In this document: piece after piece, positions 1 to 47,800 of the stretch
How positions within the stretch are numbered: the first letter of the stretch is position 1
How the letters are laid out: the number at the start of each line of letters is the position of its first letter
NCBI GenBank assembly: GCA_003990765.1
Contig: RBNJ01000042.1
Location: forward strand, 1 to 47,800
Source: Jimgerdemannia flammicorona
Taxonomy: Eukaryota
Reading direction: 5' to 3'
Length of the DNA stretch: 47,800 nucleotides
Made by a program: the position numbers and the translations under genes
Notes under the pieces: generated by a model
What the model saw: the letters and a program-made list of their open reading frames with translations, nothing else
Databases searched by the model: none
Told to the model about the DNA's origin: nothing

Positions 1-259
1 TTACAATCTCACTTTTTGTCTCATTTATTAACTATCTATAACATACCACATATCCTCATACAACATCAGTAGCCCCATTCCACCCCAATCTCAACTCACT
101 CCCAGCCTTGCACCTTTAGGGTGTGAGTTGTAACCTTACTGCCCAAGTAACTAGATCCTCCTACCCAGCCTGCTCCACCCAGTGGGTATGGGTTGTGAGC
201 CCCAACCACCTCAAGTATTTGGCATCTAGTGCACCTGACCTACCCCTATTAGTGCCTCC

Positions 260-1365
260 TGTCTTGCCCATCTAGCCCATCTTGCCTGCCCATGTTGCCC
301 GTGTTGCCATCTTGCCATCTTGCTCATCTTGCCCATCTTGCCTGTCTTGCCTGTCTTGCCCATCTTGCCCGTCCATGTTGCCCATGTTGCCTGTGTTGCC
401 TGTGTTGCCCGTGTTGCCCATTTTGCCCGTCTTGCCCATGTCGCCTGTCTTGCCGTCTGCCCATCTTGCCCATATCACCTATCTTGCCATCTTGCCCGTC
501 TTGCCTATCTTGCTTGCCCGTGTTGCCCATGTTGCCCGTGTTGCCCGTATTGCCCGTGTTGCTCGCCTGTGTTGCCCGTGTTGGCCATGTTGCCCGCCCG
601 TATTGCTCGTATTGCCCATGTTGCCCATTTTGCCCATTTTGCCCATTTTGCCCATTTTGCTCATTTTGCCCATTTTGCCCATTTTGCCCATTTTGCCTGT
701 TTTGCCCATTTTGCCCATGTCACCTGTCTTGCCGTCTGCCCATCTTGCCCATGTCACCCATCTTGCCATCTTGCCATCTTGCCTGTCTTGCCCATCTTGC
801 CCGTCTTGCCCATCTTGCCTATGTCACCTGTCTTGTTGTCTTGTCCGTCTTGCCCGTCTTACCCGTCTTGCCTGTCTTGCCTGTCTTGCCTGTCTTGCCC
901 GTCTTGCCCATCTTGCCCGTCTTGCCCGTCTTGCCCATCTTGCCTGTCTTACCCATCTTGCCTGCCCGTATTGCCCATGTTGCCTGTGTTGCCCGTGTTG
1001 CCTGCCCATGTTGCCTGTGTTGCCCATGTTGCCCGCCTGTGTTGCCCGTGTTGCCCATGTTGCCCGTTTTGCCCATTTTGCCCATTTTGCCCATTTTGCC
1101 CATGTCGCCTGTCTTGCCATCTGCCCATCTTGCCCATGTCGCCTGTCTTGCCGTCTGCCCATCTTGCTCATGTTGCCCATCTTGCCCATGTCGTCCATCT
1201 TGCCATCTTGCCATCTTGCCCATCTTGCCTGTCTTGCCCATCTTGCCCGTCTTGCCTGTCTTCATGTCGCCCATCTTGTCATCTTGCTGTCTTGCCCATC
1301 TTGCCCATCTTGCCCATCTTGCCCACCCATGTTGTCCGTGTTGCCCGTGTTGCCCATGTTGCCCA
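260..1365. repeat. 9-bp minisatellite (variants TTGCCCATC / TTGCCCGTG / TTGCCCATT / TTGCCTGTC), ~1.1 kb, with higher-order cycling
   Basis: Tandem 9-mers read directly. Cassette CATGTCRCCTGTCTTGCCRTCTGCCCATCTTGC recurs at ~437, ~716, ~1101 and ~1135. Explains the low-complexity ORFs in all frames. Confidence 0.95.
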
Positions 1366-1429
1366 TGTAATAGTCCACTTCCCTAATCATCCAAAGGATA
1401 AGAGAGGGATAGAAGTGAGAGTTATTACA
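1366..1429 (+). mobile_element. 64-bp remnant of a family-A-type LTR (TGTAATA...TTATTACA)
   Basis: CCCTAATCATCCAAAGGATAAGAGAGGGATAGAAGTGAGAGTTATTACA matches the LTR 3' end at ~28580-28628 and, reverse-complemented, at 20595-20645. TG...CA inverted termini. No TSD. Confidence 0.7.
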
Positions 1430-4400
1430 GACAAGGTGCAGTGAGAAAGGGCTTAGGAGCATAAGAAACAGAAGGATCTGCTGGCTAAATTGGGGAGTAG
1501 ACCACAAGAGGATGTGAGCAAGATGATGGGTGTGGAAGGGGCCAAAGCAAGTGTCTGGGCTGGAGAGAGGAGTGGGAATACTGGGGAGGAGACAGGGAAG
1601 GTGAAGGAGGTGAAGATTATTGACCCATATGCTGATGGCACCTTAGAGGTTTGGGATGAGGTCTGGGAGGATTCCCCCACTCCTTCTCCTCTTATCAGGC
1701 AAGGCCCAGCTTCCAGAAACAAGATGGTGAAGGATGTGACAATGCTGGGGACCCATTGGGTGAAATTCAGCATTCCAGAGGTGATGAATGGGGGACATGT
1801 GGTGGCAGCCAGAGAGGAGGAACTGGTGGATATCCTGGAGGTGTGGGATGAGGCTGTAAGTGCTGGAGCCAACACTATGATGTTCGATGGAGGGAGATTG
1901 GTGACCTCTGGAGGGAAGAAGGTGGGGAACTTACTTTGGATGTGCAGGATGGTGAATAACCTGGTGGCGGAAGAGTTGGGGGAGGTGGACTTGTGAGTGA
2001 TGGGTGATGAGCACTGGGTGCAGATTTTGCAGTGGAATGGAGTGATGATGGCACTGAAGGTGGAAATTCTCACAGTGTATCTAGAGGAGGAAGAGTATGA
2101 GGTGGAGACAGAGATGGCAGTTATCGCTAGGGAGAGGGCTGAGTACTGTTGGAATAAGTGTCATAGATTGTAGCTTTGGCAGGAGGCTTATATTGAGTAC
2201 TGGGAGGAGTTTGAGGAGAAGGCAGATGGGGAGATGAATGAGCTGTTGGCTGGATTGGAGGCTCAGAGGGCTGAAGAGGAGGAGGTGATGGCAGAATATA
2301 ATCTGGACACAGCACAGGAGGAGATGAGTATAGAGCAGTAGAGATTGACTGATAACAAATCATATTTCATTATGAACAGTACAACCAACATTATTTCTTT
2401 GAACATGAATGGGTTACAGGGTGCTGTTAGATGTAGGAACATTTTTATTTGGCTTAAGGGATTAGAGGCTGATCTCTTCCTCTTACAGGATGTCAGATAT
2501 AAGGATGACTCTGATAGGATGGAATGGACAAAGGAATGGGGTGGCATGGAAATTTGGAATAGTAAGGTCGGGATTCTGGTTTGGAAAGGCAGAGGGGAGA
2601 TAAGAGATGTGAGGAGCTAGGGGGAGAGGCTGGTCTGGGGTGAATGGATTAATGCAGGCTGGGAGCCAGTTATAGTTGGCTCCTATTACTGTCTTGCTGT
2701 AAGGGGAGAGTGTGTAGATTGGGTGAAGGGTCTCCAGGAGAGTGGGATCCTGGCAGAGGCTGGAGTGGATATGCTTGGAGGAGATTTCAATATGGTTCAG
2801 GATATACAGATGGATAGAACTGATGGAGGATGGGGTGCTGAGAGCAGGAGTGGGGGGCTGATGATGTGGGAGGAAGTCGAAAGACTAGGAGCACTGGTAG
2901 ATGCTGGTAGAGAGTACTGGGGGGATAGGAGAGTATATACACATTGGGCTGGAGGCCTGGGGACAAGGATCAACTGGATTCTGATGGCCAACTGTTGGGG
3001 CTGAGATGTTTGGAAGTCACTGGAGGTAGAATGGTGTCCATGGTCGGATCATTAGGGCCTTTTGAGACAGGGGTGCTTTGGGGGAAGTGAGGATGGGCCT
3101 GGATATTGTCACCTAAATTTCTCCTTGTTAGATGATGAGTCCTGGTGGGAGGAGTGGGCTAAGGACATTCAGCTGAGGGTGGAGAACTGGTGACAGGAAG
3201 GTGCCTTGATTGGGGTTCGGTAGATGAGGATGAAAGAGATGGCCAGGATGTACTGGAGTGAGGCTGGCAAGATGGCAGGGAAGCAGCAATGGCAGAGAGT
3301 GTATTGGGCTTCTACTAGATTGGCTAGGCTTCTGGAGGAGTGGGCAAGCTTGGCGATGGTGGAGAGAGAAGAAGATTGGAGAGTAATGAGGATAAAGATG
3401 GAGATTGGGGAACTACAACAGATGCTGCGGGAAGAGGAAGAGGCAAGGGTGCAAAGCTTGGTGGCATGGCTTTGTTGGCAGGGGCTGGAGGAAGGAGAGA
3501 GGCCTTCCAAGTTTCTCACAAGGACCCTTAGGGCGAGAAGGATATAGCAATGGTGGGAAGGGGTACTTGACTCAGATGGTGTACTAGTGCATAGTGTACA
3601 GGATATTCTTGGTTCACTGAAGGAGCGATGGAGTGGATTGTGGAGTGAGGAGGAGGGTGGGGCAGATGCTACTGCAATTGACCGAATATTGGAGGATTGG
3701 CATCCACCACAAGTTGTGAGACTCAGTGACCTGGTGATGCCTGTAAAGGAGGATGAGATCTACCAGGTTCTTGCCGCGACAGCCTCAGGTATAGCACCTG
3801 GGGAGGATGGCCTACCCTGGGACTTCTGGAAGTGAATGGTTGGAGTCCCAGATGTGATGGGAGAGTTGATGGCATTATGTGACTCTATATTGCAGACAGG
3901 GAGATGGGTGGGGGAGCAGGATCTTGGGCTGGTGATGCTGCTTTATAAGAACAAATGAAGGTGAGAGGATTGGAAGAACTGGTGGTCGATAATGTTGCTA
4001 GATATGGACAGAAAGTTGGTGACTAAGGTGGTGGTCACGAGGCTACAGAAGGTAGCCCAGCAAGTTGTAGGGGTTAAGCAGAGGGGATTTGTGGGTGGTT
4101 GGCTCATTAGAGATGGTACAGCCTGGGTACATGGAGTTATTGAAGGGGCTAGAGTCTGTGGACTGGATGGGTGTCTAGTCTTCTTGGACCAGGAGAAGAC
4201 TTACAACAGAGTATGATGAGTCTGGCTGGTGAAAGTATTGAATAGAATGGGGGTTCTGATCCAATTTCAGTTGGCAATGATCAGCCTACTGGAAGGGAGT
4301 AGGGCTGCACTCATGTATAATGGGCATAGAGGGGTAGTGTTCCCTCTGGGTAGGGGGGTACCCCAGGGGGACCCACTGTCCCCCATCTTGTATGCTCTTT

Positions 4401-5350
4401 CCCTAGAACCCCTAATGGACAGAATTAGGTGGAGGATAGTGGGGCTCTCTATCTACAGCATTGGGTGGAAAGTGGGGCCCTTTGCAGATGATATAGTGGT
4501 TGGTTTGGGATCGATTGCTGATGTCGAGGAGCTCAAAGAGACAGTGGAGTGGTATGAGGAGAACTCTGGGGCAAAGCTGAATTGGTACAAGTGTGAAACA
4601 ATGGTGCTAGGTAATGGCCTGGTGGGAGGAGAAGTTATTGGAACAATTGTCCCCACTGGTGAGGCAGTACAGTACTTGGGCATCTATTTGTCAGTCTATG
4701 GGTCAGTTCTGCCCAGACTTTAGTGGGAGCAGCAAATTGGAATTTGGGAGGAGGACCTGTGGGGTTGTGGGGGAAGACACTTTTCTCTGGCAGGACAGGT
4801 CTTGATTTTAAATGTATATTGGCTGCTGAAGCTGTGGTATTTGGCTTATCATCTGGACTTCCCAGCCTGGGTGGTGAAGAGATTGGTGAAGGTGGCCAAG
4901 AGATGGATTTAGGCTGACAGACAGAGCCAGATTGATTGGGAGACCTTGTCCCTATCAGTGGTGAGAGGTGGTCTTGGGCTGGTGGACTTTCCCAAATGAC
5001 TACACTGCTTGAGGGCATGGTAGCTTAAGAGGGTGGTGGAGTTGTGAGGAGGGGGTTGGGCTCCCCTGCTGCAGAAGGTCTAGGAGCAGCAGTCATTACC
5101 GAGAGGCTCAACTGGTGATCTTCTCTCATTGGTTGGACTTCAGAACACTACACAATTGTGATATAGAGGTTTCTGGTAGGGAATAGTGGAGGGGGCACAT
5201 CACATTGATATTTACTGACAGAGGAATGAGGGAGAGGAGACTTGGGACCCAGTAATATAGAGATGGGATGGTATACTGCTGGGCAGTATACCTTTACTTG
5301 AGTTCAACATTGATGATGGAATAGAATGCCAAAGGGAACCAGGCCAGGGT
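1430..5350 (+). mobile_element. L1/Tx1-type APE non-LTR retrotransposon, copy 1, truncated at both ends, degenerate
   Basis: Colinear with the copies at 8833-14677 and 42184-46289. Carries the ORF1 3' half and ORF2 EN/RT motifs. Ends abruptly at the family-A sequence at 5351. Confidence 0.92.
2372..5350 (+). pseudogene. LINE ORF2 (APE endonuclease + reverse transcriptase), multiple premature stops
   Basis: EN motifs ISLNMNGL, LFLLQD, GGDFN, SDH. RT motifs PGEDGLP, LLDMDRKL, QRGF, LDQEKTYNRV, GVPQGDPLSP, FADD, YLGI. Confidence 0.92.
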
Positions 5351-5986
5351 ATTTATACTTATTCACCTATCTGGTGTGACCTTCTTTTGATCACACTTTT
5401 AAGCAGAATATGTGACCTGTTGCTATAAGTGGAGCACATGCTGGTCATCTGAGAAAATCCTGATTTCAAAGATATTGCCACTTGTAGTTATGGTTATACA
5501 GAGTTGACAGATCTTGGTCCTTTTTTTTTTTTGTCTTGTTGGTACATTTGTGAGGACTGGCCATCCTTGTCTAGAGTGAGGGCTCTCATTATTGCAGCTG
5601 GGGGTTCAAACCTCTTGGAAATAGTATTTCTTATAATCTGAGGCAATTCCTAATAATAATATCTGTCATATAGATGGACTTAGATTGGTTTTGACATCAT
5701 CAGCTTTTCTAAGTTCTATATGAAGTATCTGTTATCATTCAGCAGAGATGATACAGATGTCATGAAATGGAGTTGTTCAAATACATTTTGCTATACTATA
5801 CTAGATTGTTCTTTATCTGAGTATCTTCTTATTGATTAATTATAGTATTCCTTTTTCTGCAATATTCAGTATTATGTTTTGGATAAAATATATGATGTCT
5901 TCTTTTGCTGCTATATGCTCTAAGTCTTAGAGCTGTAGTTCCTTCCTTTGCTAGGAGGTAAGTATTTCCATATAGTTCTAGAGGGC

Positions 5987-8818
5987 TTAATGTGTATTCT
6001 TCAGAGCTTCTTTCTTTTCCCATATAGCATTATAGGTGGGATAAATCTTCCACTTAATAAGGAAAAACTGCTTGACTGTTTTGGGATATTTATAGATCTT
6101 GTGGTTAAGTATTTCCTCAATTTTGAATTCCTCATGATCATTGATCCTAATTGAGGGTAGTGGTGGAACTATATACTTAGAGAACAGGTTCTCATAATAG
6201 TCTACCAATTGACTAATATGAAATATAGGGTATACTCAAATATTATGGGAAAGTTGTAACTTGTAGTTGATTTTGCTGACTTTTTCAACAATCTTGTATG
6301 GTCCAATTCTTCTTACATAGAGTTTCTTGGCTGATTGTTGTACCAGAGTGTCTGAGTAGAGGTGGTCTGTTCTAAGTATGACCATGAGGAGACTTCTCTT
6401 TACTTCAAGTTTACATACTTGGTCTGATAGTCCTGTGCTTCTATGAGAGTATCTCTTGTCATTCAGGTAAGATCAGAAATAATCTCAGCCAGATCTTGGG
6501 CTACTAAGACTGCTGATTTTGCAGTAGTGCTTGGAGTCCTTGGGTATTGATAATAGTTCAGGAAGAATGGAGTCTTCTTTATAGAGATTTGCTGGCTATT
6601 ATTATAGACAAACTTGGTATGGGTAAGATACTTGTCTCAATTATTCTGCTTGTAACAGCAGAAGATGCTAAGCATCTGTTTGAGAGTCCTATTAGTTCAC
6701 TCAGTTTGACCATCAGTCTAGAGGTGGTAGGCAGTAGAGAACTTTAGCTTGGTTCTATGGAGAGAGAAGAATGTCTTCTAGAAGTTACTTGTAAACTTGG
6801 CATCTCAGTCAGATATAATGGTGCTAGGCATGTCATATAGCCTGAATACTTAGTTGAGGAAAATCTCAGCAATCTCTAGTACTGTAGCAGTGGTCTTGGT
6901 GGGTGCAAAATGGACTTGTTTGCTTAGGTGGTCTATGAATACCACAATGGTATTCCATCCTGCCTTGGTCTTGGGGAGCTGAATAATAAAGTCCATTACA
7001 ATCTGATTCCAGTTATGACTTGGGATAGACAGAGGTTGTAGGAGTCCTGCTGATAGCTTGTTACTACTCTTGAACTTTTGGCACATCTCGTATGAGGCCA
7101 CAAAGTCTTTGATATCCTTGGTCATTCTTGGCTAGTAGAACTCTCTTGAGAGGAGATTGTAGGTCTTCTCAAAACCAAAGTGTTCTGCTACAGGAGTATC
7201 ATGGAGTTCCTGCATAATTGTGAGTTGCAGAGTATTATTATTGAGTACAACTACTCTGTCATGGTCTCTGTAGATAAGTCCATCATAATAAGTAAATCTC
7301 TTGGACATTTGCCTCATGGGTTCTGAGATCTCAGTCTCTGGGTCTTGGCAGAATTGAAGGAATTTCATCAGGGGGCTGTCCTGCTGATAGCCATCCTTGA
7401 TCATTTGAGTGAGGTCTCCAATTATCTCAACCATAAAGACAAGTTCATCTTCCATATATCTGGAGAAACTGTCAGCCACACAGTTGGTTTTGTCTGAGAT
7501 ATACTTGATTTCCATATCAAAGTTGGTAATGATTTCCATCTAGCAGACTTATCTGTGGATCAGTATAGGCTATGTATGAATATACTACAAAGCATGGTAA
7601 TTAGTATAGACTACAAATGGTTGTTCTAGGAGGAAATAGTGCTATTCCTAGAGTACAGTGACAATGGTCAGGAGTTCCTTCTCATGGATAGTATACCAGA
7701 TCTCAGCTGGCTTAAGCTTTTGGGAAAGGTAGGCCACTGGGCAATCTTTTGGCTGAGTACTACCTTAATGGCAATATCAGAGACATCTGTGATCAGAGTG
7801 AATGGCCTAGTAGAGTTAGACAATTAGTACTGGGGTCTTAGTAAGAAGTCTCTTGAGATGGTCCATAGCCTGGATATATTCAGAGGTCCATTCAGTCTTA
7901 ATGTTTACTCCTTTGTAGGCCAGGCTAGTCAGTGGCTATAATAGTAGAGTATCCTTAAATAAACCTTCAGTAGTAACTGGCAATATCCAGAAAGTGCTGG
8001 AGTAGCTTCAGGGTAGTGGAGATAGGAATATCTTTGAGGGCTGATACCTTTTGGAAGTCTATATTGATACCTCCAGCAGAGATGATATCCTAGATACTCA
8101 ATCTGGTCTTGATAGAACTTACACTTACTCATCTTGATATAGAGCTGGTGTTCTCATAGAAGGGTCAGTATCTATCTGAGATAGGTGTAGTATAACTCTA
8201 CTGTTTTACTGTAGATTAGTATATCATCAATATATACAAGGACACAGATGTTGAGGAGTGGTCCAAAGATGTCATTTATTAGATACTGGAATATTACTAA
8301 TATATTGATCAAACCAAAAGGCATGACTCAGAACTGGTAGTATCCAAACCACATTCAGAAGGCTGTCTTTTCAATGTTCTTCTCATCAATGAGAATCTGG
8401 TAGTAGCCATTATATAAGTCTAGTAGGGAAAAGGTCTTGATCTTGAAGATTTGATATAATAACTTATCAATCCTAGATAGGATATATTGATTCTTGATAG
8501 TGATCATTGAGAGCTCTGTAGTTAATACACATTTGCAGAGAGCCATCCTTCTTCTTGACAAATAGAATGAGGGCTCCAAATAGAGAGTGGCTAGGTTCAA
8601 TATATTCTTAGGCCAATAGTTTGATCAACTCATCCTTGAAGGTCTTGAGCTCAAATTGGGCCAGTTGATAGATACTCTTGTATGAGAGTTCAGATCCTAG
8701 AATGAGATCAATTCCATATTAGATTTGGCACTTGGGTAGAAGTCCTTGAGGGTCCTGGAATAAATCTTGGAATTCCTCAAACAGTTCTTAAGCTTCTGGT
8801 GGGATTAGGCTACTCAAA
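5987..8818 (-). pseudogene. pol: A1 pol: RT, RNase H, integrase, chromodomain
   Basis: LDLYNGYYQI..EKTAF, YIDD (~8223-8234), TDVSDIA, VADSFSR, HDTPVAEHFG..CQKFK (HHCC), IVMDFI. Chromodomain EFKIEEILNH..FLIKWK.YP..AIWE (~6000-6135). Confidence 0.9.
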
Positions 8819-8906
8819 GCTTCAGTAACTTCTTTTTTTTTTTTTAGTCACTTGGACTTTGCTATTTATTACCAGTCTATTAATAAGTTTACAGTATTAC
8901 CTCCCT

Positions 8907-11900
8907 CTATCTGATCTCTATAGGGGAGTCTCTTCACGAATAAAGACCACTTTCTCACTCACTACTCCAACCCTTCCCCTACTTTGCCCACAGATTTTCT
9001 CCACCAAGCAACACCTTCACCTACCCTGTAACCCCCAACCAAGCCACCAGCCTGTCAAGGTGTCTTCCATAAGTCTATGTCAATGTAATAGCTGGTCCCC
9101 TGAGCCTAGTCTCCTCCTATCCTCAAAAACAAATACCCAGTAACTGGCCAGCTCCATCCAAATTGCCAAAACCCAGCCTAAGGTAAGCCACTTCTTCCCC
9201 ACCCCCTCCACCAGTCTATCTCTCAAATCCTCCCACTGACCCCATATGCCATCTCTCCTACACACTACCCCCAAATAATTCCCAACAGCCTACCAAAAGT
9301 CACTAAGTATCTTGCACTCTCCTAGCCAATGTTCAGGCATCTATACATATCTCCCTTCCTGCCCTATATTGTAGCACTCCTTATAGTCAAAGCAACCCCA
9401 CTTGATAAGGTGACCCAAGCAGAAGTTGAGCATTACATTCCTCCTCAGCATGTGCCACCAGATCACCCAGTACTTCAGTGATATCCACCTCCTCACCTCA
9501 GCACTCTAGGCCCAAACACCATACCAGTTCCACTCTTCTCTGATATCCACTCTCTGCTATCCACTAGGCCACAGATCCTGGCCTGATCCCCTTTGGCATT
9601 CTATCTCATCACTAATATCAAACTCAATTAAGGGAATGTCTCCCAGCAACACTCAGTCTCATCTTCACATTACTGGGTCCCAAGCCACCTCTCCTTCATT
9701 TTCTTGTCAATGAATTCCAATGTGGTGCACCTCTTCCACTACCCCCCACCAGAAGTCTTTATATCACAATTGTTCAGTGTTCCAAAGCTCAACCAATAAT
9801 AGGAGATCTTCTGTTAAGCCTCTTGGTGAGGACCTCATCTCTCAGACCTTCTGCAATAGGGGGACCCAACTGCCCCCTCTCAACTCCATCACTCTCTTTA
9901 ACCACCATGATCTCAAGCAGTATAGCCTCTTCAGAAAGTCAACCAGCTCAGGTCCTCCTCTTATCACCAGTAAGGATAAGATCTCCCAACTGATCTAACT
10001 CCTTCTTCTAGCCCAGATCTACCTCTTGGCCAGCTTCATTAATCTCTTCACCACTCAGGCTGAGAAGTCTAGATGATAAGCCAGATACCACAACTTTGGC
10101 AGCCAATAGACATTCAAAATTGAGACATGCCCTGCTAGAGATAAGTGGTGACCCCCCCAACTCTGCAGAGTCCCCCCCAGATTCCAACCCTCTACTTCCA
10201 CCAAAGCCTGGATAGGACCAACCCATATACTGACAAATAAATATCCAAGTACTGCACTACCTCACCAGCAGAGATGATTGTTCCAATAATATCTCCTTCC
10301 ATTAGGCCATTGCCTAATATTATTGTTTTACACTTGTACCAATTGAGTTTAGCCCCAGAGTTCTCCTCATACCACTCTACTGTCTCCTTGAGCTCTTCAA
10401 CATCAGCAATTGATCTCAGGCTGACCACCATGTCATCTGCAAAGGCCCTAACTTTCCACCCAATTTTAAAGATAGAGAGCCCCACTATCTTCTGCCTGAT
10501 TCTGTCCATCAGGGGTTCCAGAGAAAGAGCATACAGAATGGGAGACAGTGGGTCCCCCTGGGGCACACTCCTACCCAGGGAGAATGATACCCCTCAATGT
10601 CCATTGTATATGAGTGCAGCCCTACTTCCTTCCAGTAGGCTGATCATTGCTTACTGGAACTAGTGTGGTACCCCAGTCTTATCCAATACTTTTGCCAGCC
10701 AGACTTGCTGCACCTGGTCATAAGTCTTCTCCTGGTCCAAGAAGACCAGTTGCCCATTCAGTCTACAAGCTTGTACCCCTTCAATAACTCCATGTACCCA
10801 AGCTGTACCATCTCTAATGAGCCAGCCTCCTACAAAGCCCCTCTGCTCAATACCCAAGACTTGCTGGGCCACCTTCTATAGCCTCATGACCACTACCTTG
10901 GTTACCAACTTTCTGTCTATGTCTAGTAGTATAATCAGCCACCAGTTCTTCCAGTTCTCTTGCCTTCCTTTGTTCTTATAAAGTAACATCACCAGCCCCA
11001 GATCCTGCTCCCCCACCCATCTCCCTATCTGTAGTATAAAATCACACAATGCTATTATCTCACCCAGTACTCCTAGGACTTCCACTATCTTTTTCCAGAA
11101 GTCCCAGGACAGACCATCCTCCCCAGGTGCCATACCCAGCATTGTTGCAGCAAGAACCTGGTGGATCTCTTTCTCTTGTACTGACAATACCAAGTCACTC
11201 AGCCCATCTACTTGTGAAGGGTGCCAATCCTCTAATACCCAGTTGATAGCAGCAGTATCAGCCCCACCCTCCTCCTTACTCCATAATCCACTCCATCACT
11301 CCTTTAACAATCCAAGAATGTCTTATATACTATGTACCAGTATACTATCAGAATCAAGTACCCCCTTTCACCTTTGCTGTACTCTTCTCACCTAAAGGGC
11401 TCTCATGAGATACTTTGAGGGCCTCTCCTCTTCCTCTAACTCTGCCAATGAAGCCATGCCACCAAGCTCTGCACCCTTGCCTCTTTCTCTTCCCACAACA
11501 TCTGTTGTAATTCTCTAACCTCCATTTTTGCCCTCATTAATCTCCAATCCTCTCCTCTCTCTAATATCACTAGTCCTGCCCAATCCTCCAAGAGTCTAGT
11601 CAGTCCCATCTCACCTGTCACCTCCTCTGCTTCCCAGCCTCCTTGCCAGCCTCACTCCAGTAGACTCTGGCCATCTCTTTCATTCTCATCCACCAAATAC
11701 CAACTGGGATACCTTCCTGCCTCCAGCTCTCCACCCTCAGTTGAATATCTTCAGCTCACTCATCCCATCAGATTCTATCATCTAATAAAGAGGAATTGAG
11801 GTATTAATGTCCAGGCCCATCCCCACTCCCCCCAAAATGCTCCTGTCCTAACAGCCCCTAATATTTAACCATGGACACCATTCCATCTCCAGTGACTTCC

Positions 11901-12538
11901 AAACATTCAAGCCCCAGAAGCTAGCCATCAAAATTCAGTCAATCCTCATCCCCAGGCCCCCTGCCCAATATATGTATACCCTCCTATCTCCCCAACACTC
12001 TCTACCAGCATCTACCAGAGCACTTAGCCTTTCTACTTCCTTCCATACTGCCAACCCTTTACTCCTACTCTCAGCTCTCTATCCTCTATCTGTTCTATCC
12101 ATCAGTATGTCTCAGACCATATTGAAGTCTCTACCAAGTATATCCACCCCAACCTCTGCAAGGACCCCACTCTCCTGGAGATCCTTCACCTAATCCACAT
12201 ACTCACTCCATACAGCAGGGCAGTAACAGGAGCCCACTGTAACTGGCTCCCAACCTATATATATCCACTCTCCCCAGACCAATCTATCCCTCTAGCTCCT
12301 CATATCCCATAACTCCCCTGCCTTTCCAGACCAGAATCCCAACCTTGTCCTTCTAAACTGCCTCACCTCTCCATTTCTTCATCTATTCCAGCCTATCCAA
12401 ATCATCCTCACACCTGACATCCTGCAAGAGGAAGAGATCAGCCTCCAATGCCTTCAGCCAAGTAAAAATATTCCTATATTAAGAAGCACTCTGCAATCTA
12501 TTCACATTCAAAGAAAAAATATTGATTGTACTATTTAT
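8907..12538 (-). pseudogene. LINE copy 2 ORF2 (EN-RT-C-terminal Cys/His domain)
   Basis: PGEDGLSW, QRGFVGG, PQGDPLSP, FADD. Start codon decayed to ATA. Many stops. Confidence 0.9.
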
Positions 12539-12569
12539 AATGAAATATGGTATATTATCAAGTCCATCT

Positions 12570-14593
12570 CTACTGCTCCATGTTCATCTCTTTCTATGCT
12601 ATATCCAGATTATATTCCACAGTCACCACCTCCTCTTCATTCCTCTGAGCCTCCAATCCACCCAACAGCTCATTCATCTTCCCATCTGCCTTCTCCTCAA
12701 ACTCCTCCTGGTACTCCAGGCAGGCCTCCTGCCAGAGCTGCAATCCATGATACTTGGTCTAGCAGTATTTAGCCCTCTCGCCAGTGATACCTGCCAGCTC
12801 TGCCTCCTGCTCCTTATCTACCTCATACCCTTCCTTCTTCAGATACACTATAAGGATTTCTGTCTTCAATGCCATCACCACTCCATCCTCCTGCAGGATC
12901 CATACCCAATGCTCATCACTCATTACTCTCAGGTCCACCTCCCCCAACTCTTCAGCCACCAGGTTATTCATCACCCTACACATCCAAAGTAGGTTCTCCA
13001 CCTCCTTCCCTCTAGGAGTCACCAGCCTCTCTCTATCCAGTATCATGGTGTCAGCCCCAGCACTCATAGACTCATCCTATACCTCCAGGATATCCACTAG
13101 CTTCTCCTCTCCAACTGCCACCACTCTTCTCCTATTTACCACCTCTGGAACTCCAAATTGCACTTACTGGGCCCCCTGCATTGGCACATCCTCTACCACT
13201 CTGCTTTGAGAAGCCAGACCTCACCTGATAAGAGGAATAGGAGTAAGCAAGTTCTCCCAAGCCTTCTCCCAGACCTCAAATGTACCATCAGTATATGGGT
13301 TATTACCAGTCACCTCCCTTTCCTCTCCTGTCCCCTTCCCTGCACTCCTGCCACTCTCATTGGCTCAGATACTCACTTTGGCATCCCCCACCTCTACCAT
13401 TCTACTCACATTCTTCTGTGGTCTACCCTCCAGCTTAGTCAGTAGCTCCTTCTGTCTCTTATGTCCCTAAGTTCTTTCCCACTGTCCCTTGTCCACTTGA
13501 ATCCACTTCCCATCCACTACCTCTAAGTGTATCGACTCTACAAAAGCCTTCCAAGCCTTCACCCACCACTCTACAGCACCACTCAGCTCTTCTAGCACTT
13601 CCAATAAGTCCTCTTCCTCCTCCTCACTCCTCTTCACCCTTATCACCTTGCACAAGATTGTTCTTCAGACTATCACTAAAGGCCAGTTTCTTGCCTTCCT
13701 GGTAGCTTCCTTCTCTGCCAGCTGAATCCTCATATCAATATCTCCAGTCCTAAGTGAGGTCCCTTCCTAGACTCTAAATCTAATATCCACTACCTCTTCA
13801 TACTCCACCATGACCTCCTCTACTCTCCTTCTCATCTCCACTACTGTCACTGTGGGCACTCCTTTTACCAGCAGTTATACCACTCTGGGATCCCATCTCA
13901 GGCAATATGCCATCAGAACACATACCTCTCCAATAGTCAATCTAATCTTCAGTGTCTCCTCTAAAGACCCAGCCTCTTCAAAGCCCACCTCCACTCTCTC
14001 TAATCCCTTCAGAAACTTTACTGATGCTGCTCCAGCCACTTGCTTAGTAATAAGCCCTAGCATCATTTTGCCATCACTACTAGGCTCCAGAAGTACAGCA
14101 TAATCATGAATACCAAGATTGATTTTTTGAGTAATGGGGCCACTGCTAGGCCCATCATACTATTTACCAAATCCCCCTGCCTTCTAAGCCCCAGTCACTC
14201 AGCCATGCCATTAGCAGTCACATCTGGATTTTTTTCCAGATTTGCAGTCCCATCACCATCAGCCATCATACTTACCCCAGTTACTATACCCCCAGCTCTA
14301 CTGCTCCCACTGCTAAGGACTACTCCCCCATATACTACCACCTTCCCCATCTCTTTGCCTCTCCTCAGCCATTCCTCCAGCCCAGACACCTACTGTCTCT
14401 CCTTCACTATCTCCACAAAGCTTGTCCTCTCAGACCTCTGTCCTCTACCACTGCCTCCTCTCCTACTATGTCCTCCTGCCAGCAGCCCCCTCATACTACC
14501 TCCCAGACCAGGGCCTCTCCCCACATGCTGCCAGTCAAATGTGCTTGGGCCACCCTGCCCAGTATATACCTCAGATTGCCTATTGATTACCAT
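12570..14593 (-). pseudogene. LINE copy 2 ORF1 (putative nucleic-acid-binding protein, RRM-like central part)
   Basis: Consecutive ORF fragments (14390-14593, 14195-14389, 13875-14066, 13467-13655, 12759-13067) upstream of ORF2. G/R-rich N-terminus and SFVEIVK motif. The RRM call is by eye only. Confidence 0.75.
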
Positions 14594-14849
14594 ATTACTA
14601 GTCTCTTTTCTTCAAAAACAATATTGTAAGTACTTTCCAAAGGTTGTATAATTCAAATGGTACCAGAGAAAGATGTGGCTTCAGTGACTTCTTATATAGT
14701 ATAGATAAAGTAAGTGTTTTCTTTTTTTTGGGAGAGTCTCTTCATTTGAATGGTAGAGATGATTTCAATTTCTTAATAGTTAGTACCTTTCTGGGGTGTC
14801 AGAGTGACCTTTCTGCTTTCATGGGTCAGATTAACCTCATTGGTCCTCC

Positions 14850-15170
14850 AGTTGATGTCTGGATTGTGCTGGGTCAATCAGGCTTTTTCAAGGATAATGT
14901 CTTGTCCTGGGAGATCTACAATACTGAAGTCTAACTTTTCTTGATATTTACCAATTCTGAGTAAGAGATCTTCACAGATCTTGGTCAGTGGTACAGTCTT
15001 ACCATCACTAAAGATAACACTCCTTTTCTCAGTAGTTGGTCTGCTTTGGGCTCTAATTCTCTTGGCAGTCTTGGTACTGATATAGTTTTCAGTAGCACTA
15101 CTATCAAGTAAGATATTGACATTCTATCTGTAGACTTGGTCTGTAAACTTGATGTAACTATTCTCATTTT
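14850..15170 (-). pseudogene. A1 aspartic protease
   Basis: INILLDSSATENYIS (decayed LLDSGA) at ~15080-15120 and DIILEK.. (DIILG-like) motif. Matches VLLDSSTTGNYIS in A2. Confidence 0.82.
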
Positions 15171-15477
15171 TGATGGTATTGAGTTCTTTATCTTCATTGT
15201 TATTCCAATTGCTATCAGTCTCCTTGAAGTCAGTTTCTCCCCATCCTTTATAAGGAGGGTTGTCTTATTTGGACTCCTCAGTCTGTTGGGCTTAGCACTT
15301 CTCAGATTGAATTTTGAAAACTTTAGAGAGACATGCATGGCATTTACCAATATATTCCATACAGTATATTTGAATAGAATTAGGGCATCATCAATATAGT
15401 ACATAACCATCTATAATTCTCTTGTACCAGTTTTCATCATCTTCCTTCATAGTAGTGACCTTTTGACTGAGGGGTTT

Positions 15478-15888
15478 GTTGGTTGATCCAAACTCTTTCT
15501 TGCCACAGTCTGTCTGAGAGAGCTTAGGAACTTCTTCAATGGTGAGATCTTGACAGATTTCTTCAATAATTGTTTGGGCAATTCTTTGGCCTGCTTTGAC
15601 TTCAAATGATGTGTCTCCAAAATTTCACAAGATGACACAGATTTCACTAGTAAATCTTTGATCAACTACTCCTCCTCCTAGCCTATGTTGAATTCTTTGG
15701 CTAGACTGCTTCACTCAGCAAAATGGATGTATATATCTTTGGGAGCTTGTATTGCAATCTCTGTTTGTATTGTAGCATTGGTACTTGGTAGAATAGTGAG
15801 ATCTTGGCTACTGTAGAGGTCATATCCAGTATCAGTGGGGTGGGTCTTAGTGGGAATGATAGCCTTATACCAAATTTTCTGTACTTTA
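15478..15888 (-). pseudogene. dut: A1 dUTPase domain, between the gag zinc knuckle and the protease
   Basis: IPTKTHPTDTGYDL, (R)SSLAKE, GGVVDQRFTSEI, GQRIAQ, TD(R)GKKEFGST: the five trimeric dUTPase motifs. Confidence 0.88.
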
Positions 15889-16373
15889 ATGATATTCTCA
15901 GAGTTCTTCTTTCCTGGACCTTCTACAATGATAGTACTGTTCTGGTTACTGGGTTTACCTGATCTATTTCTCTTCTCAGAGCATTTGAATAAGATTTATC
16001 CTGCCTTTCTGCAGATGAAACACAATCCTTTTTCACAAAGCTGCTTCTTTTTGTCCTCAGTGGGAGGTCTGAGTCCTCTGGGGTTTTGCTGGTTCCTTTG
16101 ATCATTTCTTTGATTATTCCTTTTGGTAGGATTTCTCCTATCTTGGTTATTCTTCTTGTGTTCTGGATTTTGTAGGGCCTGTATAGTAAGAATTTCATGG
16201 GCTCTTCTTTATACTTGGGCAAAGCACTATGAGTAGTGGAGACATCTTTGGGAGAGGCCTTGTTCCTTAATCTTCTGGGTGAGCCAGTCTGGTAGGACTG
16301 TAAAGAGATAATTGGCTCTGGTACTATTGATGGCCAAATTGTTTTCCTGATAGATAAGTCTAACAGTTTTGAG

Positions 16374-16911
16374 TAGTGCTCCTAATGAGTCAATTTAATC
16401 TAGATGGGATTCGGATTGATTTGGATTGAATCCCATCTGGATCAACTCAGATGGGATTTGAATCCCATCCAGATGGATTTGAATCAATGGTTGTTTTGAT
16501 TTCCAAATTTGACAATTAAATGTTTACATCAATAACTTGATTAATAATCATTCAGATTTGGAATATTGGTGTCATTTGAAAGCCCTTAATAAGGTCTATC
16601 TAATGATACCAAGAACATTGAAATCAGATCATGCATTGCTGAGTTATGAAGGAAACTGTCAGAATTGCTGATTTTGGAAATTATTTGATTTGCCAATTTT
16701 GGAAATTTAATATCTTGGCAATGCGTAATCCGATTTTAATGTTCTTGGTATCATTAGAAAGGTCCTATTAAGAGCTTTCAAATAACATCAAGATCATCAA
16801 ATTTGGATGATTATTCATCGAGTTATTGATGTAAACATTTAATTGTCTAATTTGGAAATCAAAACAATCGTTGATTTGAATCCCATCTGGATTGACTCGT
16901 TCAGAGCACTA
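16374..16911. mobile_element. 538-bp non-autonomous foldback DNA transposon (MITE), probably hAT superfamily
   Basis: Termini TAGTGCTC...GAGCACTA. Exact 8-bp TSD GTTTTGAG (16366-16373, 16912-16919). Long imperfect inverted arms (~16469-16640 vs ~16717-16890). Empty site in A2 at ~30221-30228. Confidence 0.93.
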
Positions 16912-18168
16912 GTTTTGAGGTAGGCATCCATCCTGGTGGCAAAGGTTTCTAGATCCTCCTTGTCATTCTTATAGAATTTCATCTGGGCCAGTTTGTTCCA
17001 AGTTTCTTATATGTAGGCTGCATTTCAGAATTTGGTCAGTAGCAAGGTCTTGAGTCCTAGGCCTGCTTCATAGTTATCTCATCCTGGTCTGTTATAGACT
17101 TGTACTTGGCCTGCAACTTGAGGGCAGTCCTCCCAGGTTACTGGGTGCTGTTCCAAGGTATGCCAGAATTCGGCTACTGTTTCAGTGAAGAATGTGACTA
17201 CTATTTCTACTTGTGCTGCTGATGTGGCAAACAACTGTTAAAGGGTGTTATTCTGGTTATTGTTGAGCATTCCTATAGGCACTCAGTTGTCATTCTATTG
17301 GTTTACTTAATAACCTATATTAACTGCATTGATGAAGTTTTTGATGTTACTGGTTTTTTTACTGAATGTTAGAATTTGCAAGGTCTTGATTGGCTTATTC
17401 TGTTCAGCAATCTGTCCTACTATCTCTACTAGTGCAGCTAGCTAGGTAGTCAGTACTGTAATATTAGTATCTACCATTGTGTTAACTATTAATGGTGGGC
17501 CTGTAGGGGTAGATTCTTCTGAAGATTATTCTGTCTAATGAGGTTGTGGTGTTGTATAACTTGGAGTTACTTGATTCCCAGATATTAGATCAAATAGTCC
17601 TATAAGAGAGGGTAAACCAAACCTCTGTATAGATGGCTGGATTGGTTCTGGGGTCTGATCTTCTTGATCTGTAGTTCCTTAGTAAATTTCAAGGTCTGTT
17701 GTTTCTTGTTGGCTATCATCAGACTGGTATTCTGTAGAGTCTTCATCTGACTCTCTTCCCTGATGAGATAGTGTGTCCTTATACTGACTAGGTCCTTCAA
17801 AGAGGATGTCAGGTTCTGGCTGAGTAGATGGATCTACTTCTTGTTCAGAAGTAGGAGATGGGTGGCCTGCTTGCTTATTCTCATACCTAGTTATAGCAGA
17901 GGCATAGTATACAACTAGCCTGTAGTAGAGTGAGATCTTGGTGGGAGTATGATGATATCTATCAGAGGTAATCTACTCAGCAGCTACTTCTTTTGTAGCA
18001 GGAGGTGAGATATAATCTAGAAAATCCTGGGTGGCTGCAGCAGTAGATTCTGGGGTCCTGGTGATTCCAATATGGCTATAGAGAAGTTCATAGAACCTAC
18101 AGTGGCTGACTATATTTCTAAGTTCTGGGTGGTAAGTCCTAAAGGCCTGGTATAGATCTCTGTAAGTC

Positions 18169-20329
18169 AGGTGATGCTGCTTTATACATAAGAACAAAGG
18201 AAGGCAAGAGGATTGGAAGAACTGGCGGCTGATAATGTTACTGGATATGGACAGAAAGTTGGTGACTAAGGTGGTGGTCGCAAGGCTACAGAAGGTAGCC
18301 CAGCAAATTGTAGGTGTCGAGCAGAGGGGCTTCATAGGGGGTCGGCTTATTAGAGATGGCATGGCCTGGGTATATGGAGTTATTGAAGGTGCTTGAGCCT
18401 GTAGACTGGATGGGTGTCTTGTCTTCTTGGACCAGGAGAAGACTTATGACCAGGTGTGGCGAGTCTGGCTGGTGAAAGTATTAGAAAGAATTGGGGTTCC
18501 AGTCCCATTCCGGTCGGTAATGGTCAGCCTACTGGAAAGGAGTAGGGCTGCACTAGTGTATAATGGGTATAGAGGGGTAGCATTCCCTCTAGGTAGGGGA
18601 GTGCCCCAGGGGGACCCACTGTCTCTCATTTTGTAAGCTCTTTCTTTGGAACCTCTAATGGACAGGATTCGGCAGAGGATGGTGGGGCTCTCTATCTATG
18701 GTGTTGGCTGGAAAGTTGGAGCCTTTGCAGATGATATGGTGGTTGGTTTGAGAGTGACTGCTGATGTCAAGGAGCTCAAGAAGACAGTGGAGTGGTATGA
18801 GGAGAACTCTGGGGCGAAGCTGAATTGGCACAAGTGCAAAACAATGGTGCTGGGCAATGGCCTGGTGGATGGAGAGGTTATTGGAACAATTGTCCCCACT
18901 GGAGAGGCAGTGTGGTACTTGGGCATCTATTTGTTGGTCTATGGATCTGTTCTGCCCAGACTGTGGTGGGAGCAGAGGATTGGAATTTGGGAGGAGGACC
19001 TGCAGGGTTGGGGGAAAAGACACTTCTCTCTTGCAGGAAGGATCTCGATTTTGAATGTATACTGGCTGCCGAAGCTGTGGTATTTGGCTTATCATCTGGA
19101 CTTCCAGCTTGGGTGGTGAAGAGATTAATGAAGGTGGCCAAGGGATGGATTTGGGCTGGCAGACAGAGTCAGATTGGTTGGGAGACTTTGTCCCTACCAG
19201 TGGCAAGAGGTGGCCTGGGGCTGGTGGACTTCCCCAAATGACTACACTGCTTGTGGGCATGGTGGCTTAAGAGGGCAGTGGAGTTGCATGGAGGGGGCTG
19301 GGTTCCCCTGCTGCAGAAGGTCTGGGAGAGGTGGTCATCACCAAGAGGCTCAACTGGTGATCTTCTTTCTTTAGTTGGGCTTTGGAACACTGCACAACTG
19401 CAATATAAAGGCTTTTGGTGGGGGATAGCCGAGGGGGTACACCACATTGGTATTCACTAGCAAGGGGATGAGGGGGAGAGGGCTTAGGGCCCAGTGATAT
19501 GGAGATGAGAGGGCATTCTTCTGGGAGGCATGCCTTTGCTTGAGTTCAGCATTGGTGATGGAATTGAATGCCAAAGGGGACCAGGCCAGGATCTGTGGCC
19601 TAGCGGTTGGCAGGGAGTTGGAATTGGTGAGGAGTGGGACTGGCATGGGGTTTGGACCTGGAGTGCTATGGTGAAAAATTGGATGCTGCCAAAGTACTGG
19701 GTGGTCTGGTGGCACATGCTGAGGAGGAATGTGATGCTTAACTTCTGCTCAGGACACTTTGTCATAGGGGGCTGCTTTGACTGTGAGGAGTGCCATAATG
19801 TAGGGCAGGAAGAGGGATTTGTACAGATGCCAGAACATTGGCTAGGAGAGTGTGAGGTATTGGGGAACTTTTGGCAGGCCATTGGAGACTGATTGGGGGT
19901 GAGGCGTAGGGGTGATGATGTATGGAGGAGGTGGGAGGACCTGAGGGATCGATTGGTAGGAGGGGTAGGGGAGGAGTGGATTACTTTAGGCTGGGTGTTG
20001 GCTATTTGGGTTGGGCTGGCCGGTCACTGGCTGTTTGTATTTGAGAAGAGGAGGTGACAGAGCTTAGGGAGCCAGTTATCACAGTGGCAGTGCCTTATGG
20101 AGGATACCTTGACAGGCTGGTGGCTTGGCTGGGGGCTGCAGGGGGGTCGGAGGCACCACTTAGTGGTGAAAATCTGTGGTCAGAGTGGTGGGAGAGTTGG
20201 AGTTATTGGTGAGAGGGTGGTCTTTATATGTGAAGAGGTGAAGAGGGGCCCCCCGATGGGGATTGGATAGTGGGTGGTGATATTGTATATTTATTCATAG
20301 ACTGGTAATAAAGACAGAGTCCAAGGGAC

Positions 20330-20369
<40 letters not shown>
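18169..20369 (+). mobile_element. 5'-truncated L1/Tx1-type LINE, copy 3 (least decayed), inserted in A1 gag
   Basis: AATAAA at 20307-20312 and A37 tail at 20333-20369. TSD ATCTCTGTAAGTC at 18156-18168 and 20369-20381. RT motifs and C-terminal CEEC..H....C. ORF2 stop at 20270. Confidence 0.95.
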
Positions 20370-20372
<3 letters not shown>

Positions 20373-20573
20373 CTGTAAGTCTGGTCAATTACAAGCTGGT
20401 GGGTCCTTGGGTCTGTGGTTTTCTGGTACCACTTGGTCCTAATGGCAAGGGCTTCTCTGGCTCTGGTTTGGGGGTTTGATCTTAGAGAATCTACAGTTGG
20501 TTTTGGGGTTTACTCATCTAAGATTGGTCTTGTTCCAACTTCTCAGGAGTGTGTTCTTGGTGTCTTCTTGGCT

Positions 20574-20591
20574 GATAATCTGCTGCTAACA
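20574..20591 (-). promoter_or_regulatory. A1 primer-binding site (degenerate, initiator tRNA-Met-like)
   Basis: TGTTAGCAGCAGATTATC 3 nt after the LTR end. A2 has TAGTAGTAGCAGATGGTT. Inferred consensus TGGTAGCAGCGGATGGTT resembles the complement of eukaryotic tRNA-iMet 3' ends. Confidence 0.55.
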
Positions 20592-20594
20592 AGT

Positions 20595-21360
20595 TGTAAT
20601 AACTCTTATTTCTATCTCTCTCTGATCCTTTAGATACTTAGGGAAATAAGGTATTACTTAGGGACTTAGTATACAATGTATACTAAGAAGCCTTTAGTTT
20701 GAGGAAGTGCTCACTTAAAAGTAGTTATAGCAGCAGTACCTTATCTTTTAAAGATCTTTCTGGTTTATCCTATCTTTTAAGAATCTTGTTCTTTACTGTG
20801 CACAGACTAAATTCACCTTGGAATTCAGATTTAATGAGTTTACTTAAGTCTTTGGGGATTTATATACTGGTCTCAGTTCTGGCAGAAGTTAGCTAGACTT
20901 CTGGAGTTTAGTCAGAAACACTAGAGTCACTTAGATGTCATTACTAAGACTTAGGAGAATGTGTGTATATGGAGGGAAACTTAATTCTTATATCAAGGAC
21001 TGAACCAAAACTGCTTTATTTTGAATAAAAACTGGGGGAGTATTTATACAAGTTGGTCCACAATTTCTGACTAAGTATGAATGACTAATTTGGTAACTAT
21101 AGTGAGGTTTTATAATTGTGACCTTTGTCAGATAGTTTGTGGCAAAAACAACTTTGTGATCAGGATCTCAATTACTAAGCAATAATTAGCTACTATGGCA
21201 ATAGTTGCTGTGGTGTTGATTATTAGAAATAAACTAGATATCATTTTTTATGTCATTTTCCACATTATTTGTCTATTATTCATATATCATGCTCAATCAT
21301 ATGATATTATTACTCACTAGATCACATGATCACTCATCTCATCATATCTTATTCATTCTA
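20595..21360 (-). repeat. A1 5' LTR (U3 boundary uncertain)
   Basis: Ends ...GAGTTATTACA on the minus strand. TATAAATA at ~21040-21047 and AATAAA at ~21015-21020 on minus. Repeated at 21366-21698 and 28330-28628. Confidence 0.75.
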
Positions 21361-21365
21361 TTATA

Positions 21366-21698
21366 CTACCCCTCTCTTATCCTTTGAATAATTAGAAAAA
21401 CAAGAGACTTAGTATACAATGTATACCAAGAAGCCTTCAGTGTGAGAAAGTATTCACTGGAAAGTAGTTATAGTGGCAGTGCTCTTCTTATCAACCATAG
21501 TTATAAGAGACTTATTCTTTACTATGTATAAACTAAATTCATCTTAAAATTCAGGTTCAATAAGAAGTTTACTTAAGTCTTTTATATTTATATACTAGTC
21601 TCAGTTTTGGCAGAAGTTAGCTAGGCTTCTGGAGTTTAGTCAGAAATAATAGAGTCACTTAGGTGTTATTACTAAGACTCAGAGAAATATATATATAT
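21366..21698 (-). repeat. Second, partial family-A LTR, split by B1 (continues 28299-~28345)
   Basis: Direct repeat of ~20612-20970. The sequence after B1 (GTATAGAGAGAGACTTGATTCTTATATCAAGGACTGAAC) continues the match to ~20966-21010. Confidence 0.85.
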
Positions 21699-22093
21699 TG
21701 TGACAGTATAGCCAAATTAGGAAGAAGGAAATAGGGAATAGACACTTGATCGCACCCATTCCCAAAGTAGTATAGCTTTATAGTTAGCAGTCGCTGATTT
21801 TGACATTGTCTAAATTTCTAGACATTGTCTAAATAACTCATAACTTAGCCATGTAACTCAGTAGCCATCTCATAGCTAGCAAACTTGTATAAATAATCCA
21901 GTATCTTCGAGTGAATAAACCTCAGATCGAAAGTGTTAGAAAAAGAACAAGTATACTGATAAAAAGACCTCTGGGATTACCTCTTTAAATACATTTGGCC
22001 TCAAGGAACTACTGACTCTGGGAGTCAAGAAGACAAGAATTCTAGATAAAGAAATCTGATGTACTTGCACATCTTAGTGTCTACTATGTTACA
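21699..22093 (+). repeat. B1 5' LTR (395 bp)
   Basis: TGTGACAG...GTTACA. TATAAATA ~21888 and AATAAA ~21914. Direct repeat of 27843-28298 lacking 61 bp. Confidence 0.93.
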
Positions 22094-22096
22094 ACT

Positions 22097-22110
22097 TGGT
22101 GCCCATTGGC
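22097..22110 (+). promoter_or_regulatory. B1 primer-binding site
   Basis: TGGTGCCCATTGGC following LTR-ACT. B2 has TGATGCCCATTGGC. Cognate tRNA not determined. Confidence 0.7.
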
Positions 22111-22192
22111 TAGTGATTCAAGATGAATCCCTCACTTTCAAGCTGAATAATGAACAACCGCAACTAGAATGTACACAATACAATCAGACAGA

Positions 22193-25100
22193 ATGGATAT
22201 GAGACCCCCCATATTCCATGGATATATGTCCGATGAATCAATCATCACCTTCATTGATGATTTCGAGCAGTATGCTGCTGTAAGGACCTTAAGTGCAGCA
22301 CAATAAGTAGCCCTACTCTCTATAAGCCTCCGAGGCCTAGCAAGAACTGCATTTACTGCAGCCAATGTACAAGCAGCTGATGATCTAGCAAGAATCATAG
22401 CTTTCAAGACCTGGCTCCAAGCAACCTACTATACAGATGAAATCAAACAGGCACTCAAAGATCAACTGAATACTATCTGCCAAGGAATGTCTGAAGACCC
22501 AAACACATTCTATACAAGAATCCGACATCAAATAGTCCTTACTGACCACCCCAATGCAGTTCAAGACCAAGTGGCCGAGAATACCTTTATGAAAGGCATT
22601 TACCAAGAAATTACTTTAGCCATTCGATCTACCCCAACACTACTGGATGTGGGACAGAAGGATACCTACACCCAAAGATACTGAACTGCCAGATACCCTC
22701 AAGGCCATACAATGGAAAGGATAACTGGAGTAAAAATCAAACAAGCACCAAGAGTCACCAATACAATCCCGGCTACCATAGTCAACCAGAATATACAACT
22801 GCAACTACAAGACCAGAGAAGGGTTGACCCAATGGAGAAACTGGCCAAACAGTTTGCAGAAATGACTGCACACCTCAGCGATGTAGTCAAAGAGTTCAAG
22901 AAGAAGCCAGTATAGAAGTTTGCTGCTACAAATGCAAGATGATCAAAAACATGCTATAACTGTGGAGAAGAAGGCCACTATGCCTCTGAATGCATGACAG
23001 AAACCAAGCAAAAGGCCAATCCAAGCAATGCAACCAAGAACCGTGAATAAGCAAACACTATCACCTTTGAGGAGATTGGAGAATCCAAGGAAGAAAGAGA
23101 GGAATGGGAAGCTTTCCCTGCCACCTCAAGTAAGAAGGATGTCTGATCCAGTCTCTACAAAAGACCTTCAGGCAGACCTCCTAAGAAGGCCCAGACACAG
23201 ACAAAATAACCAGAAACAGTCATCGAAGAAAGAATTCAGCAGAGCAAAGCTGACCAAGATATGGAGCTAGAACAAGATACTGAGCTGGAGCGAGCAGTAG
23301 AAGATATTATTCGAAATACTACCCCATCAAGTGAAGGGAAGAAGGAGCAGAAACTACACAAGAGCAAGACCTTCAAGTATGACATCTTCAAGGACCTCAA
23401 GGACCAAAAGGTCAATACAACCTTTAGCCAGCTGGCTGAAATCCCAATATTTAGACAACAAATGAGGACAGAAATCTTAGACATCAGCAAAGACCAAGGT
23501 TACAGAATAATCGAAGCCAACAATGCACAAGAAGATTCAGATGAAGAAAGTGAAGATAACTGGAAAACATCAGCCTATGCTACCTGCCAGATTGAGGACC
23601 AGGTCTTTGAAGCCATCATTGATATAGGAGTAGGAGGTTGTCTCATCACTAAGAAAGCAGTAGACCACCTAGGCTGGAAGATAGAAGAAGCCATTAAACT
23701 GATATTCATCACAGCTGATGAAATATGAGCAACACCCTTGGGAAAGATCCGAGATGTACTAATCAAGTTCAGAGAGGCCACTATCCCTGTGAATGTTATC
23801 ATCACCAATGCAACCAACTATGATATCCTCATCAGCAATCAATAGCTTCATAAAGCCAAGGCAATGATTGACCTCAGTGCACAGAAGATGCAGATCATCT
23901 ACCAGGGAAAGAAGATCAGAATTCCCATCAATGTCCACAAAGGAGTCTACCCCGAGATGGAGAAAGACCAAAAAGAAGAAGTCTACATAGTTACTACAAA
24001 GAAAGGAAAAGACAAGCAATTGATAGAGGAAGAATGGTATACAAGAATCGCAGATAAATACACCCCACTAAGAAGGTGTCCCCATGATAAAAGAATGTAC
24101 TGTGCCCAGCACTTGGATCACTGCTACTCTTGTATCATTGAGGTGAAGAAGATCACCAACAAGCTAAAGAAGAACCAGGAGGAACTAGAAGATGGACCAC
24201 CAGAGTTATTGGATGACAGTGATAATGAGGATGAAGATATCACAGTCAAGATACGAAGGATTCACCCTGATGCAGTCATACCACAGTATAAGTTGGAGAA
24301 TACAGCTGGAATGGACCTATCTACTATTACACACACAATACTTGAACCACAGACCATTACCATTCTAGAAACAGGAATTGAAGTAACCATCCCACCAAAC
24401 CATGTCAGAATCCTCAAGACAAGGAGTAGCCTGATGAAAAGTGAAATATCTATAGAGTCATCGATTTGGATTATACTGAAGAAATCCTTCTCCTTGCCAG
24501 GAACTACAACCCAACAATCCCATTTGAAGTAAGGAAGAAGGATTGGCTGGCACAAATGCTCATCCTACCTATCCTTAATCCAAGAATCAAGGAGGTTGCA
24601 AACATCAGACAAACTCAGTGAGGGAGAGCTGGATTCAGCTCTACAGGAAGAGGAGTCCTCACAGCAACTAAGATCACCGAATTGGAGCACAAGAAGGAGG
24701 AAAGCCAAGACAAACACATCTATACAATCAGAAGAAACTTCCCCCTCAGGGAAGAATTGCAGAGCCTCTTGCATATATTCGAGAATGTACTGGCCATGGA
24801 TTTCAAGGACATCAATACCAAGAAACCCTTGTATTATCATGATGTCAATACTGGAGATGCAAAGCCAATCTATCAGAAGGCCTGCCCCATTCCACCAGCA
24901 TACAGAGAATGGCTCAAGACAGAGATCAAGGAAATGGAGGAATCTGGTATCATTGAAGAAGCCAGCAGCCCTTGGTCCTCTCCCATCATCCTTGTACTAA
25001 AGAAAGGAAGCCAACTAGGAGAATTTATACCAAGACTCTGCACAAACTATAGAAGACTCAATGAGGTCACAGAGAAGGACAGACAACCATTGCCAAACAT

Positions 25101-26169
25101 TGGCGATATTCTTATCATGCTGGAGAATGAATCACAATTCTACACCACTCTGGATCTGTTCTCAGGATTCTACCAAATCAGCCTTACACCTGAAGCCAGC
25201 AAAAGATCAGCCTTCATCACTCCCGATGAAACCTATGTCTATCTTCGCATGCCCTTTGGAATGTGCAATGCACCAGCAAGCTTCCAGTGAATGATGAATA
25301 GCATCTTCAGGGATGTTATGGAAAAATGGATGATGGTATATGTAGATGATGTAATCATCTTCAGCCGAACAGTCAAGGAGTACTTGGAACATGTTGAGGA
25401 AATCCTCAGAAGGCTTCCCAAATATGGCCTCTACATCAAGCCCAAGAAATGCAAGTTCAGAGAAAAAGAGATTGCATGCCTTGGACACATTATTAACTGT
25501 AAAGGAATACACACAGATCCCACAAAGATCAAAGCAGTAGCAGCATACCCAGTACCTATCAGCATCATAGAAGCCTGAGCCTTCATGGGACTTGTATCCT
25601 ACTACAGAAGATTTATTAGAAGATTCTCCCACATTGCCAGCCCTATCTATGATCTATTCAGAAAAGAGGTTAAGTTCCAGTGGACTCAGCAGCAGCAACT
25701 AGTCTTTGATGAGCTCAAGACCAGATTGACCCAGGCCCCAATCTTGAGAAGACCTGACTGAACTCAGGAGTTTATTCTGCAAACAGATGCCAGTGCAATG
25801 GGACTTGGAGCTGTCCTTGCACAAAAGAAAAATGGTGCCGAATATGTGGTAGCCTATCTCAGCTGAGGTACTCGTGGGGCAGAGCAGTCCTATGAATCTT
25901 ATAAGCTGGAATGCCTTGCAGTCATCTGGGCTATAGGGAAGTTCCACTACTATCTGGCTGGCAGACACTTCACTATTCAGACAGATTATTTGGCACTCAC
26001 CTAGTTGCTCACTACCAGTGAGCCCAAAGGAATCTATACCTGATGGCTCATGAAGCTGCAAGCATATGATGCCATGATCACCCACTGCCCTGGAAGAACC
26101 AATGCCAATGCTAATGCCCTCTCATGGACACTCCAAAGGACCCCACCCCCACAAAATCACCATGAATAA
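22193..26169 (+). pseudogene. gag-pol: B1 ORF1: gag-PR-Cys/His linker-dUTPase-RT-RNase H (single ancestral frame)
   Basis: PPIFHG..FIDDFE, CYNCGEEGHYASEC, IIDIG (IIDTGA in B2), LDLFSGFYQI, MPFG, YVDD, TDAS, ANALS. Fragments at 22487, 22712, 23261 and 23864 share one frame. The frameshift in the dUTPase is absent from B2. Confidence 0.9.
24239..24648 (+). pseudogene. dut: B1 dUTPase domain between PR and RT (small frameshifting deletion)
   Basis: AGMDL, TGIEV, RSSL, VIDLDYT, LAQML, GFSSTG. Confidence 0.9.
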
Positions 26170-27354
26170 GGAGCTGTACTATGGAATCATCAGCTATCTG
26201 AGGCAGCGAAAGATGCCCCCACATCTGGAAGAATGGACAAAAACAATTATTAATTGGACATGGAAACAATTCGAAACTGATGGAGAAACACTCAAGAAAG
26301 GACAACAATTAGTCATCCCCGAGCACCGGAAGAATTAAGTGATGAAAGAAGTATATGAACAGGGTCATGTAGAAGGAACAAATATGTATGATAAAGCAAG
26401 AAGAACCATGTGGTGGTCTGGAATGGAAGAAGATATCAGACAATTTGTTAGAACCTGTGACAAATGTCAGAAACAGAAACAAGACTGATGGGATCAAGCC
26501 CCTGGATCAGTAGACATCGAACCAATACTATTTGCCCACATTGCAATAGATGTAATTGGCCCTCTACCCCTAACATTGACTGGCAACTGATATGTCATTG
26601 TAATAGTAGACCTGTTTACAAAATAGGTAGAGGCTGGGCTGCTCAAGGAAGCCAATGCATAGTTAATTGCCGATTTCTTGCACAGAGAAATCATCTGCCA
26701 ATTCAAGACCCCAAAGCAAGTTACCACAGACAGAGGAACAGAATTTATCAACCAGTTTTATGAGATTCTTTACAAGAAGTACAAGATCCAATACTCAAGA
26801 CCACTGTATATCACCTATAAGGAAATGGACAAGCAGAGAGAACTAACAAGACCCTCAAGAACATCATCGCCAAGATCTGTGATGAATATGGAAACTGGGA
26901 CCACTATCTTCCAATAGCATTATCCACTCTGTGGGACATACAATCACAAAGTACCCATTTTATACCATGAGAAATGCTATTCAGCGAAGAAAGTTCTGGT
27001 GGAAGTTTGTTAGCAAGTAATAATGTAATTTGGAAGCATGTGGACACGGAGATATGGAGATTGCACCAGATCAGAAAAAAGGCAGAGGATTACATAATCA
27101 AGGCGCAGGCACTACAATGGAACAATGCAGAAAAAACCCACAAGCCCCTGGAGATTATCAAGATAGGAGATGAAGTCCTAGTATATCAGAACATGGTAGA
27201 AGCTTCTTGGTCATGAAAATTGGAGCCTAAGTGGGAGGGACCTTATCTGGTACAAGATATAAAAGGGACTACTTTCTGGCTATGAAAGCCCTCAGGTACA
27301 ATAATCCCCCCCACCATTCATCGAAACCAACTCAAGAAGTACCATGGCCAATAA
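26162..27354 (+). pseudogene. B1 integrase, in a frame separate from RT-RH
   Basis: MNKELYYGIISYL..., H..WWSGM..CDKCQ, IDVIGP, TDRGTEF, GQAER, WEGPY, LKKYHGQ*. A few stops and a 1-nt deletion relative to B2. Confidence 0.88.
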
Positions 27355-27805
27355 CCGAAGCACCGCAATGGCACTCAAGATCATTAGTGCTGCCCAAAGA
27401 GCCATTAAAAGACAATGGCACACCACCAAGCCTCTGACCATAGAGGCATACTATGAGGATATTCAGAGCATTGTGCAGACTCATCTCTCTCAGATCTCAC
27501 ACTTTAGAGCCTATCAGTATCGGGCAGAATTCCAAGAGTACTTCAAGCTTGGGCAGGTGCTCAATCAGGATCCAGCAAAGACCAAAGAGGACTGGATTGC
27601 TGAGTGTCAACTCTCCCACTCACAGATCACTATTGCCAAAAGGATCTACAAGTTATTCCAAGAAGATGAATCAGCAATAGATCACCTGAGAGGAGTAACC
27701 CCCATCAACTTCGAGAAAGTAAGAAAACATTATTGGGAAACAGTCATGCAGCAAATTGCACAGTATAAGACCATACAGACAGTTGAAACCTGGGAGTTTG
27801 AATAG
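27344..27805 (+). CDS. Extra 153-aa ORF of unknown function between integrase and PPT
   Basis: Uninterrupted ATG-TAG ORF with ACCATGG context. Equal-length (462 nt) homolog in B2. Confidence 0.8.
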   Translation: MANNRSTAMALKIISAAQRAIKRQWHTTKPLTIEAYYEDIQSIVQTHLSQISHFRAYQYRAEFQEYFKLGQVLNQDPAKTKEDWIAECQLSHSQITIAKRIYKLFQEDESAIDHLRGVTPINFEKVRKHYWETVMQQIAQYKTIQTVETWEFE

Positions 27806-27832
27806 ATGTCTCAGGGATGAGACCATCTATTC

Positions 27833-27841
27833 AGGAGGAAG
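27833..27841 (+). promoter_or_regulatory. B1 polypurine tract
   Basis: AGGAGGAAG immediately before the 3' LTR. AGAAGAAAG in B2. Confidence 0.75.
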
Positions 27842-27842
27842 T

Positions 27843-28298
27843 TGTGATGGTATAGCCGAATTAGGAAGAAGAAAATAAGGAATAGACACTTGATCACACC
27901 CATTCCCAAAGTAGTATAGCTTTATAGTTAGCAGTCGCCAATTTCGACATTGTCTAAATTTCTAGACATTGTCCAAATTGAACACCCTGATTTAGTATAG
28001 TATTTTGACATTGTCTAAATTTCTAGACATTGTCTAAATGACTCATAACTTAGCCGCATAACTCAGTAGCCATCTCATAGCTAGCAAACTTGTATAAATA
28101 ACCCAGTATCTTCAAGTGAATAAACCTCAGATCGAAAGTATTAGAAAAAGAACAAGTATACCGATAAAAGGACCTTCAGGATTACCTCTTTAAACACATT
28201 TGGCCTCAAGGAACTACTGATTCTGGGAGTCAAGAAGACAAGAATTCAAAATAAAGAAATCTGATATACTTGCACATCTTAGTATCCACTATATTACA
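27843..28298 (+). repeat. B1 3' LTR (456 bp)
   Basis: TGTGATGG...ATTACA, direct repeat of the 5' LTR. Confidence 0.93.
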
Positions 28299-29677
28299 GT
28301 ATAGAGAGAGACTTGATTCTTATATCAAGGACTGAACTAAAACTCCAGAAGTCTAGCTAGCTTCTGTCAGAACTGAGACCAGTATATAAATAAGTAAACT
28401 CCTTATTGAATCTGAATTTTAAGGTGAATTCAGTCTGTATATAGTAAATAATAAGTTTCTTATAATTACAGTTAATAAGAAGGACACTACTACTACAACT
28501 ACTTTCTAGTGAGCACTTCCTCACACTGAAGGCTTCTTGGTACACACTATGTACTAAGTCTCTAAGTAATACCTTGATTCTCTAATTATCCAAAGAATAA
28601 GAGAGTGGTAGAAATAAGAGTTATTATAACTTAGTAGTAGCAGATGGTTACTAAGCCAAGAAGGCATCAAGAACATACTTCTGAGAAGTTGAAACAAGAC
28701 CAACCTTGGACATGAGTAACCCCAGAACCAACTGTGGATTTCTCAGGAACAAACTCCCAAACCAGAGCCAGATAAGCTATTGTCATTAGGACTAGGTGAA
28801 CCTAGGAAACCACTGACCCAGGAATCCACTAGTAAGTAATTGACCAGGCATACAGAGATCTATATGAGACCTTTAGAACTTTCCACCCAGGTCTTAGAAA
28901 TATAGTCAGCTACTATAGATTCTATACACTTCTCTATAACCACCTTGGAATCACTAAGACTCAAGAATCTACTACTGTAGCTACCCAGAAATATCTAGAC
29001 TATATCTTACCCCCTATAGTAAGAGAAGTAGCTGCTGAGTGGATTGTATCTAACAGATACCACTATACTCCTACCTAGACCTCTCTCTACTACAGACTAG
29101 TTGTTTAATATGCCTCTGCCATAATAAGATATAAGAATAAGTAAGCAGGCCACTCATCCCCTACTGCTGATTAAGAAGTAGGCCCATCTATTTAATCAAA
29201 AGTAGATATCCTCTTTGAAGGACCTAGTCAGTACAAGAATATACTATCTTATCAGAGAAGGGAGTTAGATAAAGACTCTGCAGAATACTAGTCTAATGAT
29301 AGTCAATAAGAAATAGCAGATCTAGGAATTTATCAAAAATCTACAGATTGAGAAGACTAGATCCCAGAACCAATCCAGTCATCTATATAGAGATTTGGTT
29401 TATCTACTCTTACAGGACTCTTTGATCTGATCTCTGAGAATCAAGTAACCCCAAGTCATACAGTACTACAACCTCATCAGACAGAACTATCTTCAGGAGA
29501 ATCTACCCCCACAGATCCACTATCAATAGTCAATATAATGGTAGATACCAATATTGTAGCTCTGACTATCTAGATAGCTACACTAGCAGAGATAGTAGGA
29601 TAAATTACCAAACAGAACAACTAATCAAAACCTTGAGAATTTTCACTTTTAGTGAAAGAAACAGCAATATTGAAACC

Positions 29678-29789
29678 TTTTTTTTTTTTTTTTTTTTTTT
29701 TTATAGTCACTTGGACTTCTTTCCTTTATTATGCCCATCTATTCCATATAAATACAGTGATCTCACCTCCTATCTGATCCCCCTAAGGG
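29678..29789 (-). mobile_element. ~110-bp extremely 5'-truncated LINE (3' end plus poly(A))
   Basis: T25 at 29678-29702, then ATAGTCACTTGGAC..TTTATT as in the other LINE 3' ends. TSD GCAATATTGAAACC(TTT) at 29664-29680 and 29790-29806. Confidence 0.92.
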
Positions 29790-31103
29790 GCAATATTGAA
29801 ACCTTTATCAATGCAATTGATACAGAATACTGAGTAAACCAATAGAATGATAATCTAGTATCTACTGAGATACTCACCAATAACTAAGACAATACCCTTC
29901 AACAGTTGTTTGCCATATCAGCAGTATAAGTAGAAACAGTAGTAATATTCTTTACTAGAATAGCATTTAAGTTCTGATATATCCTAAAAGAACACCCAGT
30001 AATCTGGAAAGACTGCTCTCAAGTTAATAGACAGATACTTACCTATAACAGACCAGGTTGGGATGACTATATAGTAGGCCCAGGACTTAAGGCCCTATAA
30101 CTGACCAAATTCTAAAATATAGCCTATATATAAGAAACTTAGAACAAATAGGCCCAGATGAAGTTCTACAAGAATGGTGAGGAGGACCTAGAAATCTTTA
30201 TTACTAAGATGGATATATATCTCAAGACTATTAGACTTATCTACTAGGAAAACAATTTGGCCATCAATGATACTAGAACTAACTATCTCTTTGCAATCCT
30301 ACCAGACTAGCTCACCTAGAAGATTAAGAAACAAGGCCTCCTCCAAGGATATCTCCACCACTCATAGTACTTTGCCTAGATATAAAGAAGAGTCTGTGAA
30401 ATCCTTGCTACATAGGCCCCACAAAACTCAGAATATAAGAAAGATAACCAAGATAGGAGAAATCTCACCAGAAGGAATAATTAAAGAAATAATCAAAGGA
30501 ATAACCAAAAGAACCAGTAAACCCCAAAGGACCAAGACCTCTCAATGAGGATAAAAAGAAGCAGCTTCATGAAAAAGGATTGTACTTCATTTGTAAGAAG
30601 ATAGAAAATATCTCAGTCAGATACTCAGAGAAGAGAAATAGATCAGATAAATCTAGTAACTAGAATATTACTATCATTAGAGAAGGCTCAGGAAAGAAGA
30701 ATCCTAAGAATATCATTAAAGTATAGAAGATATGGTATAAGGCTACTATCTATACTAAGGCTCATCTTACTGATATAGGATATAACCTCTACAGTAGTCA
30801 AGATCTCACTATTCTACTATATACCAATGCTATAGTATATACTGAAATTGTAATACAAGCCTCCAAAGAAACATATATCTGTTTTGCTGAATAAAGCAAT
30901 CTGGCCAAAGAATTCAACATTGAGCTAGAAGGAGGAGTAGTTGACCAAGGATTTACTGGTGAAATCTATATCATCTTGCAAAATTTTAGAGATACCTCCT
31001 TTGAAGTCAAAGTAGGTCAAAGAATTATCCAGACAATCATTAAAAAAATTCATTAAGATTTTATTATTGAAGAAGTCCCTGAGCTCTTCCAGACAGACTA
31101 TAG

Positions 31104-31578
31104 TGTAACGTAGCAGACACTAAGATGGACAAGTATGTCGGATTTCTTTATCTTGAATTCTTGTCTTCTTGACTCCCAGAGTCAGTAGTTTCTTGAGGCT
31201 AAATGTGTTTAAAGAGATAATCCCGAAGGTCCTTTTATTGGTATACTTGTTCTTTTTCTAACACTTTTGATCTGAGGTTTATTCACTCGAAGATACTGGG
31301 TTATTTATACAAGTTTGCTAGCTATGAGATGGCTACTGAGTTATGTGGCTAAGTTGTGAGTCATTTAGACAATGTCTAGAAATTTAGACAATGTTGAAAT
31401 GCTATACTAAATTGGGATGTTCGATTTGGATAATGTCTAAGAATTTAGACAATGTCTAAGAATTTAGACAATGTCGAAATTCAGGACTGCTAACTATAAG
31501 ACTATACTACTTTGGGACTGGGTGCAATCAAGTGTCTATTCCCTATTTCCTTCTTCCAAATTTGGCTGTACTGTCACA
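31104..31578 (-). repeat. B2 3' LTR (475 bp)
   Basis: TG...CA termini; repeat of 37330-37823. Confidence 0.93.
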
Positions 31579-31615
31579 ACTTTCTTCTAAATAGATGGTC
31601 TCATCTCTGAGGCAT

Positions 31616-32077
31616 CTATTTAAACTCCCAGGCTTCAACTATCTGTATGGTCTTGTACTGTGCAATTTGCTGCATGACTGTTTCCCAATGATGTCTTCTC
31701 ACTTTCTTGAAGTTGGTGGGGGTTACTCCTCTCAGGTGGTCTATTGCTGGTTCATCTTCTCAGAATAACTTGTAGATCCTTTTGGCAATAGTGATCTGTG
31801 AGTGGAAGAGTTGATACTCAGCAATCCAGTCCTCTTTGGTCTTTGCTGGATCCTGATTGAGCATCTGTCCAAGCTTGAAGTACTCTTGGAATTCTGCCTG
31901 ATATTGATAGGCTCTAAAGTGTGAGATCTGAGAGAGATGAGTCTGCACAATACTCTGAATATCCTCATAGTATGCCTCTATGGTCGGAGGCTCGGTGGTA
32001 TGCCATTGTCTTTTGATGGCTCTTTGGGCAGCACTAGTGATCTTGAGTGCTATCACAGTGCTTCAGTTATTAGCCAT
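31616..32077 (-). pseudogene. B2 copy of the extra 153-codon ORF (premature stops)
   Basis: Near-identical peptide ALKITSAAQRAIKRQWHTT...IAKRIYKLF. Stops are TGA from CGA-type codons. Confidence 0.82.
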
Positions 32078-33260
32078 GGTACTTCTTGAGTCGGTTTCGA
32101 TGAATGGTGGTAGGGATTATTGTGCCTGAGGGCTTTCGTAGCCGGAAAGTAGTCCCTTTTATATCTTGTACCAGATAAGATTCTTCCCACTTGGGCTCTA
32201 GTTTTCGTGACCAAGAAGCTTCTACCATGTTCCGATAAACTAGGACTTCATCTCCTATCTTGATAATCTCCAGGGGCTTGTGGGTCTTTTCCACATTGTT
32301 TCATTGCAGTGCCTGCACCTTAATTATATAATCCTCTGCCTTTTTCCTGATCTGGTGCAATCTCCATATCTCCATGTCCACATGCTTCCAAATTGCATCA
32401 TTACTTACTGACAAACTTCCACCAGAACTTTCTTCACCGAATAGCATTTCTCATGGTGTAAAATGGGTACTTTGTGATCATATGTCCTGCAGAGTGGATA
32501 ATGCTATTGGAAGATAGTGGTCCCAGTTTCCGTATTCATCACAGATCTTAGCGATGATGTTCTTGAGGGTCTTGTTGGTTCTCTCTGCTTATCCGTTCCC
32601 TTGTGGGTGATATGCAGTAGTCTTGATGTATTGGATCTTGTACTTCTTGTAAAGAATCTCATGAAACTGGTTGATAAATTCTGTTCCTCTGTCCATGGTA
32701 ACTTGCTTTGGGGTCTTGAATCGGCAGATGATTTCTCTGTGCAAGAAATCGGCAATTGACTGTGCATTGGCTTCCTTGAGTGGCCCAGCCTCTACCCATT
32801 TTGTAAACAGGTCTACTATTACAATGATATATCAGTTGCCAGTCAATGTTAGGGGTAGGGGGCCAATTACATCCATTGCAATGTAGGCAAATGGTATCGG
32901 TTCAATGTCTGCTAATCCAGGGGCTTGATCTTATCAGTCTTGTTTCTGTTTCTGGCATTTGTCATAGGTCCTGACAAATTGTCTGATATCTTCTTCCATT
33001 CCAGGCCACCACAAGGTTCTTCTCACTTTTTCAAATGTGTTTGTTCCTCCTATGTGACCTTGTTTGTGTATTTCTTTCATCACTTGATTCTTCCAGTGCT
33101 CGGGGATGACTAATTGTTGTCCTTTCTTAAGTATTTCTCTATCAGTTTCGAATTGTTTCCATGTTTGATTAATAATTATTTTTGTCCATTCTTCCAGATG
33201 CGGGGGCATCTTTTGCTGCCCCAGGTAGCTGATGATTCCATAGTACAGCTCCTTATTAAT
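32067..33260 (-). pseudogene. B2 integrase, in a frame separate from RT-RH
   Basis: HKQGHIGG..WWPGM..DKCQ (HHCC), MDVIGP, DRGTEF, WEESY, RNRLKKYHG. Confidence 0.88.
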
Positions 33261-36200
33261 GGTGATTTTGTGGGGGTGGGGTCCTTCGGGGTGTCCATGA
33301 GAGGGCATCAGTATTGACGTTGGTTCTTCCAGGGCAGTGAGTGATCATAGCATCATATGCTTGCAGCTTCATGATCCATCAGGCATAGATTCCTTTGGGC
33401 TCACTGGTAGTGAGCAACCAGATGAGTGCCGAATGATCTGTCTGGATGGTGAAGTGTCTGTCAGCCAGATAGTAGTGGAACTTCTCTACAGCCCAGATGA
33501 CTGTAAGACATTCCAACTTGTATGATTCATAGGACTGCTTGGCTCCTCGAGTACCTCAGCTGAGATAAGCTACCATGTATTCAGTACCATTCTTCTTTTG
33601 TGTGAGAACAGCTCCAAGTCCCATTGTACTGGCATCTGTCTGCAGAATAAACTCTTGAGTCTAGTCGGGTCTTCTCAGGATTGGGGCCTGGGTCAATTGG
33701 GTCTTGAGCTTGTCAAAGACTAGTTGCTGCTGCTGAGTCCACTGGAACTTGACCTCTTTTCTGAACAGATTATAGATAGGACTGGCGATGTGGGAGAACC
33801 TTCTGATAAATCTTCTATAGTAGAATGCAAGTCCCATAAAGGCTTGGGCTTCAGTGATACTGGTAGGTACTGGGTATACTGCTACTGCTTTGATCTTTGT
33901 AGGGTCTGTATGTATTCCTTCACAGTTGATGATGTGTCCAAGGTATGCAATTTCTTCTTCTCCAAACTTGCATTTCTTGGGCTTGATGTAGAGGCCATGT
34001 TTACGAAGCCTTCTGAGAATTTTCTCGATGTGTTCCAAGTGCTCCTTGGCAGTTTGACTGAAGATGATCATATCATCTACATATACCATCATCCATTTTT
34101 CCATAACATCCCTGAAGATGCTGTTCATCATTTGCTAGAAGCTTGCTGGTACATTGCACATTCCAAAGGGCATGCAAAGATAGACATAGGTTCCATCAGG
34201 AGTGATGAAGGCTGATCTTTTGCTGGCTTTAGATGTAAGACCAATTTGGTAGAATCCTGAGAACAGATCCAGGGTGGTGTAGAATCATGATTTATTCCCC
34301 AGCATGATAATATCACCAATGTTGGACAACGGTTGTCTGTCCTTCTCTGTGACCTCATTGAGTCTTCTATAATCTGTGCAGAGTCTTGGTGCAAACCCTC
34401 CTGGTCAGCTTTCTTTCTTTGGTACAAGGACAATGGGAGAGGACCAAGGGCTGCTAGCTTCTTCAATGATACTAGATTCCTCCATTTCCTTGATCTCTGT
34501 CTTGAGCCATTTCCTGTATGCTGGTGGAATGGGGCAGGCCTTCTGATAGATTGGCTTTGCATCTCCAGTATTGATATCATGATAATATAAGGGTTTCTTG
34601 GTCTTGATGTCCTTGAAATTTGTGGCCAGTACATCCTCGAATATATGCAAGAGGCTCTGCAATTCTTTTCTGAGGGGGAAGTTTCTTCTGATTGTGTAGG
34701 TGTATTTGTCTTGGCTTTCCTCCTTCTTGTGCTCCAATTTGGTGATCTTAGTTGCTGCAAGGACTCTTCTTCCTATAGAGCTGAATCTAGCTCTCTCTCG
34801 CTGAGTTTGTCTGATATTTGTAACCTCCTTGATTCTTGGATTAAGGACAGGTAGGATGAGCATTTGTGCCAGCCGATCCTTCTTCCTTACTTCAAATGGG
34901 ATTGTTGGGTTGTGGTTTCTGGCGAGGAGAAGGATTTCTCCAGTATAATCTGAATCAATGACTCCTCCTTCTATAGATATTTTGCTTTTCGCCAGGCTAC
35001 TCCTTGTCTTGAGGATTCCGACATGGTTTGGTGGGATGGTTACTTCAATTCCTGTTCCTAGAATGGTAGTGGTCTGTGGTTCGAGTATTGTGCATGTAGT
35101 AGTAGATAGGTCCATTCCAGCTGCATTCTCTGACTTGTACTGTGGTATGACTACATTAGGGTGAATTCTTCGTATCTTGACTGTGATGTCTTCTTCATCA
35201 TCGCTGTCATCCAATAGTTCTGGTGGTCCATCTTCTAGTTCCTCCTGGTTCTTCTTTAGCTTGTTGGTGATCTTCTTCACCTCAATGATACAAGAGTAGC
35301 AGCAATCCAAGTGCTGAGCACAGTACATTCTTTCACCATGGAGGCACCTTCCTAGTGGGGCATATCCATCTGCGATTCTTGTATAATATTCTTCCTCTGT
35401 CAATTGCTTGCCTTTTCCTTTCTTTGTAGTAACCATGTAGACTTCTTCTTCTTGGTCTTCCTCCATCTCGGGGCAGACTCCTTTGTAGACATTGATGGGA
35501 ATTCTGATCTTCTTTCCCTGATAGATGATCTGCATCTTCTGTGTACTGAGGTCAATTATTGCCTTGGCTTTATGAAGCCATTGATTGCTGATGAGGATAT
35601 CATAGTTGGTTGCATTGGTGATGATGACATCTACAGAGATAGTGGCCTCTCCAAACTTGATTGGTACATCTCGGATTTTTCCCAAGGGTGTTGCTCATGT
35701 CCCATCAGCTGTGACAAATAACAATTTGGTGGCTTCTTCTATCTCTCAACCTAGGCAGTCTACTGCTTTCTTAGTGATGAGACATCCTCCTGCTCCTGTA
35801 TCAATGATGGCTTCAAAGACCCGGTCCTCGATCTGGTAGGTAGCATAGGCTGATGTTTTCCAGTTATCTTTACTCTCTTCATCTGAATCTTCTTGTGCAT
35901 TGTTGGCTTTGATTATTCTGTAACCTTGATCTTTGCTGATGTCTGAGATTTCCATCCTCATTTGTTGTCTGAATATTGGGATTTCAGCCAGCTGGCCAAA
36001 GGTTGCATTGACCTTTTGGTCCTTGAGGTCCTTGAAGATATCATACTTGAAGGTCTTGCTCTTGTGCAATTTCTGCTCCTTCTTCCCTTCACTTGATGGG
36101 GTAGTATTTCGAATAATATCTTCTACTGCTTGCTTCAGTTCAGCATCTTGTTCTAGCTCTATATCTTGATCAGCTTTGCTCTGCTGGTTCTCTTTTTCGA

Positions 36201-37230
36201 TGACTGTTTCTGGTTGTCTTGTTTGTGTCTGGGCCTTCTTAGGAGGTCTGCCTGGAGATCTTTTGTAGGGACTGGATCAGATATCCTTCTTGCTTAAGGT
36301 GGCAGGATAAGCTTCCCATTCCTCCCTCTCTTCCTCAGATTCTCCAATCTCCTCAAAGGTGATAGTGTTTGCTTGTTCGCGGTTCCTGGTTGCATTGCTT
36401 GGATTGACCTTTCACTTGGTTTCTGTCATGCATTCAGAGGCATAGTGGCCTTCTTCTCCACAGTTATAGCATGTTATTGATTATCTTGCATTTGTAGCAG
36501 CAAACTTCTGTACTGGCTTCTTCTTGAACTCTTTGACTACATTGCTGAGGTATGCAGTCATTTCTGCAAACTGTTTGGCCAGTTCCTCCATTGGGTCGAC
36601 CCTTCTCTGGTCTTGTGGTTGCAGTTGTGTATTTTGGTTGACTATGGTAGCCAGGATTGTATTGGTGACTCTTGGTGCTTGTTTGATTTTTACTCCAGTT
36701 ATCCTTTCCATTGTATGGCCTTGAGGGTGTCTGGCAGTCCAGTATCTTTGGGCATAGGTAACCTTCTGTCCCAGGTTCAGTATTGTTGGGGTAGATCGAA
36801 TAGCTAAAGTGATTTCTTGGTGAATGTCTTTCATAAAGGTATTCTTGGCTACTTGGTCTTGAACTGCATCGGGGTAGTCAGCAAGGACTATTTGATGTCA
36901 GATTCTTGTATAAAATGTGTTTGGGTCTTCAGACATTCCTTGGCAGATAGTATTCAGTTGATCTTTAAGTGCCTGTTTGATTTTGTCCATATAGTAGGTT
37001 GCTCGGAGCCAGGTCTTAAAGGCCAGGATTCTTGCTGGATCATCAGCTCCTTGTACATTAGCTGCAGTAAACGTGGTTCTTGCTGGGCCTCAGAGGCTCA
37101 CAGGGAGTAGGGCTACTTGTTGTGCTGCCGATAAGGTTCTTACAGCAGCATACTGCTCGAAATCATCAATGAAGATAATGATTGATTCATCAGAGGTATA
37201 TCTATGGAATACAGGTGGTCTCATAACCAT
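33253..37230 (-). pseudogene. gag-pol: B2 ORF1: gag-PR-linker-dUTPase-RT-RNase H
   Basis: A 426-aa open stretch (34405-35685) joins the PR C-terminus, dUTPase and RT start in one frame. IIDTGAGG, YVDD, TDAS. Confidence 0.92.
34773..35187 (-). pseudogene. dut: B2 dUTPase domain, open frame within the decayed polyprotein
   Basis: AAGMDL, GTGI, RSSLA, GGVIDSDYTGEI, DRLAQ, RERARFSSIG. Confidence 0.93.
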
Positions 37231-37329
37231 TCTGTCTGATTGTGTTGTGTGGGTTCTGGTTGAGGTTGTTTATTGTTCAGCTTGAAAGTGAGGAATTCAT
37301 CTTGAATTACCAGCCAATGGGCATCAAGT

Positions 37330-37823
37330 TGTAATGTAGTGGATGCTAAGATGAGCAAGTACATCAGATTTCTTTATCTTGAATTCTTGTCTTCTTGACT
37401 CCCAGAGTCAGTAGTTTCTTGAGGCCAAATGTGTTTAAAGAGATAATCCCGAAGGTCCTTTTATCGGTATACTTGTTCTTTTTCTAACACTTTTGATCTG
37501 AGGTTTATTTACTCAAAGATACTGGGTTATTTATACAAGTTTGCTAGCTATGAGATGGCTACTGAGTTACGTAGCTAAGTTATAAGTCATTTAGACAATA
37601 TCTAGAAATTTAGATAATGTTGAAATGCTATACTAAATCAGGACATTCGATTTAGATAATGTCTAAGAATTTAGACAATGTCTAAGAATTTAGACAATGT
37701 CTAAGAATTTAGACAATGTCGAAATTCAGGACTGCTAACTATAAGGCTATACTACATTGGGACTGGGTGCGATCAAGTGTCTATTCCCTATTTTCTTCTT
37801 CCAAATTTGGCTGTACCATTACA
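37330..37823 (-). repeat. B2 5' LTR (494 bp)
   Basis: TG...CA termini; PBS adjacent at 37313-37326. Confidence 0.93.
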
Positions 37824-38149
37824 ATAGCAAGAAAGAGTTTGGAATAACCAACAAACCCCTCAGTCAAAAGTTTACCACTATGAAGGAAGATAATAAAAAC
37901 TAGTACAAGAGAATTGCAGATAGTTATACACTATGTGAATGATGCCCTTATTCTATTTGAATGTACTGCATAGAATATATTAGTAAATGCCATGCATGCC
38001 TCTCTAAAGTTTTCAAAATCCAACCTGAGAAATACCAAGCCCAACAGACTGAGGAATCCAAACAAGACCACTCCTCTTATAAAGAATGGAAAGAGACTGA
38101 CTTTGAGGAGACTGACAGCAATTGGAACAATGAGAATGAAGAGCTCAAT

Positions 38150-41100
38150 ACTATCAAAAAGGAGAACAGTTGTATCAAATTCACAGGCCAAGTTCACAGA
38201 CAGAATATCAATGTCTTACTTGATAGTAGTACTACTGGAAACTATATCAGCACCAAGACTGTCAAGAGGATTGGAGTCCAAAGCAGACCAGCTACTGAGA
38301 AAAAGAGTATTACTTTTGATAATGGCAAGACTGCACTATTGATCAAGATCTACAAAGACTTATTGCTCAGGATTAGTGATGTTGGGCTTCAGCATCATAG
38401 ATCTTTCAGGGCAAGATATTATCCTAGGAAAATCCTGGTTGACACAGTATAACCCAGATATCAACTGAAAGACCATGAGGTTAATCTGATCTATGAAGGC
38501 AGAAAGATCACTCTGTCACTCCAAGAAGGTACCAACTATCAAGAAATTGAAATCATCTCTGCCATTCAAATAAAGAGACTCTTCTATAAAAAAGGAAACA
38601 CCTATTTCATCTATACTATGCAAAAAGTCACTGAAACCCCAAGTAGCCCAATTCTACCAGAAGCTTAAGAACTGTTTGAGGAATTTCTAGATATATTATA
38701 GAAATCTAAAGGACTTCCACCTAAGCATCAATTTCAATGTGGAATTGATCTCATTCTAGAATCTGAACCTCTATATAAGAGTATCTACCAGCTGACCCAA
38801 CCTGAACTCAAGATCCTCAAATATAAGTTGATCAAACTATTGACTTAAGGATATATTGAACCCAGCTGCTCTCCATTTGGAGCCCCTATTCTATTTATCA
38901 AAAAGAAAGATAGCTCTCTACAAATATATATTAACTACTGAGCTCTCAACAAATTACCATTAAGAACCAGTATATCTTACCTAGGATTGATAAGTTATTA
39001 TACCAAATCTTCAAGACCAAGACCTTTTTTCTACTGAACTTGTGAAATAGTTACCACTAGATTCTCATTAATGAGAAGGACATTGAGAAGACAGTTTTCT
39101 GAATACAGTTTAGATACTACTAGTTCTAAGTTATGCCTTTTGGTTTGACCAATATACCAGTAACATTCCAGTATCTGATGAATGACATCTTTAGACCACT
39201 GCTCAACATTTGTGTCCTTATATATATTGATGATATACTAATTTACAATAAAACAGTAGAGTTATACTATACTCACCTCAGATAAGTACTAACCCTTCTA
39301 CAAGAACACTAGCTCTATACCAAGATGAGCAAGTATAAGTTCTATCAAGATGAGATTGAATATCTAGGGCATATCATCTCTGCTGAAGATATCAATATAG
39401 ACCTCCAAAAGATATCAGCCCTTAAAGACATTCTCATCCTCACTACTCTCAAGCTACTCCAGCACTTCTTGGATATTGTAGCCTCACTGATCAGTCTGGC
39501 CTGCAAAAAAGTGAACATCAAGACTAAATAGACCTCTGAGTATATCTAGACTATAGACTATCTCAAGAGACTCCTTATCAAGGCTCTAGTGTTCATTGTA
39601 CCTAACCCTACCAAGCTATTCACTCTGACTACAGATGCCTCTGATATTGCCATTGGGGTAGTACTTAGCCAAGAAGATCACTCAGTGGTCTATCTCTCTC
39701 AAAAGCTTAAGCCAGCTAAGATCCAGTATACTATCCATGAGAAGGAACTCCTGGCCATTGTCACTGCACTCTAAGAATAGAGTCATTTCCTCCTAGAACA
39801 ACTATTTATAGCCTATACTGATCACTATACTCTATGGTATATTCACATACAGCTCATGTTGATCTATAGACAAGCCTATTAAATAGAAATCATTGTCAAC
39901 TTTGATATGGAAATCAAGTATATACTAAGAAAAATCAACCATATGGCTGATGGTTTCTCCAGATATATAAAAGATGAATTTGTCTTCATAATTAAGATAA
40001 TTAGATATCTCACTCAAATGATTAAGAATGGCTATCAACAGAATAGCTCTCTGGTGAAATTCCTTCAATTCTACTAAGACCCAGAGGCTGAGATCTCAGA
40101 ATCCATAAGGCAAATATCCAAAAGATTCACTTACCATGATGGACTTATATATAGAGACTATAACAGAGTGGTTGTACTCAACAATAATACTCTGTAGCTC
40201 AAGATCATATAGCAACTCCATGACACTCCTACAGCAGAATACTTTGGTTTTGAGAAGACCTACAATCTCCTCTCAAGAGAGTTCTACTGGCCAAAAATGA
40301 CCAAGAATATTAAAGATTTTATAGCTCATATGAGATATACTAAAGATTCAAGAGTAGTAACAAGCTATCAATAGGACTTCTATAACTCCTACCTATCCTA
40401 AATAATAACTGGAATCAGATTACCATAGACTTCATTGTCCAGCTCTCTAAGACTAAGGCAGAATGAGATGCCATTATAGTATTTGTGGACTACCTAAGCA
40501 AACAAGCTCATTTTGTACCTACTAAGACTACTACTACAGTACTAGAGATTGCTGAGATCTTTCTCAACCAAGTATTCAGGTTGTATAGCATACTTAGCAC
40601 TATTATATCTGACTGAGATATGAATTTTACAAGTAACTTCTGGAAGGCATTCTTCTCTCTCTATAGAATCAAGCTGAAGTTCTCTACTATCTACTATCCT
40701 CAAACTGATGGTCAGATTAAGTGAACCAATAGGACCCTCAAGCAAATGCTCAGTATCTTCTGCTGTTATAAGCAAAATGATTGAGACAAGTACCTAGCCT
40801 ATATTGAGTTTGCCTATAATAATAGCCAGCAAATCTCAATAAAGAAGACTTCATTCTTTCTGATGATCAATACCTAAGGACTCTAAGCACTACTGCAAAA
40901 TCAGTAGTCCCAGTAGCCTAAGATCTGGCCAAGACTATTTATGACCTTATCTGAATGATAAGAGATGCTCTTATAGAAGTACAGAACTACTAGACCAAGT
41001 ATATAAACTTGAAGTGAAGGGCAGTCTCATATAACATTGGTGACATAGTCATGCTTAGAATAGACCACCTCTACCCAGATACTCTGGTACAGTAGCCAGC

Positions 41101-41500
41101 CAAGAAACTCTGTACTAGAAGAATTATACCATATAAGATTGTGGAAAAAGTCAGTAAAGTCAACTATAAGTTACAACTCTCTTACAATATCTAAGTACAT
41201 CTAGTATTCTATATCAGCCAATTGGTAGACTACTATGAAAACTTATTCTCTGAGCATATAGTTCTACCATCACTCTCAATTAGGATCAATGATCATGAGA
41301 AATTCAAAATTAAGAAAGTATTTGACCACAAGGTCTACAAATATGCTAAAACAGTCAAGTGGTTTTTCCTTATCAAGTAAAAGAGTTATCCCACCTATGA
41401 TGCCACCTGAGAAAAAGAAGAAGTACTAGAGAATGTATATAAAGCCCTCTGGAATTATATGGAAATACTTACCCTATAGCAAAGGAAGGAACTATAGCTC
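38150..41500 (+). pseudogene. pol: A2 pol: PR, RT, RH, IN, chromodomain
   Basis: VLLDSST, YIDD, TTDASDIAIGVVLSQ, EKELLAIV, decayed integrase and chromodomain matching A1. Confidence 0.87.
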
Positions 41501-42183
41501 TAAAATCTAGAGCATATAGCAAATAAAGAAGATACTATATATTTATCTGAGATATACAATTCTGAACATTATAAGAAAAGGAATAATATAATTAATCAAC
41601 AAGAGGATACTCAGATAAAGAACAATCTAGCAAGGTATAGTAAAACACATTTGAATAACTCTGTTCATACCATTTATATCATCTCTATTAGAGAGTGATA
41701 AATACTTTATATGGAACTCAAGAAAGCCAACAATGTCAGAACCAATCTCAAGTCCATCTATATGACAGATATTGTTATTAGAAATTGTCTCAGATTATAA
41801 AAAATACTATTTCTGAGAGGTTTGAACCCCCAGCCATAATAATAAGAGCCCTCACCCTAGATAAGAATGACCAGTCCTCACAAATATACTGATAAAGAAA
41901 AAAAAAAAAAAAAACCAAGATCTGTCAACCCTGTATAACTATAACTGCAATGAGATAATATCTTTGAAATCAGTATTTTCTCATATAACTAGCACATACC
42001 CCACTTACAGCAACAGGTTACATCAGATAGATGAATAAGTATAAATATCTAGGGTAGAAATACACCACAACCCCCATCTCCCTCTCCTCTTTCCAAAGAA
42101 AAGATAAGATAAGAATACTTGCTACCTGCTACCAAACAGTCTGCTATAGTCAGCCTCTCCTAAACCAAGTTGACCATCTCTTT

Positions 42184-45100
42184 GAGGATTTATTGGAAGT
42201 ACTGGAAGAGCTGAAGCAGTGGACAAAGGCTTAGAAGGCTTTTGTGGAGTCGACACACTTGGAGGTGATAGATGGGAAGCAGATTCAAGTGGACAAGGGG
42301 CAGTAGGAAAGAGCTCAGAGATATAAGAGATAAAAGGAGCTGCTGGCTAAGCTGGAGGATAGACCACAGAAGGATGTGAGTGGAATGGTGGAAGCAGGGG
42401 GTGCCAAAGCAAGTGTCTGGACCAGTGAGAGTGGCGGGAGTATAGAGAAGGGGATGGGAGAGGACAGAGAGGTAACTGGCAATAACCCATATACAGATGG
42501 TATGTTTGAGGTCTGGGAGGAGGCTGGAGAGGACTTGCCTATCCCTACTTCTCTTATTAGGTGAGGTCCAGCTCCCTGAAGTAGAGTGGTAGAGGATATA
42601 CCTATACAGGGGGCCCAGTGAGTACAATTTGGAGTTCCAGAGGTGGCAAATGGGGAACAAGTGGTGGCAGTTGGGGAGAAGGAACTGGTGGATGTCCCAG
42701 AGGTATGGGATGAGTCTGCAAGTGTTGGGGCTGACACCATAATGCTGGATGGAGAGAGGCCAGTGATTTCTGGAGAGAAGGAGGTGGGGAATCTACTTTG
42801 GATATATAGAATGATGAATAACCTGGTGGCTGAAGAGTTGGGAGAGGTGGACCTGAGAGTAATAAGTGATGAGCATTGGGTGCGGATCCTGCAGAGGGAT
42901 AGCATAGTGATAGTATTGAAGGTGGAAATCCTTGTAATATATCTGGAGGAGGAAGGATATGAGATGGATAAGGAGCAGAAGGTGGAGCTGGTAGATGTCA
43001 CTGGTGAGAGGGCTGAATACTGCTGGACCAAGCATCATGGATTGTAGCTCTGGCAGGAGGCCTGCCTGGAGTATAGAGAGGAGTTTGAGGAGAATGTGGA
43101 TGGGGAGATGAATGAGCTGTTGGCTGGATTGGAGGCTCAGAGGGCTGAAGAGGAAGAGGTAATTGTGGAATATAATCTAGACATGGTACAGGAAGAGATG
43201 AATATAGAGCAGTAGGAATGGACTTGATAACATAAAGTATTTCATTATAAATAGTATAACCAATATTTTTTCTTTGAATATGAATGGGTTGTGGGGTACT
43301 TCTCAACATAGGAATATTTTTACTTAGCTGAAGAGATTGGAGGCCAATCTCTTCCTCTTGCAGGATGTCAGGTGTGAGGATAATTTGGATAGACTAGAAT
43401 AGATGAAGGAATGGAGAGATGAGGCAGTTTGGAAGGGCAAGGTTGGGATTCTGGTCTGAAAAGACAAAGGAGAGATATGGGATATGAGGAGCTGGGGGGA
43501 TAGATTGGTCTGGGGAGAGTAAATATGTAGGTTGGGAGCTGGTCACAGTGGGCTCCTGTTACTGCCCTACTGTATGGGGTGAGCATGTGGATTGGGTGAA
43601 GGATCTTCAGAAGAGTGGGGTCCTTGCAGAGGCTGGGGTAGATATGCTTGGTGGAGACTTCAATATGGTCTAGGATGTACTGATGGATAGAACAGATGGT
43701 GGACAGAGAGCCAAGAGTAAGTGTGGAGGGCTGGTGGTATGAGAGAAAGTGGAAAGGCTAAGTGCTCTGGTAGATGCTAGTAGGGAGTATTGGGGGGACA
43801 GGAGGGTATACATATATTGGGCAGAGGGCCTGGGGTTGAGGATTGATTGAATTTTGATGACTAGCTACTGGGGCTTGGATGTTTGGAAGTCACTGGAGGT
43901 GGAATGGTGTCTATGGTCAGACTGTTAGGATAGGGGCATTTTGGGGGGAGTGGGAATGAGTCTGGACATTGGTACCTCAATTCCTCTTTATTAGATGATA
44001 GAATCCAGTAAGATGGATAGGCTAAAGATATTTAACTGAGGGTGGAGAGCTGGAGGCAGAAAGGTGCCCTGGTTGGTATTTAGTGGATGAGGATAAAAGA
44101 GATGGCCAGGGTCTACTGGAGTGAGACTGGCAAAGAGGCTGGGAAGCAGAGGAGGCAACAGATGCAATGGGCTTCTGTTAGACTGACTAGACTCTTAGAG
44201 GATTGGGCAGGGCTAGTGATATTGAAGGGGGGAGAGGATGGGAGATTAATAAGGGCAAAAATAGAGGTTGGAGAATTATAACAGGTGTTGTGAGAAGAGG
44301 AAGAGGCAAGGGTACAGAGCTTGGTAGCACAGCTTCATTGGCAGGGTTTGGAGAAATGGAAGAGACCCTCAAAGTATCTCATGAGGGCCCTTCAGGTGAG
44401 AAGGGTATAGCAAAGGTGGGAGGGGATACTTGACTCTGATAGTATAATAGTGTATAGTATACAAGACATTCTTAGATTATTAAAGGAGCAATGAAGTGGA
44501 TTATGGAGTAAAGAGAAGGGTGGGGCTAACACTGCTGCTATTGACCAGATATTGGAGGATTGGTACCCACTACAAGTAGATAGGCTGGGTGACTTGGTGT
44601 TGCCAGTACAAGAGGAGGAGATCCACCAGGTTCTTGCTGCAACAATATCAGGTACAGTATCTGAGGAGGATGGTCTGCCCTAGGACTTTTGGCAAAAGAT
44701 AGTGAGAGTCCCAGAAGTACTGAGTGAGATGATAGCATTGTGTGATTTTATACTACAGACAGGGAGATGAGTGGGGGAGCAAGATCTGGGGCTGGTGATA
44801 TTGCTTTATAAGAACAAAGGAAGGCAAGAGGACTGGAAGAACTAATGGCCAATTATGCTGCTAGATATGGACAGAAAGTTGGTGACTAAGGTGGTAGTTG
44901 TGAGGCTATATAAGGTGGCCCAACAAGTCTTGGGTGTTGAGCAGAGGGGCTTTGTAGGAGACTGGCTCATTTGAGATGGTATAGCCTGAGTACATAGAGT
45001 TATTGAAGGGGTGAGAGCTTGTAAACTAGATGGGTGACCAGTCTTCTTGGACCAGGAGAAGGCTTATGACTGAGTATAGTGGGTCTGGCTGGCAAAAGTA

Positions 45101-46289
45101 TTAGATAGGACTAGGGTACCACACCAGTTCTAGTCAGCAATGATCAGCCTGCTGGAAAGGAGTAGGGCTATACTCATATGTAATGGGCATAGAGGGGTAT
45201 TGTTCTTTCTGAGTAGGGGTGTACCCCAGGGGGACCCACTGTCCCCCATTCTATATGCTCTTTCCCTAGAACCCCTGTTAGATAGAATTAGGCAGAAGAT
45301 AGTGGAGCTCTCTATCTTTGGAATTGGGTGGAAAGTTGGAGCCTTTGCAGATGATATAGTGGTCAGACTGAGATCAATTGCTGATGTTGACAAGCTCAAA
45401 GAGACAGTGGAGTGGTATAACAAGAACTCTGGAGCTAAGCTCAATTGACACAAGTGTGAAAATGATATTAGGCAATAGCTTAGTGGGAGGGGATGTTATT
45501 AGAACAATTGTCTCTGCTGGTGCAGTACTTAGGTATTTATTTGTCAGTATATGGGTCAGTCCTAATCCAACTTTGGTGAGAGCAGAGGGTTGGAATCTGG
45601 GGGGAGGTCCTGCAGAGTTGGGGGGGTCACCACTTGTCTCTAGTGGGGCATATCTCAATTTTGAATGTCTATTGGCTGCTGAAGTTATAGTATCTGGCTT
45701 ATTATATAGACTTCCTAGCCTAGGTGGTAAAGAGATTAATAAAGCTGGCCAAGGAGTAGATCTAGACTGAAAGAAGGAGTTAGATCAGTTGGGAGGTCCT
45801 ATCCTTACTGGTGGCAAGAGGAGCACTTGGGCTGGTTGACTTTCTAAAGAGACTATACTGCTTAAGAGCATGGTGGTTAAAGAGAGTGATGGAGTTGAGA
45901 GGGGGCAGTTGGGTCTCCCTATTGCAGAAGGTCTGAGAGATGAGGTTCTTACCAAGGGACTCAACAGGAGATCTCTTATCATTGGTTGGGCTTCAGAATA
46001 CTGAACAATTGCAATATAAAGACTTCTGGTGAGGGGTAGTAGAGGGGGTACACTCATTGGAATTCACTGGTAAGGAAATAAAGAAGAAGTGGCTTGGGGT
46101 CTAGTGATATAGAGATGAGACCAAGTATTGCTAGGAGGCATTCCCTTAATTAAGTTTGATATTAATGATGGGATAGAATACCAAAGAGAACCAGACCAGG
46201 ATCTGTGGCCTAGCAGTTGGTAGAGAGTGGGTATCAGGGAAGAGTGGAACTGGCATGGTATTTAGACCTGGAGTACTAAGATGAGGAGA
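42184..46289 (+). mobile_element. L1/Tx1-type LINE, copy 4, 5'-truncated in ORF1; 3' part displaced by the next insertion
   Basis: Colinear with copy 2 (closest to it). GGDFN, GVPQGDPLSP, FADD. Very many stops. Confidence 0.92.
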
Positions 46290-47673
46290 TTTTTTTTTTT
46301 TTTTTTATAGTCTCTTGGACTCCTTTATTACAGTTATCTAATACAATTACAGAGAACTACAAATTACTACCAATCCTACAACATATACTGAGAGTCCTTC
46401 AGCCAACACCTTCCTTCCATCGCACTCCACTATCATCTAACACCAGAAACCCTCAACTCTACAGTACAATGTCTTGTACTTTCTTCACTGCCCCCAACTT
46501 CTGATGCCTCCCCTGATACCACCAACCCTGTACTACTTCCCATACCAGCCAATGCCATCGCTCAACCAGGTCCCCAATTCCCATCCAACATTCACCTTCA
46601 AAGACCCATCACCAGTATGCTGCCATTAAGACCCACACTCCTAAGATCTGCCCAACACCTCCCCAAATGTCCCCAACATCTCCCACCAGTCTCCTCTGGA
46701 TGATGACACTAACTGGCTCTCCCAGCCTCCTTCGATCAGAACTCCAATATTCCTCCAACATCTGCCAATACCCCTCTACCCCTGGACAGGCCCCCAAGAC
46801 ATGCTCTGGGGTCTGAACCACTTCTCCAGAAATCTCCGCACACCATTCACAATTCCTGTATCCATCAGTCACCATTCACCCTGTCCGATAGTTTAACATT
46901 ATATTCCTTCTCATGAACCTCCACCAAACTACCCAATACTGAGGAGGTACCACCTTATTCAAGATAGTGGCCCATCCCCAGATTCTACCCCATTCCCACG
47001 TCTCGCCAATACCAGCTGTCTGCCATCCTACTGGCCACCACTCAAGAGGGCCTGATCTGGCCCATTCCATTGCCTCAACCAGAGAATAATCCTTCAGCTC
47101 CTTCTCTCCCACCCTAAGTAATTCGAGTCGCCACCACTGCTGCTCAGGGTCTGCCCCCTCCTCTATCACCTCCACCTCCAGCCCCGTCAGGCCCATCATA
47201 AGCCAGGCCTCAATGATATCCCACCAGAACCCTTTGTACTGCATCCTCCCCACAGATCCGATCTGAAGTAGCCCTCACAAATCCTTCCTCTCTGCACTCC
47301 AGGGGCAGAACCTGATCTCCCAATTGTCCATTGCTAATCTGCCCCAGCTCTCTTCCCCTAGCTCCATTAGTCGGTGACCCCACCAGCCCCGCAGTGCCTT
47401 CAACCTTCGCCGAAAGTCCACCAACCCCAAACCACTATCAGTAATTGGCAGCACCAATGCATCCCATCCAATCTGCGGCTGTCTACCCTTCCAGAGCCAC
47501 CCTTCCATAACCTTCTTGAGATGCCACACCACCCAACCAGGAAAATCAAGGTGGTAACCCAGGTACCACAGCTTCAGCAGCCAGTATACATTCAGAACTA
47601 CCACTCTTCCTACTAGAGAAAAGTTTCAACCAGCCCAGCCCGTCAATACCCCTTCCCATTTTTGTACCATAGA
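46290..47673 (-). mobile_element. 3' part of a second, divergent LINE family inserted in LINE copy 4
   Basis: T17 at 46290-46306. LNVYWLLKLWYLGYHLDFP, GLGLVDF, YWVVWWRFMRRN, CEWC..PEHVLGAC are homologous to, but clearly different from, copy 3. Confidence 0.9.
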
Positions 47674-47800
47674 TGTAAGCGCACAACCTCCAAGCCACCG
47701 AAATCACACGTCACCCTCTGGACAAGCCACTGAAATCACACGCGACCTCCGAACAAATCTAGAAATCACCTGCCTGATCACGAAGCTGAGTCAAACGGAA
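47674..47800. mobile_element. Probable terminus of a third, younger LTR element interrupting the second LINE
   Basis: LINE homology stops and TGTAAG begins. CpG-rich, with the short repeat AAGCCACYGAAATCACACG twice. Cut by the window edge. Confidence 0.45.

Follow-up and report, generated by a model that had tools for sequence, protein, structure and literature searches.

How does an LTR retrotransposon make its integrase (IN) when the integrase frame is cut off from that of reverse transcriptase (RT) and RNase H (RH)? By the textbook rule, integrase reaches the retroviral or LTR-element particle inside Gag-Pol, and it is the boundary of gag and pol that fixes the Gag:Pol ratio. A 47,800-nt stretch of Jimgerdemannia flammicorona DNA (hereafter, the window) contains two copies, B1 and B2, of a family for which a first-pass annotation had proposed three chained cistrons, with IN and a third open reading frame made by termination-reinitiation, by a +1 frameshift, or from subgenomic or spliced RNAs.

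Two Old Copies of One Ty3/gypsy Family

B1 and B2 are old, dead copies of one Ty3/gypsy family and carry many stops (Table 1): about 18 in ORF1, nine in IN, and none in ORF3 of B1, and 13, seven, and two, respectively, in B2. Both are flanked by two LTRs, the 5′ copy of B1 beginning with TTGTGAC and its 3′ copy finishing with TTACA; no clear target-site duplication was observed in the flanks of either element. The Pfam matches in B1 follow the order zf-CCHC, Asp_protease_2 (a weak match, below the cut-off), dUTPase, RVT_1, RT_RNaseH, Integrase_H2C2, and rve, with RT_RNaseH_2 also named in ORF1. The IN cistron comprises an N-terminal extension, an HHCC zinc finger, a DDE core, and a C-terminal WEGPY region. 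The family shares with canonical Ty3/gypsy elements the LTRs, a CCHC gag, the order PR-RT-RH-IN, an HHCC + DDE integrase, and the lack of a chromodomain. However, the RH frame is closed by a stop and IN is not encoded in frame with it, having a start of its own, in B1, in B2, in a close relative (L018), and in 11 further loci; in B1, RVT_1 and RT_RNaseH share one frame, and Integrase_H2C2 and rve lie in the next. A minus-strand element around position 7476, from another gypsy family, has the normal RH-IN fusion, as the first-pass annotation had said. A motif scan of the window and a Pfam search of 14 open ORFs turned up nothing but a further RT fragment; neither showed a host gene.

The two copies are 91.2% identical (583 mismatches over 6595 aligned columns) and align without any indel at the RH/IN junction, so that the offset claimed for both is indeed the same; in B2, ORF1, IN, and ORF3 lie in three successive +1 frames. 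Two frame breaks are private to B1. One, the loss of 7 nt at 24454 in dUTPase, shows as an insertion in other genomic copies, and ORF1, which is unbroken in frame over its whole length in B2 and L018, was ancestrally a single frame; the other is the loss of 1 nt at about 26794, in IN. The LTR pairs of B1 and B2 are each only ~93% alike, suggesting that the two insertions are of similar age and came from closely related masters. The pair alone is therefore insufficient to exclude one defective parent, and it is outside relatives that decide.

Table 1. Coordinates of the B1 and B2 elements, their cistrons, and the two junctions of B1 in the window.
Feature	Position	Strand	Remarks
B1 element	21698-28298	+	
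B1 5′ LTR	21698..22093 (inner end approximate)	+	Direct repeat with 27842-28298, ~93% identity
B1 ORF1: gag (zf-CCHC), protease, dUTPase, RT, RNase H	22193..26169	+	Pfam
Junction 1, ATGAATAA	26162..26169	+	IN ATG 5 nt upstream of ORF1 stop, +1 frame
B1 integrase (IN) cistron	26162..27354	+	Pfam Integrase_H2C2 and rve
Junction 2, ACC ATG GCC AAT AA	27344..27354	+	ORF3 ATG 8 nt before IN stop
B1 ORF3	27344..27805	+	153 aa, no internal stops; stop TAG 27803-27805
B1 3′ LTR	27842..28298	+	Direct repeat with 5′ LTR
B2 element	31104-37824	-	Second copy of B1 family; three-frame layout as in B1
B2 ORF1	37230-33256	-	
B2 IN	33260 to 32070	-	
B2 ORF3	32077-31616	-	

Integrase as a Separate Protein among the Relatives

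The relatives were metagenome contigs throughout, and the lineage is represented in hundreds of them; many intact elements with the B1 layout come from soil. From the best 15 ORF1-type matches, and with the plant-labelled P0007 and P0014 omitted, 13 ORF1 proteins were fetched, 12 with a dUTPase (42–48% identity; the closest dUTPase-bearing matches) and one with a Nudix domain. Neither rve nor Integrase_H2C2 was present in any of these 13 proteins, whereas most of the more distant matches do have them. Twelve of the 13 terminate 13–31 residues past the RNase H end motif ..D-A-L-S-R, and the C-terminus of P0001 (..YNHE*) resembles that of B1 (..NHHE*).

The IN-type matches (n = 116, 226–721 aa) include about 100 stand-alone proteins from metagenomes, and those of 400–435 aa begin at the same methionine as the IN of B1. 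The start M-[ND]-x-[ED]-L-Y.. is exact in 27 of 30 fetched proteins, the other three having the methionine internally. This residue is invariant across an alignment of 27 IN sequences, and a methionine occupies the homologous position in none of eight fused outgroup loci. Among individual loci, L018 is nearly intact and has the same ORF1 stop and the same +1 ATG as B1, and in L003, at ~45–50% protein identity, ORF1, IN, and ORF3 are all uninterrupted. The same layout was found in further loci that are only 42–61% identical in IN.

Both downstream cistrons are under purifying selection, which is strong on IN. In comparisons with L018, pN/pS was 0.14–0.15 for IN, and 0.24–0.26 for ORF3 in its own frame versus 0.95–1.66 in the other two frames; NG86 dN/dS for RT-RH was 0.09. 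When B1 was matched to the contigs of four runs (one soil metagenome and three of one organism), ~1000–1500 contig pieces per run showed at least 80% likeness, and the 12 rows listed included no indel at 26100–26170, whereas the private 7-nt gap of B1 at 24454 was visible. Skips in the contig matches were considered as introns and rejected, as they came from single low-depth contigs. A viral contig collection yielded only eight distant IN-like matches, none from the clade of B1 and B2.

As judged from these alignments, the split IN is a feature of the lineage and not shared decay. The view that it is not private decay of B1 is thus borne out by L018, L003, and the ORF1 and stand-alone IN relatives, and no younger copy or relative in which RH and IN share a frame, the outcome that the first-pass annotation had set against its own proposal, was found among the relatives. 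The three-cistron architecture is very probably the normal layout of the lineage, and IN is probably made outside the usual single polyprotein.

A more distant clade (L021–L026) has another arrangement. IN begins at the homologous methionine, 200–450 nt downstream of the ORF1 stop, and the spacer is closed in both frames read. A repeat in the spacer that looked tRNA-like prompted a tRNA scan of nine loci, in which zero tRNAs were found. In a quick IN tree, this spacer clade is separate from the clade with overlaps.

Stop and Start Codons at the RNase H/Integrase Junction

In B1, the RNase H frame reads ...CAC CAT GAA TAA, with the TAA at 26167–26169, and the +1 frame reads ATG AAT AAG GAG from 26162, exactly as first described (RH stop at 26169, IN in the +1 frame from the ATG at 26162). 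B2 does have ATT at the start position, as had also been observed, and the same G>T change makes the ORF1-frame GAA into TAA. Twelve loci hold the junction and could be compared, all from the core clade or its neighbour (L001, L003, L004, L005, L006, L008, L009, L010, L012, L013, L018, and L031). L004 has a junction and ORFs identical to those of L003, L013 has only 42 nt upstream, and the L002 contig lacks the junction. The 8-mer type of B1 (ATGAATAR) recurs in L018 and L005 (ATGAATAA / ATGAATAG); the ten further loci have ATGA, TAATG, TGATG, or similar.

In all 12 loci, the first base of the ORF1 stop falls between −5 and +7 nt relative to the A of the IN ATG (+5 in B1), and this distance is tight although the ORF1 tails vary in length and sequence. 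The spacing seen in viral reinitiation, with stop and AUG within ~20 nt, was thus found at RH/IN in 12/12 loci and in B1. Of 14 junctions (the 12 loci, B1, and B2), 13 have the ATG at the homologous position. The frame of IN is not fixed: it is −1 in ten loci, while L005 and L018 share the +1 offset of B1 and B2. This variation speaks for stop-start coupling rather than programmed frameshifting.

The calicivirus-type, 18S-complementary TGGGA was found in 0/12 junctions over the 110 nt upstream that were scanned, where other tethering sequences are possible. Local folding at ten junctions was no more stable than that of shuffled sequences (z from +1.24 to −1.82, none below −2), RNAalifold found no consensus structure on four junctions of the TAATG/TGATG type, and an Rfam scan of nine loci at E ≤ 0.1 gave zero elements, e.g., ribozymes.

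A Conserved Third Cistron

The overlap reported at the IN end of B1 (ATG at 27344, TAA at 27354) was also confirmed: CAT GGC CAA TAA (27352–27354) overlaps ACC ATG G, which puts the ORF3 ATG within the Y-H-G codons of IN. It is at the same place (K-K-Y-H codons) in L018, L003, L006, L008, L009, L010, and L012, and it coincides with the IN stop in L002. Measured from the IN stop, the ORF3 ATG lies 8 to ~400 nt upstream in the relatives, and 26 to ~400 nt in most, so that in most of them the ~20-nt spacing of reinitiation sites was not observed. In several relatives, the ATG is too far from the IN stop for reinitiation, and a different mechanism is therefore probably required for one cistron or more.

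L018 has an ORF3 counterpart with 66% identity, and the ORF3 family comprises at least 150 cluster representatives (E ≤ 1e-3). The predicted structure is all-helical (AlphaFold pLDDT 88). Pfam named zero families in nine ORF3 sequences at E ≤ 0.01, and thus no homologue of the transactivator (TAV/P6). In fold searches, the best Foldseek match in the PDB had an E of 0.6, and the best Z in a wide VIA-align search was 4.6, leaving room for a non-homologous TAV analogue; the ESM Atlas gave nothing usable, its matches being clusters without names and rows of low value here and there.

Expression of the Separate Integrase

In this three-cistron lineage, ORF1 encodes gag, protease, dUTPase, RT, and RNase H in a single frame, gag/pol frameshifting being absent; ORF2 is an integrase with its own AUG in place of the RH-IN linker, and ORF3 a small helical accessory protein. 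As to mechanism, we lean slightly towards production of IN by termination-reinitiation, as suggested by the junctions. Ribosomes finishing ORF1 on the full-length RNA would stop a few nucleotides from the IN AUG, and some of them would reinitiate there, yielding free IN in smaller amounts than Gag-RT. The stoichiometric valve, placed at gag/pol in other retroelements, would sit at RH/IN, and IN would have to reach the particle or the cDNA untethered to Gag. Of the three mechanisms originally put forward, the comparative data favour the first for IN. Part of the closeness of stop and start could be inherited from a short ancestral linker.

IN and ORF3 may also be made from one or more subgenomic RNAs, by leader splicing, an internal promoter, or an internal ribosome entry site, which we regard as possible but rather unlikely; on that view, the ORF1 stop sits near the IN ATG as a relic of the short linker that once joined RH to IN. 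Precedents for spliced RNAs are retroviral env and the pol of foamy viruses. Stop-start coupling is impossible across the 200–450 nt of L021–L026, which keep the initiator methionine, so another route to IN is indicated there, and the existence of this clade keeps a subgenomic RNA among the live rivals; the clade, being separate in the IN tree, may nevertheless be an independent solution. Such RNAs retain some probability above all for ORF3, whose ATG has the context ACCATGG in B1 and, in most relatives, precedes the IN stop by a long way, and the absence of both the TURBS motif and stable local structure at the scanned junctions is in agreement with them. However, the ORF1 tails are 13–31 residues long, yet the stop tracks the ATG in 12/12 loci and in both frames, which no feature of a subgenomic model demands. 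An AG directly before the ATG is absent in B1 and L008, and the Rfam scan of nine loci offered no element in support of this route.

Programmed frameshifting would yield an ORF1-IN fusion, by +1 at the stop in the type of B1, L018, and L005 and by −1 elsewhere, with the ATG being incidental. A +1 shift at GAA-TAA-G would indeed give in-frame ..HHE-KELYY, and two of the nine −1-type overlaps hold in-frame XXXYYYZ heptamers (C CCA AAC in L006, C CCT TTC in L012). The other seven have no such heptamer, and the workable window is only 16–34 nt in five of the nine. A hairpin in which five pairs have changed on both sides was found in L008 and L012, but directly upstream of the ORF1 stop, and hence of the shift site, not downstream; the five covarying pairs come from four sequences of the TAATG subclade. 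Neither a fixed direction nor a shared slippery site was found across the junction loci, the direction needed differing among close relatives, and the initiator that a frameshift would leave unneeded is kept in 30/30 proteins and 13/14 junctions, against 0/8 fused outgroups. The motifs CCC-CGA-AGG and CCA-CCC-CCA, proposed as shift sites from B1, recur in neither of the other elements of the +1 type, L005 and L018. In ten relatives, the ATG is retained although IN is in the −1 frame, which disfavours the +1 frameshift, and frameshifting of either kind appears very unlikely.

Lastly, descent of B1 and B2 from a single defective parent, its C-rich tract hit by a 1-nt indel, with mobilisation in trans and a functionless layout, is scarcely credible, for although the two copies stem from nearly the same burst (91% alike, LTR pairs ~93%), both carry many stops, and CCCC/CCCCC runs adjoin the junction, the layout also occurs in L018, in the open L003, in loci 42–61% identical in IN, and in 13 ORF1 proteins and ~100 stand-alone IN proteins, with strong purifying selection on IN.

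The termination-reinitiation reading can be extended to a fuller scheme, which is speculative and, taken whole, quite unlikely. The valve would have moved from gag/pol to RH/IN on a caulimovirus-like polycistronic genomic RNA, with ORF3 as the helper of the element. Free IN, made by reinitiation, would be brought to the particle or the cDNA in the absence of a Gag tether; ORF3 would be a reinitiation or RNA-export factor, or an adaptor bringing IN in; and the spacer-type sister clade would represent a second, independent uncoupling of IN.

Comparison with Known Systems

Foamy viruses make Pol without a Gag fusion, from its own spliced RNA. They resemble the B1 family in having a pol product that is untethered to Gag and needs another packaging route, but the whole of Pol is separate in foamy viruses and arises by splicing, whereas only IN is separate in the B1 family and the junction suggests translational coupling. 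Caulimoviridae have chains of ORFs with ATGA-type junctions. These reverse-transcribing relatives of Ty3/gypsy elements are similar in their consecutive ORFs with short overlaps, translated from one long pregenomic RNA, and a viral transactivator assists their reinitiation; unlike the B1 family, they have no integrase and no LTR-type integration. Reinitiation after long ORFs is described for cauliflower mosaic virus (PMC10275272).

According to the same paper, stop and start are no more than 20 nt apart at viral reinitiation sites, UAAUG and AUGA being frequent; efficiencies are 3–20%, and the downstream product is expected at a lower level (PMC10275272). Such sites are described for caliciviruses, influenza B segment 7, victoriviruses, and the hypovirus CHV1 (PMC10275272, PMC2699510). 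The B1-lineage junctions are like them in following a long upstream ORF and in having stop and start codons that share nucleotides or nearly so (ATGA, TAATG, TGATG, ATGAATAA); unlike them, they have no TGGGA (0/12) and no conserved stable structure. SART1, a non-LTR retrotransposon of Bombyx, couples ORF1 and ORF2 by UAAUG (as cited in PMC10275272), and is thus also a retrotransposon coupling two cistrons via an overlapping stop and start. SART1, however, is a LINE in which a gag-like ORF1 is coupled to the whole of pol, whereas in the B1 family the break lies inside pol, at RH/IN, in an LTR element.

A dUTPase between PR and RT is described for the bdelloid rotifer elements Juno, Vesta, and TelKA and for the basidiomycete PosPlaTy3-5, and pol is described there as including IN (PMC5408684, PMC2864245). 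The B1 family, likened to them by description, differs in its IN cistron with its own ATG, in having gag and pol in one frame, and in its conserved ORF3.

Our search of the openly accessible literature came upon no LTR element whose IN is a cistron of its own; a prior description is possible. With Gag to RNase H in one protein and IN in a separate, selected cistron, the whole lineage departs from the Gag-Pol integrase rule. Should the coupling prove real, this would be, as far as we found, the first termination-reinitiation inside the pol of an LTR element, a natural system for studying how an untethered integrase finds the reverse-transcription complex, and a new set of eukaryotic reinitiation sites without a known TURBS motif. 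Annotation pipelines will label such elements 'non-autonomous' or 'frameshifted', and the source names of the IN-type matches include 'transposase InsO/IS30', indicating that IN genes are mislabelled by pipelines.

The integrase cistron in the two window copies

In three-frame read-through translations of B1 and B2, two copies of one LTR retrotransposon family, Pfam placed zf-CCHC, a weak aspartyl protease, dUTPase, RVT_1 and RT_RNaseH in this order, followed in the next frame by Integrase_H2C2 and rve. The frames are clean in B2, where ORF1 (gag to RNase H) occupies one frame, the integrase cistron (IN) lies +1 to it and the small third cistron, ORF3, +1 again. The first-pass annotation had described this chain in B1 with exact coordinates: ORF1 ends in CAT GAA TAA (stop at 26167-26169), IN starts in the +1 frame at ATG AAT AAG from 26162 and ends in CAA TAA at 27352-27354, and ACC ATG G opens ORF3 at 27344, which continues through to 27805. 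The same offset, also proposed for B2, was recovered there, with zero indels at the RNase H/integrase junction in the B1-B2 alignment.

Both copies are dead and inactive. In B1, about 18 stops interrupt ORF1 and 9 interrupt IN, with 0 in ORF3; the corresponding counts for B2 are 13, 7 and 2. As the annotation had cautioned, the IN start codon is ATT rather than ATG in B2; this G>T substitution also creates an extra ORF1 stop. Identity between the copies is 91.2%, with 583 mismatches, 536 of them transitions, over 6595 aligned columns. Only two indels shift the frame between them, both being gaps in B1: 7 nt at 24454 in the dUTPase domain and 1 nt close to 26794 in the integrase core. By self-comparison, the LTR pair is ~93% alike within B1, and likewise within B2. 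Because this divergence (about 7%) is close to that between the copies (about 9%), B1 and B2 are the products of almost one burst, and the two alone are insufficient to exclude one defective parent.

Features located in the window
Feature	Position	Strand	Basis
B1	21698-28298	+	self-comparison
B2	31104-37824	-	self-comparison
Fused Ty3/gypsy element, decayed	about 6000-9000	-	
9-bp tandem repeat arrays	300-1265		
Another repeat, three copies	3945-5432, 18188-19674, 44808-46284		
ORF in one of these three copies	4220-4720		Pfam (RVT_1 fragment)

The split junction in relatives

Metagenome contigs, the source of all relatives, were scanned with a 27-sequence integrase alignment, which gave 80 loci. 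Relative to the A of the integrase start codon, the ORF1 stop begins at -5 to +7 nt in all 12 loci of the core clade and its neighbour that span the junction. Ten of them have IN in the -1 frame relative to ORF1; L005 and L018 have it in the +1 frame, like B1 and B2. An overlap-type junction was found in 11/11 core-clade members of known junction, on a branch with an SH-aLRT of 97 in a quick maximum-likelihood integrase tree; the L002 contig has no RH/IN junction.

Junction types at the ORF1 stop and integrase ATG
Junction	Loci
ATGA	L001, L003, L004 (junction and ORFs as in L003), L013 (only 42 nt upstream of ATG), L031
TAATG	L008, L012
TGATG	L009
TGAtcATG	L010
ATGGATCTAG	L006
ATGAATAG / ATGAATAA	L005, L018

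The near-intact L018, a close relative with 83% nucleotide identity to B1/B2, carries a single stop in gag and another in IN; its junction is intact, reading ..NADALSRMPRRTQPPYNHHE* and then MNKELYYGIISYL in the +1 frame. In L003, all three ORFs are uninterrupted (1577, 429 and 233 codons, stop to stop). Positions 1-40 of L018 are the end of ORF3, and positions 7378-8115 of L003 are the gag start again. Since these contigs begin and end with overlapping element parts, both were joined across the LTR during assembly, in circular or tandem form, and stand for complete elements. At loci of about 24-33% integrase identity, RNase H and integrase share one open frame in 8/8 examined (L029, L032, L033, L035, L040, L048, L071 and L078), and none of the eight has a Met at the homologous position. 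The split relatives show three cistrons, a conserved initiator codon, a tight RH/IN stop-start distance despite variable ORF1 tails, and a varying frame relation.

Genomic copies were also inspected by placing Logan contigs on B1 at >=80% likeness. Of the four runs used, one was a soil metagenome and three came from one organism, and each gave about 1000-1500 matching contig pieces. The private 7-nt gap of B1 at 24454 shows as an insertion in other copies, and none of the 12 indel rows listed (of 60) lies at 26100-26170, which is weak but consistent support for the junction.

With B2 ORF1 as query (words from the RT-RNase H part, candidates of 728-2317 residues), 13 of the best 15 matches were taken, the plant-labelled P0007 and P0014 being left out. 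An integrase domain is listed in 0/13, and rve plus Integrase_H2C2 in most weaker matches (about 40% identity). Twelve of the 13 end 13-31 residues past the RNase H closing motif ..D-A-L-S-R, the thirteenth going out of frame earlier; the C-terminus of P0001, ..KYNHE*, resembles ..QNHHE* of B1. A dUTPase is present in 12 (42-48% identity). The remaining one, P0015, has a NUDIX domain (PF00293) in its place and a stop also right after the RNase H motif, and could be a case of a swap between nucleotide-sanitising enzymes.

The B2 integrase matched 116 proteins of 226-721 residues, ~100 of which are stand-alone integrases of roughly 400-435 residues with 40-46% identity; P0121 and P0122 are 73% and 88% identical to the query. 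The exact start M-[ND]-x-[ED]-L-Y-Y, equivalent to position 26162, was found in 27 of the 30 integrases taken, the other three having an N-terminal extension and keeping the same Met, and Met 1 is invariant across the 27-sequence alignment. One metagenome annotation pipeline labels these stand-alone integrases 'transposase InsO family protein' or 'IS30 family transposase', and eukaryotic retrotransposon genes are thus likely being misannotated systematically as genes of bacterial IS elements.

With L018 as comparison partner, NG86 dN/dS was 0.12-0.14 for gag-PR and 0.09 for dUTPase-RT-RH, and uncorrected pN/pS was 0.14-0.15 for integrase. For ORF3, where synonymous sites are saturated (pS about 0.8), uncorrected pN/pS was 0.24-0.26 in its own frame and 0.95-1.66 in the other two. 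These ratios mean that the integrase cistron was kept functional while split and that ORF3 is a real gene.

Possible routes to integrase

Among the three routes raised in the first-pass annotation, termination-reinitiation is favoured for IN and is on balance the probable one: ribosomes translating ORF1 would stop beside the IN ATG and reinitiate there. The review PMC10275272 describes viral reinitiation after long ORFs as using a start codon no more than 20 nt from the stop, with UAAUG and AUGA being frequent arrangements and efficiencies of 3-20%, and it cites SART1 as a retrotransposon example. The present junctions resemble such sites in their close stop-start spacing and their ATGA and TAATG types. 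Unlike calicivirus sites, they are without TGGGA (0/12 within 110 nt upstream) and without unusual folding stability (10/10 between z +1.24 and -1.82). A 12-14 bp hairpin that ends a few nt upstream of the stop is common to L008 (1795-1835) and L012 (415-455), and in five of its pairs both partners have changed, one of these double changes being a synonymous ACG>ACC opposite CCC>GGA. Paired cells amount to 71% across four sequences versus 38-46% in slid controls, with 15/500 shuffles as good; this putative element is a lead, the sequences being too few for a claim.

A separate subgenomic, spliced or internally initiated RNA is a less likely source of integrase. It is nonetheless plausible for some part of the system, at least, given the long ORF3 overlaps in relatives and the more distant clade L021-L026, which is AT-rich, has about 34-37% integrase identity and starts integrase with MN[IVD]EEY... 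In this clade, integrase begins at the homologous Met, yet the ATG lies 200-450 nt past the ORF1 stop, and stop-start coupling cannot account for integrase there. The spacer (e.g., L022:3753-4230, L026:2567-3002) is closed in both frames read, contains an internal repeat translating as ..YPRP*VA*LMSI.., and yielded no tRNA in a tRNA scan and no Rfam family.

Programmed frameshifting to an ORF1-IN fusion fits poorly and is improbable, since ten loci would need a -1 shift, and L005, L018, B1 and B2 a +1 shift. An in-frame XXXYYYZ heptamer is present in L006 and L012, which counts in favour of frameshifting, but such heptamers are missing in 7/9 -1-type overlaps, and the window permitting fusion is only 16-34 nt in 5/9. 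Finally, decay inherited from a defective parent, which the near-single burst of B1 and B2 would suit and which the annotation had argued against, is very improbable given the same split layout in related ORF1 proteins, stand-alone integrases and junction loci, including the fully open L003.

The third cistron

Downstream of integrase, homologous ORFs are present in L018 (66% identity), L006, L002, L008, L003, L009, L010 and L012, with the central motif IA.RIY.LF.d...AI..L.GVt, or one of its type, in common. In L005, a gap separates integrase from a following ORF that is in the same frame. The ORF3 ATG lies within the integrase codons K-K-Y-H (CAT G) in seven loci, in the +1 frame as in B1/B2, and at the integrase stop in L002, in the -1 frame. 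The overlap with the integrase 3' end is 8 nt in B1 and B2 and 26 to about 400 nt in relatives. At E<=1e-3, a profile search recovered at least 150 cluster representatives (73 at E<=1e-10), and a word-indexed search found 54 ORF3-like proteins, all metagenome-derived, none named and none with Pfam domains. Pfam and ESM Atlas gave nothing usable for ORF3. Its AlphaFold model is confident and all-helical (pLDDT 88, pTM 0.80), with no convincing fold match by Foldseek (best E 0.6) or VIA-align (best Z 4.6).

Comparison with known elements and other features of the window

The B1/B2 lineage is Ty3/gypsy in every domain feature and departs from that group only in having IN outside the polyprotein. 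A dUTPase between PR and RT is likewise reported, in PMC5408684 and PMC2864245, for the bdelloid rotifer elements Juno/Vesta/TelKA and a basidiomycete element, but their pol is said to include IN, which is its own cistron here. The literature searched, PMC5911963 and PMC2582038 included, has split gag/pol arrangements and a non-LTR element whose APE, RT and RH ORFs are separate. Full-text searches over the main text of openly available papers found no LTR element in which integrase forms a cistron by itself.

The window contains transposon remains only. Beside the split family lies a different, decayed Ty3/gypsy element (RNase H end motif at 7476) with the ordinary RH-IN fusion in one continuous frame, as had been noted earlier. 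The tandem arrays have several open frames with Leu/Pro/Ala/Cys-rich translations. The three copies of the other repeat are 74-86% alike, and the translation of the ORF in one of them is LINE-like by eye. Across the window, CpG is extremely depleted (observed/expected 0.10 versus 0.44 in L018). Most of the private changes in either copy are C>T or G>A (for B1, 207 of about 285), located at CpA, CpG and CpC. Since TpA, at 0.86, is not in excess, these changes look like methylation-driven deamination rather than classical RIP.

Follow-up and report, generated by a model that had tools for sequence, protein, structure and literature searches.

To our knowledge, LTR retrotransposons commonly have an extra gene at the env position, and almost none of these genes has a known function. 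Most have been accepted just for having an open frame. The additional sense ORFs (aORF-3S) of plant elements share with the gene analyzed here, ORF3, their place and orientation, their presence in all family copies seen and their lack of similarity to known proteins. However, the plant ORFs taken up in the accounts we draw on are mostly env-like with transmembrane segments, whereas ORF3 is short, soluble and predicted to be all-helical, and its element, unlike the plant cases, has a dUTPase and no chromodomain. Models considered for additional ORFs include retroviral accessory factors (PMC7264820). PosPlaTy3-5 is reported as a Ty3/gypsy element with a dUTPase between PR and RT, and a figure legend of the same paper notes extra ORFs to which it assigns no function (PMC2864245, 2010). 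B1, the element that carries ORF3, has both of these features, the extra ORF being compared by description only; the elements in the portion of that paper used here carry a chromodomain, whereas the B1 family is without one (PMC2864245). The LTR retrotransposons of bdelloid rotifers carry diverse ORF3s (Rodriguez, Kenefick and Arkhipova 2017, PMC5408684). They share the backbone of B1 (dUTPase between PR and RT, a GPY/F integrase, no chromodomain), and we count it as a further likeness that their ORF3s are family-specific, located 3′ of pol, modular, and shared or swapped between lineages. The types named in the part of that work drawn on here are env-like, GDSL esterase, DEDDy exonuclease, coiled-coil and transmembrane (PMC5408684), but none of these domains was found in B1 ORF3. 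Finally, nuclear export of the genomic RNA of the Caenorhabditis elegans Ty3/gypsy element Cer1 requires CERV, part of whose coding sequence occupies the env position (PMC10309623). As far as that source goes, CERV resembles ORF3 in being specific to its element, without outside homologues, encoded in the env position at least in part, and no envelope protein. Among functional models for genes of this sort it is the best studied, but the analogy with ORF3 is one of function only: CERV has 517 aa, a five-exon spliced mRNA and an N-terminus in common with Gag (PMC10309623), whereas ORF3, of 153 aa, starts at an AUG of its own.

Layout and decay of elements B1 and B2

The window, that is, the whole stretch of 47,800 nucleotides analyzed, contains two related elements, B1 and B2 (Table 1). 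Between its LTRs, B1 has the domain order gag(CCHC)-PR-dUTPase-RT-RNaseH-IN, which is that of a dUTPase-bearing Ty3/gypsy (Metaviridae) element. An earlier note on this DNA had pointed to an ORF of 153 aa in B1, and an ATG-to-stop frame of that length is indeed present on the plus strand, filling the gap from the integrase stop to the polypurine tract and 3′ LTR of the decayed element. By position (past pol, before the polypurine tract/3′ LTR and on the gag-pol strand) it is an additional sense ORF (aORF-3S, or ORF3). The remaining sizeable ORFs of B1 are gag-pol fragments, which leaves ORF3 as its sole intact gene, as the note had it. The same pol-ORF3-polypurine tract/LTR layout is found in B2 and in L001, a nearly intact third copy on a metagenome contig. 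No antisense ORF of at least 60 aa overlaps ORF3, and tblastn with ORF3 as the query matched nothing at E<1 in the whole window, the element's own gag and pol included, other than B1 ORF3 and B2 ORF3.

Table 1. Coordinates of the features of elements B1 and B2 in the window.
Feature	Position	Strand	Remarks
B1 5′ LTR	21699..22093	+	pairs with 27843..28298
Candidate primer-binding site	from 22097	+	TGGTGCCCATTGG; after B1 5′ LTR
B1 gag-PR-dUTPase-RT-RNaseH coding region	22307..26169	+	decayed; Pfam, stops read as X
B1 zf-CCHC	22946-22996	+	Pfam
B1 aspartyl protease	23582-23809	+	Pfam
B1 dUTPase	24272-24469	+	Pfam
B1 RVT_1	25036-25494	+	Pfam
B1 RNase H	25681-26067	+	Pfam
B1 integrase reading frame	26162..27354	+	decayed; 9 internal stops, 1-nt deletion at 26794
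RNaseH/IN stop-start junction	26162-26169	+	ATGAATAA; overlapping ATG and stop
B1 RNase H-frame stop	26167-26169	+	TAA; end of RNase H frame
B1 Integrase_H2C2	26315-26482	+	inside integrase frame
B1 rve	26540-26791	+	inside integrase frame
B1 GPY motif	27238-27246	+	integrase frame, upstream of ORF3
ORF3 of B1	27344..27805	+	open, 153 codons plus TAG stop; ATG in GTACC ATG G
IN/ORF3 stop-start junction	27344-27354	+	ATGGCCAATAA; overlapping ATG and stop
B1 integrase-frame stop	27352..27354	+	TAA; within ORF3 codons 3-4; read from sequence
B1 polypurine tract	27833..27841	+	AGGAGGAAG; 27 nt past ORF3 stop; abuts 3′ LTR; kept in B2 and L001
B1 3′ LTR	27843..28298	+	TGTGA...TTACA
Element B2	31104..37823	-	3′ LTR 31104-31578, 5′ LTR 37330-37823
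ORF3 relic of B2	31616..32077	-	same length as B1 ORF3; stops at codons 5 and 106

In B1, B2 and L001 the integrase frame lies at +1 with respect to RT-RNaseH. ORF3 in turn lies at +1 with respect to the integrase, with which it overlaps by 11 nt in B1. The nearest in-frame stop is 13 codons 5′ of the ORF3 ATG, so that the open stretch crosses the end of the integrase gene, and Pfam, with stops read as X, found no chromodomain in B1. This arrangement would suit a C-terminal extension of the integrase, reached by +1 ribosomal frameshifting and acting as a targeting module in place of a chromodomain (compare the chromoviruses): both steps are +1, the family is without a chromodomain and the ORF3 frame is open across the integrase end. 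Nevertheless, we regard this as improbable. B1, B2 and L001 share an identical start context for ORF3 (GTACC ATG G, with the strong ACCATGG), a search for a conserved slippery or stall motif turned up nothing, a C7 run at 27307-27313 being present in B1 only, and the integrase frame of L001 just continues for 10 codons to its own stop. A fused form was found in 0 of the 127 longer proteins considered as candidates, which is weak evidence. Likewise, ORF3 is not the usual integrase C-terminal domain, a finding that would have refuted the earlier note's reading, as the GPY motif lies upstream of it in the integrase frame and ORF3 is in the +1 frame with its own AUG.

B2 is 90.8% identical to B1 over 6536 aligned columns and still carries a 376-aa ORF that runs from the dUTPase into RT. 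Its ORF3 aligns to that of B1 with 0 gaps, at 93.3% nucleotide identity (31 of 462 positions differ) and 87.6% amino acid identity. The claim of a homolog of identical length and free of indels therefore stands, but not as an intact copy: codon 5 (32065-32063) reads TGA where B1 has CGA, and codon 106 (31762-31760) reads TGA where B1 has CAA. Nor is the lack of indels special to ORF3, because the whole internal regions of B1 and B2 (about 5.7 kb) differ by just 4 indels, of 3, 7, 3 and 1 nt. In the part of B1 pol comparable with L001 there are 14 stops in 605 codons. A model based on stop-prone codons gives 3.8 expected stops for B1 ORF3, against 0 observed (P(0)≈0.02), and 2.75 for B2 ORF3, against 2 observed. 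The open frame in B1, taken alone, is thus weak evidence for coding. The window holds 54 stop-to-stop frames of at least 130 aa, B2 ORF3 has stops, and the B1/B2 comparison by itself yields ω 0.36 from 28 differences, a pair that is unable to show selection because both elements are dead. These observations would all be congruent with a non-coding spacer, placed between pol and LTR, in which a frame happens to be open by chance. Whatever its origin, the ORF3 copies of the window are fossils in dead elements, open in B1 and with two stops in B2, and nothing suggests present activity.

Selection on the ORF3 protein

The decisive evidence against a chance frame comes from outside the window, namely from L001. 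Its ORF3 is open over 153 codons, and all 153 align to B1 without an indel, at 66% protein and 68% DNA identity. The differences fall 35, 26 and 86 on the first, second and third codon positions (chi-square p=5e-10), with pN 0.20 and pS 0.79. Estimates of dN/dS were 0.215/1.74 (LWL85), 0.264/1.98 (YN00) and 0.241/2.07 (ML), which gives ω≈0.12, a value that is only approximate because it relies on a single divergent DNA comparator and a saturated dS. The other two sense frames gave ω of 0.98 and 1.80, with 6-10 stops. For comparison, ω was 0.13-0.22 in the integrase and 0.07 in RT-RNaseH, so purifying selection on the ORF3 protein appears about as tight as on the integrase. A dN/dS near 1, or a disrupted frame in the family, would have counted against the reading of the earlier note; the ratio found is about 0.12, and the frame is undisrupted in L001 and free of internal gaps in 16 of 16 aligned sequences (14 database proteins, L001 and B1), while indels start right past the ORF3 stop codon. 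The in-frame ω, the excess at third positions and the gap-free frame indicate, at the level of sequence comparison, that ORF3 is a genuine protein-coding accessory gene under purifying selection. A chance frame is scarcely credible given these results.

The 14 database relatives of ORF3, retrieved by a word-index search of 5.8 billion proteins with a profile, are 58-78% identical and either unnamed or labeled 'hypothetical'. They lie on contigs of at most 3 kb, are open by ascertainment, and none is longer than 153 aa. A phmmer search of 1.84 billion representatives gave 4 matches at E<=1e-3, three of which are members of the family. The fourth, a 776-aa repeat protein (P0007; E=6.6e-4 over 5 stretches), was discarded as a relative, with an hhalign probability of 0.5%. 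None of the 91 stretches from a metagenome peptide-pattern scan, nor of the 8 from a scan of viral contigs, was related to ORF3; a match on an archaeal MAG contig in a DNA-pattern scan of genome contigs was to the motif only, and we judged it due to chance. One soil-metagenome run contained many contigs related at 80-99%, and among 40 of the 255 rows for its variants at least 7 fall in ORF3, at least 4 of these at third positions, which are too few to use. The sequencing-run search listed no RNA run, and two DNA-type runs with small shares.

These searches bear on whether ORF3 could be a piece of a host gene taken up by transduction and kept as a passenger. LTR retrotransposons are documented to capture additional ORFs, in the parts of the literature used here (PMC5408684, PMC7264820). 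For ORF3 we find such an origin very improbable: no cellular homologue was detected among the 1.84 billion representatives or in the 5.8-billion-protein profile search, all matches are 58-78% identical, no longer than 153 aa and on short contigs, and the gene, under selection, is present in three of three DNA copies (B1, B2 with its 2 stops, and L001), that is, not as a one-off transduction. The searches also gave nothing to link ORF3 with proteins of arbuscular mycorrhizal fungi, a resemblance suggested in the earlier note, and the G+C content across the window (34-53%) does not suggest a mycorrhizal-fungus genome, given what we take to be the composition of such genomes.

A probable separate history of ORF3 and U3

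The divergence from L001 is distributed unevenly along the 3′ part of the element. Transversions common to B1 and B2 with respect to L001 number 26 in positions 25528-27343 (1.4%) and 0 in 27097-27348, then 65 in 27349-27775 (15%), 0 in 27776-27851 and 10 in 27852-27899. The ratio of transitions to transversions is 109:12 in the integrase and 82:65 in ORF3. In all, ORF3 and the first part of the LTR show about ten times the divergence of pol, and the change is abrupt, at the start of ORF3. This step points to recombination: ORF3 and the neighboring U3 appear to share a separate and much deeper history than pol, best explained by an exchange with its breakpoint at the pol/ORF3 junction.

The same divergence could be read as the mark of a gene engaged with the host. 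The coding status of ORF3 would be unaffected, but its product would be a counter-defence or host-adaptor protein (anti-silencing, or Vpr/Vif-like) that binds a host protein and not the nucleic acid of the element. Retroviral Vpr/Vif-like adaptors are precedents for such a role. ORF3 lineages are far more diverged than pol, and the protein is a lineage-restricted orphan without a cellular relative, small, predicted to be helical, rich in conserved aromatics and not basic. However, an ω of about 0.12 with saturated dS speaks of conservation and not of an arms race. Moreover, the deep divergence is to be ascribed to age or recombination, and not to positive selection, because synonymous sites and U3 are affected too. 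Therefore, we consider a host adaptor unlikely.

The ORF3 protein and its possible role

ORF3 had been described as a conserved accessory gene that takes the env position without being an env, and the comparisons made here bear this out. The protein has no signal peptide and no membrane segment (highest 19-residue Kyte-Doolittle mean 0.13, GRAVY -0.60), for which reason we do not regard it as an env, and no env family of Pfam matches it or any of the 16 members. Its pI of 5.7-7.9, with K+R about equal to D+E, means that it is not a basic protein, and conserved aromatic residues are abundant in the family. Two structure models of low confidence (mean pLDDT 47 and 56) conflict at residues 81-107: the first has helices at 60-73, 81-88 and 92-107, and thus a helix-turn-helix, whereas in the second 81-115 are merged into one long helix. 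ORF3 is predicted to be a soluble, all-helical protein, and relatives were detected only within the element family.

The earlier note had seen in it a likeness to the helix-turn-helix proteins of the DUF3102/YhcG-N type, which gained no clear support here. Pfam gave nothing significant in any of the 16 members, so no family ties ORF3 to nucleic acid; the best match of helix-turn-helix type was HTH_Tnp_Mu_2, in 2 of 16 members (E=0.031). DUF3102 (PF11300) is, like ORF3, a small helical protein, but its HMM matched 0 of 16 members at E<=10. Two clusters, in which PF11300 is carried by 58% and 10% of the members, faintly resemble ORF3 by language-model features, the first at 0.90 (134 features shared) and the second at 0.89 (126), which is within the range of chance. 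The same holds for the best named clusters of the language-model protein atlas, at 0.93 (T4-type translation repressor, closterovirus coat and DUF6192). A sequence-profile search of the PDB gave a single chance match (E=0.61). With the low-confidence models, VIA-align against 48,161 chains reached a best Z of 5.0, on generic helices, and Foldseek gave 0 matches at E<=1e-3 against the PDB and likewise against BFVD.

The explanation that we favor overall, and hold to be fairly probable, is that ORF3 is a real third gene of a Ty3/gypsy family, possibly coding for a trans-acting regulator, with a probably recombined ORF3/U3 history. The role itself is a tentative suggestion made by analogy: the protein may be a trans-acting regulatory accessory factor, modeled on the retroviral proteins of the Rev/Tas type and on CERV of Cer1. 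It would bind the nucleic acid or nucleoprotein of its own element and would help to export or use the genomic RNA, or would control transcription through the adjacent U3. Its output would be low, with ribosomes either reinitiating on the genomic RNA once integrase has terminated or translating a subgenomic message. From the ORF3 ATG to the integrase stop downstream of it the distance is 33 nt in L001, as against 8 nt in B1, which weakens the case for a tight coupling of stop and start.

A more speculative extension of this favored explanation, which we think rather unlikely to hold in full, starts from the two junctions listed in Table 1, both of which are +1 steps where an ATG in good context is followed within a few bases by the stop of the preceding frame. 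Three overlapping frames on one genomic RNA would then be translated in order by termination and reinitiation, gag-PR-dUTPase-RT-RNaseH first, integrase second and ORF3 third, and ORF3 would be a sequence-specific regulator that moves together with its U3, the two forming an exchangeable 3′ module. Such a module would explain the roughly tenfold divergence with respect to pol and a breakpoint exactly at the start of ORF3. If true, reinitiation would set falling doses, from structural and replicative proteins through integrase to the regulator. Titles and abstracts in a literature search did not describe a separately translated integrase or a reinitiated accessory gene for LTR retrotransposons.

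On the alignments presented here, the coding status of ORF3 is demonstrated: change at synonymous sites has reached saturation, whereas the protein has been kept, down to its exact length. The window itself is still a graveyard, its elements dead. As a soluble orphan without a recognizable fold, ORF3 stands out as a clean candidate from which a new class of regulatory or accessory proteins of retroelements might be defined. The overlap of stop and start at both junctions hints at an unusual dosing of the integrase and the accessory protein, and the step in divergence at the start of ORF3 would provide a concrete case of module exchange among retrotransposon lineages.

Element copies and their setting

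Retrotransposon remains crowd the window, we recognised no host gene in it, and a scan of 16 further long frames returned retroelement domains in three and nothing in 13. Two of the remains, B1 and B2, are decayed Ty3/gypsy copies on opposite strands. The B1 LTRs are 93% alike in the ungapped blocks given by the repeat finder, and a Pfam scan of its interior with stops read as X found, in order, a zinc knuckle, aspartyl protease (PR), dUTPase, RVT_1, RNase H, Integrase_H2C2 and rve, but no chromodomain. B1 is a Ty3/gypsy element with its dUTPase between PR and the reverse transcriptase (RT). B2 matches it at 90.8% identity over 6536 aligned columns, and the whole interiors differ by four small indels only. 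One 7-nt deletion in B1 falls within the region of the 376-aa dUTPase-RT frame of B2, and 99 nt of B2 are missing from the B1 5′ LTR (at 21808). Elsewhere, Pfam gave no match for a block of periodic 9-nt repeats (families D1 and D2) whose three plus-strand frames are all open (364-401 aa). Another repeat family, in three copies 69-86% alike, has a strong G-over-C skew (up to +0.5), and an opposite-skew region at 10-14 kb may be its inverted relative.

Features of the window discussed in the text
Feature	Position	Strand	Remark
B1 5′ LTR	21699-22093	+	TGTGA...TTACA pair
B1 dUTPase domain	24272-24469	+	between protease and RT
ATG before RNaseH-frame stop	26162-26164	+	ATGAATAA at 26162-26169
TAA of RNaseH frame	26167-26169	+	B1
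GPY motif	27238-27246	+	B1
ORF3	27344-27805	+	153 codons, ATG to TAG
Integrase-frame TAA	27352-27354	+	B1
Polypurine tract (PPT)	27833-27841	+	begins 27 nt past ORF3 end
B1 3′ LTR	27843-28298	+	TGTGA...TTACA pair
Element B2	31104-37823	minus	second copy
ORF3 counterpart in B2	32077-31616	minus	same length
B2 open frame	34405-35535	minus	single, 376 aa, from before dUTPase into RT
Direct repeat	20858-20970 / 21586-21698		113 nt, 88%, just upstream of B1
Periodic block	239-1444	+	9-nt repeats
Three-copy repeat family	1430-5432, 18188-19674, 42292-46284
RVT_1 fragment	4220-4720		in one copy of the three-copy family
Integrase_H2C2 fragment	7132-7536	minus	remnant of a further LTR element
gag-type aspartyl protease fragment	37961-38449	+	further LTR element, just beyond B2 5′ LTR

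Coding status of ORF3

The earlier note proposed that a conserved accessory gene unlike env occupies the env position of family B, and the 153-codon frame it named, ORF3, is indeed present. An in-frame stop lies 13 codons upstream of its ATG, which precedes the integrase TAA by 8 nt in the +1 frame relative to integrase. The expected homolog in B2 has the same length, no indels and 93.3% nucleotide identity, but it is not intact, as stops interrupt codons 5 and 106. Nor is the lack of indels distinctive, because the whole interiors are nearly free of them. The open frame in B1 is by itself only mildly unusual: its pol has 14 stops in the 605 codons comparable with L001, a nearly intact third copy on a metagenome contig, and scaling by stop-prone codons (CAA, CAG, CGA and TGG) gives 3.8 stops expected in B1 ORF3 (P(0) ~0.02), while in B2 two are seen against 2.75 expected. 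Between B1 and B2, ω (dN/dS) of ORF3 is 0.36 on 28 differences; this pair cannot test selection, since its 7-9% divergence is mostly decay after insertion, the LTR pairs themselves being ~7% apart.

L001 was the one locus returned by a DNA-pattern scan of metagenome contigs for a nine-residue motif conserved among protein relatives. Its RT-RNaseH is open over 208 codons, a single stop interrupts the 397 codons of its integrase, and its ORF3 is open over 153. From RT through the end of ORF3 its alignment with B1 and B2 is gap-free except where B1 has lost 1 nt, and indels (5 nt and 1 nt) begin directly past the ORF3 stop. Against B1, the ORF3 protein is 66% identical and the DNA 68% (147 differences in 459), and the differences fall 35/26/86 on codon positions 1/2/3 (chi-square p=5e-10). 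With pN at 0.20 and pS saturated at 0.79, three estimators gave dN 0.215-0.264, dS 1.74-2.07 and ω 0.12-0.13, against 0.13-0.22 for integrase and 0.07 for RT-RNaseH, all values that decay in B1 raises. The other two sense frames of the same DNA gave ω of 0.98 and 1.80 with 6-10 stops, and no antisense frame of at least 60 aa overlaps ORF3. Databases hold 14 relatives at 58-78% identity, unnamed or 'hypothetical' and all on contigs of 3 kb or less, which align with the B1 and L001 proteins with zero internal gaps. The codon-position bias, the low ω and the gap-free relatives show that ORF3 is a protein-coding gene in which purifying selection keeps both sequence and exact length. The accessory-gene proposal is thus supported, with neither neutral dN/dS nor family-wide frame disruption.

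The product is not an env protein, as the earlier note held: it lacks any hydrophobic segment (19-residue hydropathy peaks at 0.13, GRAVY is -0.6 and pI 5.7-7.9). Its +1 frame and the missing chromodomain also exclude the usual C-terminal domain of integrase, or any in-frame part of that protein. We found no likeness to the rest of its own element, and an exhaustive phmmer search of 1.84 billion representative proteins gave no cellular relative, only three family members and a 776-aa repeat protein, which profile-profile comparison rejected (probability 0.5%). Pfam on all 16 family members and a PDB profile search were empty. Two AlphaFold models (7 and 16 sequences) were all-helical but poor (pLDDT 47 and 56), best at residues 61-100; one has a three-helix unit (60-73, 81-88, 92-107), the other a single helix over 81-115. 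Fold searches with them gave generic helical matches only (best Z 5.0), and Foldseek none at E<=1e-3 in PDB and BFVD. Among language-model look-alikes, 8 of 30 named clusters came from a set with 58% PF11300 (DUF3102) carriers, and the likeness of the PF11300 cluster (score 0.90, 134 shared features) lay within the tool's chance range. The likeness to helix-turn-helix DUF3102 proteins raised by the earlier note thus finds no more than a faint echo, and a helix-turn-helix is one candidate fold.

Mosaic divergence and decay

Per 90-nt window, L001 and the B copies are 82-97% identical in pol, 63-70% within ORF3, and ~80% from the last part of ORF3 across the spacer and PPT into the LTR tip. Over 25528-27899, pol is ~88% identical with almost all differences transitions, while ORF3/U3 (63-70%) has many transversions. 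Transversions against L001 shared by B1 and B2 number 26 in 25528-27343 (1.4%), 0 in 27097-27348, 65 in 27349-27775 (15%), 0 in 27776-27851 and 10 in 27852-27899; integrase has 109 transitions to 12 transversions, and ORF3 has 82 to 65. The boundary at 27349 is sharp, and protein selection cannot produce this jump because it is tenfold, starts from the second ORF3 codon and includes synonymous sites. Recombination between lineages where pol meets ORF3 would explain this most simply, ORF3 and U3 then being an older module joined onto a younger, shared pol. The transversion-free 76-nt island, which reaches from the end of ORF3 across the spacer and PPT into the LTR tip, would be held by the cis-acting needs of the PPT and LTR end, or mark a second breakpoint. 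At 1-120, in the U3 of its 3′ LTR, L001 also carries a head-to-tail array of five or more AGATGTAGAGATCTTAGC-like 18-nt units, which B1 and B2 lack.

Decay in 25528-27343 is one-sided, C>T or G>A making up 64 of 78 changes on the B1 branch and 59 of 83 on that of B2; the B1 C>T changes include 27 in CpA and 13 in CpG, as raw counts without normalisation for dinucleotide content. This deamination or RIP-like pattern is compatible with a fungal host, not proof of one. B1 and B2 have stops at the same codons (RT-RH 78, 113, 172; IN 109, 143, 270), where L001 has CGA or TGG, and IN codon 155 is TAG in L001 and B1 and TGG in B2. These common stops are likely parallel hits at hot-spot codons, although descent of B1 and B2 from an already damaged copy may also account for those that these two share.

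Probable expression and possible function

All three DNA copies read GTACC ATG G at the start of ORF3, and an A at -3 with a G at +4 is a strong initiation context. The integrase stop follows it by 8 nt in B1/B2 and 33 nt in L001. This stop-start architecture recurs upstream, where an ATG (ATT in B2) lies 5 nt ahead of the RNaseH-frame stop, just past an ADALSR-type RNase H end. Integrase is +1 to RT-RNaseH in B1, B2 and L001, a family feature rather than a lesion because integrase is still selected across these lineages, and the family seems to encode it as a separate overlapping ORF. Two serial overlaps suggest translational coupling through reinitiation, which has precedents among RNA viruses. 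ORF3 may instead be fused to integrase by a +1 frameshift; none of 127 candidates had a longer fused form, which is weak evidence against it. A spliced subgenomic mRNA is equally possible as reinitiation, being described for env genes and for CERV, the protein of C. elegans Cer1 (PMC7264820, PMC10309623).

Over 25300-27900, 354 contigs at 80-99% likeness came from soil-metagenome run X2 and 14 from a second run, X1. In at least one environmental data set, therefore, the family is both abundant and diverse. Bdelloid rotifers are described as having family-specific, modular ORF3s, on elements sharing the backbone seen here: dUTPase between PR and RT, GPY/F and no chromodomain (PMC5408684). Fungi, too, are noted to have Ty3/gypsy elements that carry a dUTPase, and 'additional ORFs of unknown function' (PMC2864245). 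The B1 protein fits none of the ORF3 types described. Its position, size, solubility and strict conservation, read beside known cases, make an integrase extension improbable and a host-directed adaptor or counter-defence protein unlikely. By analogy with CERV (PMC10309623) and the retroviral accessory factors described in PMC7264820, we tentatively suggest that ORF3 may encode a trans-acting regulator of the element's own RNA or U3 DNA.
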